Under the pieces are notes generated by a model that saw nothing but the letters and a program-made list of their open reading frames with translations, was not told the origin of the DNA and did not search any database. From the NCBI GenBank assembly GCA_963665815.1, contig OY762463.1, positions 3,072,001 through 3,136,000 of the forward strand: a DNA stretch of 64,000 nt. Reading direction: 5' to 3'. Positions 1 to 64,000 of the stretch are shown here, piece by piece. Within the stretch, counting starts at the first letter, position 1; each line of letters opens with the position of its first letter. Made by a program: the position numbers and the translations under genes. The DNA is from Candidatus Cloacimonadales bacterium (GTDB lineage: Bacteria; Cloacimonadota; Cloacimonadia; Cloacimonadales; JAIOQZ01).

Positions 1-1
1 A

Positions 2-937
2 ACAAGCCTGAGAAAGCAGATTGCTATGGATACGGGGATAATTGTTCCTCCTATCAGAATCAGGGATAATATCTCTCTGGTGCCTAATCAGTATGTTATT
101 AAGATTCGCGGTGAAGAAATTGCTGCAGGTGAATGTCTTGTTAACCATTATATGGCACTTGATCCGGGGTCAGTTGAAAAACCAATTAAGGGTATTCAGA
201 CCAGAGAACCTGCGTTTGGACTTCCTGCATTATGGATTCCTGAAGATAAGAAAGATATTGCGGAAATGCATGGATATACGATTATTGAGCCTGCTGCCAT
301 GATCGCTACACACCTTTCGGAAGTAATCCGTAACAGTGCAGATATGATTATTACCAGACAGGATGTACAGAGACTAATTGATAATCTCAAGAAAGTCAAT
401 GCTGCGGTGGTTAAAGAGCTTGTGCCGAATATGCTGTCTCTCGGTAATATAGAACAGGTATTGAAGAATCTGCTGCATGAGGGTGTATCTATCCGCGATA
501 TGGTTACCATTATGGAAACTCTGGCAGATTATGCCGCTTACACGAAGGATATAGAAACGCTTACAGAATATGTCCGCTACGCTCTCAACAGGACTATAGC
601 CAAGAAATATGTTTCATCAGACGGTGGGGTTTACGGTATTACGTTTGCACCTAATATAGAACAGACTATAACTGAAGTTGTTATGCATAACAAACAGAAG
701 GGAAGTAATAACTCACTACCACCTGAAATTGTGAATACAATTTATACCGATCTGCAGACTGCTGTAGAAGAAATGAATAAACAGGGATTTCCACCACTTC
801 TGCTTGTTGCACCTATAATAAGAGTTTACACCAAAAAACTTATTGAACCGGTTATGCCAAATATTCCGGTCGTTTCTTACAACGAAATACCTACCAACAT
901 ACCTATTAAGGCCCATGTAACTATCAGTATGAAGTAA
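2..937 (+). CDS. flhA: Flagellar export protein FlhA, C-terminal cytoplasmic part (5' truncated by window edge)
   Basis: Frame open from position 2 (TSLRKQIAMDTGIIVPPIRIRDN); FHIPEP-family motifs TREPAFGLPALWI, LLHEGVSIRDM, VVSYNEIP. Confidence 0.93.
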   Translation, partial: TSLRKQIAMDTGIIVPPIRIRDNISLVPNQYVIKIRGEEIAAGECLVNHYMALDPGSVEKPIKGIQTREPAFGLPALWIPEDKKDIAEMHGYTIIEPAAMIATHLSEVIRNSADMIITRQDVQRLIDNLKKVNAAVVKELVPNMLSLGNIEQVLKNLLHEGVSIRDMVTIMETLADYAAYTKDIETLTEYVRYALNRTIAKKYVSSDGGVYGITFAPNIEQTITEVVMHNKQKGSNNSLPPEIVNTIYTDLQTAVEEMNKQGFPPLLLVAPIIRVYTKKLIEPVMPNIPVVSYNEIPTNIPIKAHVTISMK

Positions 938-988
938 GCTGAAGATGTGTATTTACGTACCTAAATTATTACCGGGACAAGAATAACT

Positions 989-1390
989 CTATACAACCCC
1001 TTTTTTGATCAGGAAAGCTGAATACGCTTTATCGGATCTCAAAATATGCTTCTGAAGCCATTTACGAAGGAATGTAACCAGTTCCAGACTGACTATTGAT
1101 TTGTTTGGGTCCTTTTTCTTCATGACTTCAATTTCGTCGATAATATACTGGTGTTTTCTCTTGTGATTTTCTGTGTCAGGATAATTATATTTATCAAATA
1201 ATTCTTCTTCATATGCAAAATGTTCGATAGTGTAATCAACAATTTTACTAAAAATCACATCCATTTTATCGAATGAAGACCCGTCCTGCAATGCTGCATT
1301 AAGTTCATTGAATATAGCTATCAGCTTTTTATGCTGTGAATCAATACTTTCAATTCCAACGCTGAATGTTTTATCCCATATTATTGGCAT
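989..1390 (-). CDS. Bacteriohemerythrin (di-iron O2-binding protein)
   Basis: WDKTFSVGIESIDSQH, HFAYEE, HKRKH, HILRSD: full H/H/E/H/H/H/D ligand set; RBS GGAG upstream. Confidence 0.93.
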   Translation of the reverse strand: MPIIWDKTFSVGIESIDSQHKKLIAIFNELNAALQDGSSFDKMDVIFSKIVDYTIEHFAYEEELFDKYNYPDTENHKRKHQYIIDEIEVMKKKDPNKSIVSLELVTFLRKWLQKHILRSDKAYSAFLIKKGVV

Positions 1391-1465
1391 TTCTATCTCC
1401 TTTTCCTTTTACTACAATAATATACAGTTTTGTACAATATTGACAAGTATGATTTTTGCTCATAA

Positions 1466-1484
1466 TTTGTTAACGGTTAACAAA
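1466..1484. promoter_or_regulatory. Perfect 9-1-9 palindrome TTTGTTAAC-G-GTTAACAAA upstream of hemerythrin; candidate operator
   Basis: Seen directly; about 75 bp upstream of the hemerythrin start. Confidence 0.45.
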
Positions 1485-1707
1485 AGTCTTAAACGATGTA
1501 TTGCATCGTAATGAAAGGACCAATAGTCATTGATCTGTGTTTCGCGTAGTAGTAAATGTATGAATTAATGTAGATGTTAAACAACTTGCAAAGTCGTTCC
1601 ACAAATCCCTTGCGGAATTTACTTTCAAACAAAACCTACAGCCTGTTATAAATTCACTTCCACAGAGAAAAGGAATTGTTCCATCTGTACAAACAGTGAT
1701 GTTAAAC

Positions 1708-1747
1708 GGGACTGTCCAAAGAAAAAGCCCCGAATAGCTTCAGGGCA
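1708..1747 (-). terminator. Intrinsic terminator / dispersed repeat copy 1
   Basis: Minus strand GCCCTGAA-gcta-TTCGGGGC-TTTTTCTTTGGACAGTCCC after gene 1799..3475. Confidence 0.75.
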
Positions 1748-1798
1748 TGTACTTTATTTACTTATATAGTATCTGACACAATTGCATTTAACAAGGTA

Positions 1799-3475
1799 TT
1801 ATTTCAGCATAACACATTTTTTGACAGCTTCTGTTCTGCAATCGATGTCAAGTTTGTAGAAGTAAACACCTGAGCCAACTTTATGACCGGTGCTGTCGTC
1901 ACCTTTCCAGATTACTTTGTTCAATCCTTCCTCTTCTGTACCAGACACAAGCGTTCTCACTTTTTGACCTTTCATGTTGTAAATAGTGAGTTCAACATTA
2001 CATTTCTTATTTAGAGAAAATTCGATTGTTGTTTCCGGATTAAACGGATTCGGGTAATTTGCTAATTTGAGAGATTCATACTTATTAACATTGGGATCAA
2101 CTTTTACAATTTGATTTGATAGTTTTCCAATTACAATAGAATGTCCGCCATTCTCAACATGATTATCAAACTGAGCATCTCCGGTAAAACTGCAAGCAAT
2201 AATAATTTCGTTGTAGCTATTTAACTGGAATTCCATATTGGGGTCAGAACTCATATCAAGTATTTTCATCCAATCCCAAGTATTGTCAGGATTTAAACGG
2301 GTAATGTAACTTCCGCATGTCAGTGATGAAGTTTCAGATAATTGGCTAATGCTAATGACTGAAGTGGCTGAAGTGGCTGAAGAATCCCAGAAACATCCTG
2401 TAAAATAAATTGCTCCATCCTCATTCATTTTCATTTCTTCAATAGTATTGCCATGATCACTACCAACTTTACATGCATAAGTCCAGGTCCCTGTTGAGTC
2501 CAAAACTGCAACAAAGTTTTCAGGTATTAATATACTTTCCCACTGATATTGATTTTCTGCAAAAAGCGTATCAGTATTAAAGACAATACTATCTCTAAAA
2601 GTACCTGAAATTACTTTATCGCTTCCTCTAATAATCATATCTTTTATTATGCAGTTACTGTTACCTTCAAAATTAAGAAGCTGAATATTATGCCATCCTG
2701 TTGTTTCATTGTACTCAATTGTATATTTCTGATTATACGGACAATTTGTAACTGAAACATTGCCTACACTAAAATCATAATTGAATCTACCAAAAAAAGT
2801 AATACTGCCGTTAAATATTCCGGAACTACCTATGATATACCCACCAGTAAATTCATCAGAACGCAGATAGTTACCATTAGTATCTGTAACAATCATTAAC
2901 TCCGAATAAAAATTACTGCCTGGTAAAGTTTGATTATTATAAGAGATTGGACTGAATGCATTAGCAAAGATGTAAATCTTGTCATTGTAGAATGCTAAAT
3001 GACTAACACTGGGTACATCTCCGGATATCTTTTTCATCCATAATGAATCACCATCTGAACTAACTTTGAAAAGCCCTATATCAAAAGTCGGTCTGGTTGT
3101 TTCAAGTACAAATGAGTTAACACCAATGATGTTTTGATCAGAATCAAGTACGAGTTTATAAGTATTGCTTGTTGAAAACTGATGGTTAACCTGAGGTAAT
3201 CTCTTTAGCCACAAACAATTCCCGACATCATCGACTTTTGCTATAAATGGATCATCAGTATATGAAACACCGGTAAGTGTATCTACATCAGAATACATAT
3301 TATTATTGAAGGTTCCTGCCACATACATATTACCGGATGAATCAATAACACTCGATTGCAGCTTACATCTGTCTGAAGCTTGCATGTTTGTAAACCATCT
3401 CCAATCAGGTTCTTCTTCGCCAAAACAAAAACAAGTAATTAATAATAGAGTGAATAGTAAACAAAATCTCCACAT
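1799..3475 (-). CDS. Secreted beta-propeller (SBBP-like repeat) protein with FlgD-Ig/T9SS-A-like C-terminal domain
   Basis: Signal peptide; repeats DSSGNMYVAGTF, DGAIYFTGCF; C-terminal NYPNPFNPETTIEFSL...GSGVYFYKL...KKCVMLK. Confidence 0.8.
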   Translation of the reverse strand: MWRFCLLFTLLLITCFCFGEEEPDWRWFTNMQASDRCKLQSSVIDSSGNMYVAGTFNNNMYSDVDTLTGVSYTDDPFIAKVDDVGNCLWLKRLPQVNHQFSTSNTYKLVLDSDQNIIGVNSFVLETTRPTFDIGLFKVSSDGDSLWMKKISGDVPSVSHLAFYNDKIYIFANAFSPISYNNQTLPGSNFYSELMIVTDTNGNYLRSDEFTGGYIIGSSGIFNGSITFFGRFNYDFSVGNVSVTNCPYNQKYTIEYNETTGWHNIQLLNFEGNSNCIIKDMIIRGSDKVISGTFRDSIVFNTDTLFAENQYQWESILIPENFVAVLDSTGTWTYACKVGSDHGNTIEEMKMNEDGAIYFTGCFWDSSATSATSVISISQLSETSSLTCGSYITRLNPDNTWDWMKILDMSSDPNMEFQLNSYNEIIIACSFTGDAQFDNHVENGGHSIVIGKLSNQIVKVDPNVNKYESLKLANYPNPFNPETTIEFSLNKKCNVELTIYNMKGQKVRTLVSGTEEEGLNKVIWKGDDSTGHKVGSGVYFYKLDIDCRTEAVKKCVMLK

Positions 3476-3554
3476 AGTTTCCTCCCTTTAATTTTGTACA
3501 AGATATTTTTTCTATAATGATATTTGTCAAACTGAAAATTATGTTCTGATTTCC

Positions 3555-4301
3555 CTACTTTTTCAAGGCTGATCGGGAAAATATTACAGGATCTATCTTA
3601 ACATCAAATTCTATCTTATCAATGATATACTCGGTACCTTTGCCTTTTTTAAGAACATCCTTGAAATACATAACTTTAGGATACCATCTATTACCAACCT
3701 TCATAATTTCTCTAATCTCGGTTTTCTTCAGTAATTTTCCGCTTTTAGCATATCTGTTTTCCTGTAAGGGGATATATTTTTCCTTATCAACCCAGATTTT
3801 ACGGGTGCTATATGCTACATCCTCAGTTTTAGCTGTTAACAGTATAACATAGCAGTTCCTGTCCTGCACAACTTCCTCTCCGGTAATATCTGCGGTATAA
3901 GACATTTCAAGGCTTGTATCTTCCATATAATCTTCATAGGACAAATCTGAACCGGATACAGATTGTCTCAACATGTGTCCGGAAATACGTATTTTCCTGT
4001 TTGCAGCAGGAGTGAATGTCCATAAATCATCGTTCAGTTTCAGCATCTTTGTACCCTTTTCTCTTGGTGGTGCAAGATACTCTGAGAAAGATTTCTCTGT
4101 CCCCTGAATCCAGAATCTGGTTGTAATTTCTCTCGTTTCTCTTCGTGTATGGATTATCATTCTGGATTCTCCAGTCATAGTATCAGCATTCATGTTTTTA
4201 TCTATCATCTTCAGAAGTTTTTCGCCGGTTAACTCATTATCAACTGAAAACAAACATGAGACCATAATCAATAGTGTTACAATTAAAATTCTATACTTCA
4301 T
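3555..4301 (-). CDS. LolA-like outer-membrane lipoprotein-sorting family protein
   Basis: Signal peptide; YLAPPREKGTKML, GSDLSYED, IWVDKE, SGKLLK motifs; last gene of ABC operon. Confidence 0.82.
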   Translation of the reverse strand: MKYRILIVTLLIMVSCLFSVDNELTGEKLLKMIDKNMNADTMTGESRMIIHTRRETREITTRFWIQGTEKSFSEYLAPPREKGTKMLKLNDDLWTFTPAANRKIRISGHMLRQSVSGSDLSYEDYMEDTSLEMSYTADITGEEVVQDRNCYVILLTAKTEDVAYSTRKIWVDKEKYIPLQENRYAKSGKLLKKTEIREIMKVGNRWYPKVMYFKDVLKKGKGTEYIIDKIEFDVKIDPVIFSRSALKK

Positions 4302-4313
4302 TCCTTTACTCCT

Positions 4314-5585
4314 TTAGTTTTCCAATTCTTTGAATAACTGAGATGTCTGACGTTTAAAGATATTCAGACCGGCAATAGCCGTACCCAATATTATTGACGA
4401 AAATCCGGGAATAATCCCGAGAAAAAAAGCTTCCGGAGATATCAGAGCATACATCCTTCCGGACGCAATGATATTTGCCTGTTTCATATATACAGAAAAA
4501 TCCAAACCGTATTCCTGCATAGGCCAGGCAACAAGATAACCGATTACTGCACCTGCTACCGAACCTGCCAGACCTATAATACCGGCTTCCCACAACATCG
4601 AAGTATAAACATGCTTTTTTGATTCACCTATCGCAAGTCTTACTCCCATTTCACCGTAGCGTCGGATACTGTTCATCAAGCCTGCATTCCAAAGAACAAT
4701 TCCTAATATGATAATAAATACTGTTACCATTCCAATAGAGAATGTACGAGCCATATCTATCATATCTCCCATACCATTCTGCTTTCTCAATGGAATCATA
4801 ACTGCACTGAATTCATCATCAGGATCGGATAGTTCCGAGTTAAATTTTTCTGATATTGTAATTGTCTGAAGATCATCGAAAACCATATCTTTTCTGATAC
4901 CAAGAATCTCTGTTGAAGCATCCTCCATATCCAGTAAATCCCTGGCAGCACTGATGTCAACAATAACAGCCTTCTTGTCCAGCATCTGAATACCAAAATT
5001 AACAAGTCCTGAAACCTTGTAGTTACGAATTGCCATTGCACTGTTCATTGTAGAAGACATAATGGAAACAGTATCTCCAATCTTGATGTTAACCTTTTCG
5101 GCAAGTTCACTGCTCAAAAGAATTTCGTCCTGCTTAGAAGGAATTGCTCCTGTTGTAAGAGCTTTTTCCAGATTGAGCAGCCTGATGTCATAGTCAGAAT
5201 TTATCAAATCAAAACTCATTCCCATGCACTGTGTCTGCCTTTTTGTTTCACCGTTTTCATCCGGTATATCCAGCAAACCGCCAAATTGAATTCTGGAACT
5301 CCAATCATAACCGGGATACTCTCTTGTTAACTGCTGCTTCAGTTTACTTTCCTCGAGGATACACAAATCTAAAGGTTTCTGATTAAGATATTGTTTGTAA
5401 GCTCTGGTAACAACTTTCACATGTCCGGTATCAAATTTCGCATTAGAGTTTATTGCACCATTCATATATCCTGTGAACTCGCAATAAAATATTATTGTTA
5501 CAGCAACTCCGAGAGAAACAGTAATAATCGGAAACAAACTCCTTGATCTGTCTCTAAATATCCCTTTCAAAAGAAATCGTATCAT
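4314..5585 (-). CDS. FtsX/MacB (LolC/E-like) ABC permease
   Basis: N-terminal TM, large periplasmic domain, RRYGEMGVRLAIG, three C-terminal TMs. Confidence 0.88.
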   Translation of the reverse strand: MIRFLLKGIFRDRSRSLFPIITVSLGVAVTIIFYCEFTGYMNGAINSNAKFDTGHVKVVTRAYKQYLNQKPLDLCILEESKLKQQLTREYPGYDWSSRIQFGGLLDIPDENGETKRQTQCMGMSFDLINSDYDIRLLNLEKALTTGAIPSKQDEILLSSELAEKVNIKIGDTVSIMSSTMNSAMAIRNYKVSGLVNFGIQMLDKKAVIVDISAARDLLDMEDASTEILGIRKDMVFDDLQTITISEKFNSELSDPDDEFSAVMIPLRKQNGMGDMIDMARTFSIGMVTVFIIILGIVLWNAGLMNSIRRYGEMGVRLAIGESKKHVYTSMLWEAGIIGLAGSVAGAVIGYLVAWPMQEYGLDFSVYMKQANIIASGRMYALISPEAFFLGIIPGFSSIILGTAIAGLNIFKRQTSQLFKELEN

Positions 5586-6742
5586 TTCTTCCTCCTTTTC
5601 CCCTGAATCGCTTCTGCAGGATTCATCTTGATTATTGAGGTTGTAGGAATCAGACTTACTATTCCAATAATAATCATTATATATATCACAGTCGTCAGTA
5701 CCACTTTCATGTTGTAAACAGGATAGATAATACCTGATGATCCTGCCAGACCATAGTCATCCATACTGTCAGGCATCGACCAACCTTTTGTTGCTGTCAG
5801 AATAAACAGAGGAATCCCATAGACAGCACCCATAAAAATAGCCATAGCCCCATGCATAACTCCTTCCAAAGTAAACAAAGACACAACTTTCGATTTTGTT
5901 AAACCCAGAGCCATTAGTGTTCCTATTTCTTTTCGTCTTCGAAAGATCGACAAAATCTGAGTATCAAAAATAGCTATTGTTACAAGAAACAACAGAACTC
6001 CATACATCACTGTTGCCTGAATACTCTCGATTTTAAATATAGTTCTCAGATCATTCAACAAATCATCCTGAGTATGAAAAATCCAACCATCGACCTGTTT
6101 ATTATTATCTGAAGACGAACAGATTATTGTAGCTTTCCCTTCCATACCGAACAACTTCTGCATTTGTCCCAGTTCCATCCATAATTGTCCCGTATCAACT
6201 CCCGGATGCGGACTGGTAAAAATCTCTGAAATCACAATATCCTGAGCATCAAAAGTGCCATTTGCATCTCTCCACCTGAGTGTAACAAAATCACCCTTTT
6301 TAAGTCCTGTTGCATTTGCCATCCTTTTACCGATGATAACGGAATTAGTATCACTGCTTCTCAGATTCTCAACAGGTATTTTCAGAACACTCTGATTTTC
6401 CGGTATACCCTTCACCATTATATTGAATAATCTACCTTCAGGATATATTGATGCAGTCTGAATCAGTATCGGACAAAAGTTTTCATCTTTTTTCACAAAC
6501 TCCGGTATTATATCATAGCTATCTACCAGAGTCAATGGATCAAACTTATCATAATCTTTCTGCCAGAACTGCCCTTCGGCTACTTCCCATTCTATCGTTT
6601 CATTGATAGCCCTCTGTCTCCAGCCTTCATAAAATCCTTCCATACCTATTATAGCAACATATGAAAGGGATATCACAAAAACATTGAGCCAGGTTCGGAG
6701 ACCTACTCCCAGAAGATTCTTGAGTGCCAGTTTAAATAGCAT
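5582..6742 (-). CDS. FtsX/MacB (LolC/E-like) ABC permease
   Basis: RRKEIGTLMALG motif, C-terminal MNPAEAI; 4-bp overlap with next gene. Confidence 0.88.
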   Translation of the reverse strand: MLFKLALKNLLGVGLRTWLNVFVISLSYVAIIGMEGFYEGWRQRAINETIEWEVAEGQFWQKDYDKFDPLTLVDSYDIIPEFVKKDENFCPILIQTASIYPEGRLFNIMVKGIPENQSVLKIPVENLRSSDTNSVIIGKRMANATGLKKGDFVTLRWRDANGTFDAQDIVISEIFTSPHPGVDTGQLWMELGQMQKLFGMEGKATIICSSSDNNKQVDGWIFHTQDDLLNDLRTIFKIESIQATVMYGVLLFLVTIAIFDTQILSIFRRRKEIGTLMALGLTKSKVVSLFTLEGVMHGAMAIFMGAVYGIPLFILTATKGWSMPDSMDDYGLAGSSGIIYPVYNMKVVLTTVIYIMIIIGIVSLIPTTSIIKMNPAEAIQGKRRKK

Positions 6743-7440
6743 TAATCCTCCTGTGCGGTTAAAATGTCTTTCTCTACTTTACCATCAACAAGATGTATTT
6801 TTCTATTTAGATAATTTATTACTTTTGAATCGTGTGTTGAGAATATGAATGTTGTTTTCATTTCCCTGCAGATATTCTTCATATAGTCCAGAATTTTATA
6901 TGAGTTATCCGAGTCCAGATTAGCTGTTGGTTCATCTGCAAGCAGAAGTGGTGGTTTCTTTACCATTGCTCTGGCGATGGCTACTCGTTGACATTGACCT
7001 CCTGAAAGCTGCCCTGGTCTGGACTTGATTTTGTCTGTCAGTTCTACCCATTCCAGAGCATCCATAACTGCCTTCTTTCTCTGCTCATTTGTCATATTTA
7101 AAAGTAACAACGGAAACTCAACATTCTCATAGACTGAGTAATGCTGCAGAAGATTGTACGATTGAAAAATAAAACCGATACTCTCACTCCTCAGTTTAGC
7201 TGATTCTCCAGAACTGAGTTTTTCGAGTTCTTTATCCAATACTTTTACTGAACCGGAAGTTCGCTTATCCAAGGAACCAATAATATTGAGAAGTGTAGTC
7301 TTTCCTGATCCGCTAGGACCTACAATTCCTGAAAATTCACCTTCTGAAAAATCAAGATTCACATCCTTTAAAGCTGTGAAGAAGCTACCTCCTACCGGGT
7401 ATTTTTTAATTAGATCTCTAATTTCAACTAAATTGCTCAT
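6742..7440 (-). CDS. LolD/MacB-type ABC ATPase
   Basis: GPSGSGKTT, LSGGQCQR, LADEPTANLD, STHD. Confidence 0.93.
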   Translation of the reverse strand: MSNLVEIRDLIKKYPVGGSFFTALKDVNLDFSEGEFSGIVGPSGSGKTTLLNIIGSLDKRTSGSVKVLDKELEKLSSGESAKLRSESIGFIFQSYNLLQHYSVYENVEFPLLLLNMTNEQRKKAVMDALEWVELTDKIKSRPGQLSGGQCQRVAIARAMVKKPPLLLADEPTANLDSDNSYKILDYMKNICREMKTTFIFSTHDSKVINYLNRKIHLVDGKVEKDILTAQED

Positions 7441-7451
7441 GGTAACACTCC

Positions 7452-8579
7452 TTAAAAATCTGCGAGAAATGATATTTGTATTCCAAGTTCCGGCTTCTCG
7501 TCGAACTCATAATAACTGAGAAAAGTCTGTAGATTCAATATATATAAATCTGCTGTATATTTAAGTGAATTCATAATCGTAAACTCAGGCATAAAATCCT
7601 CAACTGAAGAATTATGATAGTTCACGTAAAACATATCAGAATACATGATGGATACAGGATAATCCAAAATTAGACAGATATCCTCTGTATCACTTTCCAT
7701 ACCGGAAAATTTATCGTAAAGTCCTGAGCTTATTCTGTACTCTGCCATTGTATAGAGACCATTTCCAACAGAAAAAGTATAATCTGCTCCAGTCATCAAA
7801 GATGACTCCATATCTTCTTTCGCTGACACAGGAGGTTCATCAACAAAGTACTGCTGCATCTCAGTCCAGAATCCGAGATACGCATCAGCTTTTACATCTA
7901 AGGCAATCCTTCTCCCTTTGTATCTCTTATTTTCTGCATTCTCTCTACCAATATTTTCAAATGACAATCCAGAACTTATCCTGCTGAAATCTCTTTCATA
8001 TCTTAAACCAAAATCAGCTTCATCTGCATCATGCAGTTTAAATAATCTATTCGATTCGTATGTATTTGTGATATTGTACCAGCTCCATAATGCAGATTCC
8101 ATATCCGGATATACTTTCAGCAAAGCCCCTGTAGTTCCTTTAGTGTAGGCACTTACATCGAAATAGTTAACTGTATCATACCAGTCAACAATTCTCAAAA
8201 TCTGAGCTTCTCCAAAATTGATTTTCTGTTTTCCTAGAACAAACTCGAATTTATTATTGGATACTCTCATACTCAATCTGTGAAATCCATGATCAAAATC
8301 CTTATCTTCACTATCCATATTCACAATATCGTAACCTAACTCATAAGAGCATAATATACTTATCGAAGCATTGCTGATATCACCTATGGTATTGCTGTAC
8401 TCAGGAAGATATTTCGTATAAAGAGCATTGTCATCATTATTGAGATTATTCAGATACATCAGATGTACCTTATGAACAACTTTTTCATTCATATGATTCA
8501 AAATACCTACACTATAACATAAGTTGCAATGTAACACAAGTAATGCAAGCATGCAGAAGAAAAAAGTTTTATGTTTCAT
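7452..8579 (-). CDS. Exported protein, probable outer-membrane beta-barrel
   Basis: Signal peptide, GKQKINFG and GADYTF segments, alternating beta pattern, C-terminal Phe. Confidence 0.55.
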   Translation of the reverse strand: MKHKTFFFCMLALLVLHCNLCYSVGILNHMNEKVVHKVHLMYLNNLNNDDNALYTKYLPEYSNTIGDISNASISILCSYELGYDIVNMDSEDKDFDHGFHRLSMRVSNNKFEFVLGKQKINFGEAQILRIVDWYDTVNYFDVSAYTKGTTGALLKVYPDMESALWSWYNITNTYESNRLFKLHDADEADFGLRYERDFSRISSGLSFENIGRENAENKRYKGRRIALDVKADAYLGFWTEMQQYFVDEPPVSAKEDMESSLMTGADYTFSVGNGLYTMAEYRISSGLYDKFSGMESDTEDICLILDYPVSIMYSDMFYVNYHNSSVEDFMPEFTIMNSLKYTADLYILNLQTFLSYYEFDEKPELGIQISFLADF

Positions 8580-9132
8580 TTACAACTCCAAACACAAAGA
8601 GTTCTATTATGGCGTTTATCAAATCTTTTGGATCAGGATAAATTGCCTGAAAAACAGGATCCTTCATTATTTCAAATGCTTTGGAAAACATAGAAATCAT
8701 AAACTTTGATTTCAAATCTTTGCGAACTGTCCCTTTTTTCTGTTCGTATCTGATAAAACGATACATTATCAAAAGAGACTTTCTGCTCATTTCATAATTG
8801 TACTGCTGAATGTCTGAATAATACATTAAATCATGAAGAAAATTCGGTCCAAGTTCATCATAAAAGCTAAACTCGAGTTCCAGCAGTGAATGAAATTTAT
8901 GCTTAACAGTCAGATCAGATTGCCAGATAACAGTCATTTCCTTGAAACCATACTCATACAGCTCCTTAAGCAACTCTCCTATTAACTCAATTTTGTTCCT
9001 GTAATGCTTATAAAATGTAACTTTACTAGTTTGAGCATGCTCACAAATTTCCTTAATTGTAACTTTCTTCATTCCGAATCTTTTGAACAAATCCATAGCT
9101 GCAGATTTAAGTTTCTCTCTTTTAGATCTCAT
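8569..9132 (-). CDS. TetR/AcrR family regulator
   Basis: N-terminal HTH FKRFGMKKVTIKEICEHAQTSKVTFYKHYRNK. Confidence 0.9.
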   Translation of the reverse strand: MRSKREKLKSAAMDLFKRFGMKKVTIKEICEHAQTSKVTFYKHYRNKIELIGELLKELYEYGFKEMTVIWQSDLTVKHKFHSLLELEFSFYDELGPNFLHDLMYYSDIQQYNYEMSRKSLLIMYRFIRYEQKKGTVRKDLKSKFMISMFSKAFEIMKDPVFQAIYPDPKDLINAIIELFVFGVVNET

Positions 9133-9188
9133 ATATTCTCCATTAACTACATTTACCTTTTTAGTATTATTAAATTATATTAGTAAAG

Positions 9189-9220
9189 CATGTCAATATA
9201 AAAATATTTTTTATTGACAT
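9189..9220. promoter_or_regulatory. Back-to-back sigma70 -35 boxes (TGTCAA...TTGACA) of the divergent tetR and DUF47 promoters
   Basis: atgtcaata-taaaaatatttt-ttattgacat near-palindrome in a 130-bp divergent spacer. Confidence 0.55.
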
Positions 9221-9261
9221 TTTTCTTCCATAACCTTTAACATTTAGCGTTGAGGTAAAAT

Positions 9262-9900
9262 ATGTTTACGAAGAAAACAAAACATTTAATTGAAAGAATT
9301 GATAAGTTCTTGAATCTGGTTAATGAAACCAGTATAATATTTCAAATGAGTCTCACAGATTATTTGAATGGGGATATTAAATCATTCCAGTCAAGACTCG
9401 ATAAAGTTGTTCAATGCGAAAGAGAAGCAGATGAAATTAGAAGAGATGTCGAAATAAACTTATATACTTACACCTTAATTCCGGAGTCCAGAGGAGATGT
9501 TCTGGCAATTCTGGAAAACACGGATGATGTAATTGATATTATGAAAGAAACTCTTCTAAGTTTCTATGCTGAAAATCCTGATATTCCAGAAGCAATCCAC
9601 ACAAAATTCAAGGAAATGCTTGAGCTTTCAAACAAGGCTGTTGACTCATTAGTCCGAGCCGTTAGAGCTTTTTTCACAGAAGTCTATCAGGTAAGTGAGC
9701 ATTTGAACAAAGTTCATGTTTATGAAACTCAGATAGATCTTATCGGTGCTGATCTGGTAAAACATGTGTTTGATTCCAATCTTGAACTGTCCTGTAAGCA
9801 GCATCTCAGGTTCTTTATCAAGAATGTTGAAAATATTAGTGACTATTCAGAGTCCGTCGCAGACAGACTTGCTATATATGCAATAAAAAGAAGGATATAA
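9262..9900 (+). CDS. DUF47/PhoU-like phosphate transport regulator
   Basis: EREADEIRR, ENTDDVID, ISDYSESVADRL motifs; directly upstream of PiT. Confidence 0.88.
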   Translation: MFTKKTKHLIERIDKFLNLVNETSIIFQMSLTDYLNGDIKSFQSRLDKVVQCEREADEIRRDVEINLYTYTLIPESRGDVLAILENTDDVIDIMKETLLSFYAENPDIPEAIHTKFKEMLELSNKAVDSLVRAVRAFFTEVYQVSEHLNKVHVYETQIDLIGADLVKHVFDSNLELSCKQHLRFFIKNVENISDYSESVADRLAIYAIKRRI

Positions 9901-9901
9901 G

Positions 9902-11350
9902 ATGCTTCTTATCTATCTATCCAGTGGTCTTTTTCTCGGCTGGTCTTTAGGAGCTAACAACGCTGCAAATGTTTTTGGTCCCGCAGTAGGAACAAAAATG
10001 ATTAAATTCAGAACAGCAGCTTATATAACCTGTATTTTTGTTATACTCGGAGCAGTTCTTGAAGGTGCAGGAGCATCCCAGACACTGGGAAAGCTGGGTA
10101 GTATCAATCAAATTGCAGGGTCTTTTACAATTGCATTATCATCTGCGATTACAGTAACCCTCATGACAAAAGCAGGACTTCCTGTTTCTACATCACAAGC
10201 AATTGTGGGTGGAATTATTGGGTGGAACTTTTTTGCCGGAATGCTCACAGATTACAGATCCCTGACCAAAATTTTCGGAACCTGGATTGTCTGCCCTATC
10301 CTATCTGCCATCTTTTCATTCATACTGTTTAAACTTTTTGTAATGATTCTTAAGAAGTCAAAGACTCATCTGCTGCTGAGAGATGCGTATACACGACTGG
10401 CTTTTATAATTGTAGGAGCTTTTGGAGCTTACAGTCTGGGAGCAAACAATATTGCCAATGCTATGGGGGTATTTGCTTCAGTATCACCCTTCAAAAATGT
10501 TACTCTGTTCTCAGTTTTCACTATGACCGGCATACAACAACTTTTTCTTATAGGCAGTATTGCTATTGGTGTTGGTGTAATAACTTATTCTTACAAAGTC
10601 ATGAAAACAGTAGGGGGAGATTTGTTTGAACTCTCACCAATTGCCGGGTTGATTGTTGTTCTGGCAGAATCACTGGTATTGTTCCTTTTTGGTTCGAAAG
10701 CCCTTCATGACTGGCTTCTTACACATGGACTACCAACTATTCCGCTTGTGCCTGTTTCCAGTTCTCAGGCAGTTGTTGGTGGTGTTCTCGGTATAGCGCT
10801 GGCAAAAGGAGGAAGAAACATACAGTTTGGAGTTTTAGGTAAAATATCAGTTGGTTGGGTACTGACTCCTGTTATTGCCGGAATTCTGGCTTTCTTCTCG
10901 CTTTTCATTGTGCAGAATGTATTCAATCAGCCTGTTTATACAGAGAGTAAATTTCTTTTCTCTGAAAGATCACTGGAGAGAATTGAGGAACAGGGAATCG
11001 AGAATAATTTAGAAGACTTAAGAAATATGGAATTTACGAATGAAAAGAAACTACGTAAATTTCTCTCTGTTAATCATGATTTAAGCAGATCCGAAATGGA
11101 AATCATCCACGAGTTTGGGGCTGTTATAAACATAAAAATACCTGAAAGTATCAGCAAAGCTACAATTAGAAAATTCAGCAAAAAAAATCAAAGCATCATA
11201 AAATCACTGTCTGATTCTACATTTGTTTATAAGTGGCATTTGCAGGAAAAGATTATTGAAAAACTTGAAGTCACAGATAATAAGGAAAGTAAAGATTCTG
11301 ATAGAGTTAAGAAGCTGACTGACAAAATTATTGAAATTTTCAGTATCTGA
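9902..11350 (+). CDS. PiT family inorganic phosphate transporter with soluble C-terminal extension
   Basis: Two GANN motifs, PVSTSQA/PVSSSQA; about 140-aa hydrophilic tail. Confidence 0.9.
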   Translation: MLLIYLSSGLFLGWSLGANNAANVFGPAVGTKMIKFRTAAYITCIFVILGAVLEGAGASQTLGKLGSINQIAGSFTIALSSAITVTLMTKAGLPVSTSQAIVGGIIGWNFFAGMLTDYRSLTKIFGTWIVCPILSAIFSFILFKLFVMILKKSKTHLLLRDAYTRLAFIIVGAFGAYSLGANNIANAMGVFASVSPFKNVTLFSVFTMTGIQQLFLIGSIAIGVGVITYSYKVMKTVGGDLFELSPIAGLIVVLAESLVLFLFGSKALHDWLLTHGLPTIPLVPVSSSQAVVGGVLGIALAKGGRNIQFGVLGKISVGWVLTPVIAGILAFFSLFIVQNVFNQPVYTESKFLFSERSLERIEEQGIENNLEDLRNMEFTNEKKLRKFLSVNHDLSRSEMEIIHEFGAVINIKIPESISKATIRKFSKKNQSIIKSLSDSTFVYKWHLQEKIIEKLEVTDNKESKDSDRVKKLTDKIIEIFSI

Positions 11351-11437
11351 TTGATTCTCATGGTCGTTTTCTTTTTTTATTTGTTCTCAACTAAGATTCT
11401 CATTATTTTTTCTAATAGAACAATATCGGAGGAAAAA

Positions 11438-11896
11438 ATGAGAAAGTATTTATTAGTGACATTGATATTATTACTTGTTCCCGCATTACTTATATCAATG
11501 ACTTTAGAAGAAAAAAAGGCGAAGGCAAAAAAACTTGTTGAAGATGGTGTAAAATTCTTTGAAAAGAATGGTATAGAAGCTTCAATTAAAGAGTTTGAGA
11601 AAGAAGGAAGCAAATTTAAAGAGGGTGAATTTTATCTTTTTGGTATGGACTTGAATGGGAAAACCATATTCCATGGACAAAAACCTGCTTTGAAAGGTAA
11701 CAGTATGCTTGAAGTTACTGATGCAAAAGGCATCCACTTTGGAGCACAATTCGTTCTTACCGCTCAAAAAGGAGAGAATGAAGGATGGGTAGATTACCAG
11801 TGGGTTAATAAAGAAGAAAAAATCGCCGATAAAACTTCATTTATCAAAAGAGTACCTGACACAAATTATCTTATTGGATGTGGTTTTTACAAATAG
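11438..11896 (+). CDS. Stand-alone exported single Cache domain protein
   Basis: RBS GGAGG before ATG 11438; signal peptide; YLFGMD, DAKG, GWVDYQW, IGCGFY. Confidence 0.82.
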   Translation: MRKYLLVTLILLLVPALLISMTLEEKKAKAKKLVEDGVKFFEKNGIEASIKEFEKEGSKFKEGEFYLFGMDLNGKTIFHGQKPALKGNSMLEVTDAKGIHFGAQFVLTAQKGENEGWVDYQWVNKEEKIADKTSFIKRVPDTNYLIGCGFYK

Positions 11897-11914
11897 TTAA
11901 GGAGCATTTTATTA

Positions 11915-13474
11915 ATGAGTGTGAAAGCAAAAGTATTGATTATTGATGATGAGCCAGCAATCAGAATGAATTTTCAGGAATATCTGGAGGATTCAGAATA
12001 TTCAGTGATAACAGCACCTAATGGAATAACTGGGATAAACAAGTTCAAAAAGGAGTCTCCGGACATTGTTCTGGTGGATTTGCAGATGCCGGTAATGCAT
12101 GGGCTGGAGGTTCTTTCAACTATAACAGACCTTTCTCCTGAAACCCCAATAATCATTATTTCAGGTACAGGAAAAATGTCCGATGTAATTGAAGCATTAA
12201 GAGGTGGAGCCTGGGATTACATTACTAAACCCGTTGAAGATATGGCAATTATTGAGATTGCGGTTGAAAAAGCTTTGAAGAAAGTACAGATTATTGAGGA
12301 AAACGAAAAATACAAAACTAATCTGGAAGAACTTGTTCTCAACAGGACAGTAAAGCTCAGGCAAAGTGAACAACTTCACAGAATTGTATCAGATTTTATT
12401 TCTGACTTTGTTTACATGCAGAGAGCTGATGAAAACTCAGATGAATTTTCATTCTGGATTACCGGAGCAGTCGAAAAAATAACAGGTTATGAAAAAGAAA
12501 TCTTCACCTCCAAGAAAAAACTATGGAAAAGCATAATTTGTGAGCAGGATATAGCCAGATATAAAGATTCTGTAAAAAAAGTATTAGACGGTGAAAATGT
12601 CAAAATTGAATATTCTATAATTAATAAGGCCAGTGAGAAACGAATAATCAAAGAATATTCCAGACCTTTTGTCGATCAGAAAACAGGCAAAGTTATTGAG
12701 ATTATTGGAGCTATAAAAGATGTGACTGAAGAACGTGCGTTGCGCAAACAACTGTTTCAGGCTCAAAAAATGGATGCCCTTGGGCTTCTTGCAGCCGGTG
12801 TTGCCCATGATTTTAACAATATTTTGACAGCAATACTTGGATACGTTGACATAATAAAAGCTGAGATTCCACCAGCCAAAATAACGGATGAATTTCTGGA
12901 TGAAATTAAAACTGCCGGAGGTAGAGCTAAAGATCTTATCCGACGAATTCTGTCTTTCTCTCGTGAGGATGAAGAAGTACTTCAGGTTGTGAGTCTAAAG
13001 AAGATTATTGAAGAAGTCTATAAAATGATCAAGTCTACTTTCCCAAAGACAGTAAAAATTATTACTGAAATTGACACAGAAGGCAATGTATTGGCAGACT
13101 TTACAAATATAGAGCAAGTACTGCTTAACTTAACAAATAACTCCTTGCAGGCTATCAGCAAATCCAAAGGTAGAATTACAATTGGACTGAAACAGATAGC
13201 ATTCGATGAAATACCTATTGATCTAAAGCCAAATATGGAATCAAAAAAATATTACTGCGTTTATGTTCGAGATAATGGCAAAGGGATTCCTCAGGCTAAT
13301 CTGGAAAAGATATTCGATCCTTATTTTACAACTAAAAGTAAAGATGAGGGGACAGGACTTGGTCTTGCAATTGTACATTCAGTGGTCAACGATTATGGTG
13401 GAGCTGTTGATGTAATAAGTGAGCTTAACTCATTCACTGAATTCAGACTTTATTTCCCTGTACTGGATAAGTAA
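11915..13474 (+). CDS. Cytoplasmic hybrid kinase REC-PAS-HisKA-HATPase
   Basis: IIDDE/DLQMP/KP receiver; AGVAHDFNN H-box; DNGKG, GTGLGL. Confidence 0.9.
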   Translation: MSVKAKVLIIDDEPAIRMNFQEYLEDSEYSVITAPNGITGINKFKKESPDIVLVDLQMPVMHGLEVLSTITDLSPETPIIIISGTGKMSDVIEALRGGAWDYITKPVEDMAIIEIAVEKALKKVQIIEENEKYKTNLEELVLNRTVKLRQSEQLHRIVSDFISDFVYMQRADENSDEFSFWITGAVEKITGYEKEIFTSKKKLWKSIICEQDIARYKDSVKKVLDGENVKIEYSIINKASEKRIIKEYSRPFVDQKTGKVIEIIGAIKDVTEERALRKQLFQAQKMDALGLLAAGVAHDFNNILTAILGYVDIIKAEIPPAKITDEFLDEIKTAGGRAKDLIRRILSFSREDEEVLQVVSLKKIIEEVYKMIKSTFPKTVKIITEIDTEGNVLADFTNIEQVLLNLTNNSLQAISKSKGRITIGLKQIAFDEIPIDLKPNMESKKYYCVYVRDNGKGIPQANLEKIFDPYFTTKSKDEGTGLGLAIVHSVVNDYGGAVDVISELNSFTEFRLYFPVLDK

Positions 13475-13655
13475 TAATTCAAGATATTTCATAATGTAAA
13501 ACACTAAATAAAAACAAGCAGTATCAAACTTCTGAAAGACGGTCAATTCATCCCGTGCATGACCATTTGCATTTATGTATTTTATATGCATTATTGTTTG
13601 ACAAAATACTCCGTCAGAATTTTATCTTCATATCCTAAAATAGAAAAGAGATCTG

Positions 13656-15401
13656 ATGAAAACATTCAAGTATATTGCCCCTATTGTAAAAAAAAGATTT
13701 TTAAATATCATTCTGGGTATTTTAATATTGCTGGTGGTTGACGCAATTCAGCTTATAATCCCGAAAATTGTAAAGAATGCAATTGATGGTCTTGGACAGG
13801 AAGGATTTACTCAGCATGATTTACTTATCACAGCATTAATTATCATAGGGATGTCCGTTGTAATTTATTTTCTGAAAATGCTTTGGAGAATCGTACTCAT
13901 CGGGAATTCATGGAGAATTGAAAAAGAACTGAGACAGAACTACTATAATCATCTTATGCTGATGTCTCAAAACTTCTTCACCAGGTCCAAAACCGGTGAT
14001 CTTATGGCTAGAGCCACTAATGACATGAATGCTATCAGAATGATGTTCGGTTTTGGTTTCATTGCTCTGGTTGATACACTGTTCTTATCTGTAAGCTCAT
14101 TTATGCTGATGGTCACAATTAACTTTAAGCTGACAATGATGGCTATTCTTCCTTTACCGATTATGACTGTATTTATAATAATCTTCGGGAGAAAAATACA
14201 TATAAAATTTAAAGATGTACAGGAAGCATTTTCGGCACTATCCGGTATGATTCAGGAGAACATCTCGGGGATTCGTGTTGTAAAGGCATTTGTACAGGAA
14301 AAAAATGAAACTGACAAGATGTGCAAACTCTCAAAAGAATATGTTGAGAAAAACATATCTCTTGTCAAACTTAATGCTATGTTCCATCCATTCATGTGGC
14401 TCATAATCAGTTATAGTATTGGTATTGTGGTTATTTTCGGTGGTATCACTGTTATCAAGAACGTAATATCTGTTGGTTCCTACGTTGCATTCAGTTCTTA
14501 TCTGGGACAGTTAATCTGGCCTATGATTGCAATTGGATGGGTTGTTAATATGTATCAGAGAGGAACAGCATCTCTGAAAAGAATAAATCAAATTCTTGAT
14601 ACACAACCGGAAATAACAGATGCAAAAGCAGATGACAATCTTACTCACTTTAAAGGTAACATCAAAATCTCCGGGCTTGATTTCGCATATCCGGGAACAG
14701 ACAAAAAAATCTTTGAAGATGTATCCGTAGAAATTAACATTGGTGAAACACTGGCAATCGCCGGTAGAACTGGCTGTGGAAAATCTACTTTGATTGATCT
14801 TATTATGAGAGTATATGATCCACCTGAGAATACCATATTCCTGGACTCGAATCCAGTGTCCTCGTATCCGTTGTCAGTACTTCACTCTAATATTTCAGCC
14901 GTACCGCAGGATATATTCCTCTTCTCTGACACAATTGAGAACAATATAAAATTCGGGAAACCGGAAGCAACCATAGAAGATGTTGAACGTGTTGCCAAAA
15001 TGGCTAATGTATACAATGATATTATTGAATTCAATGAAGGATTCCAGACTGTTGTCGGAGAGCGTGGAGTCACTCTCTCGGGTGGGCAGAAACAACGGAT
15101 TGCAATTGCCCGTGCATTCCTTACTGATCCGGAAATACTTATACTTGATGACTCACTTTCTGCCGTAGATACGAAAACGGAGAAATCAATTATTGAACAG
15201 ACTATTGAGCTCAGAAAAAACAAAACGACAATAATCATCGCACATAGAATTTCTTCAATCCAACATGCCAATAAGATTATTGTAATTGATAGTGGCAAAA
15301 TTTCGGAAGAAGGAACTCATGAAGAGTTGCTTGAGAATGGTGAGTTGTACCATGATCTTCATGAGAAACAACAGATTGCTCAGAGATTGGAGGAAGACTA
15401 A
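13656..15401 (+). CDS. ABC exporter half 1 (MdlA/TM287-like)
   Basis: 6 TMs, GRTGCGKS, LSGGQKQR, non-canonical Walker B ILDDS. Confidence 0.9.
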   Translation: MKTFKYIAPIVKKRFLNIILGILILLVVDAIQLIIPKIVKNAIDGLGQEGFTQHDLLITALIIIGMSVVIYFLKMLWRIVLIGNSWRIEKELRQNYYNHLMLMSQNFFTRSKTGDLMARATNDMNAIRMMFGFGFIALVDTLFLSVSSFMLMVTINFKLTMMAILPLPIMTVFIIIFGRKIHIKFKDVQEAFSALSGMIQENISGIRVVKAFVQEKNETDKMCKLSKEYVEKNISLVKLNAMFHPFMWLIISYSIGIVVIFGGITVIKNVISVGSYVAFSSYLGQLIWPMIAIGWVVNMYQRGTASLKRINQILDTQPEITDAKADDNLTHFKGNIKISGLDFAYPGTDKKIFEDVSVEINIGETLAIAGRTGCGKSTLIDLIMRVYDPPENTIFLDSNPVSSYPLSVLHSNISAVPQDIFLFSDTIENNIKFGKPEATIEDVERVAKMANVYNDIIEFNEGFQTVVGERGVTLSGGQKQRIAIARAFLTDPEILILDDSLSAVDTKTEKSIIEQTIELRKNKTTIIIAHRISSIQHANKIIVIDSGKISEEGTHEELLENGELYHDLHEKQQIAQRLEED

Positions 15402-17521
15402 TGAAACCTGTTCATACCGATGATACTCTGAATAAAAAAGTATATGATAAACAGCTGCTGAAAAAGCTGATTTCTTATCTTGCACCATATAAAGTCTTTG
15501 TTGTTATTTCAATTATTCTGCTGGTTTGTGTAACCGCTGTTGAGCTTGTTGTACCAGTCATAAGCATGGTAGCTGTAGATAATCATATTGTGTCCGGTTC
15601 TAAACTGGTCAGCTTTAAGGATGGAGATAGATACAAAGATGAGTTTCTGGAAACAGCAAAACGGTTTAAACTGGAAACATGGGTTAGAGATGGCAGTTCA
15701 TTTGTTCTGGTTCCGTCAAAAAAAGTCCCTTACTTCGATAAAGACATTTATGCATCTCTCGTAGAATCAGGAAAAATATCCAGGCATGGTGTTTTCAAAA
15801 TCTATAACAATGAAGAAAACAAAAAAATTCTGAAAGATCAGGAGTATGTTGTAAGATCAGAAGAGTTGCTCTTAATTTCTGAAGACATTGTATCTGTTTT
15901 CTCCGGAGAGATCACACTTGCTGACAAGGATATTATCACAATAAGGGACTACTCAATATCCAAACTGAAGCTTCTTGGAATTCTATATCTGATTCTTGTT
16001 ACAGTCAGATTCCTGTTTCAGTATTATCAAGTATTAACAATCAATAAAGCTGCTCAATATGCTATGTTTGATCTGAGAAAAGATGTCTTCGGTCATCTCC
16101 AGAGAATGCCTGCTAAATTTTTTGATACTAACCCGATAGGACGACTGGTAACACGGGTTACGAATGATATTAAAACTCTGGATGAATCTCTAAGTGCCGG
16201 ATTTATACAACTTATTCAAGATGTTCTGACATTATTAGGAATTATTGTCATGATGCTTGTTCTCAACTGGAAACTTGCGCTTATAATATTTACACTTCTA
16301 CCGATTGTTTATATTCACCTCATGACATTCAAAAAGAAAACAAGAGTTATATATCGAAAAGTCCGAAAGAAACTTGCGGAATTGAATGCTAATTTTGCAG
16401 AGGATATTTCAGGTGTTAAAATCATCCAGATATTCAATCAATATAAGTACCGAGCTAAGAAAATATCCGATATCAATGATGGTTATTTTAAAGCCGGATT
16501 CAGTCAGATAATTCTTTTTGGTAGATTCCGCCCTCTTATTTTCATTATGAGATTTATTGGAACGGCAATGATACTCTATTTTGGTGGTGGAGCTGTTCTT
16601 AAGAATACTTTATCTCTGGGACTTATCTTTGCATTCACCAATTATCTGGATCGGTTCTTTGATCCTATTAACAGGCTCAGTGAAAAGTTCAATATCCTTC
16701 AGAGTGCTCTGGCCGGTGCTGAAAGAATTTTCGACCTTATGGACAATGATATTCAGGATTACAGAGATGAGAAAACATCAGTAGATAAAATCTCAGGAGA
16801 AATCAAAATCGAGAATCTCTGGTTAAGCTACAAAGACAACGATGAATATGCACTGAAAGATATAAACATTGATATCAAACCTGGCGAGAAAATAGCACTT
16901 GTGGGTCATACCGGTTCAGGTAAAACCTCAATTGTAAATCTGATTACCGACATGTATGAATTCCAGAAAGGTAAAATTCTTCTCGATAATAAGAACCTGA
17001 AAGATTATCAGCTCATGGATATCAGACGTAATATAGGTATTGTTCAGCAGGATGTATTTCTTTTTTCAGGAACGATTGCAGATAATATCAAACTGGACGA
17101 TGCTGAGATTGATCAGGCTAAGATGGAACAAGTCACAAAATATGTTAATATATTTAACTTTATAGATTCTCAACCGGGAAAATTCAACGAAGAAGTAATG
17201 GAACGAGGAGCTACATTCTCCGTAGGTCAACGTCAATTGATTGCGTTTGCACGTGTTCTTGCTTACAATCCATCAATATTCATTCTTGATGAAGCCACTT
17301 CAAACATCGACACAGAAACAGAATTGATGATTCAGGACGCATTAGAGAAAGTCATGAAAGGACGTACATCAATAATTATTGCCCATAGACTATCCACTAT
17401 TAAACATGTTGATAGGATTATCGTTCTCCATAAAGGAAGAATCAAAGAACAGGGAACTCACGATGAACTGCTTCAAAAACGTGGATTGTATTATGATCTG
17501 TACAGACTTCAATTTACATAG
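15401..17521 (+). CDS. ABC exporter half 2 (MdlB/TM288-like) with extracytoplasmic insert
   Basis: GHTGSGKT, degenerate signature FSVGQ, ILDEATS; about 130-aa loop after TM1. Confidence 0.9.
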   Translation: MKPVHTDDTLNKKVYDKQLLKKLISYLAPYKVFVVISIILLVCVTAVELVVPVISMVAVDNHIVSGSKLVSFKDGDRYKDEFLETAKRFKLETWVRDGSSFVLVPSKKVPYFDKDIYASLVESGKISRHGVFKIYNNEENKKILKDQEYVVRSEELLLISEDIVSVFSGEITLADKDIITIRDYSISKLKLLGILYLILVTVRFLFQYYQVLTINKAAQYAMFDLRKDVFGHLQRMPAKFFDTNPIGRLVTRVTNDIKTLDESLSAGFIQLIQDVLTLLGIIVMMLVLNWKLALIIFTLLPIVYIHLMTFKKKTRVIYRKVRKKLAELNANFAEDISGVKIIQIFNQYKYRAKKISDINDGYFKAGFSQIILFGRFRPLIFIMRFIGTAMILYFGGGAVLKNTLSLGLIFAFTNYLDRFFDPINRLSEKFNILQSALAGAERIFDLMDNDIQDYRDEKTSVDKISGEIKIENLWLSYKDNDEYALKDINIDIKPGEKIALVGHTGSGKTSIVNLITDMYEFQKGKILLDNKNLKDYQLMDIRRNIGIVQQDVFLFSGTIADNIKLDDAEIDQAKMEQVTKYVNIFNFIDSQPGKFNEEVMERGATFSVGQRQLIAFARVLAYNPSIFILDEATSNIDTETELMIQDALEKVMKGRTSIIIAHRLSTIKHVDRIIVLHKGRIKEQGTHDELLQKRGLYYDLYRLQFT

Positions 17522-17535
17522 AAGGTAAAAGGAAT

Positions 17536-18804
17536 TTGAAATCGGTTAAGTATTTAATTGTTGTCATAGTAATTGTGATAGCCCTGATAGGATGCGGAAA
17601 GAAACCTGATCCGGAAACTACTTCTGATATCAGCAAGCGAGATGAAATTGACGTTCTCATAGACTCTATTCTTAAAGCAAAAAGTGAAGCCGAAAAAGAA
17701 TTGATTGCTTTAAAAGACAGTCTTGATGCTGACAGCTGTTTTTCTGTAGATAATTCCCCGGAATACATGGAAGGAATTTATGTAACGTCCTATACTGCTT
17801 TTTCCAAAGGTTTCGATTCTCTTCTTGATAGTGCAAAGGCAGCAGGTATTAATTCAGTAGTTTTCGATCTGAAAGATATGAATGGTACAGTTTTTTGTAA
17901 AGTACCAGATAAATACAAGACTATTGAGCATGACTGGCGAAAATTCCTTAACGTTAAGAAAACCGTTAAGAAAATTCATGATAGAGGAATGTATGCAATA
18001 GGACGAGTTGTGATGTTCCATAACATTCACGTTGCAACTAATGACAGTATTTACTGTCCTTCCGACAGTATTGGCAGAAGATGGGTGGAGAGTAATGTGA
18101 AGGGACCTTCCTGGCTTGATTCTTCTAATCCAGAAGTGCAGAGAGATCTCAAGAACCTTGTATCTTATTTTGCTCAAACCGGCATTGATGAAATTCAAAT
18201 GGACTATATCAGATTCCCTACTCAAGGCAATCTGGATAATGCCAGATTTTACTTTCAGGCGGAAGAAGCCGGAAAACAAGTTCTCGATTCATTATATGTT
18301 CCGAGGCAGAAACCGGACATTATAACGGAATTTGTGAAAGACATTTCTAACATATGCAGGCAGAATAACGTATGCCTTACAGCAGATGTCTTCGCAATAA
18401 TTGCCTGGCAGAGTGAAAGAGATATTCAGAATACCGGGCAAAATCTGAAAAGAATGACAAAACACCTGCAGCGTATTCACCCTATGATTTATTCATCGCA
18501 TTTCAACTCAAACTTTGCATATAGAGAAAATGTAGAGAATGAACCTTATCAGATTGTGTATACATGTGGGAAACAGATTATGGACCATACCGATCCAAAG
18601 TGTAAAGTGATTCCATACATACAGGCTAACAACTGGCATGTTAACTACACTGAGCACTATATTAATGCCCAGATAGAAGCAGTACATAACCTTGGTTGTG
18701 AAGGTTATATCCTGTGGAACGCAGAAAACAATTACTACAGAACTCTCAGATGGCTAAAAAAACTGCGAACCGAATATCCTGAGATATTCAAAGCGTCTAA
18801 TTAA
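17536..18804 (+). CDS. Lipoprotein, DUF4015 putative glycoside hydrolase
   Basis: TTG start, lipobox LIGC; GIYV, VVFDLKD, DEIQMDYIRFP, PMIYSSHF, YILWNA. Confidence 0.78.
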   Translation: MKSVKYLIVVIVIVIALIGCGKKPDPETTSDISKRDEIDVLIDSILKAKSEAEKELIALKDSLDADSCFSVDNSPEYMEGIYVTSYTAFSKGFDSLLDSAKAAGINSVVFDLKDMNGTVFCKVPDKYKTIEHDWRKFLNVKKTVKKIHDRGMYAIGRVVMFHNIHVATNDSIYCPSDSIGRRWVESNVKGPSWLDSSNPEVQRDLKNLVSYFAQTGIDEIQMDYIRFPTQGNLDNARFYFQAEEAGKQVLDSLYVPRQKPDIITEFVKDISNICRQNNVCLTADVFAIIAWQSERDIQNTGQNLKRMTKHLQRIHPMIYSSHFNSNFAYRENVENEPYQIVYTCGKQIMDHTDPKCKVIPYIQANNWHVNYTEHYINAQIEAVHNLGCEGYILWNAENNYYRTLRWLKKLRTEYPEIFKASN

Positions 18805-18814
18805 TTTTCAGATT

Positions 18815-21800
18815 CTAATTGTTGATATAATTCTTTGTTATTCTGTAGAATGTAGGCTTGGAGATATCCAGGAATTTCATGACATCTTCTATAGATCCCA
18901 GTTGATTCTTTAGCCAGACAGCATATTCTCCGACAATATCCTTTGAATCCCATTTATAGTCGAGTTTAACAACAAATTTCTCTGATTTAAGCGTATTGAC
19001 CAGTTCTGGTTGAAGTAAAGCTCTGTATACTGCATATTCCAGTTCTCTGATATTCATAGACCATTCCTGATGCTGCCATTGAGTAACCTGTTCACGCGGA
19101 ATTCGACTAACTTCAATAGATGGATTAGTTTTAATGAATTTACCGGTGAAATGATCAACCAGAACAGGAATATCTTCAGTATGCTCTCTCAATGGAGGTA
19201 CATTGATTTGAAACTGCCTGATACGTGCATAAAGGTCTTTTCTGAATCTTCCTGACCTGACTTCATCTTCCAGATTTCTGTTCGTTGCAAAAACAAATCT
19301 TGTATTAGTAGTCTTTACTCTTGTATCCCCAACGGAAGTGAATGTTCTTTCCTGTAAGAGTCTCAGCAGCTTAGGTTGGAGTTCAAGCGGTAATTCACCA
19401 ATCTCATCAAAGAACAGAGTTCCGTTTTCAGCTGCCTCTATAAAACCCTTTTTGTCCTCATGAGCTCCTGAGAATGAACCTTTCTTGTGTCCGAACAACT
19501 CAGATTCAAACAGTTCTCGTGGAATTGTAGTACTGTTTATTATAATAAGTTCGCCTTTCTGACTGCCTTCTTCGTATAAGGCACGAGCAACAAGTTCTTT
19601 TCCTACTCCGGATTCACCACTTATTAAAACGGCATAAGGTATGGATGATATACTTACTATCTGTTTTTTCAGCAGATTCATCAAACGGCTTTGCCCTACT
19701 ATTCCATGAAAATCAGCCTGAGCATCTGCAGACATTGTTGTTTTCTGTCTGAACAGCTTATCAACAACAATACCTGTAAGAGAAGCGATTGTTTCGAGAT
19801 GAGTGACTTTCTGATCAGGAAGAGGTTTCATATGTTGTCGTGTATGAATATAGATAGTACCTATCAGGTTTTCTCCGACTATCATTGGAACACAGAGAGC
19901 ATTCTTAATCTGCAGCCTGTGTATACTACCGGACATATTGTCCTCAGAAGTGTTGAAAGAAAAAGTTTTGTTAAGGTTCCTCTTGTAAGTAGCCATAATC
20001 TGGCTGCTGTAATGAATTGCCTCCATTCCTTCAGAATAGTCATCGGTAATGTTTACAATGGGAGTAAAATTCTTAATGTTCGAGTCATAAATAAATGTTA
20101 TTACTTTCTCATAGTCAAAGACCATATAGACTATTTCCGACAGAACACGTTGAATTTCCATCAAATCCCTGCTGTGAATAATTCTGCTGATGATAGTCAT
20201 ATAATCAAGAGATTCTTTTGCCACAAGAGACTGCTCTCTTTCCAGATAGCTGCTGAGTTCCAGACATCTATTGAAAAGTCCAAGTCTGTTGAACACTGAC
20301 AGTGCAATTGAAAAGAAATAGGACGATCTCTGCTTCTGTCCGAGTTCAATCAGTGAAAGCCCTGCAAAATAGGAGTTTTCACCAGCAATATATTCAGATT
20401 GAGCTTCGTATTTTGTCAGCTCCACCAGAAGGTGATATTCCTTGTTGTTAAAATCATCCTGAAGGCGATTAAGCTCAGAAACAGGAGCAATCTGCTCATC
20501 TGAATTTGTTCTCAGCAATCTGTATAAGTATTCACATCTTTCATCATTGAGGAAGTGTTTGGCCGAATATAGGATTGCATCAAGTTCATCTGAGTATTTT
20601 CTTTTTATTACATGAAGCTGCTGCTTAATTAACTTTACAAGAGCCTGTGAAAGTTTCAGTTTCTTATCTGACACACTGATTTCAAGATACTTAATCAATG
20701 CTGATGGCAGGTCTTCTTTAGGAATAACATCGATGTAGTTCTCAATATAATCCAGTAGTTTTCCATATTTCAATTGCTTGTAATACATATCTATTACATT
20801 TGCAGAGATAAATGCAGTTTGCTCAGTAGGTTTCACATTGCTTAGAACATGAGTAATACTGTTTGCCAGATAGAGTTTTCCACTTGAATCAAGTACAGAT
20901 AATAATCTTACAAGACACTTATTCAGAAGATAATCACTCCCAAACTCAAGTGCAAGTGTTAATATGTAAGTCCACCCATCCGGATCATACATACCTCTAT
21001 GGTAATAGTAACCTGAGAGCAGGTCTATTATATCAATAACATCCACTGCAGTCCTCAGAGCTTCCTCAATGTAAACGTATTTATCCTCACTGTAATTATT
21101 GAGAATGTAATACGCCAGTTTTTCAAACTCACAATGCCCGGATTCAACCATTTCTTCTATTCCACTGATATCATTACTGAAATTCTTGTTGATTATATTT
21201 AGAAAACTTTCCAGCTTCTTATTCCCCTTGCTTTCCGGTTGTATAAATATGTTATTAAATTCTCCTGAATGATGAAAATGAATTGTTATCCAGAGAATCC
21301 AGAATTTAACATAATCATCACCTTTGGGATTATGCTTCGAAAAATAGTTCGTCAGGAATTTCTCAGACTCTAAGAAGTAACCGTTTCTATAGATAAGTCT
21401 CGCAGCTGTAAGGGCATCATCAATATTTACTTTTAGCAGAATATCAATATTTTGTACAAGATTATCTATTGATTTGCTGAGCCCCTGTATTTTAAAGTTC
21501 ATTATTGAATCAGAAATCTCTGATATATTCATTTCTCTGTCCGGGTACAGGACAAATTCATTGTTTTCAAAAACCAGTGTTTTCCCATTCCATATTATGG
21601 ACTCATTAGCAACAATAAAATCAAGAGGCTGCCCTGCTTTCTTCAAACTTGCTAATTCTCTCAAAGATGTTATTCTTTGTGGCAATCCCGATGAGTTATA
21701 TTTCTTATAGATACCATATGATTCTCTGAATGAAATCTTAACTGTCAGAAGAGCATCCATCAGAACCTGATGAAACTCCACAAAAGATTTATATTCAAAT

Positions 21801-22489
21801 CGCTGATTGGCTGCCTTTATTTGTCCCTGGCAGTTTTCGAAATAGTATTTATCTAAATTATCGATTCTCTTAACAGGGTTCTTACCACATACATCAAGAA
21901 TATTGGTTTTATAAGGAAGAGTAATCAGTGGATCCTCATCATTCTCCAGCATCTCTCGAATAATACTCTCAGGTTTTTGTAAAGAGGCAAAGATCAAACC
22001 AAGAGTATACAAGTTTGACTTCCAGTTAAGCACTCCTTTCTGCTGTTCAGGAGCCGCCCAGTCAATTGTCAGTACTTCTTTATGAGGAGTTATGTCTATT
22101 AACTTAATTGTTGGTTCATCATCAACTAGTGAAACCAGAATATGTTCCGGTTTGAAGTCACCTATAAATATATCCTTATACTTGAGAAATCTCAGAAAAT
22201 CAACTAACTTCTGCCATAGTGTTTCTGTGTACTCAGGATGTTTTTTTAGAAACACTGTTATCATTTCACCGGGGAAAAAGGCGTATTCCAGGATTGCATT
22301 TGTCTCATCTACTTTATAATCAAGTAAATCAATAATCATCGGGTGACGATACTTTTTCAGAAAATCTATTTCACTGTTTATCTGAAACAAAAGATTTGGA
22401 GTTAATGATTTCCATACTTTTATAAGCTTATTTCCGCTTTTGATTACTTCATATATTTCTGATTTCCTGATAATCTGTAAATTACTCAT
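18815..22489 (-). CDS. Sigma54 enhancer-binding protein with N-terminal Ser/Thr kinase-like domain, helical region, GAF, AAA+ and Fis-HTH
   Basis: GDFKPEHIL, WAAPEQ; ALCVPM...IGTIYI (GAF); GESGVGKE, ESELFGHKKGSFSGA, LFFDEI, FRKDLYAR, NIREL; LDISKPTFYR. Confidence 0.88.
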   Translation of the reverse strand: MSNLQIIRKSEIYEVIKSGNKLIKVWKSLTPNLLFQINSEIDFLKKYRHPMIIDLLDYKVDETNAILEYAFFPGEMITVFLKKHPEYTETLWQKLVDFLRFLKYKDIFIGDFKPEHILVSLVDDEPTIKLIDITPHKEVLTIDWAAPEQQKGVLNWKSNLYTLGLIFASLQKPESIIREMLENDEDPLITLPYKTNILDVCGKNPVKRIDNLDKYYFENCQGQIKAANQRFEYKSFVEFHQVLMDALLTVKISFRESYGIYKKYNSSGLPQRITSLRELASLKKAGQPLDFIVANESIIWNGKTLVFENNEFVLYPDREMNISEISDSIMNFKIQGLSKSIDNLVQNIDILLKVNIDDALTAARLIYRNGYFLESEKFLTNYFSKHNPKGDDYVKFWILWITIHFHHSGEFNNIFIQPESKGNKKLESFLNIINKNFSNDISGIEEMVESGHCEFEKLAYYILNNYSEDKYVYIEEALRTAVDVIDIIDLLSGYYYHRGMYDPDGWTYILTLALEFGSDYLLNKCLVRLLSVLDSSGKLYLANSITHVLSNVKPTEQTAFISANVIDMYYKQLKYGKLLDYIENYIDVIPKEDLPSALIKYLEISVSDKKLKLSQALVKLIKQQLHVIKRKYSDELDAILYSAKHFLNDERCEYLYRLLRTNSDEQIAPVSELNRLQDDFNNKEYHLLVELTKYEAQSEYIAGENSYFAGLSLIELGQKQRSSYFFSIALSVFNRLGLFNRCLELSSYLEREQSLVAKESLDYMTIISRIIHSRDLMEIQRVLSEIVYMVFDYEKVITFIYDSNIKNFTPIVNITDDYSEGMEAIHYSSQIMATYKRNLNKTFSFNTSEDNMSGSIHRLQIKNALCVPMIVGENLIGTIYIHTRQHMKPLPDQKVTHLETIASLTGIVVDKLFRQKTTMSADAQADFHGIVGQSRLMNLLKKQIVSISSIPYAVLISGESGVGKELVARALYEEGSQKGELIIINSTTIPRELFESELFGHKKGSFSGAHEDKKGFIEAAENGTLFFDEIGELPLELQPKLLRLLQERTFTSVGDTRVKTTNTRFVFATNRNLEDEVRSGRFRKDLYARIRQFQINVPPLREHTEDIPVLVDHFTGKFIKTNPSIEVSRIPREQVTQWQHQEWSMNIRELEYAVYRALLQPELVNTLKSEKFVVKLDYKWDSKDIVGEYAVWLKNQLGSIEDVMKFLDISKPTFYRITKNYINN

Positions 22490-22524
22490 AACATAAACAT
22501 CCTTTAAAAAATTTACACTCTAAT

Positions 22525-22634
22525 TATCAAAACTGAGACTGCAATGTCAAGCAAGTATTAGCTCTATTTATTTATTTTTCAGCAAATTAAAAATCGGCTG
22601 TGCATAAGTATTAGTTATTGTATCATATTTGAGA
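22525..22634. promoter_or_regulatory. Two TATCA-N4-TGAGA boxes (22525-22538, 22621-22634); candidate enhancer/operator sites
   Basis: Identical half-sites, imperfect dyad; the first lies in the spacer of a minus-strand TTGACA(22550-22545)/GATAAT promoter. Confidence 0.4.
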
Positions 22635-22732
22635 ATGAACTTTTCATGTGTATCTTCTTAATATATGAAATTCCAGTATATTATGTTTAAAATTCATGAT
22701 TGAAAATACTTTGCTATATTAAACACTTTGTT

Positions 22733-22748
22733 TGTCATTATTATTGCA
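22733..22748 (+). promoter_or_regulatory. Near-consensus sigma54 -24/-12 element upstream of flhF
   Basis: TGTCAT-tatta-TTGCA; correct spacing but GT in place of the conserved GG. Confidence 0.3.
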
Positions 22749-22909
22749 AGAGAGCTATGTAGAAGAACAAAAGCAGCAAGTTTTATCAATAATGACGGGA
22801 TCATTTCTCGAGTAATATTCCTGTTTAATGGGATCATCACAAAAAAAGCTGGACACTGAACATGTAATCCTCTCTCATTGATTGTAATACAAATTCTGAA
22901 GGATTTCGG

Positions 22910-24046
22910 ATGAAAATTAAGAAATTCAATGCGCAAACTGAGCACGAAGCATTTCAGCAGATAAAGGAAGAATTCGGTGAAGATGCTCTCATATTGAACT
23001 CAAAACGGATTAAAGATCCGGACACCGGTAAAAAGACTTATGAAGTAACTGCTGCAATCGATAAAAAAGAGAAAGAAACAGCTCTCCCGAAGCAGACTTT
23101 CAAACAGGTTGTACAGGCAGTACCTAAAGCAGGTATTCAGTCTGTTAACAATCAGCAATACAAAATACTTCACAAGGAAATAGATTATATTTCCGAACGG
23201 ATCGAACTACTTGTTAACCATTTCAAGTATGAAAATCTGCCTCATATTCCAAAACTTTTACAGCAGCAGGTTAAACACCTGATTAAATCAGGAGTATCAC
23301 CATCTCTTGCCAACACTATGGCTGAAGAACTTGTTCTTCACCTAAAGGGAGAAGAGTTGTTGAGTATAGATATAATAAACAATAAGCTGCACCAGAAAAT
23401 CAAAAGCAGATTATCTGTTACCGGGCCTGTAAGATTTAACAAGAGCACTCCTACAACCGTGATGTTCATAGGACCTGCAGGTTGCGGTAAATCAACAACA
23501 ATAGCCAAATTTGCTGCAATGTATAAATATACATATTCGAAGAAAGTGGCAATCATATCAATTGACAGTTACAGAATAGCGGCAATGGAACAAATTAAGG
23601 CTTTTGCTCAAATAGCTAAAATAAGATTTGAACCGGCTTATGATAATGAAGAAATGATTGCAAAAACAAAAGCACTCTCAGACTTCGATCTGATCATTAT
23701 CGATTCTCCGGGAGTAAATACAAAAAACGTTAAAAATATGATACACCTGAAGGAAAGTGCAAGAGTTGCAAAAACTGATGAGATAGTACTCGTTTTAAGT
23801 ATGACAACTAAGATATCTGACCTTAAAGACTATTTAAAGGGATTTGGAATAATGAATTATGCCAGCATTATACTCACGAAACTCGATGATACATCAAGTT
23901 GCGGAGAAATTCTGAACCTTGTAAACGATTTTGAAAAACCTGTATCCTATATATGTTTCGGTCAGAATATACCGGAAGATATTGCAATTGCAGACCGAAA
24001 CGAACTGGCTAGTATTATTCTCAGAGGTAAATATGGAATTTCATAA
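22910..24046 (+). CDS. flhF: Flagellar SRP-family GTPase FlhF
   Basis: N-terminal MKIKKF...FGEDALIL; GPAGCGKSTT, DSYRIAA, TKLDD, GQNIPED. Confidence 0.93.
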   Translation: MKIKKFNAQTEHEAFQQIKEEFGEDALILNSKRIKDPDTGKKTYEVTAAIDKKEKETALPKQTFKQVVQAVPKAGIQSVNNQQYKILHKEIDYISERIELLVNHFKYENLPHIPKLLQQQVKHLIKSGVSPSLANTMAEELVLHLKGEELLSIDIINNKLHQKIKSRLSVTGPVRFNKSTPTTVMFIGPAGCGKSTTIAKFAAMYKYTYSKKVAIISIDSYRIAAMEQIKAFAQIAKIRFEPAYDNEEMIAKTKALSDFDLIIIDSPGVNTKNVKNMIHLKESARVAKTDEIVLVLSMTTKISDLKDYLKGFGIMNYASIILTKLDDTSSCGEILNLVNDFEKPVSYICFGQNIPEDIAIADRNELASIILRGKYGIS

Positions 24047-24842
24047 TGAAGAAACTAAAATCAGAAATATAAACAGGAAATCAAGCAGTAAAACCAGATA
24101 TGCCAAGATGATCGCCATCACCAGCGGCAAGGGTGGTGTAGGAAAAAGTAACTTTATTCTAAATTTAGCAATATCTATGTCGATAAGAAATAAAAAGGTG
24201 CTTCTGATTGATGCAGACATGAACCTGTCTAATCTGGATATTCTTCTTGGACTGTATCCTCAGCACACACTTTCTGATCTTTTGAATGATGAGATAACAG
24301 TGGATAATCTGCTTGTTGAAGGTCCTAAAGGCGTCAAAATACTTCCTGCAGCATCAGGAGATATCAGAGTTATGCAGAACTCAAGTAAACTGCAGAAAGC
24401 TCTTATTCAGGTATACAAGGAGTTGCGAAAAGATTTTGATTTCATACTGATAGACACAGGAGCCGGAATCAGTGAGAACACAATGGAATTTGTTTATACT
24501 GCTGATAAAATTGTGATAATCACGACTCCTGAACCAACAGCTATTACAGATGCCTATGCTATGATGAAAATGCTCTTTTACCATATGAGAGCTCCGGACA
24601 TGTCTGTTGTGATAAACATGGCACACACAGATAACGAGGCTGAGAATATTTTTAAAAAAATTAGTCAAATTTTACAGCATTTTCTGAATAAACAAGTAAA
24701 TTATCTTGGGAACGTGCTTTATGATAAGCATCTCCCTGAGTCGGTTAAGGAACAGATACCTTTGATTTTGAAACATCCGAGGTCTTCTGCTTCAGCAAAT
24801 ATACATAATATTGCTATAAAGATTATGAAACAGTATAAGTAA
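24033..24842 (+). CDS. flhG: Flagellar number regulator FlhG/FleN (MinD-like ATPase)
   Basis: RBS GAGGT before ATG 24033; TSGKGGVGKS, DTGAG, TTPEPTAITDAY; follows flhF. Confidence 0.92.
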   Translation: MEFHNEETKIRNINRKSSSKTRYAKMIAITSGKGGVGKSNFILNLAISMSIRNKKVLLIDADMNLSNLDILLGLYPQHTLSDLLNDEITVDNLLVEGPKGVKILPAASGDIRVMQNSSKLQKALIQVYKELRKDFDFILIDTGAGISENTMEFVYTADKIVIITTPEPTAITDAYAMMKMLFYHMRAPDMSVVINMAHTDNEAENIFKKISQILQHFLNKQVNYLGNVLYDKHLPESVKEQIPLILKHPRSSASANIHNIAIKIMKQYK

Positions 24843-24857
24843 AAATTCGGAGTTTTA

Positions 24858-25142
24858 ATGATTGCTCGCATAAGGTTGAAAGCTTTTATTAACGCAGTAT
24901 CACTACTGATGTTTTTTGTAACGTTTTTTACCAATTACTTTATGTACGGAGCAATGCTTATGGAAGCATTCATAAGAGGTGTTGTGAGTTTTTTTGTGGC
25001 TTTTGTTATAATTCATCTATTACTGTTTGTCTGGAAATTCGCTTTCAGTCCGGGGGAATGGAAACTTATCGTTGATGGTGAACCTGAGATTATTAAGGAA
25101 GAGATTTCCGAAGAGGAAGAAGAAGCTGTAGAAGGAGCTTAA
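24858..25142 (+). CDS. Small two-TM membrane protein with acidic tail, last gene of flhFG unit
   Basis: RBS GGAG; two hydrophobic segments; EEISEEEEE tail. Confidence 0.7.
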   Translation: MIARIRLKAFINAVSLLMFFVTFFTNYFMYGAMLMEAFIRGVVSFFVAFVIIHLLLFVWKFAFSPGEWKLIVDGEPEIIKEEISEEEEEAVEGA

Positions 25143-26999
25143 TTAATCCGATTCTTTTGAAAACATCAATTTAAACAGACTATCAGAAAGCGTATTGATT
25201 GAAAAAGGTTTGCTTATAAATTCAATGTCATTTTCAAGAACTTTTTTCAATGTAGCATGTTCTCGAGAATACCCCGATGTAAATATGACTTTCAGATCCG
25301 GAATCTGCATAAGTAATCTGTCCGCAAGTACTCTACCATTTTCCTCGGGAAGAATTACATCTGTGAGAAGTATATCTATTTTGCACTGTGGATTTTCAAT
25401 AATAACATCAACTTCACTGATATCCGCAGCTGCCAGAACATTGTAATTCAGATCTATCAGCATCTGAGTAATTAATTCCCTTACGAAACTGTCATCTTCT
25501 ACAACCAGAACAGTTTCTTTTCTACCATAATGCATTTCTTCGATTTCTGTCTTGTTTATTTTGATAACTTTTTTGGATACAGGCCATAATATCTTAAATG
25601 TTGTTCCATGATTTATCTCACTGTAACAAGTCACAAAACCTTTATTCTGCTTAACAATACCATAGATTGTTGCCAAACCGAGACCGGTACCTCTGCCAAC
25701 TTCCTTTGTTGTAAAAAATGGTTCAAAGATTCTATCCTTGACTTCTTTACTCATCCCCATACCGGTATCACTGACTGTAATCAAGATGAATTCATCTGAT
25801 TCGCATCCATCAAATTCTTTAACAAAACTGTTACTGAGAGAAATACTGTCTGTCTCAATTAGAATTCTTTTCACTGCATCTGACTTATTTTCGTTGATTG
25901 CATCTTTTGCGTTAATCACCAGATTCATAAGAATCTGCTCAATCTGTCCTACATCTGCATCAATATTATTCAGATTCTTGCTTAACTTTAATTCAAGACG
26001 AATATCTTCAGGAATCAATCTCCTTAACATCGTAAATGAGACATCAATAAGCTCATTAATGTTAATTGTTTCCGGCTTTATCAGCTCTTGTCGGCTGAAA
26101 GCAAGAAGCTGCCTGGTCATTTGTGAGGCTCTGATTCCTGCCTCGTGTATCTGTCTCATATAATTAGAATCTCGTTTATTCAACATACTTGTTAATAAAA
26201 GCTCAGAATAACCGTTAATAACCGTAAGAATATTGTTAAAATCGTGAGCAATTCCCCCCGCAAGTCGTCCTATAGCTTCCATTTTCTGGGACTGACGAAG
26301 AGCTTTTTCTGTTTTCTTGTATTGTGTCACATCTTCAATAATACCGTCAATCACTTCACCATCTGATGAATAACTGAAACTGGCGGTTACATGCGCACAG
26401 ATTGTTGAACCATCTTTTTTTCTTAAAGAAAGCTCTTCTCTATATACCCTTCTATCTGAATATATTTTCCTGATAAATCCAATTCTTTTATCTTTATCTT
26501 GATAAATATCACTAACCGACACTTTCAGAAGTTCTTCTTTGGAGTCATATCCGAGGATTTCTACAAGCGAAGTGTTTACCATGATAAATCTTCCGTTTTC
26601 AGCAGGTAAATTCCTGTAGAGCCCTATGGGAAGATTTTCTGAAAGTCTGTCATACTGTCTCTCGAGCCTGAGCACTTTAGTCTGAGTTGTTCGTTTTTCT
26701 TTGAATTCAGCAAGATATTTACGACTGATTCTTCTGATATAATAAACACAGATACTCAACAATGCTACACAGATAATAATTACTGACATCAAGATAATAA
26801 CTGTAGTACTGATTTGCTCGGAATTGCTGTTGACAGAAGAGCTTATAGACTGATTCTTCTGAGAAGAACTATCTGATTCGTAAGTAGAATTTTGCGCAAT
26901 ATTATCGTTCGTCAGCATAGGCGTATTCGCTTGAACAAGATCTGTGCTGAAGCATAATAATGCTGACAGTAATATTAAGGTTGCAAAAATATATTTCAT
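25143..26999 (-). CDS. Membrane hybrid kinase TM-PAS-HisKA-HATPase-REC
   Basis: Probable start MKYIF (26999); [37 protein letters not shown]. Confidence 0.9.
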
Positions 27000-27312
27000 A
27001 TCAAACTCATTTTGACAAAAAGTGGACATTAGCAGTACATAATGTCAAGAAATTTATATTTCTGCTGTATTTTTTTTGATAAACTAACTTTGTCTTACAT
27101 GTTGTTTTAGCCTCATTGAGAAGTAATTCTCTCATTTTCATGTTAATTCATTGAAAAGTTTAGTAATTTATTTTTTAACAAAAATAGCAATTCTTGATCA
27201 TAAAAAATGTAAAATTCTAAGGGTTGAGGTTTAAAAGGCTGATGAGTTTATCAACAGCCAGATGTATTTGTAAAACTCAGTTTAATATTTCAGAGTTACT
27301 GTAATTTCCGTT

Positions 27313-27768
27313 TTATAACTCTCTTAATTTTCTTGCAGGATTTCCGGCATAGATACCCGGTTGTGTAATATCTTTTGTAACTACAGCTCCGGCTCCTATT
27401 ACTGTATTTTCGCATATTGTTACTGGAAGTATTGTTGCATTCGAACCGATAGATACATTGTTGCCAATGTTAGTTGCTGCCCACAAATCAGGGCTGCCGT
27501 GAGCTGGAGCTCCTTCTTTGAACAGATCATTGATAAACATTACACCATGCCCAATGAAACATTTTTCACCAATTGAAACAAATTCACAAATGAATGAATG
27601 AGATTGTACTCTGGTTTCAGCACCAATTTTAACATTTTTCTGAATCTCTACAAAAGGTCCGATAAAAACATCATTTCCAATTGTGCATCCGTACATATTT
27701 ACCGGTTCAACTATTGTAACATTATTCCCCAAAGTTACATCTTTAATACCAACACTAAGCTTTCTCAT
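27313..27768 (-). CDS. Hexapeptide-repeat sugar N-acetyltransferase (FdtC/WbpD-like)
   Basis: Left-handed beta-helix repeats, QSHSFICE, FIGHGVMFIND, AGNPAR. Confidence 0.85.
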   Translation of the reverse strand: MRKLSVGIKDVTLGNNVTIVEPVNMYGCTIGNDVFIGPFVEIQKNVKIGAETRVQSHSFICEFVSIGEKCFIGHGVMFINDLFKEGAPAHGSPDLWAATNIGNNVSIGSNATILPVTICENTVIGAGAVVTKDITQPGIYAGNPARKLREL

Positions 27769-27776
27769 AATTCCTC

Positions 27777-27800
27777 AAAAAAAGGGCTGCAAGGCAGCCC
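27777..27800 (-). terminator. Intra-operon intrinsic terminator
   Basis: Minus strand GGGCTGC-ctt-GCAGCCC-TTTTTTT. Confidence 0.75.
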
Positions 27801-27808
27801 GTATTTAT

Positions 27809-28213
27809 TTATTCTTTTATTTCAAATTTATATTGATCTGGACCGGAATGATCGTGAACATGATCTCCATATGCAAGCAGCACAGCTTCCGAATCACCTA
27901 TATTGATGAAAGTGTGGGCGTATTGAGGTAAAACTTTTACCCTTTCCAGTTCATCCCCATCACTATCAAGTATATATTCTGTAATCTGATCGCTTTCAAT
28001 ATGCTGTACCAGCACTTTCAGACGACCTTTCATTACACAGAATATCTCAGTTTTATCGTTATGATAATGATTTCCTCTTACATCCCCGGGACCGATAGTA
28101 GATGCATAAACCTGTCCTTTAAAGTTAAGTATATTTTCATCTTCTCTCAGAAATTCAATCAGGAAACCTCTTTCATCCCCATGCTTAGGAATTGGTTGCA
28201 TGATGTTTCTCAT
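27809..28213 (-). CDS. Cupin-fold nucleotide-sugar isomerase/epimerase (WxcM/FdtA or CapF-cupin-like)
   Basis: DERGFL, RGNHYH...E, AHTF cupin motifs; coupled to rfbB. Confidence 0.72.
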   Translation of the reverse strand: MRNIMQPIPKHGDERGFLIEFLREDENILNFKGQVYASTIGPGDVRGNHYHNDKTEIFCVMKGRLKVLVQHIESDQITEYILDSDGDELERVKVLPQYAHTFINIGDSEAVLLAYGDHVHDHSGPDQYKFEIKE

Positions 28214-29117
28214 AGAATTTTATAATTTCTTTAAGACCTTCTTCAAACTTGTGCGAAGCTTTCCAGTTAATATGCTCTTCAATTTTGTTTGTAGAAATAG
28301 CGTATCTGAGGTCCTGCCCCCATCTGTTTGGAACAAACTTCAAATTAGGTTCTTTACCCATAGCTTTGTAAATCATTGTTATGATTTCAAGATTTGTGTA
28401 TTGTTCACCTGAGCAAATATTATAGATTTCATTTCTCTTTTGGCTCTTAACAATACTGAGGATTGCATCAGCGTGATCTTTTGCATGTACCCAGGATCTG
28501 ACATAAGATCCATCTCCGTGGATTGTCATTGGTCTGTCATGCATAACACTCATAATTGTTTTGGGAACCAGCTTTTCAGGATATTGTCTTGTGCCGTAGT
28601 TGTTACTGCATCGAGTAATTATTGAGTTGATTCCATAAGTTCTGTTATAAGCAAAAACAAATTGCTCAGCAGCCGCTTTTGTAGAGGAATATGGGTTTGA
28701 TGGTTTAAGTACATCAGATTCCGTAAATTCACCTTCCAGAGTATCTCCGTAAACTTCATCTGTACTTACCTGAACAAACAGAGGTCGATCAAAATCAGCC
28801 TTTACTCTAATTCTTTCAAGAAGATTATGTGCTCCCTGAACATTTGAGCGGAAGAATATATCACTATTCTCAATTGAGTTATCAACAAAACTTTCAGCTG
28901 CGAAATTGACAAGAACATCACACTTGGGTAGATTGGATATATCGCAGATATCCTGTTTCCAGAAATTATAGTTTTTGTGATTTTCAAAACCAATATTTTC
29001 CCAGGATACGTAAGTCATTTTATCAATGTTAAGTACAGTGTATCCTTCGTTCAACAGTCTTTCAATAAAATGGCTTCCAATAAAACCACATCCACCTGTA
29101 ACAATAAAATCATACAT
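28185..29117 (-). CDS. rfbB: dTDP-glucose 4,6-dehydratase
   Basis: GGCGFIGS, FAAESFVDNS, STDEVYG, PYSSTK, RCSNNYG, DLRYA. Confidence 0.9.
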   Translation of the reverse strand: MYDFIVTGGCGFIGSHFIERLLNEGYTVLNIDKMTYVSWENIGFENHKNYNFWKQDICDISNLPKCDVLVNFAAESFVDNSIENSDIFFRSNVQGAHNLLERIRVKADFDRPLFVQVSTDEVYGDTLEGEFTESDVLKPSNPYSSTKAAAEQFVFAYNRTYGINSIITRCSNNYGTRQYPEKLVPKTIMSVMHDRPMTIHGDGSYVRSWVHAKDHADAILSIVKSQKRNEIYNICSGEQYTNLEIITMIYKAMGKEPNLKFVPNRWGQDLRYAISTNKIEEHINWKASHKFEEGLKEIIKFYEKHHATNS

Positions 29118-29153
29118 TTCTTACTCCATATATTTACATTATTTTAATTTTTA

Positions 29154-30572
29154 TTAATATGCTCCATCTCCGAAAATCATAACCGGTATGGTTTTCAGTA
29201 TCAGTTTAATATCTGACCAGAGCGATATATTGTTAATATAATAATAGTCCATAACTATCATTTCTTCAAAAGACACTTGAGATCTGCCGCTAACCTGCCA
29301 TACTCCTGTACACCCTGGTTTTACCAGAAATCTTGTTTTATGCCAGTCCTTAAACATTTTATACTCATAGGGAAGTGATGGTCGTGGTCCGACCAGACTC
29401 ATATCACCTTTGAGAACATTAAACAACTGAGGTAACTCGTCCAAACTGGTTTTTCTGATAAATCCACCAATTGGAGTAACCCGGGGATCATCAACAATTT
29501 TCTTCACTTTAGAATCATCTGTTCCATTTATAAACTCAGAAATGAATTTTTGATGTCTTGAACTATCATTATCAACATACATTGATCTGAACTTATAGAA
29601 TGTAAACTCTTTACCATCTTTTCCAACCCGATTCTGACTGAACAGAATAGGTCCCTTTGATGTAAATTTTATTATCATACTTATTGTAAGGAATATTGGA
29701 GACAAAATTAATAGTCCAATAAATGATAAAATTATATCCAGAAATCTTTTAACATAGCGGTAATAATAGCTTGTCGGGCTATAATTCAAACTGATAAGAG
29801 GTAATCCGTTAAATACTTCAATCGGCTGATACTGGTGAAGAACCTCATATAAGTCGGAGATAACAAATGTTCTGATACCAATTAACTGAAAATAACTTAT
29901 AATATCCATAAGTCGATCATGTTCAACATCATCTAAAGCAATAATGATATTGTCAATTCTGACCTTCTTCTGAATTTTCTTGATATCGTTAAGATCTCCA
30001 AGAACTTTATTTTCATCTTTTAAATTTACAGAATCACTAACAAAACCGAGAAAATCCCATCGATTCCCACCTGTTATAGATTCGTAAACTTCCTTTGCTT
30101 TATTTCCACATCCATAAACGGCTACGTTCCTACGGTAAATTCCGATTTTCTCAATGTGTTTGAAAATATTTGAGAAAACAAAAATTCTATATACAATGAA
30201 AGCAAAATAAGTCAAGAAAATGAAATAAACCATAAACAAACGACTTTCCAGCAAATTACTAATATTACTTGCGTAGATTCCTATTACAAGAAACACAAAC
30301 AAATTACTGAAAATACTTTTTGATATTTTCAGGAAATGCCGTTTGTTATTAGTAAATATATGATAGTTATACATTTGATTATGGTCAAAAACCAAAAGCA
30401 TAAACACACTTAGAGCTGCGAAAATTAAAATTTCATTAATGACTTTAAGGTTGCTTATATCAATAACATTTATATAAGGTCGAAATCTCAGCCTTAGTCC
30501 GACTGCAAAACAAACTATCATTGTTAACCAGTCCATAAAGGCTAAGAAAATTTTGTATCTTGGTGTTTTCAT
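29154..30572 (-). CDS. Undecaprenyl-phosphate sugar phosphotransferase (WcaJ/WbaP family)
   Basis: 4 TMs, CoA-binding-like domain, KFRSM, DELPQLFNVLKGDMSLVGPRP, KPGCTGVWQVSGR. Confidence 0.92.
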   Translation of the reverse strand: MKTPRYKIFLAFMDWLTMIVCFAVGLRLRFRPYINVIDISNLKVINEILIFAALSVFMLLVFDHNQMYNYHIFTNNKRHFLKISKSIFSNLFVFLVIGIYASNISNLLESRLFMVYFIFLTYFAFIVYRIFVFSNIFKHIEKIGIYRRNVAVYGCGNKAKEVYESITGGNRWDFLGFVSDSVNLKDENKVLGDLNDIKKIQKKVRIDNIIIALDDVEHDRLMDIISYFQLIGIRTFVISDLYEVLHQYQPIEVFNGLPLISLNYSPTSYYYRYVKRFLDIILSFIGLLILSPIFLTISMIIKFTSKGPILFSQNRVGKDGKEFTFYKFRSMYVDNDSSRHQKFISEFINGTDDSKVKKIVDDPRVTPIGGFIRKTSLDELPQLFNVLKGDMSLVGPRPSLPYEYKMFKDWHKTRFLVKPGCTGVWQVSGRSQVSFEEMIVMDYYYINNISLWSDIKLILKTIPVMIFGDGAY

Positions 30573-30937
30573 GAATTAAAGACCTGAAACTTTTTTTTAA
30601 CGATTCATAACTGAATATATAATTATTTTTGTCAAGATATGAATACTATCATAATTATTCTTTACATTGTAAAATACAGAATATCAAATCCCTAATTTCA
30701 CCTATGCTATTATTTAAATTGTTCAACCGTTACAGATACTTGAATACATTTAACTTATACATATAGAAATAGATCATTTTGCATCAATACAAATAATAAG
30801 GTTTACAAAATATCAATATGGAATACATACTATGTATTTACGATGAATAATAAATTCGCTACTAATAAAACTAATGTTTTTATTTGATTACTTGACACAA
30901 AAAAAGTACTGATTATTTTAAATTAAAAAAAATCAGG

Positions 30938-33823
30938 ATGGTAAAGATGGTAAATCTATCTCAAAAATCAGATATCAAACATATAATTCTGACATTCATT
31001 TTTATAATATTTATACCAAATCTTCTTCTGGCAGAAGCAAGATTTCAAGAAGATGTCTTCAGCCAGACTTCTCCGGAACAAAATGGCATGTTTGGTAGTT
31101 CTGTACAGATATCAGGAGCATATGCAATTGCTACATCAACCGGTGATCCGAGCAACCCGCAAGGACAGTCAGCTTACTTTTATTTAAAAAATGCAGAAGC
31201 ATGGTCTTCAGTATCAGTAGCAATGCCGGAAGACTCACAGATATTTGAGAATTTTGGATATTCATGTGATATCGATGGTAATCATGCAGTTATTGGTGCA
31301 TACTCAAAGGATAATACTGGTGCCGTTTATGTATATAGTTATGATGGAACTTCCTGGAATAATACTCTTATTATCAGTCATAGTAATCTATCTGTTGATG
31401 ACATGTTTGGTTTTTCCGTTTCTCTGCACTCAGATAATCTTATTATTGGAGCTCCTGGAGATGATGAAGTATCAAATAATGCAGGTGCCGTATACTGCTA
31501 CCGATTTTCCGGAAATACTTGGAATTTTGAAGATAAGATTACAAATCCATCTGCTGGAACAGAATTTGGCTATGCTGTAGATAACTACAACAGCAATTTT
31601 GTCGTTTCTTCTCTACCGGCACTCCAGCAAGACTCAAACTATAGAATTTTTGTTTACAACTATAATAACAATAACTGGACCATGTTTCTGGAAATCCCTG
31701 AGCAGACTCCTGATTTTGGGTGTTCTCTTGCAATGACAGATTCCAGATTACTGGTTGGGGCTTGCGGAGATAATCCTAATGGATCACAGTCAGGTTCTGT
31801 ATACTATTTTGAATATAATGGTACATACTGGGATGAAATTGAGGTTTTCTCTCCTCATATAGGATCGACAGACGATTATTTTGGAAAATCAGTGGATATA
31901 CTAAATGATATTGCTGTTATTGGTGCTCCAGGCTCTGAAAACTCATACAACAGTACAGGATACTCATGCTATTATGAGCTGAATGGGAACAACTGGAATC
32001 TCAAAAGAATTTTGTCTCCGGAAAACGGCTCAATAGGCGATTTTGTTGGAGCTTCTGTTTCAATATCTCAGGATGACATTTTCGTTGGCTGCCCGGGACA
32101 AGACTCGCAAGTTGAGAATTCAGGAATCATTTTACGGTATGAAATCCCGGAATACAGCGTTGACTTTCATGCTGATTTCCGGAGAGCTACTGCCGGAGAT
32201 ACTATACAATTTTTCAGTGGAGCAGTTGGAAATGTTACTGAGTATCAGTGGGATTTTGATAATGACGATGTTATTGATTCTTATGATGAAAATCCTCAAT
32301 ACGTATATACTGATCAAGGAAATTATGATGTTAAACTTTCTGTTCGAGATGAATTTGAAATTCGAACTATGATCAAAGAGGATTACATTAAAATAAGAAG
32401 CTTATGGGATAACGAACATAAGTTAACTGATAATAATTCATTGGATGATTACGAATTCGGACATGATATAGCTTTTGATAATAATAACGCAATTGTACAT
32501 TCTATCGATAACTCAGGAATTCTACCTGTAAATAAAATTACTTTTCTTACAAAGAATAATGGAACCTGGAATCAGATTCAGAGTATTGTAATTGATTCAA
32601 GCTCTGCCGGACCGGTTGATATTGATATCAATGGTGATTATGCAATTCTAGGTTCAGCTTATGATAATAATCATGGTTATTGCTATGTTTTCCATAATGA
32701 TGGTTCTACATGGGCCATGATACAGAGCCTTAAACCTTTCGATAATGCAGAATTTGCCAGATGCGGGACTTCTGTTTCACTTTCTGACTCCTTACTGGTA
32801 TGTGGTGCTGAAGAAGGAAGAGTTTATGTTTGGAAAATTGATTCCGGTCAATGGATCCCGGACCAGACTATTGAACCGTCCGACGGTCTAATAGGACAGG
32901 GTTTCGGAGAATCAGTTGATATACATAATGGAAAAATATTTGTTGGCGCTCCATATAAAACAAATTCCGGATTATCAAATGCAGGTTTAATATATTTGTA
33001 TGAAGCTGATTCTACCGGTTGGACAGAAACTCAGATTATTTCTCCCATGGAACCGCAGACTAATGATTTTTTTGGAAGCGATATGAATCTTTATGGTGAC
33101 TACATGATAATTGGAAAATTCAGACAGGATATTCATTCCGGAACAGATGGAGCTGCATTTGTATTTTATAACAATGCTGGAGTTTGGAGTGAACAGCAGA
33201 AAATTTTCCCGGATCTTGTTTCTGCAGGCAGTATGTTTGGTCGCAATGTTGATATAAATGGTGAATATGCCATTATAGGAGCAAGCTATGACTCTGAATT
33301 TTCAGAAAATAGTGGAGCGGCATTTCTTTACAAAAGAAATGGATATTCATGGGAATTCTATAGCAAGCTTAATCCGGAAGAAATATGTGCAAAAGCCAGA
33401 TTTGGACATAGAGTAATGTTTAATGATGACGAGGTAATGATTTCCGCACCATTCGACAGTGAGAATGGAACAAAAGCCGGCGCAGTTTATTTCTATCCTT
33501 ACGAGCAAATTCCTGTAAAGAACATTGAAGAAGAACTTACTTATTCTGTTATCAATGCTTCTAATTATCCAAACCCATTCAACCCGAGAACTACAATTCG
33601 ATTCAGTCTTGCTAAGCAACAGAATGTAAATGTTGCAATTTATAACCTGAAAGGACAAAAAGTAAAAACTTTACTTAATGAGAACTTATCAACAGGAACA
33701 CATGAGGTTGTCTGGACAGGCGAAGATAAATCAGGCAGACTGGTTGGATCTGGCGTATACTTCTACAGAATAGCTCCACAAAGTGGTAACGCGGTTGTAA
33801 AAAAGTGTATAATGCTAAAATAG
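30938..33823 (+). CDS. Secreted FG-GAP repeat + PKD protein with FlgD-Ig/T9SS-A-like C-terminal domain
   Basis: Many FGxSV...IGAP...GAVY repeats in two blocks around a PKD (YQWDFDND); C-terminal NYPNPFNP...KKCIMLK. Confidence 0.85.
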   Translation: MVKMVNLSQKSDIKHIILTFIFIIFIPNLLLAEARFQEDVFSQTSPEQNGMFGSSVQISGAYAIATSTGDPSNPQGQSAYFYLKNAEAWSSVSVAMPEDSQIFENFGYSCDIDGNHAVIGAYSKDNTGAVYVYSYDGTSWNNTLIISHSNLSVDDMFGFSVSLHSDNLIIGAPGDDEVSNNAGAVYCYRFSGNTWNFEDKITNPSAGTEFGYAVDNYNSNFVVSSLPALQQDSNYRIFVYNYNNNNWTMFLEIPEQTPDFGCSLAMTDSRLLVGACGDNPNGSQSGSVYYFEYNGTYWDEIEVFSPHIGSTDDYFGKSVDILNDIAVIGAPGSENSYNSTGYSCYYELNGNNWNLKRILSPENGSIGDFVGASVSISQDDIFVGCPGQDSQVENSGIILRYEIPEYSVDFHADFRRATAGDTIQFFSGAVGNVTEYQWDFDNDDVIDSYDENPQYVYTDQGNYDVKLSVRDEFEIRTMIKEDYIKIRSLWDNEHKLTDNNSLDDYEFGHDIAFDNNNAIVHSIDNSGILPVNKITFLTKNNGTWNQIQSIVIDSSSAGPVDIDINGDYAILGSAYDNNHGYCYVFHNDGSTWAMIQSLKPFDNAEFARCGTSVSLSDSLLVCGAEEGRVYVWKIDSGQWIPDQTIEPSDGLIGQGFGESVDIHNGKIFVGAPYKTNSGLSNAGLIYLYEADSTGWTETQIISPMEPQTNDFFGSDMNLYGDYMIIGKFRQDIHSGTDGAAFVFYNNAGVWSEQQKIFPDLVSAGSMFGRNVDINGEYAIIGASYDSEFSENSGAAFLYKRNGYSWEFYSKLNPEEICAKARFGHRVMFNDDEVMISAPFDSENGTKAGAVYFYPYEQIPVKNIEEELTYSVINASNYPNPFNPRTTIRFSLAKQQNVNVAIYNLKGQKVKTLLNENLSTGTHEVVWTGEDKSGRLVGSGVYFYRIAPQSGNAVVKKCIMLK

Positions 33824-33902
33824 TAGTCCATTGTAATGGATTACAACGTGATCCTTGCGAGGAATACGTTTTTAAAAGCATCTTATAAGCAATTTAATAC
33901 AA

Positions 33903-33930
33903 GCTCTGAAGAAATTCAGGGCTTTTTCTT
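33903..33930 (+). terminator. Intrinsic terminator, same sequence family as 1708-1747 and 62421-62460
   Basis: GCTCTGAA-gaaa-TTCAGGGC-TTTTTCTT. Confidence 0.75.
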
Positions 33931-33984
33931 CTTGAGGTGAATAGATGTGTCATTGCCCAGATCCGTTCAGTAAAAGTAGAGTTG

Positions 33985-34062
33985 GAGCACTTTGCGTCAT
34001 TGGAGTGTAGTTGACTCGGTTTATCAAAAGCCGTTTGATTTTGCAATTATGCAAAGCTCTCA
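33985..34062 (-). mobile_element. MITE-like miniature element, copy B (degenerate)
   Basis: Reverse complement tgagagctttgcataattgcaaaatcaa...gtcaactacac...gcaaagtgctc aligns with 37779-37836. Confidence 0.55.
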
Positions 34063-34150
34063 GATGATTTCTTTAATATGAGATTAACAGTTCCACCTTT
34101 TATTGAATGTAATGTAATCAATATATCTGTGTTTCAAATTGTTTCCACTG

Positions 34151-35029
34151 TTATAGATGTTCTCCTTCAACTTCAACGTGAATTGTCGATTCAACACCCA
34201 GTTTGTCCATTAGAGCTATTTCAATTCCTGTAGCCCGTGTATGAGCTTCTCTGAGTGTTATAGCTCCGGGCAGTTTGATATGAAATGTGATCTCTTTATG
34301 ATGCCCATAGTTGTGAACATGGATATGGTGCATATTCAGATCAGAACCTTCTTTTGCAATACATATTTCTCGTATTCTGCCTTCCAGGTCGTCAGTTATG
34401 CTCTCCCCCATAAGCGTATGGAAAGACTCCTTAAGTATACCGAATGTCGCATAGAAAATCATGCAGGAAACAATTATACTTAGTACACCATCCATCCACC
34501 AAAAGTACTTACCCAGGAAAATACCAATCAGTATTACAACTGAAGATAGTGCATCACTCCTGTGATGCCAGGCATCGGCCTTCAGAGTAGGTGAATCGGA
34601 TTTTTTGTATGCCCACAGGGCATATTGTGCCAAAGCTTCTTTCACAATTATAGACAATACTGTAACTACTATTGCAGACATTGTATAGATCGTTTCCTCT
34701 CTTACAATTATCCTCTTTATCCCTTCCCAGAAGAATTTTGCAGCAATTATACTTAACAACACTCCAATAATGTTTGTTGCAATAATTTCCGCTCTGCCAT
34801 GACCAAATGGATGTTCTTTATCCGGAGGTTTAGAAGAGTATTTTACTCCCAGAATAACGATAAGGGATGAAACACTATCAGAAAGAGTATGCCAGGCATC
34901 TGCCATAATTGCCAGAGAATGAGTCATGAGACCGACAACCAGTTTAAAAGCAAACAAGACAATGTTTGTTACAATCGATATCCAACCTTCCAGATATGCG
35001 TAATGATTCCTTTTTTTAGCATCCATCAT
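34151..35029 (-). CDS. Cation diffusion facilitator (FieF-like)
   Basis: ADAWHTLSD, HPFGHGRAE, ADAWHHRSD, IHVE. Confidence 0.92.
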   Translation of the reverse strand: MMDAKKRNHYAYLEGWISIVTNIVLFAFKLVVGLMTHSLAIMADAWHTLSDSVSSLIVILGVKYSSKPPDKEHPFGHGRAEIIATNIIGVLLSIIAAKFFWEGIKRIIVREETIYTMSAIVVTVLSIIVKEALAQYALWAYKKSDSPTLKADAWHHRSDALSSVVILIGIFLGKYFWWMDGVLSIIVSCMIFYATFGILKESFHTLMGESITDDLEGRIREICIAKEGSDLNMHHIHVHNYGHHKEITFHIKLPGAITLREAHTRATGIEIALMDKLGVESTIHVEVEGEHL

Positions 35030-36015
35030 TTTCCCCTGCCATTCCTTTGTCTTCTCAGACGTTTAAGATGTAAATCGAATGTCTCAGAGAAAATATGACC
35101 TCCTCTGCCGTCCGCAAAGAAATAAAAGTAATCAGTATTTTCAGGTTGCAGGACAGCACTGATAGCAGATTCAGATGGACTACAGATTGGAGTTGGCGGT
35201 AATCCTGTATAAAGATAAGTATTGTATGGTGAGTCTATTTTTAGATCTTTGTAATATATTTTCTTTCTGCGTTTACCTTGTTGTTCAAGGACATAGGCAA
35301 CAGTGGGATCTGCCTGAAGTTTCTGGTTTATTTCTACCCGATTCATATATACAGAGGCTATCCGGGGTTTTTCTGACTCAATTCTGGCTTCACGTTCTAC
35401 AATTGATGCCAAAGTCATAACTTCATAGAAATCAAGCTGCGTATTTACTTGAAAATCCATAACAGACATTATCTTGTAGAAATGTTTGACAATTGTTTCA
35501 ATAATGAATTCTTCACTTACATCTGCAGGGAAATGATATGTTTCCGGATAAATAAAACCTTCAAGAGATTTAACAGGGAATCCGGTAACTCTGGTGGCAA
35601 AAGTAGAATCATTAACAAGAGAATCAAATCTTGCAGCATTCACAAACTCGTGGTTATTCATGATAGCTGTTACTTTTTTGAGAGTTAAGCCTTCCGGAAT
35701 TGTTATTGGATGCATCTGCACTCTTGCTTTATGTATTTTATTCAGTATTCCCAAAATACTCACTCTACCTTTGAAAAGATAATGTCCGGGACTAAGTCTA
35801 GTTTCAATACCCTTCACTCTTGCCAATATTTTAAACCAGAAGGGATTGCGAATAATTTCGTTCTCATAAAGAATACGAGCAATTCGGCTTGCACTGTCAC
35901 CGTTTTCAATCGCAATTACTTTTTCAGGCAGTGTATATGTTTTGAAGACTGTATCAATATAAACACATGTCATCACAAAAATAAGTGCAATAATACTGAT
36001 GAAGAAAAGTCTCAT
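35026..36015 (-). CDS. mltG: Endolytic transglycosylase MltG
   Basis: TIPEG, LEGFIYPETY, LASIVEREA, LQADPTV, SPYNTY...GLPPTPI. Confidence 0.95.
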   Translation of the reverse strand: MRLFFISIIALIFVMTCVYIDTVFKTYTLPEKVIAIENGDSASRIARILYENEIIRNPFWFKILARVKGIETRLSPGHYLFKGRVSILGILNKIHKARVQMHPITIPEGLTLKKVTAIMNNHEFVNAARFDSLVNDSTFATRVTGFPVKSLEGFIYPETYHFPADVSEEFIIETIVKHFYKIMSVMDFQVNTQLDFYEVMTLASIVEREARIESEKPRIASVYMNRVEINQKLQADPTVAYVLEQQGKRRKKIYYKDLKIDSPYNTYLYTGLPPTPICSPSESAISAVLQPENTDYFYFFADGRGGHIFSETFDLHLKRLRRQRNGRGK

Positions 36016-36016
36016 A

Positions 36017-36433
36017 TTACATGCTCTGAAGATATGATCGAAGAATCAGTGAGGCTGCGATCTGATCTACGATTTTCCTTCCCTGTTTGGGTGAAAGTCC
36101 CATTTTTCTTATTTCGGCTTCTGATTCTTTGCTTGTGAAACGCTCATCCTGCCATTTAACAGGAAGATCAATTGATTCTTTAAGAAGTTGACAGAAATCT
36201 CGTGTCTTACCTGTCTGAATTGTATCTTCACCGGAAAGATTGAGTGGAAGTCCTAATACAATTTCCTTAACACTCTGTTCTCTGATAATTTCGATAATTT
36301 CACTTATTACCTGAGTATCAGACTCAAGCTGAATTGTTCTGTAAGGTGATGCAATAATCCTCATAGGATCAGACAATGCAATCCCAACTCTTACAGTTCC
36401 ATAGTCTATTGCCAGTACTCGGTAATATTCCAT
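36017..36433 (-). CDS. ruvX: YqgF/RuvX pre-16S rRNA nuclease
   Basis: LAIDYGTVRVGIALSD, GLPL, DERFTS, DQIAASLIL. Confidence 0.95.
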   Translation of the reverse strand: MEYYRVLAIDYGTVRVGIALSDPMRIIASPYRTIQLESDTQVISEIIEIIREQSVKEIVLGLPLNLSGEDTIQTGKTRDFCQLLKESIDLPVKWQDERFTSKESEAEIRKMGLSPKQGRKIVDQIAASLILRSYLQSM

Positions 36434-36442
36434 ACTTCATCC

Positions 36443-37018
36443 TTAAACATTTGATTCATCAAGCCATTTACAAATTTTCCATTCATTATTGACTTTTCTG
36501 ACGATGAACCTCGCCTTTCCTTCGGAAGTAATACTTCCTGAAAAGTCAAAATACAGGCTTAATTTGAAATCACAGGGAATAACAATCTCATTTTCGAATG
36601 TATCCTGATCATTAATGTACCAAATATTTTCAGGGGGGATTACCAAGACAAGAGAAATATTTGAAGGTGCAGGATATTTTCCATCACTTGATCCTGATCC
36701 AAACAAGTTTCGATGGTATTCAACTTCCTGTTCTTTAAACCAATAGTTATCTTTGAGATCATCTCCATCAATATCTATACCAATTTCACTGTACTCAGAA
36801 GCAATAAGATAGAACTGAAAATCACCGGTCAAACAGGACTCATACATTTCGATATCCATATTATTGTATGATGTCTCAAGTTTGTTCAGCAAATCCACGG
36901 GAGTACCGGCCGAAGCAGGTTCAGGATCATAATCTCTGATTTCAGGATGAAACGGATTCTTACAACCCAGAATTAACAGCATTATCATCAAAACTGACAT
37001 TTTACTGATATAATTCAT
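36443..37018 (-). CDS. Hypothetical lipoprotein (NTF2-like?)
   Basis: Lipobox ILGC-KNPFHP; C-terminal WKICKWLD; DIDGD loop. Confidence 0.7.
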   Translation of the reverse strand: MNYISKMSVLMIMLLILGCKNPFHPEIRDYDPEPASAGTPVDLLNKLETSYNNMDIEMYESCLTGDFQFYLIASEYSEIGIDIDGDDLKDNYWFKEQEVEYHRNLFGSGSSDGKYPAPSNISLVLVIPPENIWYINDQDTFENEIVIPCDFKLSLYFDFSGSITSEGKARFIVRKVNNEWKICKWLDESNV

Positions 37019-37577
37019 ATTTCATCCTTCCAATAGTATTATCTCCGTTTTCGCGATAATCGTACCATTGATAAATTTTCCAGAAACCGCTGACATTCTT
37101 CAATATAATCTTCCATTTACCTTGAAATATTTCCGTATCTGTTTCTCCTTCAACATACAGATTATAGTATCTTATCATCTCTGCCCGATTAGTTTGTATC
37201 TCATCATCATCATATTGATCGAGCTGGAGAGTTATACCATTATTATCCGAGTAACTTGTATGAAACAAATTCAGACTTTCAATTTCGGATTCACTGTTCC
37301 AGTTACTGGAAATATCATATTCAACAATATCCTGACTTGCAAAGTAATATTTGAAATCATCATCAAGAATCTCATTATACTTTGCGACATTCTGTTGGTC
37401 CTGAAAAACATAAATAATATTTTCCAACGCCTTTTCCGGCGTAACCACAAACGTATTCCACTCAGTATTGTGCTGAGGTGGATCAGACTCTCTCGGTGAA
37501 AATATTCTGCATCCCCAAAGAACCTCTATCAATAATATAATGATACTCATACGAAACAGGAAAATATATTTACTCAT
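37002..37577 (-). CDS. Hypothetical lipoprotein, paralog of adjacent gene (start uncertain: 37577 or 37550)
   Basis: Lipobox LWGC-RIFSPRE; C-terminal WKIYQWYD; TTGACA overlapping the ORF-track start at 37616 argues for a later start. Confidence 0.68.
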   Translation of the reverse strand: MSKYIFLFRMSIIILLIEVLWGCRIFSPRESDPPQHNTEWNTFVVTPEKALENIIYVFQDQQNVAKYNEILDDDFKYYFASQDIVEYDISSNWNSESEIESLNLFHTSYSDNNGITLQLDQYDDDEIQTNRAEMIRYYNLYVEGETDTEIFQGKWKIILKNVSGFWKIYQWYDYRENGDNTIGRMKYELYQ

Positions 37578-37778
37578 ATTAAGACTATCATTGTGATTAA
37601 AGCAATGCTCTGTCAAACATTATTTATCTGGATATGGAATCCCTGTAAACTGGTCATTACAGTGTATTAACAAGTAATTTCATAATCTTCCACATGGGGG
37701 AAAAAATGAGATATTCTCAAAAATTACTAATACTTTGTCATTTTTCGTCCCCTTTTTAGAGCTTATGAGTTATATTAA

Positions 37779-37836
37779 TGAGAACTTTGCATAATAGCAA
37801 AATCAAGTCAACCACACCAGTTATGCAAAGGTCTCA
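37779..37836. mobile_element. MITE-like miniature element, copy A, flanked by TTAA
   Basis: TIRs tgagaactttgcataa / ttatgcaaaggtctca (15/16); TTAA at 37775-37778 and 37837-37840. Confidence 0.6.
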
Positions 37837-37861
37837 TTAATATATAAAAAAGGAGCTGCTT

Positions 37862-38008
37862 ATGATAGAGGAGATATTGATTAAAGTCGATAAGGTGGCA
37901 GAAGTAAGAAAAACACAGGAACTGCCTAAACTGATATTGATGATCAATGACTTGAAAAGAAAGCGTCCTGTCGTAGGATCAATGAAAGATCTTGAAAAGG
38001 TGCATTAA
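37862..38008 (+). CDS. 48-aa small protein absent from the ORF track (MIEEILIKVDKVAEVRKTQELPKLILMINDLKRKRPVVGSMKDLEKVH)
   Basis: AGGAG RBS at 37851-37855, ATG 37862, TAA 38006-38008, followed by a terminator. Confidence 0.65.
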   Translation: MIEEILIKVDKVAEVRKTQELPKLILMINDLKRKRPVVGSMKDLEKVH

Positions 38009-38024
38009 CTGTACGGATTTTAAC

Positions 38025-38057
38025 AAAGGCTGAGAGTTGGGTTCTCAGCCTTTATTT
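38025..38057 (+). terminator. Intrinsic terminator after small ORF
   Basis: AAAGGCTGAGA-gttgggt-TCTCAGCCTTT-attt. Confidence 0.75.
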
Positions 38058-38235
38058 AAATATGAACCTATAAGAAATAAAGATGAATACATGACTCATG
38101 ATAGTTTTGCCTGTCAGCTATAATTTTCAGTATTGAATCAACAGTTTCGATAACAACATTTGAAGAAATATCTTGATTAATATCTGTTAACAGCTCATTA
38201 TTGATCAACATTGAAAGTCACAATATGAGAGTGCG

Positions 38236-39528
38236 ATGAAGAAGAATACAAGAAAAAATCAGTTCTGGCTGACAACCTCAATAAGAGTCCTGTTATTCAT
38301 GACCGCTTTTATCCTGCTTTCTATCTTTATAAAAAACTCATTCACAAAACTTCCAGATACAAAAGTAAAACAGAAAATGCTGGTAACAAGTATCCTTAAT
38401 AATCTGGAAAAAGGAATGCATGAGAAATCAATCATTAATTTTAATCAGAGGATTTTCCCTGAAGGTTCTTGTTTTTCTTTACTTTTGTATTCAGTCTCCT
38501 GGTCTAACATCGCAATTTTGAACCAGGATGATACTGAACTTGTCCGAAAGGCAACTAATGAAGCTGTATGGGCAATTGAAGAGTTTAGAAAAGATTATGT
38601 TACATCAATTTTTACGGACACTGAGATTGAAAACGGTATACTTTGGATGGGGCAGTTAAATCTTATGCTTGGAAAGTTTGTAACTCTTGTAAAAGATAAC
38701 CCTGAGTACTCAGATTATGTCAATATGTTCCATACATACTCAAACATATTAAATTCCGCTTACGAAGAAAGCTCATTCTGTCTACTGAACACTTATCCTT
38801 TTGGTTGCTGGACTGCAGATAATGCGACTGCAATATTGTCATTGGCATTGCACGATCAATTATTCGGATCTGATTATATTAAAACATGTTCGCGCTGGAC
38901 AAACTGGTTTCTCGAAAATCCCGACGAAACTTGCGGACTTCCTGTAGCCAAAGTAAACAATAAGAATGGTTTCCCCCATGAACCTGCACGAGGGAGCAGT
39001 AATTCGTGGATTATTACAATATTGTCCCACTTTGACACAAAAACAGCTTTTTCGCTATACAAAAAACACAGAAAACATTTCACAAACAAACTGATTGGGT
39101 TCAACACATTCCGAGAATATATGAAGGGTTCACGTTTTAAACCGGATGTAGATTCAGGACCGGTTGTTTTGGGTTCAGGGGTTACTGTATCTGCTTCGTC
39201 AATAATAACTGCTGTATTGTGTAAAGACTATGAAACGGCAAATGACATCAATATAATATTGAATATGTTTTGCTATCCCCACACATTTACCAGAAATGGA
39301 AAATCATATAGGTCTTATCTGTTTAACAAGTTTCCAATGGGAGATTTATTCATTGTCTGGCAGTATAGTATGCTGGATGTTAATGAAATTGCATCAGATA
39401 AGAATTCAGGTAAATCCAACGCATGGCTTTTCAGGCTGATTCTAATTGTTTTTCTGTTTATTACTTTGATTTATCTAAGACAAATCATCAAATCTATATT
39501 GAATCATTACCAATCTAAAAGTAAATAA
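38236..39528 (+). CDS. Membrane-anchored hypothetical protein, possibly linalool dehydratase/isomerase-like helical barrel
   Basis: N- and C-terminal TMs; LNTYP..CW.AD, RGSS, FREY, DVDSGP motifs recalled from an Ldi-like uncharacterised family. Confidence 0.45.
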   Translation: MKKNTRKNQFWLTTSIRVLLFMTAFILLSIFIKNSFTKLPDTKVKQKMLVTSILNNLEKGMHEKSIINFNQRIFPEGSCFSLLLYSVSWSNIAILNQDDTELVRKATNEAVWAIEEFRKDYVTSIFTDTEIENGILWMGQLNLMLGKFVTLVKDNPEYSDYVNMFHTYSNILNSAYEESSFCLLNTYPFGCWTADNATAILSLALHDQLFGSDYIKTCSRWTNWFLENPDETCGLPVAKVNNKNGFPHEPARGSSNSWIITILSHFDTKTAFSLYKKHRKHFTNKLIGFNTFREYMKGSRFKPDVDSGPVVLGSGVTVSASSIITAVLCKDYETANDINIILNMFCYPHTFTRNGKSYRSYLFNKFPMGDLFIVWQYSMLDVNEIASDKNSGKSNAWLFRLILIVFLFITLIYLRQIIKSILNHYQSKSK

Positions 39529-39668
39529 TCTTAGTTGGACTCATTTGAACTTTTTAACTACTGCTATTAAATAAATTCCTTCGCAATTTAAGGTTTTAAA
39601 ATCTCATTGACAGCAAATAACTGCACAGAATTTTCAAACCTTAAATAAAATGGAGGATTACACTTCAC

Positions 39669-40235
39669 ATGGAGAATAAAAAGTTTGGAAATCCTGCAGT
39701 TGTTGGACTTGCAGGTTTCGGTCTCACTACATTTATATTGCAGATTCATAATCTTGGTCTCTGCGGAATTGGACCTGTATTGGCAATGGCTCTGATTTAC
39801 GGTGGTCTTGCTCAGATGATAGCCGGATTTCAAGAGCAAAAAATGGGGAACAACTTTGGATACTCAGCTTTTGTATCTTATGGTTCTTTCTGGATAGGAC
39901 TCGGCATAATCTGGTTGCTTAATCATTTTGGTATTTATAAGCTTTCAACAACCGATGTTGGCTGGTACCTCGTCGCCTGGACAATCTACACATTCATAAT
40001 GTTTATTGGAGCAATAAGAATTCATACAGCTATGGCTGTTACATTCCTGTTGCTGCTTATAGGGTTTATCCTGCTTGACCTTGGGCATTTCGGATTTCCG
40101 ATAATGAATAAAGTAGCAGGTGTTGAACTGATTGTTTGCGCTTGCTCAGCCTGGTATATGATGGCTGGCATTATCTGGAATGATCTTGCCGGTAAAACTG
40201 TTTTACCAATGGGAAAACCCTGGATAAAGTCATAA
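39669..40235 (+). CDS. satP: Acetate transporter, SatP/YaaH (GPR1/FUN34) family
   Basis: GNPAVVGLAGF, YGGLAQ, SYGSFW; 6 TMs; RBS GGAGG. Confidence 0.9.
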   Translation: MENKKFGNPAVVGLAGFGLTTFILQIHNLGLCGIGPVLAMALIYGGLAQMIAGFQEQKMGNNFGYSAFVSYGSFWIGLGIIWLLNHFGIYKLSTTDVGWYLVAWTIYTFIMFIGAIRIHTAMAVTFLLLLIGFILLDLGHFGFPIMNKVAGVELIVCACSAWYMMAGIIWNDLAGKTVLPMGKPWIKS

Positions 40236-40262
40236 ATAAGCTTTGTACAAAGTTACAATATT

Positions 40263-40291
40263 AAAAGGACAGAGAAATCTGGCCTTTTTTT
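40263..40291 (+). terminator. satP terminator
   Basis: AAAAGGaCAGA-gaaa-TCTGgCCTTTTTTT. Confidence 0.65.
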
Positions 40292-40339
40292 ATTAACGAG
40301 TTATGCCAATAATCAGAAGCTATAGAGTCTATAAAACAA

Positions 40340-40366
40340 GTAAAGGGCTGAAAATCAGCCCCTTAC
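40340..40366 (-). terminator. Hairpin after the 1724-aa gene
   Basis: GGGCTGA-aaa-TCAGCCC stem. Confidence 0.55.
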
Positions 40367-40401
40367 TCAGTCTTTGGATTGTACTTTATTCTAAAACAAC
40401 A

Positions 40402-43400
40402 CTACTTAAGCAATGTCATCTTAGATGTTTTCTTATAATTTCCGCATTTCATCACAACAAAATAGATTCCGCTTGATACGGATTTATTCCGTTTATCTTT
40501 TCCTGCCCAGACAACCTTATGGTATCCGGCTTGTTGGGCTTCGTCTATAAGTGTAACAACTCTCTGACCTTTCAGATTGTACACTGTAATATTTACATGA
40601 GAGTTATCATTTTCTTTTGATACTGAATAGTTAAGTGTTGTCTCAGGATTAAATGGATTAGGATAGTTTCCTGAAAATTCTGTAATCTTAGGAAGCATTT
40701 CATTGTCATTAATTCCAACAATTTCCACATCTACTGTATCACTACCAATCGACTCATATATTCCATAAAGAGCGGTTACATAGTATTGACTTGTTCCAAG
40801 CTGAGGATCAAGGTCGTTAAAGACTCTTACTCCTAACGGAACTTCTCCAATACTCTGATTATCTTTATAAATTCTATAGCCGGAATGGAATGGTTCTATA
40901 CTGCATTCATCCGGAAAATCAGGAAGTTCCCAGAATAAGGTAACGGCACTTTGCAGAATCTCATACTCAAGCCCTGCCGGAGGTACGAAATAACGTGGTC
41001 TGATACAGATAAATATTGGACCGGCAGCAGGTGATTCGACTTCTGGGGTAACATTAGAATATTTCGCAGTAAGCCAGAACATATGTGTTCCGGTCGGCAA
41101 TTCATCAATTATCAACTGTAAAGAATCAGGATCATTGATTTCACCAACCATATTAGTATTTGAATCCATATAGATTCTGTATCCACTCAGTACCTGTCCA
41201 TCAGGAATGAATGAAGGTTGCAGCCATGTCAGATCAGCACCAAAAATGCTGTAATTAGATGCAGTAAAATATTCAGGAGGATAATATCCATTGAAATCAA
41301 TTTCAGAAGAAATTATTTCAGAATGAGGAGATTCACCGCCATCGTATACTGCAGTTACAAAGAACTCGTAGATTCCGTTTTGAAGCATGCTGTCAAGATA
41401 ATATGTATCTGTAACAAGAGCTTGATTTATCTGAATGCTGTCACGGTAAATGTTATATCCCTGTAGTTCTCTATCTGTTATTCTCACATCAGGTTGATCA
41501 GGCATTCCAACTACAGCTCTCATTATAAAGTTACCATCAGTTTGTACTGACCAGTTCTCATCCTGCACTTTTGAGTAAGACATGTTTGCCGGTTGATCTG
41601 TATCTTTAGCGACTGTGAATGAGTTACCTGTATTCCATTGAACGACAACATAGAAATCTTCATCAACAATTGTGTTAACACCATCTTGAGGATAAGCAGA
41701 TATCCATTGACCTGAATATGAATTTGAATTAGCGTATATCGTATCTGTAAAAATCGGATTCAGCAAATCAGGATTACCACTGCCATCATCAGGGCATACG
41801 GATGCCATAATCTGTTCCTGACTATTAAGTCTGATCCTTGCAAATATTTTTGCACTTCTCACATCTACTGAAATGTTATTAGCAAATTTAACTGCATAAT
41901 ACTCATTCCCTGAAGCCATTCCCGGCCATATCCAGATATTGGGTTCACCATCATCATGCCTGTATTCACTGAGAACCGGGTCTCGTGGTTCAGACCAGGA
42001 TAAAAATACATTATTATATCTCTGTACATTTGCAATAAGATCAACCGGAGGTATTATCTGATCTGTAACAGGTGCAAGCATGAAATTTGCCTGAGTTACA
42101 GCATTATCTACGATTGTTACAAACCTACTGTCAGAATAATAGTTTTCTGCAGAACATGTTACCTGATAATGATTAGTATATATATGAACTGAGTATTGAC
42201 CAAGGGAATCTGTTGTTACTACAGAATCTCCTATTGCTATTTCTGCACCGGTAATTGGAAGAGTGGTTTGTATATCTGTTACTGTTCCATTCAAAGTACC
42301 TGCAGGAATGTGAATACTCAGAGGTATTATGTAATTTATTATCTGATCGTCAGCAATAGTTATCGTTGTATCACTCACAAACGGATCATACCCGATTTTA
42401 CTGCAATTTACAATATGTTCACCTGGAGGAACTGATAAACTGTAAAGTCCATTTTGACCGGAAACTGTCTGTACTCCGTCTATTGTCACTGTTGCACCTA
42501 TAATTCTATTATTGCTGCTTGAGTTATAAACATATCCGGAAACAATTCCTGCAGGAGGTATCATATTCATGGTGAATGAGAAATTCTGAACCGTTCTTGC
42601 AACAACTTGAACAAGTTCAGGATGAGTGTAATCGAAATAATCTTCTACAACGGCTGTTAATTGATACTCTCCATGAGATGCATCAAGAGTATAAAAGCCG
42701 GTTGTATCTGTAACAGCACTACTTCCATTTAATGTTACTGTCACATTGCTGATTGGCAAGCCGGTATCAGCATCTGTCACATAACCCTGCAAGGTTCCAA
42801 TTCTGTCAGTGTTAACAGTAACCGGAAGAATATCAGAAGGTTGACTTGTTCCTTCCTCATAAACAGCTACTACATAATAGTTGTATGCTCCTGTAGTTAA
42901 TCCCTGATCAAAATATCTTGGAAGGGTAACAGCTTCAGTGTTAATCTGTGAACCATCCCGATAAATATTGTATGTAAGCAGATCTCTTCCAGTTAACAAC
43001 CCTTGGGCATTATCAATAGTGTGAACAATAGGATATCTGGTAATTGAAGGATTAAACACAGTAAAAGAAGATCTTTGTTCAAACAAAGAATTTTGTCTTG
43101 TTACAACAGGCGGTACATCAGTTTCATAACTTCCAATCAGTTCAAAACAGAAATCTTTTTCTGCATTTGTTGACAATGGTGGTTCGAGAGCCAGCCAGTC
43201 TGTTCCTAAGGCATACTGCCCACCCGGATTTCTCCATAGCCCCGGTGTCTGGTTATACAGATAAGGAGTAACAACAGCAAATGCCTGAGCTCCGGTTGCA
43301 TTCCAGTCAACAATAGCCTGATATGAAACCCAGTATGTTCCTGAACCCAGATATGTATTGATTGGGAAATCAACCGTGTATGTGTTATTTACTGCTGAGG

Positions 43401-45576
43401 CAGGAGCGGAAGTAAATGAAATTACCTGTTGATCCGGCATTCCTGCGGAATCTGAATAAACTTTCACTAAAAATGAAATTGGCTGATCATACTGAATAGT
43501 CCCCCATGACATCAGCATTTTAATTGATTCGACATGAGCAGAATCCTGAAGAACAAAGTCTGCAGCAGCTACTGAATTGTATCCGGTGTTTCCATTCACA
43601 TAATCCTGAGCATTATGTGCTTCAGTTTCACCTTCATTAAAAATCTGGCTCCATAATGTCCCAGCCGGTTGCCAATGAAGCTGAATATTTTCAAAATCAT
43701 CTATATAATACAATCCTTCAGGTACACCGGGAACACCATTAAATACACTCAATGCAAGTGAAACATCAGTGGTATCCCCACCTGTAACTTCCATAAAATC
43801 GGAAGACATGGCAATATATCCGTCAAGAGCAGCTCTTACCTGAATAAAACCTTCAGGAATATCTTCTATATAGTAGTATCCTGTTGAATCAGTTAACTCA
43901 GTTATATCCCCCACGGATACAACAGCATCCTGCAATGGGAGCATTGTCTCTTCCGATGTAATATAACCTTGAATATAACCGGTTGTATAAGGATCAACAT
44001 TAATTTCTATTCTATAATCACCGTCTTCTCCAACTGCACCATCAACCACAATATAATATTGCCCCGGATCAATCTGAAGATTCATAATTCCTGAGTATAA
44101 CCCAAAATAGTCATCATTATATACCAGATAACTTACATTATCAATAGGCAGATCGACACTGTATATTCCAAGCTTAGTATCAAATGATGAGCCATCAAGA
44201 GAGATATCTATCAGAGTAGGAGCATTGATAAAGATGCTATATACAACATCTTTATAATCTGCTCCCGGTAAATCGTAATTATTGGACATAGAAGAAGTCG
44301 ATCCACTGTCTGCCCAGACTGTGCCCGGAGTAAAGTCTACAACAATTGGATTATAAGCAAAATCCCCTACTAAATGTGTTTTCTCAATTCCAAGATAGAA
44401 ATCACCATTAGCGTTCTCACCATCAATAACTACATAGTATGTACCGGGATCAAGAACAAGATTTCTGAAGCCGGATGAAGTTGTACTGAAATCATTATTA
44501 TGATACAAATAATTATCTGATTGAAATTGAGTAACATTATCATCATATATTGTTATATGAGGATGAAAATTGTCGGATGCTGCGATAATATTGTAATTTC
44601 TCTGTTCTGTAGGGCTCATAACGAATACTACATCTTTTGAGTCTAATCCGGGAGTATCGTAAATATTGTTGAAGTTATCTATACTTATATTAGTTGTAAA
44701 AACCGAATCCTGAATGAAAGCAATACTTAATGGATTCATAACTTCATCACCCTGATATGACACGTACTGCATCTGTAGCTCGAATATACCGGAATTATCT
44801 ACTCCACTGTCGACAACAAGATAGTATCGACCTTCTGTTAAAGGATAATTCTGTATTGCAACACCCTGATCTCCTTCTATCAAAAAGTTTGTAGAATCAG
44901 GATTATCCATACCTGCAGCATCATACAGATAATAGCCAACATCAAAACTAACTTGATTTATTGCGGCAGAAAATAGATAGTTACCTGTAAGATCAAAAGA
45001 ATATACTACATCCTTACCATCAGTACCGGTAAAATTGTAATCGTCCACAAACTGTTGTATAGATTGATTAGTAAAATACTGATGATTATTATCAAAAATA
45101 ACATTATATGGATTTGCATAGGATTCTCCCTGCAAAGGCATATAATCAATCTGTATATGAAAGTTACCCTCAGACGGTCCACTTGCATCAAGTACAATAT
45201 AATAATCATTAGCAGAACTTAATGCCAGATTTCTGAAGGCTGCCTGAAGCCCATAGAAATCATCATTGTAATACAACTGATTATTAGGTGCAGGTACAAT
45301 ATTTGCATTATAGATTGCCAATTTAGTGTCATAGTCCGACCCTTCAGTAGAGATATTTATACTAACATTGTATGGGATCGAAAGAAAATACACTAAATCC
45401 TTACCATCTGCCCCGGGAACATCATAATCGTTATTATATGTAACATTTGAACCGGAATCACTGTACACATAAGTATGAGGGAAATCAATTATAATTGGAT
45501 CAGCTATTGTATCTCCAACAGCTGAAAGAAATGCATACATCAAAATGATTACTGCAATTAACAGATACTTCTTCAT
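40402..45576 (-). CDS. 1724-aa secreted multidomain surface protein (4 N-terminal PPC-like repeats, carboxypeptidase-regulatory-like and FN3-like repeats, FlgD-Ig/T9SS-A-like C-terminus)
   Basis: Signal peptide; repeated GDxxxNP...YDxPGxDxKDVVY...YYxVxD; GYVTD...TDxxGxY; YNIYRD...YYVxAVY; NYPNPFNPETT. Confidence 0.85.
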   Translation of the reverse strand: MKKYLLIAVIILMYAFLSAVGDTIADPIIIDFPHTYVYSDSGSNVTYNNDYDVPGADGKDLVYFLSIPYNVSINISTEGSDYDTKLAIYNANIVPAPNNQLYYNDDFYGLQAAFRNLALSSANDYYIVLDASGPSEGNFHIQIDYMPLQGESYANPYNVIFDNNHQYFTNQSIQQFVDDYNFTGTDGKDVVYSFDLTGNYLFSAAINQVSFDVGYYLYDAAGMDNPDSTNFLIEGDQGVAIQNYPLTEGRYYLVVDSGVDNSGIFELQMQYVSYQGDEVMNPLSIAFIQDSVFTTNISIDNFNNIYDTPGLDSKDVVFVMSPTEQRNYNIIAASDNFHPHITIYDDNVTQFQSDNYLYHNNDFSTTSSGFRNLVLDPGTYYVVIDGENANGDFYLGIEKTHLVGDFAYNPIVVDFTPGTVWADSGSTSSMSNNYDLPGADYKDVVYSIFINAPTLIDISLDGSSFDTKLGIYSVDLPIDNVSYLVYNDDYFGLYSGIMNLQIDPGQYYIVVDGAVGEDGDYRIEINVDPYTTGYIQGYITSEETMLPLQDAVVSVGDITELTDSTGYYYIEDIPEGFIQVRAALDGYIAMSSDFMEVTGGDTTDVSLALSVFNGVPGVPEGLYYIDDFENIQLHWQPAGTLWSQIFNEGETEAHNAQDYVNGNTGYNSVAAADFVLQDSAHVESIKMLMSWGTIQYDQPISFLVKVYSDSAGMPDQQVISFTSAPASAVNNTYTVDFPINTYLGSGTYWVSYQAIVDWNATGAQAFAVVTPYLYNQTPGLWRNPGGQYALGTDWLALEPPLSTNAEKDFCFELIGSYETDVPPVVTRQNSLFEQRSSFTVFNPSITRYPIVHTIDNAQGLLTGRDLLTYNIYRDGSQINTEAVTLPRYFDQGLTTGAYNYYVVAVYEEGTSQPSDILPVTVNTDRIGTLQGYVTDADTGLPISNVTVTLNGSSAVTDTTGFYTLDASHGEYQLTAVVEDYFDYTHPELVQVVARTVQNFSFTMNMIPPAGIVSGYVYNSSSNNRIIGATVTIDGVQTVSGQNGLYSLSVPPGEHIVNCSKIGYDPFVSDTTITIADDQIINYIIPLSIHIPAGTLNGTVTDIQTTLPITGAEIAIGDSVVTTDSLGQYSVHIYTNHYQVTCSAENYYSDSRFVTIVDNAVTQANFMLAPVTDQIIPPVDLIANVQRYNNVFLSWSEPRDPVLSEYRHDDGEPNIWIWPGMASGNEYYAVKFANNISVDVRSAKIFARIRLNSQEQIMASVCPDDGSGNPDLLNPIFTDTIYANSNSYSGQWISAYPQDGVNTIVDEDFYVVVQWNTGNSFTVAKDTDQPANMSYSKVQDENWSVQTDGNFIMRAVVGMPDQPDVRITDRELQGYNIYRDSIQINQALVTDTYYLDSMLQNGIYEFFVTAVYDGGESPHSEIISSEIDFNGYYPPEYFTASNYSIFGADLTWLQPSFIPDGQVLSGYRIYMDSNTNMVGEINDPDSLQLIIDELPTGTHMFWLTAKYSNVTPEVESPAAGPIFICIRPRYFVPPAGLEYEILQSAVTLFWELPDFPDECSIEPFHSGYRIYKDNQSIGEVPLGVRVFNDLDPQLGTSQYYVTALYGIYESIGSDTVDVEIVGINDNEMLPKITEFSGNYPNPFNPETTLNYSVSKENDNSHVNITVYNLKGQRVVTLIDEAQQAGYHKVVWAGKDKRNKSVSSGIYFVVMKCGNYKKTSKMTLLK

Positions 45577-45724
45577 TTTTATCCTCCAAAGACAAAATTC
45601 ATTTTACGCACAAGATAGAAATATTTAAATTATATAACTATAAAATATTACTTATTTCTTCAATGTCAAAAAATAAAGAATATTTGTTTCAGGCAAATAT
45701 TAAATTACGAATTATTATTCCTAA

Positions 45725-47497
45725 TTATCTCCTTTTCAAGTATCTGTCTATACCCAGTGCAGCTCTGTGACCGTCGGCAATCGCAGAAATTGCGTCAGCA
45801 GTGTTGTTTACAGTATCACCTCCGGCAAAAACAATCTCATCATTGGTCTGCATCATATCATTTGTTCTTACTTTATTTCTTCTTGTAATAATTTTATCAG
45901 CCAGTTCTTCTGACAGAAATGAGTGATCCGCAGACTGTCCGATTGCCTTAATTACTGTAGTGTATTTATCTTCATGAGTTTTCCCTTCAATAAGCACGGG
46001 TGATGGTCTTCTTCCACCTTCTTTCTGTACCATTTCAGCTTCACCCCAGATCAGAATACATCCATCAGTATTTTCCTTTATTTCCAGTGGAATTGCCTGA
46101 GGAACCATTCTGACTTTTTCGGCTTTTGCTTCATGGATTTCCTCTTCATCTGCCGGCATGTCTTCGATACGTCTTCTGTATAATACAGAGACAGAAGCTC
46201 CATAGCGTCTGGCAACACGGGCAGCATCCATGGCTACGTTACCTCCACCAATTACAGCTACATTATCTCCGATTTCCACAGTTATACCTTTATTAGTTTT
46301 ATCAAGAAATTCCAACCCGTTTATCACATTCGAATTTTCTTCACCCGGTATTTCCAGTTCATAGGGTTGATCAAGCCCGGTGGCCATAAATACAGCATCA
46401 TAACCTGATACCAGTTTACTGAACTCCTCAAAATTACTTATTCTCGTATTATATTCAACTTCTACTCCAAGTGACAATATGTGATCTATATCTTTCTTTA
46501 ATGCTTCAGGCGGAAGTCTATAATCCGGTACTCCATATTTCAGAGCTCCACCAAGTCCATCGTTACGTTCGAATATTTTCACGGAGTATCCCATACCTCT
46601 CAAATAGAATGCCGCACTTAACCCGGCAGGTCCACCACCGATTATGGCGATTTTCTTATCATTTTCAGGAAATTCCCGATTAAGCACTTCTTTCATCTGC
46701 TCAGAAGAAAACTGATCGATTATATATCTTTTCAACCATCGGATTGAGATTGGATCACCTCTATGGTTCAAAGCACAAACTTCTTCACACAAATGAGTAC
46801 AAATTCTACCGCATGCACCAGATAACGGATTTGTTTCATAAAGAATCTTCAGACCTTTCTCAATGTCTCCGTCTCTTATACACTCGATATAATCCGGGAT
46901 ACTCATGTGAGCAGGACAAGTTGAAATACAGATACCGCAGGAAATACATCTGTCAGCCTCCCTGACAGCCTTTTCCAGTGAATACCCTTTAACCATTTCA
47001 ATAAATGATTTAACAGAGTTCTCTGCATCAAGCATTTCCATTTCTTCACGTTTCAGATTAAGCAGTTCATACTGTTCAGCTCTTTTGTATCCCTTTTCAG
47101 AATTATCCCATGGTTTTTCTTCTGCCCCGGGAATAAATCGAAAAACTTCCGGATCCGTATCAACCCAGGTATACTCATTTGACATCGTAAGCGAGCCTGT
47201 AGGGCAGATATCAACACACAATGCACACCAGCAGCATCTTCCATAATCAATTCGAGGTCTTAATCCACTATCTCCTTTTTGAGTTTCCTGACCTTCTACA
47301 GGCACAAGATCAATTGCTGCATTCTGGCAGATTTCTTCACAGGTTCCGCAACCAATGCATTTATCCATATCATTTATATGAAATCCCCTGTATCTGTCCG
47401 CTCCGGGGCGTTCATCGAGAGGTTTATTTATAACAAAAGGTTTGGAAAATGCTCTTTTCCAGACATATAGTGGTGATAAAACATCTTTTATGCTCAT
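45725..47497 (-). CDS. MbxN/NuoI 2x[4Fe-4S] domain fused to a GltD-like FAD/NADPH oxidoreductase
   Basis: RYRGFH, CIGCGTCEEIC, CCWCALCVDICP; RCISC...CPAH, CGRICTHLCEEVC; GGGPAG; GGGNVAMD, LYRRR. Confidence 0.88.
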   Translation of the reverse strand: MSIKDVLSPLYVWKRAFSKPFVINKPLDERPGADRYRGFHINDMDKCIGCGTCEEICQNAAIDLVPVEGQETQKGDSGLRPRIDYGRCCWCALCVDICPTGSLTMSNEYTWVDTDPEVFRFIPGAEEKPWDNSEKGYKRAEQYELLNLKREEMEMLDAENSVKSFIEMVKGYSLEKAVREADRCISCGICISTCPAHMSIPDYIECIRDGDIEKGLKILYETNPLSGACGRICTHLCEEVCALNHRGDPISIRWLKRYIIDQFSSEQMKEVLNREFPENDKKIAIIGGGPAGLSAAFYLRGMGYSVKIFERNDGLGGALKYGVPDYRLPPEALKKDIDHILSLGVEVEYNTRISNFEEFSKLVSGYDAVFMATGLDQPYELEIPGEENSNVINGLEFLDKTNKGITVEIGDNVAVIGGGNVAMDAARVARRYGASVSVLYRRRIEDMPADEEEIHEAKAEKVRMVPQAIPLEIKENTDGCILIWGEAEMVQKEGGRRPSPVLIEGKTHEDKYTTVIKAIGQSADHSFLSEELADKIITRRNKVRTNDMMQTNDEIVFAGGDTVNNTADAISAIADGHRAALGIDRYLKRR

Positions 47498-47521
47498 TTT
47501 TTCTCCATCTCAGTTAAATCA

Positions 47522-48658
47522 TTACCGTTCAATTTCCGGAGGGTACGTATGCAGGGATGTCATCAATCCCGCAATATCAGATATATTGACACCTTCTGCA
47601 AGATGCTCCATAAGACATACAGCATGAGTATAACTCGGTCCTCTTACATTTACTCTTCTTGGATATTCAGATCCGTCAGTTACAACATAGAATCCGTATT
47701 CACCTCTTGTACACTCTGCCTTTACGTAGGTTTCTCCGGCCGGAATCTTCCAGTGAAGAACATTAGGCAGTTCAGTATGAAAAGCTCCTTTTTCAGGGAT
47801 ATGACGAAGTATCTGCCTGATCAATGAAACAGACTGCTGCATTTCTCTATACCTGAGTAAAGCTCTATTAAATGCATCAGATTTATTATCTGTCTGAATA
47901 TCAAATTTCAGTTCTTTATACATAACAAAAGGAGTATCTTTTCTGACATCTCGCAGCATTCCGGCAGCTCTGGCATTAGGTCCTACAATTCCGTACTCAT
48001 CTATCATATCCTGAGTTATAAGCCCCAGATCAATTGCTCTATCTTTAAATACTGCATTCTGGAACATTACCTTGTGAATATCATCAAGCAATATTTCAAT
48101 CTTATCCATTGTATCAAGAACTCTTTGAGCAAAACCTTCCGGCATATCTCCTCGAACACCTCCCGGCAGCATATACATATGATAAACGCGACCGCCTGTC
48201 AATTCTTCAAAAAGATCCAGCATATAGTCTCTGTGAGCAACCGCCCACTGACCTACTGTTCCCTGACCGAATGCACCAGCCTGTCCTCCGATCCACATAA
48301 GAAAACTCGTAAGACGGGACATTTCAAGATTCAGTGTTCTCAGCCATAAAGCCTTTTCCGGTACTTTTATTCCTGCCAGATCTTCTATGGCAGCTGCAAA
48401 GCAATATTCGTTAAAATCTGGTTCAGGTACAGCAATTCGGCAAACCAGAGGAAAACACTGAATAAACTTACGTCTTTCCATAAGTTTTTCAAAACCTCTG
48501 TGCAGATAACCAACATGTGTTTTGCATTCGATAACTTCATCACCGCAAATAGTGAGTTCAAGAGACATGTTTCCGGTTATACCCGGATGGTTAGGTCCCT
48601 GCCATATTTTCAGATATTTATGAGAACTTAAATCCGTATATTTTTCTTTTTCAGACAT
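47522..48658 (-). CDS. mbxL: MbxL/NuoD-like large subunit
   Basis: GPNHPG, GYLHRGFEKLME, RIAVPEPD, TGGRVYH, RGEYG, RGPSY. Confidence 0.85.
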   Translation of the reverse strand: MSEKEKYTDLSSHKYLKIWQGPNHPGITGNMSLELTICGDEVIECKTHVGYLHRGFEKLMERRKFIQCFPLVCRIAVPEPDFNEYCFAAAIEDLAGIKVPEKALWLRTLNLEMSRLTSFLMWIGGQAGAFGQGTVGQWAVAHRDYMLDLFEELTGGRVYHMYMLPGGVRGDMPEGFAQRVLDTMDKIEILLDDIHKVMFQNAVFKDRAIDLGLITQDMIDEYGIVGPNARAAGMLRDVRKDTPFVMYKELKFDIQTDNKSDAFNRALLRYREMQQSVSLIRQILRHIPEKGAFHTELPNVLHWKIPAGETYVKAECTRGEYGFYVVTDGSEYPRRVNVRGPSYTHAVCLMEHLAEGVNISDIAGLMTSLHTYPPEIER

Positions 48659-48660
48659 TT

Positions 48661-49131
48661 TTACTCCATGAGAGCTTTTGTAATAATTGATTTTTCATCT
48701 GCTGCAACTTTTCTGGTTACTTTGGAGATATCTCCACCAAATAATTGTCCCATCAGCTTAATATTCATGGAAGCTATATTGACTTTACCTTCTCTGTCTT
48801 GAAATACGGCAAGTCTGCAAGGCATTATTGCAGTAATGAACATATTTTTGTCTTTAGAAAGAATTTCATTTACGTTATCCGGTTTACATATTGAAAATGT
48901 TACAACTCTTACGTTAGTATTGTAACCAAAATTCCTCATACATTCATCAATCTCATAGATTCTCTGAATTTCCCATTCATGATCCAGAATCGAATTTTCG
49001 ATTTTTGAAACAGTCTGATCGAATGACAGTTTCGAAGGCACAACCTTAATCATGGCAGGAGGTCCGAACTTAAGCACAATTACAAGTGTAAGTATTATTC
49101 CAACAGCAAAGCCAATAAAAAATTTCTTCAT
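48661..49131 (-). CDS. DUF302 family protein with N-terminal membrane anchor
   Basis: SKLSFDQTV, SICKP, MPCRLAVF motifs. Confidence 0.78.
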   Translation of the reverse strand: MKKFFIGFAVGIILTLVIVLKFGPPAMIKVVPSKLSFDQTVSKIENSILDHEWEIQRIYEIDECMRNFGYNTNVRVVTFSICKPDNVNEILSKDKNMFITAIMPCRLAVFQDREGKVNIASMNIKLMGQLFGGDISKVTRKVAADEKSIITKALME

Positions 49132-49671
49132 TTATTTATCCTCATTAAGTAAATCGTTTTTGTATAACTGATCTTTCATATATTCAGCCGGATCGTTTGT
49201 AGTTCTTCCCGGTCTTGGGAAATAAGTCTCTTCAGAGTATTTTTTTGTATCAAAATCTCTTCTGTATGGCGGTATACCGTCCCATCCTTCAAGAATAAAG
49301 GGATCGTCGAGTCCAGGGCTGCCAGGAAACTCAATACCAAACATCTCTTTCAACTCGCGCTGATATGTTTTTGCCTGTTTCCATAACTCATGTATGGACA
49401 CCATTTCAGGTTTATTGCGATCAATAAAAACTCTGATAGCAATATCATGGGCAGTCTTGTAGTTATGAACAATATATGTGAGTTGAAATTTCTCATGCTC
49501 CAGATGATCAACTGCAGTTATCAGTACAAGATGAGTATAATCAAGTTGAAACTTCAGTTCATAGAACAGCGACAGAAGGCTTTCTTCTTTTATTGTAATA
49601 AAGCTTACATACTCTTTATCAACTCTGTCTGAGCCACTATATTTTTTAAGTAATCCATCTAAAAAGTCCAT
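49132..49671 (-). CDS. mbxK: MbxK/NuoC-like subunit
   Basis: ITAVD, RELKEMFGIEFPG, PPYRRDF. Confidence 0.85.
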   Translation of the reverse strand: MDFLDGLLKKYSGSDRVDKEYVSFITIKEESLLSLFYELKFQLDYTHLVLITAVDHLEHEKFQLTYIVHNYKTAHDIAIRVFIDRNKPEMVSIHELWKQAKTYQRELKEMFGIEFPGSPGLDDPFILEGWDGIPPYRRDFDTKKYSEETYFPRPGRTTNDPAEYMKDQLYKNDLLNEDK

Positions 49672-49687
49672 TAAATCTCCTGCTATC

Positions 49688-50275
49688 CTACCAGCTATAG
49701 TCCGGCATGTCCCAATGTTTTATAATTTTCTTCTGATTCTCTTTATACCAGTCGAAGTTTTCAGCATAATGGTTTGCACCTTCAGCCTTTCCTTCTCGAA
49801 TCAGTTGTTTAAGCTTCTGAAATCCGGCAATAATTGATTCCGGTCTGGGCATACAGCCTGCGATGTAGACATCAACTGGAATATAATGATCAAGCCTGTT
49901 TATAGTATTATAGCTATCCCAATACATACCGCCGTTAATTGTACAGCTTCCCAGCCCTATTACAAATTTTGGATTCTGCATCTGCTCGTATGAACGGATA
50001 ATTCTTTTGAGGGTTTTTACAGAAGCATATCCTCCAATGATAAAGACAGAAGCTTGTCTTGGAGTTGGTCTTGCCGCAATACCATATCTGTACATGTCAT
50101 ATCTTGCTGTCATCAATGGTCGCAGTTCCACAGCACCGCACCCCGTACCAAAACCAAGAATCCATAATGAATTAGCTCTCGCCCAGTTCAGGAAGTTCTC
50201 AACATATTTGTTCAATGCTTTAACCGGTTTCGGTCTCTCCTGACAGAAAAGTTCGTTGTTCATATTATCATTCAT
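49688..50275 (-). CDS. mbxJ: MbxJ/NuoB-like Fe-S subunit
   Basis: WARANSLW, GTGCGAVE, GSCTINGG, PVDVYIAGCMPRPE. Confidence 0.9.
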   Translation of the reverse strand: MNDNMNNELFCQERPKPVKALNKYVENFLNWARANSLWILGFGTGCGAVELRPLMTARYDMYRYGIAARPTPRQASVFIIGGYASVKTLKRIIRSYEQMQNPKFVIGLGSCTINGGMYWDSYNTINRLDHYIPVDVYIAGCMPRPESIIAGFQKLKQLIREGKAEGANHYAENFDWYKENQKKIIKHWDMPDYSW

Positions 50276-50300
50276 ATATCACCTGACAATTTTCTATTTG

Positions 50301-51251
50301 TTATTTAAAGTATAGAGCAAATATTATACTGATTATTCCCAGTATCAGTGGGTACTTCAGGAAAAAACGTATAGACTGCTCAGTTCTGAAACGAGGGAAA
50401 GCAACTCCAATAAAAACGCTGAACATATAGATAAAGAATGTTTTTATAACCATTATTGCAATTGCAACTAAATGTTCAACAAAAGTTCCGGCAGCAACAG
50501 CAGTTCCTCCAAAGAATAAATTCATGAACAGTACAAGCTTAGCTGCATTGAAAACTGATCTGTTTGTTTGCAGCACACCTAAGAATCCACTGTGAAACTC
50601 AGTTGGAGGTCCGATTGCTATTTCCTGAGGAGCAAGAACAATATCAAAAGGAGAGTGCATATTCATTCCCAGCATTGCGATCATTGCAGTAATAACAGCT
50701 AAAGGATTTGTGAAAAGTGTCCAGTTAAGTATACTTCCCTGCTGAGCTGCTACAATGTCCACAATCGATAATGTATTATACTGTATCATCAGCGAAATTA
50801 TTGAAAGAGTAAACGGTAGTTCAAAGGCTGTCATTTGAGAAAGCCCCCGGGCAACACCAACAGCGCTGTAAGGGTGTCCGCTCTCTCCTGCCCCAAGTGC
50901 CATACCAAGCTGTCCAAAGAACATAAAGTACAGTACAAGCAGGATATCTCCAGCAAAATGAAAGTTTGCAAACATGATTGAATTGTGAATTATAGGTATG
51001 AACATAAGAGTTCCAATCCCACCGGCAAGTCTGAAAACCGGTCCCAGATAGAACATTACTCCGTGAGTAATCATTGTTCTTTTACCATAGGTTTTGATTA
51101 TATCCATATAAGGCTGCCATAATGGAGGACCAAATCTTCCGTGTACTCTGGCGACTATTTTTCTGACTGTCCCGTTGAGAATCAGTCCATAGTTAACTAT
51201 AACAAATAAGCTTATAAAAGCATTACCCACAGATTTCAGTATATCAGACAT
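50301..51251 (-). CDS. mbxM: MbxM/NuoH-like membrane subunit
   Basis: RKIVARVHGRFGPPLWQP.MD, PFD...QEI..GP.TE, PRFRTEQ. Confidence 0.88.
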   Translation of the reverse strand: MSDILKSVGNAFISLFVIVNYGLILNGTVRKIVARVHGRFGPPLWQPYMDIIKTYGKRTMITHGVMFYLGPVFRLAGGIGTLMFIPIIHNSIMFANFHFAGDILLVLYFMFFGQLGMALGAGESGHPYSAVGVARGLSQMTAFELPFTLSIISLMIQYNTLSIVDIVAAQQGSILNWTLFTNPLAVITAMIAMLGMNMHSPFDIVLAPQEIAIGPPTEFHSGFLGVLQTNRSVFNAAKLVLFMNLFFGGTAVAAGTFVEHLVAIAIMVIKTFFIYMFSVFIGVAFPRFRTEQSIRFFLKYPLILGIISIIFALYFK

Positions 51252-54200
51252 TTATTACTCCTGATAAGAAAAAGATTGCTATGATGTATAATACAACCTG
51301 TAATGCATAGACTTGAGCATTACCGGAGAAAATGTATTTCAGACCCGATGCTATCGCATGATTAAGATCATAGATAAACTCCCAGAATTTTTCCACAGAT
51401 GAGTTAAGCAGAGGTGAGAAAGCTTTTTTGTAGAATGGGAAGAAATTATAGGCATAATGTGTAGTTTCAGGTTTATATGGCCGCTCTGCCGCAAAGACAA
51501 TATTGAACTGACCAACTTTCTGAATTTTTCTCGTTGCAGCCAGCAGAATAAGAAATGCAAAGCCAAATACTCCCATTGTAACATTCATTACAAGGCTTCC
51601 ATTCCAGCTTGTAATTGAGCTTTTCAATAAATTACCATCCCAGACAAGACTGTGTCCGAAGATATCAGATACTGCACTCTGCACAGGTTTTACGATAGTA
51701 GAAGGGAACATTGAGAACAGCATGATAACACCTATCAGAATAAACTGAGGAATGATATACCATACAGGAGCTTCCTTGACTGCTTTATGTTCTGTTTTTG
51801 CCTGTCCGAGGAATATCGTATGAATGAGCCTGAACAGATAAAGAAACGCTATAGTGCTTATGAAGAATGCAGCTCCAGCCTGTAGATACCAGCCTTTCTC
51901 AAGCAGTCCGGTGTAAAGAAGCCATTTGCTGCCGAAACCTGCAAGTGGTGGTACTCCGGATATTGCAATTATCCCAATCAATACTGAGATGAATGTCAGA
52001 GGCATTTTCTTGATCAGCCCACCTGTCTTGTACATTGACATTGTATCCGTACGGAGATGTACTCCTGAAACTGCAAGGAATACAAGACCTTTAAAAACAA
52101 GGTGAAGGACTGTCAGATAGAGTGCCGAAATCCAACCAATATCGCTGAACATGGATATTGACAGGATAATGTATCCAATCTGTCCCATACTTGAATATGC
52201 CAGCAATTTCTTATAGTTTTCCTGGAACACTGCCAGAAAAGTTCCTGTAAACGCAGTCAAAATACCGATAATACTCAGTATCTGCATAATCAGTTCATTG
52301 CTCATCAAAAGAGGAGCCATAAGAATACTGAACAGGAAAAAACCATAAATACCTATCTTACTGAGCACAGATGAGAAAAATGTGGATATAATATCATCTG
52401 ATCGTGTATAAGCATCCGGAAGCCAGATATGAACACCACAGGCACCGGATTTAATAAGGAATGCCATTGATAGCAAGATGTAAACAATTATACCTGCTTG
52501 AGGAATTCCTACAAAGCTGATCATATATGTATTGTCGATGTATTTCCCTGCATAACTGAATCCCAGTAATAAAAGCACTGCAGATCCAAGGGAGAACATA
52601 ATATATTTGAGACCGGCAGCTTCTGTTTTTCTGTTATACAGAACAAGGAAGTAGGAGGATATTGTAATAAACTCCCATTGAACGAAAAACTGCAATGTTC
52701 TCTGAGCAACGATAAGAATAATTAAAGAGGATATCATCATTGCAAGGAATGGATAAAAACCCTGTTCTTTACCTTTTCTGTTCATTGAAGCAAAGACAAA
52801 GAGTAAAGATGCTGCCAGAAATATCCCTCCAAATATAAGTCTCAGATTACCGATATCACTTCCATAAAGCCTATACAACATCCAGGAATATCCTGAAATG
52901 GAAGCAATAAGCACTATTGACTTAGCTTTTGCTGTCAACCAGTCCAGAGTAAAGAAAATCATCAGGAAAAAAACAGGTGCATAAGTTATGTAATTCATTT
53001 GTTTTATAGGATTCAGTACAACACCGACAAGGAATAGAAGGAACAAAACAGCTATAACAGGAATAACCTGCATAAATCCATGATCAGTATTCCTGTTTAC
53101 AGGTTCAGCTGAATCTGTTTTTCTTACAAGAACTTTTCCCATCCACTTCAGCATGTAATATGATTCCAGAAGGACTCCCAGACCAATAGCAAAACTATAG
53201 AATGGATTCATGTTCTTCATCATTATGTTAAACAGTTGCCATTTACTCCAGAATCCCGGGAAAGGTGGTAATCCGATTAAAGCCAGAATAAAGATTACGA
53301 AAAAGATAAGAAGATCAGGGTGTTTCCTGAGATTCGTCCATTCATTAACTCGCTTTTCTTTTATAATACCGCTTATCCAGAATAAACCTGATTTTGCGAG
53401 GAAATGGTTGATGAATAAACCACCTGCGATTTTCAAAATCATATGATTATCCACATTTATGCTGAATAAGAAGACAATTGCAGCAATAATAAGATTTACC
53501 TGAGCAATTGAAGAATAGCCCAGCAGTCTGTTTGCAGCTTTCTGTCTCAAAGCAATTAGATTCATAAATACAAAAGATGCAACGGACAGAATAAACAGCA
53601 GATTTGCTGTATGTAGTGTTTTAAATATCAACAGACCTGTCAGTGGTAGAACTTTATAAAAGGCATAAACGCTTGCAGCTGTAATTACTGACGAGAACAT
53701 CGCTCCTGTACCTGAGTCCGCAGATTCGTAAACAGATAGTCCCCAGCCATTGGCAGGAAAAGGTTTCAGTTCAACAAATAGTGCTCCCAGAATGAAAACG
53801 ATTGCTCCTGCAAGTACTTTTTCAGCCTTGAACAATGTAAATTCTCTGGATACAGAAAGAAAATCCAGATGCAGTGAACCGCTTAAGTAATAAAGCATGA
53901 TTATTCCCAGGAGTAATACAATAGATGTTATTCCCGATGCAACCATATACTGAAATCCCGCAGAATACGATCTTTTGTCTCGACCTGAATATATAATTGC
54001 TGCTGATGAAAGAGACATAATCTCAATGAATACAAACAGATTAAATATATCTCTGGTCAGAATAATTCCGTTTATTCCTATAAACAGTGTAATTATGAGC
54101 ATGATAAAGTATTTGCTGCCCCTGACCATTTTCTGAGAATTATACATGATAGTAAGTATACCTGTAAAATTCACGAGAGTTAATAAAATTGATTCGATTA

Positions 54201-54435
54201 TTCCCATGTGAAGACTTATTGAGAAAGGAGGTTTTGAGCCTGCAGTAAACATTGAAACACTGATTTGTGTTCCGGACTGAGTCATATTCCAGAGCCAGAT
54301 GCCCGGAATTACTGCCGCTGCTGTCATAATAAGTCCGGAAACAATCACGGAGAACTTTCTGCTAACTTTATCAAACAGTGGTATAAGGAATACACCTGCC
54401 AGCATAACTATCAAGATATATATTGGGTTTACCAT
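51244..54435 (-). CDS. Fused double antiporter-like subunit (MbxH+MbxH'; MrpD/NuoL-type)
   Basis: Two full modules: DIFNLFVFIE/LLGYSS/GLPPFPGF and QFFVQWE/HIWLPDAY/LLAYSS/GVPPLAGF. Confidence 0.85.
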   Translation of the reverse strand: MVNPIYILIVMLAGVFLIPLFDKVSRKFSVIVSGLIMTAAAVIPGIWLWNMTQSGTQISVSMFTAGSKPPFSISLHMGIIESILLTLVNFTGILTIMYNSQKMVRGSKYFIMLIITLFIGINGIILTRDIFNLFVFIEIMSLSSAAIIYSGRDKRSYSAGFQYMVASGITSIVLLLGIIMLYYLSGSLHLDFLSVSREFTLFKAEKVLAGAIVFILGALFVELKPFPANGWGLSVYESADSGTGAMFSSVITAASVYAFYKVLPLTGLLIFKTLHTANLLFILSVASFVFMNLIALRQKAANRLLGYSSIAQVNLIIAAIVFLFSINVDNHMILKIAGGLFINHFLAKSGLFWISGIIKEKRVNEWTNLRKHPDLLIFFVIFILALIGLPPFPGFWSKWQLFNIMMKNMNPFYSFAIGLGVLLESYYMLKWMGKVLVRKTDSAEPVNRNTDHGFMQVIPVIAVLFLLFLVGVVLNPIKQMNYITYAPVFFLMIFFTLDWLTAKAKSIVLIASISGYSWMLYRLYGSDIGNLRLIFGGIFLAASLLFVFASMNRKGKEQGFYPFLAMMISSLIILIVAQRTLQFFVQWEFITISSYFLVLYNRKTEAAGLKYIMFSLGSAVLLLLGFSYAGKYIDNTYMISFVGIPQAGIIVYILLSMAFLIKSGACGVHIWLPDAYTRSDDIISTFFSSVLSKIGIYGFFLFSILMAPLLMSNELIMQILSIIGILTAFTGTFLAVFQENYKKLLAYSSMGQIGYIILSISMFSDIGWISALYLTVLHLVFKGLVFLAVSGVHLRTDTMSMYKTGGLIKKMPLTFISVLIGIIAISGVPPLAGFGSKWLLYTGLLEKGWYLQAGAAFFISTIAFLYLFRLIHTIFLGQAKTEHKAVKEAPVWYIIPQFILIGVIMLFSMFPSTIVKPVQSAVSDIFGHSLVWDGNLLKSSITSWNGSLVMNVTMGVFGFAFLILLAATRKIQKVGQFNIVFAAERPYKPETTHYAYNFFPFYKKAFSPLLNSSVEKFWEFIYDLNHAIASGLKYIFSGNAQVYALQVVLYIIAIFFLSGVINV

Positions 54436-54776
54436 TTGAGCTCCTTATAATCATCAACTGACAATGATTTTCCGGATTTCACCATATTTATTGCATAAGC
54501 CAGCATAACTGCCGTTACAGCCAGCCCGATCACAATTGCTGTCAGTACAAGAGCCGAAGGAACAGGATCTACTACATTCACGCTGCCCGGTGTAATTTTA
54601 TCTGTAAAAATCGGTGCTGTAGCATTTTTCATATATCCAAGAGACACAATTATCAAGTGTACTCCTGTATCTATTATTGAAAAACCAATAATAATTTTTA
54701 TTATATTTTTTCGTGTCAGCATTGCCCACAAACCTATTATAATTAAAGCGATACCTATAAACAGTGTTATTTTCAT
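54429..54776 (-). CDS. MrpC/MnhC-like subunit (MbxG)
   Basis: DPVPSALVLTAIVIG. Confidence 0.9.
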   Translation of the reverse strand: MKITLFIGIALIIIGLWAMLTRKNIIKIIIGFSIIDTGVHLIIVSLGYMKNATAPIFTDKITPGSVNVVDPVPSALVLTAIVIGLAVTAVMLAYAINMVKSGKSLSVDDYKELKW

Positions 54777-54777
54777 A

Positions 54778-55473
54778 CTACTTCTCCATATTCTTCAGGA
54801 TTCCGCTTATTTCCGCACCTACTTTTATGCCGATTACAGAATATATTAATGGAATTGCTCCTGCACTGAATAACTTGAGATATTCACCTATACCGATAAA
54901 TCTCGGATCAAGAAAACCATTTCCAATAATAAAAGCTTTGTTTGAAACTAACAGTAAACCTGATAAACCCAGAAGAATATATATTACTCCTGAAGACGAT
55001 TCCAGCCAGTGCAGAATAGACTCATTAGTATTTGATGCTACATCAGAAAGTATCATCAAAACAAAACCGGAAGCAATAATAACTCCCCCCTGAAATCCTC
55101 CACCGGGAGAAAGATGACCATGAGAAAAGACGTAAATTCCAAGAACAACTATTGCTCCTAACAGCACGGATGTACCTGATTTCAGTATTTCAGAAGATTG
55201 TTTTCTCTTGAATTTTTTCCTTCTGCCAAGAAGAAAGCCGACTGCAGCAGTAGCAATAAAAAGAACCGTTACCTCTCCAAGTGTATCCAGTCCTCTGTAT
55301 GTTACAACAACAGCAGTAACTACATTGGGAGAATTCAGATCTTTTGGTGCTCCTTCCACATATTCCTTAGATACAAGCCCAAGCTCATCGTGTGGTTCAA
55401 TGAATAATGTCAAATACACCAGAATAGTAATTACAAGGAAAATTGCCAGAATAGTAAGAACTCTGTTAATCAT
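54778..55473 (-). CDS. MrpB/MnhB-like subunit (MbxE+F)
   Basis: NVVTAVV..YRGLDTLGE, HGHLSPGGGFQGG. Confidence 0.9.
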   Translation of the reverse strand: MINRVLTILAIFLVITILVYLTLFIEPHDELGLVSKEYVEGAPKDLNSPNVVTAVVVTYRGLDTLGEVTVLFIATAAVGFLLGRRKKFKRKQSSEILKSGTSVLLGAIVVLGIYVFSHGHLSPGGGFQGGVIIASGFVLMILSDVASNTNESILHWLESSSGVIYILLGLSGLLLVSNKAFIIGNGFLDPRFIGIGEYLKLFSAGAIPLIYSVIGIKVGAEISGILKNMEK

Positions 55474-55777
55474 TTATTTCCTCCCTGTCCAGCATATCAT
55501 TTGATTCTGAAAGATGAGAGTCATCCGCATTTTCCTTTTCCAGAATATCTCTGATTCTTCTTACAGCAAACAGGAAAACAATGGAAGTCAGTACAGATCC
55601 GATTGCTGCCTCTGTCATTGCCACATCAGGAGATGCCAGAATAAGATACAGAATACTGGCAATTAGACTTATAATTCCGGAAGCTATGATAGCAGAAATC
55701 AACTGACCTGAATAAACAGCATAAATTGCTGATATTATCATAATGAATCCTGCAGTAACTATTATTATTGTAGTCAT
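55466..55777 (-). CDS. MbxD-like (DUF4040) subunit
   Basis: SPDVAMTEAAIG. Confidence 0.88.
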   Translation of the reverse strand: MTTIIIVTAGFIMIISAIYAVYSGQLISAIIASGIISLIASILYLILASPDVAMTEAAIGSVLTSIVFLFAVRRIRDILEKENADDSHLSESNDMLDREEIND

Positions 55778-56118
55778 TTACTCTCCTCACAATCTGATTT
55801 ATCAGTCTGAAGATCATCCCTGACTGTTTTTTCTGACATAAAAGTTTTAACACAATGTGCAGCCCTTGCCAATGCATGAGATGAAATCGGATTAGTAAAA
55901 AGAATGAAGACCATAAGAAGTATAATTTTCCCACAGCCAACTGTCTCAAAAAAACCTATGCTTATACCTGCGAGAAAAAGGATAGACCCTAATGTTGAGG
56001 TTTTTGTACCTGCCTGCATTCTATTATAAAGATCAGGCATTCTTATTAGCCCAAGAGACCCAAGCAGAAAGAAAATCGATCCTGCCAATGCAAATAAAGC
56101 CCCAATAATCTGAGCCAT
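55774..56118 (-). CDS. MrpG/MnhG-like subunit (MbxC)
   Basis: RMPDLYNRMQAGTK, TNPISSHALARAA. Confidence 0.9.
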   Translation of the reverse strand: MAQIIGALFALAGSIFFLLGSLGLIRMPDLYNRMQAGTKTSTLGSILFLAGISIGFFETVGCGKIILLMVFILFTNPISSHALARAAHCVKTFMSEKTVRDDLQTDKSDCEESK

Positions 56119-56378
56119 CAGAAACCTCCTTCAAGGTATCTTGCTACAGCAACAACCCCAAGGAAACTTATAAAACCGTAGACCAGTGCAACATCAATGT
56201 ACATTCTACGTCCTGACGTTGCTGCAAGAAAAACAATCAATCCGATTCCTATTATTGTCATTACATCAAGTGCTACAATTCTATCAGCAGGCGATGGACC
56301 TTTCAGGAATCTGAAAAAGCTAAGCAGAAATGCAACAAGTGCTATTATTGCACTGATATTGTATATTAGTTCAGCCAA
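56118..56378 (-). CDS. MrpF/MnhF-like subunit (MbxB)
   Basis: GPSPADRIVALD, DVALVY, ARYL. Confidence 0.9.
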   Translation of the reverse strand: MAELIYNISAIIALVAFLLSFFRFLKGPSPADRIVALDVMTIIGIGLIVFLAATSGRRMYIDVALVYGFISFLGVVAVARYLEGGF

Positions 56379-56868
56379 AAATCACCTCCAGATACTTTTC
56401 GAAACTACCGACAATAGCTCTGGTTGTACTTTCAATATCTTTAGTTCCTACATCAATCCAGTGTATATAGAAAAAATCCTCATCTGTTTCAACGGTAAGT
56501 GTGCCGGGAGTAAGAGTTATAGAATTAGCAAGAAATAATCTTCCAATTCTTGATTTAAGTTTTGTACGAACTTTTACAATTCCGGGATTAATCGGAATTT
56601 TGGGATGAAGCACCCTGAAAGCAACATCAATGTTTGATTTGATAAGCTCTACAATGAATACAAAGATATAAATTATCAAATAAAGTAATGATTTGGGATT
56701 TAATCTGATTTCTGCAAAAATACTGTCACACCTTAAAAGGAAAATAGATACAAGAATACTTACTATTGCCCCCATTATCAGTTCCTGATTATCTTTCACA
56801 CCGGTAAGTGCAATCCAGACAATAAACAGAAACAGAGTAGAAACAATGAAATGCTTTAATTTTCTCAT
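56371..56868 (-). CDS. MrpE/MnhE-like subunit (MbxA)
   Basis: SNIDVA, PGIV, LANSITLTPGTL, IHWID. Confidence 0.9.
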   Translation of the reverse strand: MRKLKHFIVSTLFLFIVWIALTGVKDNQELIMGAIVSILVSIFLLRCDSIFAEIRLNPKSLLYLIIYIFVFIVELIKSNIDVAFRVLHPKIPINPGIVKVRTKLKSRIGRLFLANSITLTPGTLTVETDEDFFYIHWIDVGTKDIESTTRAIVGSFEKYLEVIFG

Positions 56869-57002
56869 GGATTATTTCTTTCCTCTTTTTAAAATTTCAT
56901 AATGTTAACTAAGTTAAAGTATAAAACTGAAAACCCAATAATGCAAGTTTTTTTCTTGCATATGAATACTTTTTTCAGATAATTAGTTCTCAAGGAGATA
57001 TT

Positions 57003-57962
57003 ATGAAAGTTTTTCTTACAAGAATGATACCGCAGAAAGCTATAGAAGCTTTTAAAGATAATTTTGAATTAAGTTTTAATAAAGATGATAGAGTCCTGAA
57101 AAAATCTGAAATTGTAGAAGGTGTAAAAAAATGTGATATATTATGCTGTATGCTTAATGATAGGATTGATCGAGATATAATTGAAGCAAACAAAAGTTTG
57201 AAAGCAATATGTAATTATGCTGTTGGATTCAATAATATTGATATTCAGGCAGCTGCAGAAAAAAACATACCTGTTACAAATACTCCGGGAGTACTTACAG
57301 AAACAACTGCTGAGCTTGCATGGGCATTAATGTTCGCCTGTTCAAGAAGAATTGCAGAGTCCGACAAATTCGTAAGAGCAGGAAAATTTCACTGCTGGGC
57401 TCCAACTATGCTGCTTGGTACAGATTTGTATGGTAAAACACTGGGAGTAATCGGTGCAGGACGAATTGGTCAAGCATTTGCAGAAAAAGCAAAAGCATTT
57501 AACATGAGGATCTTGTATAATAACAGATCAGCAAAACCGGATTTTGAAAAGAGATGTTCCGCTGAAAAGGTTTCTCTGGAAAAGATTCTGGCTGAATCGG
57601 ATTTTCTCAGCCTTAATGTACCGCTTACAGATGAGACTCATCACCTTATTACTCTTAAAGAACTCAAACAGATGAAAAAAACAACTATTATTATAAATAC
57701 TTCACGAGGTTCAGTTATTAAAGAAGACGATTTGTGCCATGCTCTGGAGAATGGGATTATAGGTGGGGCTGGTCTGGACGTTTATGAGTTCGAACCGGAT
57801 GTCACGCAGAAACTGAAAAAGCTGAATAACACTGTCCTTACACCGCATATAGGGAGTGGAAGTGTGGAAACAAGAACTAAAATGGGATTAATGATGTGTG
57901 AAAATGCAATAGCTATAAGAGATGGAAAAACTCCACCGAATCTCGTTAAACAGGAGAAGTAA
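57003..57962 (+). CDS. gyaR: D-2-hydroxyacid dehydrogenase (glyoxylate reductase/D-glycerate dehydrogenase)
   Basis: NTPGVLTETTAE, GAGRIG, INTSRG, GLDVYEFEP, PHIGS. Confidence 0.85.
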   Translation: MKVFLTRMIPQKAIEAFKDNFELSFNKDDRVLKKSEIVEGVKKCDILCCMLNDRIDRDIIEANKSLKAICNYAVGFNNIDIQAAAEKNIPVTNTPGVLTETTAELAWALMFACSRRIAESDKFVRAGKFHCWAPTMLLGTDLYGKTLGVIGAGRIGQAFAEKAKAFNMRILYNNRSAKPDFEKRCSAEKVSLEKILAESDFLSLNVPLTDETHHLITLKELKQMKKTTIIINTSRGSVIKEDDLCHALENGIIGGAGLDVYEFEPDVTQKLKKLNNTVLTPHIGSGSVETRTKMGLMMCENAIAIRDGKTPPNLVKQEK

Positions 57963-58759
57963 TGGCTATAATTGAAAAAGGTAAGAAAACCGTTATTGGT
58001 ATGATCCATACTCTTGCTTTACCGGGAACTCCCAAATATAGAGGATCAGTTGATGAGATTGTGGATAAAGCCTGTAAAGAAACCGAAACTTATTCTGAAT
58101 ACGGAGTAAACACTATAATTCTGGAAAACATGCATGATGTACCTTACATGAACAGAAAAGTCGGACCTGAGATTACAGCTGCCATGACTACTGTTGCCTT
58201 GAATGTGAAAAAAATGTTCTCTGGAAATATTGGCATTCAGATTCTGGCAGGAGCAAATGAAGCAGCACTTGCTGTAGCCCTTGCAGCCAATCTCCAGTTT
58301 ATACGAGCTGAAGGTTTTGTTTACTCTCATGTTGCAGATGAAGGTTTAATGAATGCCTGTGCAGGAGAACTGCTGAGATATAGAAAGCAGATCGGTGCTG
58401 ACCATATACAGGTATTTACGGATATTAAAAAGAAACACTCTTCTCATTCCATAACCGATGATGTAAGCCTTGTTGAGACTGCAAAAGCAGCGGAATTCTT
58501 CCTGAGTGACGGACTTATTGTTACAGGCTCTTCAACAGGACTGCCGGCAGATGTTAATGAAGCGTCACAACTATATCATTCAACGGATCTGCCTGTATTG
58601 ATAGGTTCAGGCATAACATCCTCAAATATTGCAGAATATCTTTCTTTTGCAGATGGTTTTATTGTAGGCTCTTTTTTTAAAGAGAACCATTACTGGGAAA
58701 ATAAACTGGACCCTGCAAACATTGAATCACTATTCAATGCAATGTCTAAACATAATTAA
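57962..58759 (+). CDS. BtpA/SgcQ family protein
   Basis: IGMIH, ENMHDVPY, DIKKKHS, IVTG, GSG, IVGS. Confidence 0.9.
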   Translation: MAIIEKGKKTVIGMIHTLALPGTPKYRGSVDEIVDKACKETETYSEYGVNTIILENMHDVPYMNRKVGPEITAAMTTVALNVKKMFSGNIGIQILAGANEAALAVALAANLQFIRAEGFVYSHVADEGLMNACAGELLRYRKQIGADHIQVFTDIKKKHSSHSITDDVSLVETAKAAEFFLSDGLIVTGSSTGLPADVNEASQLYHSTDLPVLIGSGITSSNIAEYLSFADGFIVGSFFKENHYWENKLDPANIESLFNAMSKHN

Positions 58760-59063
58760 CATTATTTTGTTGTTTACTAAGTTAAATATTTATTTTACTT
58801 AAACAAATATATTAAAATAAAAAAATTATTGACACGATTCATATACAAGATTTTTGAGTACGTCTCAGGATTTAGTATGCTGTTACTTTATAATTGTTTA
58901 ATAGCATAATAAATGATTATAGAGAAAAGTTTTTGCAACTAAATCTGGATAAACTTGGAAATTATATAGAATTTATATTCTTATAGTATCAATTTGATAG
59001 TATTATCCAGATTATTATTATGTGAGAACATGTAAGTAATTGCAAAATAACAGAAAATGATTT

Positions 59064-59079
59064 TGGCATACTAATTGCA
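59064..59079 (+). promoter_or_regulatory. Sigma54 (RpoN) -24/-12 promoter
   Basis: TGGCAT-actaa-TTGCA with invariant GG-N10-GC, 35 bp upstream of ATG 59115. Confidence 0.8.
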
Positions 59080-59114
59080 TCCTGAACTAAGTAATAAAAA
59101 TTTCAGGTGGTGTT

Positions 59115-61463
59115 ATGAAAAAAAGAGCAGTCTTACTTGTTCTAATTATGTTTTTTTCAATATATGTCTATGCAGCGTCAGTTAGTGGATATGTTGTTGA
59201 AAAAGAAACCGGTGAGCCAGTTATCGGTGCTGCGGTATTTGTTATGGGAACAAATCTTGGACAGTTTACAAACAAAAAAGGTTATTTTGTCCTTAATAAT
59301 GTACCGGAAGGTGATGTAAAAATAGTAATCCAGAAATACGGTTTCAAGCCCAAAACTTTCCCTTATACAATGAATGAAGATTCTGAGGAATTTTTATCTG
59401 CTGAAATCGAAAAAGCTGTTATAAAAGGGCAGGAAATAAAAGTAGTTGATAAAGCAGTTAAAAGAAAGATTAACTCCAGAATCGTAAAAGTAGGAACAGT
59501 TACCCAAGATACTGAAATGCTGAAAGAAGTTGTGGGAGTAGCTGAAGCAGATGTATTCAGATCTCTACAGTCATTACCTGGTGTAACCCCTGTATCGGAT
59601 TTTTCAAGTGGATTATATGTTCGTGGCGGAAGCCCGGATCAGAATCTTATTCTTCTGGACAATATTGATGTATACAACCCTTCCCACTTTGGTGGTCTAT
59701 TCAGTACTTTCAATACAGATGCTGTTAAGAATGTCGAGCTTATGAAAGGTGGATTCCCGGCAAAATATGGTGGAAGACTTTCTTCTGTTCTTGATATTAC
59801 GAATAGAGAAGGCAACAGAAAGAAAATGAAAACTATAGCGAGAGTAAGTATTCTCAGTGCAAGTGCTACAATTGAAAGTCCATGGAAGATTAATAATGAA
59901 AAAGGTTCAGTCATGGGATCTTTCAGAAGGACATATCTTGATCTTGCTGATAAAATGCTGGATCTGGGTTTACCGGATTTCTATTTTTATGATGGTCATT
60001 TCAAGGTAAACTATGATGTTTCACAAAAGGACAGACTCAGTACAAGTGCTTATTTTGGTAAAGATGTTCTTGAAATGGATACAGGAAGTAATCTGGATAT
60101 AAGCTGGGGAAACGAAACAGGAACAATGCAGTGGACACATATATTCGGTTCACGTCTTTTTTCTCAGTTCATTCTGGCAGGATCTCACTTCAAGTCTTCT
60201 CTGAAATATTACAATGAAGAATCCAGCTTTGACAGAATAAATGACATAAAAGATTTTACAACAAAAGCAATCTTTACCTGGACTCCTGTTGCTGAGCATG
60301 TAATAGATTTTGGTGCGGAGACAAAGTATAACAAGATTATATTTAAAACAGAATCAAATGCACAACTTGACTCCCTGACTTTCCCAAAAATTGATATTAA
60401 TTCAATTACAAGTGCAGCCTACATTCAAGATAGTTGGGATTTCACTCCCCTCTGGACATTCCAGCCGGGAATTAGATTTACATATATTACAGGTAAAACA
60501 AATTATAAAAAAGACGATACTGAAACAAGCTACTTCAAGGTATCCCCAAGAGCAGCTTTGCGATACAAGTTAACCGAAAACAGTAATGTGTTTGCCTCTT
60601 ATGGTAAATATTATCAGTATCTCAGTCTTATAAGTGGTGATGAAGCCAGTCCTCTGGATTTATGGTTTCCTATAGATAACACTGTTCCACCGGGAGAATC
60701 AGACCATTATATTGCAGGTTATAAAGCTGAATTCTGGGAAAAACTTGGATTCGACTTTGAAGTATTCTACAAGACTTACGATAATCTGGTTGAATTCAGA
60801 CCTGAAGTAGACTTCGAATGGAATAACGATACCGGTACACTTTCAGACGCACTGAATCTTGGTAAAGGATATTCATGGGGTGCTGATGTACTTTTGAGAA
60901 CAGACTATAATTCACTCAAAGGGTTTATTGGATACACATTCAGTAAAACCAAAAGAAAAATAAATTATACTAACATTGATCCTGAAACCAGTGAAGAAAA
61001 GTATTACTATCCTAAGTATGACAGAACAAATCAGATTAATGTTGTTCAGAATCTTAACGTAAGTGAATTACGCGGAAGATATTACCTGGGAGCTGAATTT
61101 ATTGCCGGTGTAAGCTACTCTTACATGACTGGTCAACCAACACAGAAGCCGGAGCATATTATTCTCAGTGATGAATATCCTGCAAACCCTAAATTCCTTT
61201 ACAGTTACAAGGATGCAGAAAGACTTCCTGCTTATTCAAGATTTGATTTCAGCCTGAAATTTAAGTGGAAGAAATCATGGGGAAACATAGAACCTTACTT
61301 TGAAGTTGTTAATATGTTCAACCATCATAATGTATGGTTCAGAAGATATCTCCCGGATGCAAAACTCGGAGAAAATGAAGGAGAAGTAACCTTCTCAGTA
61401 AAAGAAGAAGATGCAATGATGTTTCCGAGAATCCCGTTTATTGGCGTAAACATTGAGTGGTAA
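59115..61463 (+). CDS. TonB-dependent receptor with N-terminal carboxypeptidase-regulatory-like domain
   Basis: Plug motifs LPGV...VRGGSPDQN, KGGFPAKYGGRLSSVLDI; C-terminal GVNIEW. Confidence 0.92.
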   Translation: MKKRAVLLVLIMFFSIYVYAASVSGYVVEKETGEPVIGAAVFVMGTNLGQFTNKKGYFVLNNVPEGDVKIVIQKYGFKPKTFPYTMNEDSEEFLSAEIEKAVIKGQEIKVVDKAVKRKINSRIVKVGTVTQDTEMLKEVVGVAEADVFRSLQSLPGVTPVSDFSSGLYVRGGSPDQNLILLDNIDVYNPSHFGGLFSTFNTDAVKNVELMKGGFPAKYGGRLSSVLDITNREGNRKKMKTIARVSILSASATIESPWKINNEKGSVMGSFRRTYLDLADKMLDLGLPDFYFYDGHFKVNYDVSQKDRLSTSAYFGKDVLEMDTGSNLDISWGNETGTMQWTHIFGSRLFSQFILAGSHFKSSLKYYNEESSFDRINDIKDFTTKAIFTWTPVAEHVIDFGAETKYNKIIFKTESNAQLDSLTFPKIDINSITSAAYIQDSWDFTPLWTFQPGIRFTYITGKTNYKKDDTETSYFKVSPRAALRYKLTENSNVFASYGKYYQYLSLISGDEASPLDLWFPIDNTVPPGESDHYIAGYKAEFWEKLGFDFEVFYKTYDNLVEFRPEVDFEWNNDTGTLSDALNLGKGYSWGADVLLRTDYNSLKGFIGYTFSKTKRKINYTNIDPETSEEKYYYPKYDRTNQINVVQNLNVSELRGRYYLGAEFIAGVSYSYMTGQPTQKPEHIILSDEYPANPKFLYSYKDAERLPAYSRFDFSLKFKWKKSWGNIEPYFEVVNMFNHHNVWFRRYLPDAKLGENEGEVTFSVKEEDAMMFPRIPFIGVNIEW

Positions 61464-61472
61464 GGAGTTAAA

Positions 61473-62390
61473 ATGAGAAATTCAATATTAATAATTATAC
61501 TAGTCACTATGCTCTGTCTCACACTCATGGGCTGTGAAGATTACACAAGTGGATCAAGACATAAAAAAGATACATATAAGTTCATTTATGGAAAATTAAT
61601 TCATGGAGAACCAATTAACGGAATGAATAATATTAAAGTTTCAAATTCAATCAAACTTCCAAGTACAATTCATATTTTTGATTTGTTTGACTCACTTGCA
61701 ACAGTTCAAGTTAAAGAAATTGAAACCGGAAATGCTGTCGACTTGATGTTTGCCATTGAGTATGGTGGATACATTGATCCAACCGAATCATTAATTCCGC
61801 AAGCCGGTAATACCTATGAGTTATCAGTAGTTACCGGAACAGATTCACTCTGGGCTGTTACGACAGTACCTGACTCAATCTTTCTGGAACTTGATACATC
61901 TGTATATAAAGATTCTCAGGATGAACTGGATGGTGTTGAAATGGAATTCAGTAAGATTGCAACAGATTATCCATTTAATATAATTACTCAGAATAATGAA
62001 AGCATAGAACTGCATTCATATTTCTATTGTCTTGATGAATGGGATGAAGTAATGTATATAGAGAATGACTTTGTTGATTCTGATTCACTGGAAAGCGAAG
62101 AAGACTTTGAAGACGAGTTAACCGGATATCCTCGAAAAACTCAAAACCTGTATACAATGAAACCGGAGTTACTTGATGATAACTATTACAATATCAAGTT
62201 TGATTTCTTTAAAGATAGTTTCGTCTTCACTGGAAGATATTATATTCGTGTTCACAGTATTGATGAAAACTACTACAAATATCTTTATAAGCCTGATGGT
62301 TATAAATTCGGTGGAATTAACGGTGGGGCATACGGATATTTTGGTTCAGCAACAGGTAAAGAATTCTACACTAAAGTCGTGGACAAATAA
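61473..62390 (+). CDS. DUF4249-like lipoprotein partner of the TonB receptor
   Basis: Lipobox LMGC; GNTYEL, IDENYYKY, INGGAYGYFGS. Confidence 0.72.
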   Translation: MRNSILIIILVTMLCLTLMGCEDYTSGSRHKKDTYKFIYGKLIHGEPINGMNNIKVSNSIKLPSTIHIFDLFDSLATVQVKEIETGNAVDLMFAIEYGGYIDPTESLIPQAGNTYELSVVTGTDSLWAVTTVPDSIFLELDTSVYKDSQDELDGVEMEFSKIATDYPFNIITQNNESIELHSYFYCLDEWDEVMYIENDFVDSDSLESEEDFEDELTGYPRKTQNLYTMKPELLDDNYYNIKFDFFKDSFVFTGRYYIRVHSIDENYYKYLYKPDGYKFGGINGGAYGYFGSATGKEFYTKVVDK

Positions 62391-62420
62391 CAAAACTCAA
62401 TTGATTAATTGAAATATACA

Positions 62421-62460
62421 GCCTCGGAGAAATCCGGGGCTTTTTTCTTTGGACAGTCCC
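62421..62460 (+). terminator. Intrinsic terminator / dispersed repeat copy
   Basis: GCCTCGGA-gaaa-TCCGGGGC-TTTTTTCTTTGGACAGTCCC. Confidence 0.78.
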
Positions 62461-62743
62461 TATGTATAAGCTATTTGTAGTGCATTGACTGTGTTATAAA
62501 TGCGAAGAATAAGATCACAAGAAAACTGTAGGTTGTAACACAATTTGCACTTCTCTATTTGTATTCTTTCAGAAACATCTATGGGGTTTTAACTATTCCA
62601 AATGTGTTCCACTTGAGTCAACCGTCCGGTTGTCTCAATAAATGTGTGAACCGTGATTTGCAGGATTTAAGGATTACATGATTCTGAACGATGCCAGGTT
62701 ACGTTTCTACGGTTTCTCAAAATAACTCAATTCCCCAAAAAAT

Positions 62744-62774
62744 AAAAAAACAGCCTCCCGAATGAGAGGCTGTT
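62744..62774 (-). terminator. Terminator of last gene
   Basis: AACAGCCTC/GAGGCTGTT stem followed by a T run on the minus strand. Confidence 0.75.
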
Positions 62775-62846
62775 ATAGAAGTTTAATTTACACATCATTC
62801 CAAAGGTTCTGAGACCATTTGGAAGGTGTATAAAATCAGCTAATAC

Positions 62847-63998
62847 TTATTTAAGCATCAGCATTTTCTTAGTTTGTGATACTTCAGAGGTTTGCAGTCT
62901 GTAGAAGTATACTCCACTTGATACTGAGTTTCCTCTGTCATCTTTACCATTCCAGGTAACCTTGTGGTTATCTGCTTCCATTTCTTCACTTACAAGCGTT
63001 CTTACTTTCTGTCCGTTGATATTGTAGATAGCAAGTTCTACGTTTCCGGCTTTCTTAAGTGAGAATTCAATGTGTGTAGTAGGATTGAATGGGTTAGGAT
63101 AGTTACCTTTGAGTTCTGTTACAAGATTTACATCATCAGGATCATTTGCAACTTCTTCAAATGTGAAATCGTAATCTGGAGCTGCTGCTGTACCTGTTTC
63201 GTAAATGGCAGTTACTCTAGCTGTAAGTTGTTCACCTATTGCGAAGCCATTAACAGTGAAGAATGTATCTGATGTTGTTTGATTGATAATATCAATTTCA
63301 ACTCTGAAGTACATGAATTGACGTTCGTCTTCTTCATTCTCAGCTTCTCTTTCAACGTATGAAACGCCTTCTGCGAGTGCTGATTCTCCATCTGTTCTTG
63401 TTCCGTACAATCTGTCTCCATGCTGCCATACAAGGATACGATCATTGTTAAGCCATTGAATGTTTGTAGGAGCAATAAGGATTTCATCAAGAGTAACATC
63501 AACAGGAGTATTGTCACCATTTACAATAACAATATTCTGTTGTTCGTGAATGTTACAGTCCGGAAGTGAAGCTGTAAGATTGTATGTTCCCGGAAGGACT
63601 TCGTTGAGAAGAACAACACCGGTATCATCTGATGTTTCAGTATATGTGTTTGTTCCATCAGTAAGTTCAACAACTGCACCGGTTGGTGAATTAAGATTTG
63701 TTGTGATGTTAACAGTAAAGTGACCGTATTCGATAAGAATAATATCAAGATCAACTGTTGCATCCGCAGCTATAACTACGTTAGATTCAGTTTGATCAAT
63801 ATATCCGTCTTTAGTTGCATTAACAGTATATGTTCCCGGAGTAACCTGTACAAATGTGTAGTTACCCTGAGCATCTGTTGTTGTTGTAATAGCAAGTTGT
63901 TCGATTTCAACAAGAGCTCCTGCAACTTCAACATTAGCATGATCGTATACGGTACCCATAAGGATTGCTCCCTGGGTCATAGTGAAGTCAACGTTTGT
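62847..63998 (-). CDS. C-terminal part of a secreted protein with carboxypeptidase-regulatory-like repeats and FlgD-Ig/T9SS-A-like domain (5' end outside window)
   Basis: Frame open to window edge; TTTDAQGNY, PGTY; NYPNPFNPTT...SSGVYFYRL...KKMLMLK. Confidence 0.85.
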   Translation of the reverse strand, partial: TNVDFTMTQGAILMGTVYDHANVEVAGALVEIEQLAITTTTDAQGNYTFVQVTPGTYTVNATKDGYIDQTESNVVIAADATVDLDIILIEYGHFTVNITTNLNSPTGAVVELTDGTNTYTETSDDTGVVLLNEVLPGTYNLTASLPDCNIHEQQNIVIVNGDNTPVDVTLDEILIAPTNIQWLNNDRILVWQHGDRLYGTRTDGESALAEGVSYVEREAENEEDERQFMYFRVEIDIINQTTSDTFFTVNGFAIGEQLTARVTAIYETGTAAAPDYDFTFEEVANDPDDVNLVTELKGNYPNPFNPTTHIEFSLKKAGNVELAIYNINGQKVRTLVSEEMEADNHKVTWNGKDDRGNSVSSGVYFYRLQTSEVSQTKKMLMLK

Positions 63999-64000
63999 GA

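Follow-up and report, generated by a model that had tools for sequence, protein, structure and literature searches.

We identified, in a 64,000-nucleotide stretch of a Candidatus Cloacimonadales genome (GCA_963665815.1, contig OY762463.1, forward-strand positions 3,072,001 to 3,136,000; hereafter the window, whose own numbering is used throughout), an operon for an ion-pumping complex of the MBS (formerly Mbx) family, which probably, at a rough estimate of 55%, couples NADPH-driven reduction of S-S bonds in a candidate sulfur substrate, bound in a reshaped pocket, to H+/Na+ pumping. Judged by its sequences, the branch to which it belongs is a widespread bacterial relative of the archaeal sulfur-reducing MBS. 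Operons of this type, in which an Mbx complex has its NuoI joined to GltD, are already in print (Degli Esposti, 2015; PMC4758237), and the window contributes little of its own apart from a motif of NADPH type and the inserted DUF302 gene.

Gene content and order

Thirteen ORFs, all on the minus strand, run from 56868 to 45725, and the ORF list together with Pfam confirmed the order and co-orientation given in the first-pass annotation. The Na+ module begins with MbsA/MrpE (MNHE, PF01899; 165 aa, 56371..56868), followed by MbsB/MrpF (MrpF, PF04066; 86 aa, 56118..56378), MbsC/MrpG (MnhG, PF03334; 114 aa, 55774..56118), MbsD (MbhD, PF13244; 103 aa, 55466..55777), MbsE/MrpB (MbhE and MnhB, PF20501 and PF04039; 231 aa, 54778..55473) and MbsG/MrpC (Oxidored_q2, PF00420; 115 aa, 54429..54776). 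A single 1063-aa ORF with two Proton_antipo_M domains (51244..54435; 6u8y_X alignment, E 1e-56) encodes fused MbsH-MbsH', the two antiporter-like proton pumps, and precedes the membrane anchor MbsM/NuoH (NADHdh; 316 aa, 50301..51251; 6u8y_M, E 1e-52), MbsJ/NuoB (Oxidored_q6; 195 aa, 49688..50275), MbsK/NuoC (Complex1_30kDa, PF00329; 179 aa, 49132..49671), a DUF302 protein (PF03625; 156 aa, 48661..49131), MbsL/NuoD (Complex1_49kDa; 378 aa, 47522..48658) and MbsN/NuoI, with two [4Fe-4S] clusters, fused to a GltD/NfnB-fold flavoprotein with two further [4Fe-4S] clusters and FAD (Fer4, Fer4_20 and Pyr_redox_2; 45725..47497). One cluster accordingly holds Mrp-type A, B, C, D, E, G, H and H' together with M, J, K, L and N, the gene set of the MBS/Mbx family, and gene order is identical in all 48 complete loci among the 80 related loci read.

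The subunit set, with its two antiporter-like pumps and Na+ module, is shared with P. furiosus MBS (6U8Y; PMC7684303), and J, K, L, M, N and the antiporter-like subunits are homologous to those of complex I (T. thermophilus Nqo4/Nqo6) and P. furiosus MBH (6CFW). Unlike in P. furiosus MBS, H and H' are fused, N is fused to GltD (which suggests that input comes from NAD(P)H and not from free ferredoxin), and DUF302 is inserted between K and L. This insert, found in 1 of the 80 loci, is specific to the window's genus, and none of the DUF302 copies in other Cloacimonadales adjoins L; its product is probably extracytoplasmic, since it carries an N-terminal hydrophobic helix. GltD-fused mbx-like operons are described as often ending in rubrerythrin and as having a NuoD with vestigial NiFe Cys (PMC4758237). 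A terminal rubrerythrin-like gene occurs in 39 of 78 branch loci, its presence varying within the branch; unlike these loci, the window operon has no rubrerythrin gene downstream, and the genome's homologue sits at C1:2613070. Both vestigial Cys are likewise missing from the window's L, a trait that also varies within the branch.

The pump residues are largely in place. The H' half retains all five aligned residues (E588, K662, K693, H778 and K837, matching MbsH' E128, K217, K248, H336 and K399). In the H half, E138, E222, H344 and K398 were assigned by motif, and these charged residues of H-H' are conserved in 51-52 of 52 full-length relatives, with position 837 being K or R. Of the five acidic residues in MbsM, D203, E210 and E218 are retained (6u8y_M alignment), whereas the other two, E104 and E193 of P. 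furiosus MBS, are replaced by F111 and S200. Phe stands in place of E104 in 70 of the 71 relatives, nor do they conserve E193; these changes count against the favored reading given below.

The three-Cys cluster and the substrate pocket

J and L were aligned to P. furiosus MBS (6U8Y) by HMMER, and for both the MBS subunit was the best structural match (J to MbsJ, E 1e-65; L to MbsL, E 2e-91), E-values that exclude chance. The AlphaFold2 model of L has 6u8y_L as its top fold match (TM 0.91), and the top structure matches for L, J, M and H' are all MBS subunits. In J, C46, C111 and C141 match MbsJ C28, C93 and C123, the predicted ligands of the proximal [4Fe-4S] cluster, and are invariant in the relatives read (73/73, 76/76 and 77/77, respectively). 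Three MBS cysteines outside the cluster are substituted, as the first-pass annotation had noticed: in the J loop G43 to R52 (50120..50149), FGTGC aligns with FCTGC, so that G43 takes the position of C25; in L, RIAVPE aligns with RICVPE (A76 for C85; segment C73 to A76, 48431..48442) and HTYPPE with DNCPPD (Y372 for C385; H370-T371-Y372, 47543..47551, equivalent to MbsL D383-N384-C385 and Nqo4 D401-P402-V403). C73, C316 and H370 of L were placed by the alignments and the model; C73, the Cys of VCRIA noted earlier three residues upstream, is real and new relative to MBS; all 80 loci have a Cys one or two residues before the Arg (-1 or -2). J R52 occupies the MbsJ P34 position, which we take to be Nqo6 M51; Arg is found there in 74 of 74 relatives read.

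J and L modeled together scored 0.83 (best control 0.00), on a scale whose mark is reached by 116 of 157 solved pairs and 2 of 215 mismatched pairs, with at least 89% of contacts in agreement between runs and partner pLDDT of at least 87; such co-folding is expected from the likeness to 6U8Y. R52 touches L140 in this model. C73 and A76 lie outside the listed interface residues, so the model offers no hint that L supplies the J cluster with a fourth Cys ligand, although it may still do so.

Several known enzyme types were compared and rejected. Complex I or a quinone reductase does not fit, as C46-G47 is not a tandem Cys (Gly at the second position in 73 of 73 relatives read), the operon lacks NuoEFG, and T28, V77, A129 and G136 of L stand at the positions of T. 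thermophilus Nqo4 H38, Y87, D139 and F146. A group 4 [NiFe] hydrogenase (Mbh/Ech) does not fit either, since alignment and sequence reading found neither RxCxxC nor DPCxxC in L, unlike MBH, and the host genome has no PF00374 match; the equivalent of MbhL E21 is also absent, with T28/G29 at the loop position. These absences, together with the retained 3-Cys cluster, bear out the earlier reading of the motifs. A narrow P. furiosus-type MBS was rejected as well, because the non-cluster Cys are absent (G43, A76, Y372) and MbsN is not stand-alone.

The claim that the active site fits no characterized chemistry is not supported: a three-Cys cluster with neither the NiFe ligand set nor equivalents of Nqo4 H38/Y87 is the signature of MBS itself (PMC7684303). 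Nor does MBS catalysis need the three non-cluster Cys, as had been assumed: the C25A and C85A/C385A variants reduced DMTS at wild-type-like levels, and removal of the unique Fe of the cluster cost ~98% of activity (Yu et al., 2020; PMC7684303), which puts cluster-based S-S cleavage without these Cys in print, for P. furiosus only. As the missing Cys are dispensable in MBS, the window complex probably still cleaves S-S bonds at its three-Cys cluster. Triple Cys loss is also not a trait of the branch: 39 of 80 GTDB loci have kept the C85 equivalent, as have 93 of the 119 near homologues, and the C385 equivalent persists in 6 of the 119 (Cys in place of Y372) and in loci L092/L093. In favor of the proposed distinctness, the sister Thermotoga-type group keeps all three Cys, the MBS variants were assayed with DMTS, a model substrate (PMC7684303), and polar pocket residues absent from MBS are fixed in the branch.

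The MBS pocket has been described as "highly hydrophobic, aprotic" (PMC7684303), and polar R52, H370 and Y372 fit poorly with such a pocket. We consider it unlikely that the pocket has been remodeled to serve an acceptor that is polar, contains no sulfur or needs protons, such as an external quinone, a phenazine or a humic-type shuttle, with H370 and Y372 as hydrogen-bond or proton donors convergent with the His/Tyr of complex I, at the D401/V403 positions. The conservation of H370 (119/119 near homologues, 79/79 loci), Y372 (113/119, 79/79) and R52 argues for this, as does the lack of His and Tyr at these sites in 120 Thermotoga-type L and the Pro in place of Arg in 69 J motifs; D401 and M51 are, moreover, listed among quinone-chamber positions by Degli Esposti (2015; PMC4758237). 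Y372 is nevertheless replaced by Cys in the homologues and loci named above, Gln replaces His370 in P0241, from the window's own clade, the quinone signature is absent at all four positions, and the open three-Cys cluster is strictly retained, as cluster catalysis predicts. Host context also speaks against it: 13 of 41 Cloacimonadales genomes carry the complex, whereas none of the 41 has MenB or MqnC, menaquinone markers, over the cut-off. The host genome lacks MqnA, MenB and MqnC, and its sole UbiA-family gene is DGGGP-synthase-like.

Proposed electron input and coupling

PRK13984 is the best model over the full length of the N ORF, scoring 690 bits where its cut-off is 946. The fused domain shares the GltD fold, two [4Fe-4S] clusters and FAD with StnC and NfnA (Bfu-type) (8OH5, 9N5U, 9BOV) and NfnB (4YLF); here it is joined to the MbsN clusters of a membrane pump in place of a NuoG domain and a HydBC-like bifurcating core. 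K256 lies by the FAD-proximal cluster at the position of StnC K170 (Lys in 8OH5/9N5U, Glu in 4YLF), and this Lys pattern is non-bifurcating in StnC (PMC10482914), so the domain looks non-bifurcating. A bifurcating NfnB was rejected, as the Glu cluster ligand is missing and the operon has no NfnA-like gene. Y440-R441-R442 is an NADPH-type motif, whereas 46 of 67 complete relatives have an acidic, NADH-type one.

In the reading that we favor, S-S reduction by NADPH, hydride would pass to the FAD of the GltD domain, and electrons would flow first along the pair of [4Fe-4S] clusters in that domain, then along the pair in MbsN, and so reach the three-Cys cluster of J, whose open Fe would bind and reductively cleave the S-S bond of polysulfide or other sulfane sulfur, or of a more polar disulfide or polythionate. 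This step would power both proton pumps of H-H', with the Mrp module turning H+ into a Na+ gradient. The passage from NADPH to polysulfide would yield ~10-20 kJ/mol, too little for two protons, and NADH would yield even less in the relatives with the NADH-type motif; an acceptor of higher potential, as in the rebuilt-pocket alternative, would remove this shortfall. Ferredoxin-fed MBS has 41 kJ/mol at its disposal (PMC7684303).

Additional ferredoxin input to MbsN-GltD beside NAD(P)H is possible. A ferredoxin:NAD(P)+ oxidoreductase, with electrons going from ferredoxin through the MbsN clusters and GltD flavin to NAD(P)+ and the J-L cavity an unused relic on an Mrp antiporter, seems improbable to us. 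It was put forward by Degli Esposti (2015; PMC4758237), is downhill to NADP+, and accords with several small ferredoxins in the genome; yet it rests on a pre-2018 view of Mbx, Rnf already provides ferredoxin-NAD+ coupling, and the route leaves out the coupling loops as well as the J cluster, although J and L are the best-conserved subunits across phyla (~65-75% identity, versus 36-45% for H-H').

Phylogenetic position and distribution

The window's L falls in its own multi-phylum branch (FastTree support 1.0, stem 0.56), in line with the distinct branch proposed earlier, and this branch groups with Thermotoga-type L (support 0.946, in a tree without P. furiosus MbsL). Matches to MbsL rise from 310 bits in the window branch to 381 in Thermosipho and 408 in P0202, so the branch stands farther from MbsL than these two do, which counts against the favored reading. 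The Thermotoga-type group has Cys in 120 of 120 L at both sites and in all 69 J motifs read, so that selection acts on the three Cys there, whereas the window complex has lost them, a further point against that reading; its loci have the N-GltD fusion, which 56 of the 80 metagenome loci span completely, with acidic, NADH-type motifs. The window complex differs from it in lacking the three Cys, in R52 instead of Pro and in its NADPH-type motif. Related bacterial operons were indeed known, as had been cautioned: GltD-fused NuoI is recorded in Thermotoga, Magnetococcus and proteobacteria (Degli Esposti, 2015; PMC4758237), and architecture, GltD fusion and the IRWLKR motif (73 of 78 branch loci) are shared with these and T. 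maritima MBX (PMC9431562). Magnetococcales locus L004 falls within the window's branch.

The branch turns up commonly in organisms of anoxic and sulfidic habitats, namely Cloacimonadota, Spirochaetes, Bacteroidales, Marinimicrobia, Magnetococcales and sulfur-oxidizing symbionts. Most of the homologues that have a name are labeled NADH-quinone oxidoreductase subunit D, an assignment that gains no support from these sequences, since the quinone residues are missing. By its gene content, which includes Rnf, [FeFe] hydrogenases and a Stn-like transhydrogenase, the host appears to live by fermentation; its sulfur context is weak, which counts against the favored reading, as neither YeeE nor a CCG/Hdr domain was found in the genome and the one TusA match is a YedF-like gene adjoining cysteine desulfurase.

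Operation in reverse, in which an ion gradient would push electrons from sulfide, persulfide or polysulfide to NAD(P)+ for biosynthesis or carbon fixation, appears quite unlikely in this host, whose Stn-like transhydrogenase can already make NADPH beside Rnf and the [FeFe] hydrogenases. In its favor, the small potential gap would make the reaction reversible, the window copy is NADPH-type, record titles place the branch commonly in sulfur-oxidizing Gammaproteobacteria and Magnetococcales, and a putative Mrp-Mbx of the Riftia symbiont, which may not belong to the window's branch, is co-expressed with the rTCA cycle (PMC11636981). Against this direction, T. maritima induces mbx during S0 reduction (mbxA up 4.36-fold; PMC9431562), which also supports the favored reading.

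Implications

We found no assay in the literature for any member of the window's branch, and the substrate question is testable because cultured carriers exist, namely Rhodobium orientis DSM 11290, Prolixibacter bellariivorans ATCC BAA-1284 and Marispirochaeta aestuarii. A more speculative reading, possible although we hold it doubtful, is that the branch adds one more chemistry to the hydrogenase/MBS/complex I superfamily. It would be an ion pump of anaerobes, some without quinones of their own, that draws on NAD(P)H and in which the three-Cys cluster and the new Arg/His/Tyr/Cys pocket reduce not polysulfide but an acceptor that is polar and of higher potential, such as a polythionate, a persulfide or organic disulfide, or a shuttle from outside; His370/Tyr372 would then have arisen independently as a second version of the His/Tyr pair of complex I. 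Since the window copy lacks all three Cys, it puts the MBS mechanism to a natural test. If the complex reduces S-S bonds, cluster-only catalysis would be confirmed in vivo and NAD(P)H-linked sulfur respiration would be shown in bacteria; if it does not, a relative of complex I would have a new acceptor.

Operon Structure and Neighborhood

The operon comprises 13 ORFs on the minus strand of the window, running from 56868 to 45725 with intergenic gaps or overlaps of no more than about 25 bases. Pfam assignments along it read MrpE, F, G, MbhD, MrpB, MrpC, a double antiporter-like protein (1063 aa), NuoH (M, in the nomenclature of Pyrococcus furiosus MBS), NuoB (J), NuoC, DUF302, NuoD (L) and a ferredoxin-like domain fused to a GltD-type flavoprotein (N-GltD); ORF calls and Pfam therefore bore out the co-oriented gene order of the first-pass annotation. 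The top PDB matches were P. furiosus MBS chains (E values of 2e-91 for L, 1e-65 for J, 1e-52 for M and 1e-56 for H'), and a fold search with the AlphaFold2 model of L (mean pLDDT 89, with residues 373-378 below 50) ranked 6u8y_L first, with a TM-score of 0.91. L is the sole NuoD-family gene of the host genome, which is 98.7% complete. The operon is real and intact, and is a member of a described bacterial group: in the available text of Degli Esposti (2015; PMC4758237), the mbx-like operons of Thermotoga, Magnetococcus and proteobacteria have a GltD-related flavoprotein in place of NuoI, and often a rubrerythrin gene as the last one.

The DUF302 protein has a hydrophobic N-terminus and lies within the operon only in the genus of the window. 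It was rejected as a core subunit, being present in one of the best 80 of 301 related loci, with nine other Cloacimonadales matches not beside L, and is treated here as a passenger or an extracytoplasmic accessory. The link of DUF302 to sulfur in the literature is, in the part of the source available, speculation on sox clusters (PMC5037610).

A scan for promoters and terminators gave 54 promoter-like sites, where 42 ± 7 would be expected by chance, with nothing decisive, and an Rfam search of the window gave no matches. No RNA sequencing run was listed as containing the sequence. A perfect 7-bp inverted repeat at 56941-56961 may be a terminator or the site of a regulator; it lies in the intergenic stretch that separates the operon from a divergent 2-hydroxyacid dehydrogenase/BtpA pair. 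The next gene downstream of the operon (40402-45576, same strand) encodes a protein of 1724 aa that looks secreted, with repeated domains and a sorting-type domain at its C-terminus, for which no similar neighbor family was found among the loci of operon relatives. The window also holds a GPR1/FUN34/YaaH (acetate transporter-like) gene at 39669-40235 and, at 989-1390, a small ORF that by eye resembles hemerythrin.

Distribution and Phylogeny of the Branch

A GTDB scan for relatives of L returned 301 stretches, the best 80 of which (63-96% identity) were kept; the carriers among these were Cloacimonadota, Spirochaetes, Bacteroidales, Marinimicrobia, Magnetococcales, Alpha- and Gammaproteobacteria, and Clostridia. 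Cultured species with the complex include Rhodobium orientis, Prolixibacter bellariivorans and Marispirochaeta aestuarii. All 12 core genes were present in 48 of these best 80 loci, in identical order in all 48, and the N-GltD gene was seen in 78 of the 80, complete in 67 of those. In a FastTree phylogeny of L with 89 rows (14 of 120 Thermotoga-type sequences and 34 of 142 representatives being retained), the group of the window had a support of 1.0 and a long stem of 0.56, which upheld the earlier reading of a distinct branch, and it adjoined the Thermotoga-type set with a joint support of 0.946. P. furiosus MbsL was absent from this tree and was placed by bit scores only; as it scored 310 bits against the window, compared with 381 against Thermosipho and 408 against the L homologue P0202, the branch appears to be more derived.

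At an identity of at least 65%, the L of this branch was present in 13 of 41 Cloacimonadales genomes. One of these Cloacimonadales genomes, G015 (locus L094), carries the three-Cys Thermotoga type in place of the branch, and another, G011, holds a pair of close L copies (69% and 65%). In 39 of 78 loci from the best 80 of 301, the gene after the operon is rubrerythrin-like, as Pfam confirmed for two representatives. The homologue in the host is not by the operon; it ends an oxidative-stress cluster elsewhere (G000:C1:2608557-2613570), read by eye as PerR-like, flavodiiron protein, ferritin, desulfoferrodoxin and rubrerythrin genes. In addition, a Rex-like repressor precedes the operon in four loci (L002, L009, L059 and L068), a Crp/Fnr-family gene is divergently upstream in six Bacteroidetes loci (L008, L010, L013, L027, L039 and L080), and a dihydroorotate-dehydrogenase-like gene follows the operon in seven of the best 80 of 301.

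The Active-Site Pocket

Alignments to 6U8Y, the P. furiosus MBS structure, confirmed that all three non-cluster Cys are substituted (MbsJ C25 by G43, and MbsL C85 and C385 by A76 and Y372) and that J keeps its three-Cys cluster (C46, C111 and C141), both as first annotated. These non-cluster Cys of MBS were reportedly discussed by Wu and colleagues in 2018. The premise that MBS catalysis needs them did not stand, as Yu et al. (2020; PMC7684303), in the portion available, described C25A and C85A/C385A enzymes that act on dimethyl trisulfide about as well as the wild type, in an assay with this model substrate and viologen at 80 °C; removal of the non-Cys Fe of the proximal cluster reversibly abolished ~98% of the activity, and a 2021 review repeats these findings in the part available (PMC8165549). 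The proposal that loss of the three Cys excludes MBS chemistry was accordingly ruled out, by these mutants and by the patchy loss within the branch. The quinone His and Tyr were also annotated as missing, and T28 and V77 do occupy the positions of Nqo4 H38 and Y87; this is no departure from MBS, however, which itself lacks equivalents of H38, Y87 and MbhL E21 according to the same partial source (PMC7684303), so that the listed absences other than the three Cys are common to MBS.

The best 80 of 301 loci are split at the C85 site between Cys (39) and Ala (41), and Cys stands there in 93 of 119 near homologues. At the C385 site, all 79 loci read have Tyr, as do 113 of the 119 homologues, the other 6 having Cys; at the C25 site, all 73 loci read have Gly or Ala. 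Among the same loci, J R52 is fixed (74/74), as is L H370 (79/79, and 119/119 homologues), with Gln at the latter site in the more distant L homologue P0241. The conserved Arg is closely preceded by a Cys, which is C73 in 76 of these 80 loci and lies one place away in the other four; all 119 homologues have it. A compensating, obligatory Cys pairing among L positions 68, 73, 76, 316 and 372 was rejected, with three of 119 homologues lacking C76, C316 and C372. Thermotoga-type L (n = 120) keeps both L Cys and never has His at 370, and the J motifs of MBS type from 80 metagenome loci on redundant contigs (69 such motifs, 10 loci without a motif and one of complex I) keep C25 and have Pro at 52 in 69 of 69. 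In three of these 69 (L160, L170 and L176), Thermotoga-type GltD-fused J reads CTGCC, with a complex I-like tandem Cys added to the C25 equivalent.

With the fixed J R52 and L H370 and the prevalent Y372, none of them seen in the Thermotoga type, the pocket is remodeled towards polar residues; this part of the distinct active site first annotated is sound, whereas the inference of a non-MBS chemistry from the lost Cys is not. H370 and Y372 align with Nqo4 D401 and V403, and R52 presumably occupies the Nqo6 M51 position. D401 and M51 are listed among the quinone-chamber positions in the available part of Degli Esposti (2015; PMC4758237), whose alignment figure or supplement may already contain these pocket residues. 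A non-sulfur acceptor served by the His and Tyr is an unlikely alternative to a disulfide or polysulfide; a polar pocket would also suit an S-S acceptor of higher potential.

Folded together with the cluster, J and L scored 0.83, against 0.00 for the best control, with a contact agreement of at least 89% and partner pLDDT of at least 87; 116 of 157 solved pairs reach the mark for pairing, as do 2 of 215 mismatched ones, and the pass reflects likeness to 6U8Y. The modeled interface lists R52 and L 70-71, 74 and 77-78 and omits C73, A76, H370 and Y372, and so shows no sign of C73 as a candidate fourth ligand of the cluster; such lists give no ligand distances, and an unlisted residue is uncertain.

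Electron Input and the Membrane Arm

The GltD domain has Lys256 at the site of the Glu cluster ligand of bifurcating NfnB, as does non-bifurcating StnC with K170 (PMC10482914, in part). The surrounding motif IRWLKR is found in 73 of 78 loci from the best 80 of 301 (four truncated, one misaligned) and is replaced by LRLLYR in 3 of 14 Cloacimonadales loci (L083, L084 and L085), which puts Tyr in place of the Lys by the FAD-proximal cluster. At 46172-46180 the window encodes YRR, a motif that we take to be NADPH-type, an acidic motif being read as NADH-type. This specificity motif changes within the branch (YRR 18, acidic 46 and other 3 of 67 complete copies from the best 80 of 301); YRR goes with Ala at the C85 site in every one of the 18, probably through shared ancestry.

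In the membrane arm, alignment shows each of the five charged residues of MbsH' to be retained, with conservation in 51-52 of 52 full-length relatives (837 being K or R); in the H half, corresponding E/K/H residues, assigned by motif, are invariant. Equivalents of MbsM D196, E203 and E211 are kept; the E104 site is Phe in 70 of 71, and Glu is absent at 193. Judged from these residues, the pump looks intact.

Genomic Context and Proposed Mechanism

NiFe hydrogenase, MqnA, MenB, MqnC, YeeE and CCG domains were not found in the host genome, and MenB and MqnC were over the cut-off in none of 41 Cloacimonadales genomes, which makes an endogenous menaquinone acceptor unlikely. The sole UbiA-family gene of the host best matches DGGGP synthase, below the cut-off; this prenyltransferase gene (G000:C1:1592428-1593138, L102) lies directly behind that of a polyprenyl synthase, an arrangement found in archaeal-type lipid pathways, and such genes are known from Cloacimonadota. 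UbiA-family matches in 25 of 27 branch genomes come from a family too broad to inform on quinones. Positive sulfur context is weak, and the host has two rhodanese-domain genes.

The host has Rnf and a second Rnf/Nqr-type operon (B,C,D,E,F-like; G000:C1:2371017-2374865, NqrA not seen beside it), four [FeFe]-hydrogenase-family genes and, by eye and BLAST, small ferredoxins and an StnABC-like transhydrogenase cluster (G000:C1:2127804-2133361) in a genome without quinone markers. That the complex acts as a ferredoxin:NAD(P)+ oxidoreductase is improbable.

We favor, at a probability of roughly 0.55, a route in which NADPH would reduce the FAD of the GltD domain, electrons would pass four [4Fe-4S] clusters before they reach the open-Fe cluster of J, and this cluster would reduce an S-S bond, the redox step being coupled to H+ pumping and Na+ exchange. 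Judged by redox potentials, electron transfer from NADPH to polysulfide would yield only ~10-20 kJ/mol. MBS yields 41 kJ/mol (PMC7684303, in part), so that the stoichiometry would be low, ferredoxin would also feed N, or the S-S acceptor would be of higher potential. In the accessible parts of the sources, T. maritima mbxA rose 4.36-fold with S0 (PMC9431562), and a putative Mrp-Mbx of the Riftia symbiont was co-expressed with the rTCA cycle, its direction left open (PMC11636981). Reverse electron flow to NAD(P)+ is doubtful here, slightly more so than the non-sulfur acceptor. Other sources, available in part, provided context only (PMC10356935, PMC9772386, PMC6349859, PMC8542988, PMC6085437, PMC9304861 and PMC5037610). 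Our literature search, which covered journals outside subscription and queried the complex rather than the pocket residues by name, found no biochemical study of the branch.

On current evidence, the preferred reading is that the complex works like MBS, although it falls outside the narrow-sense P. furiosus type; its own pocket signature marks it as a variant branch of the described bacterial group.
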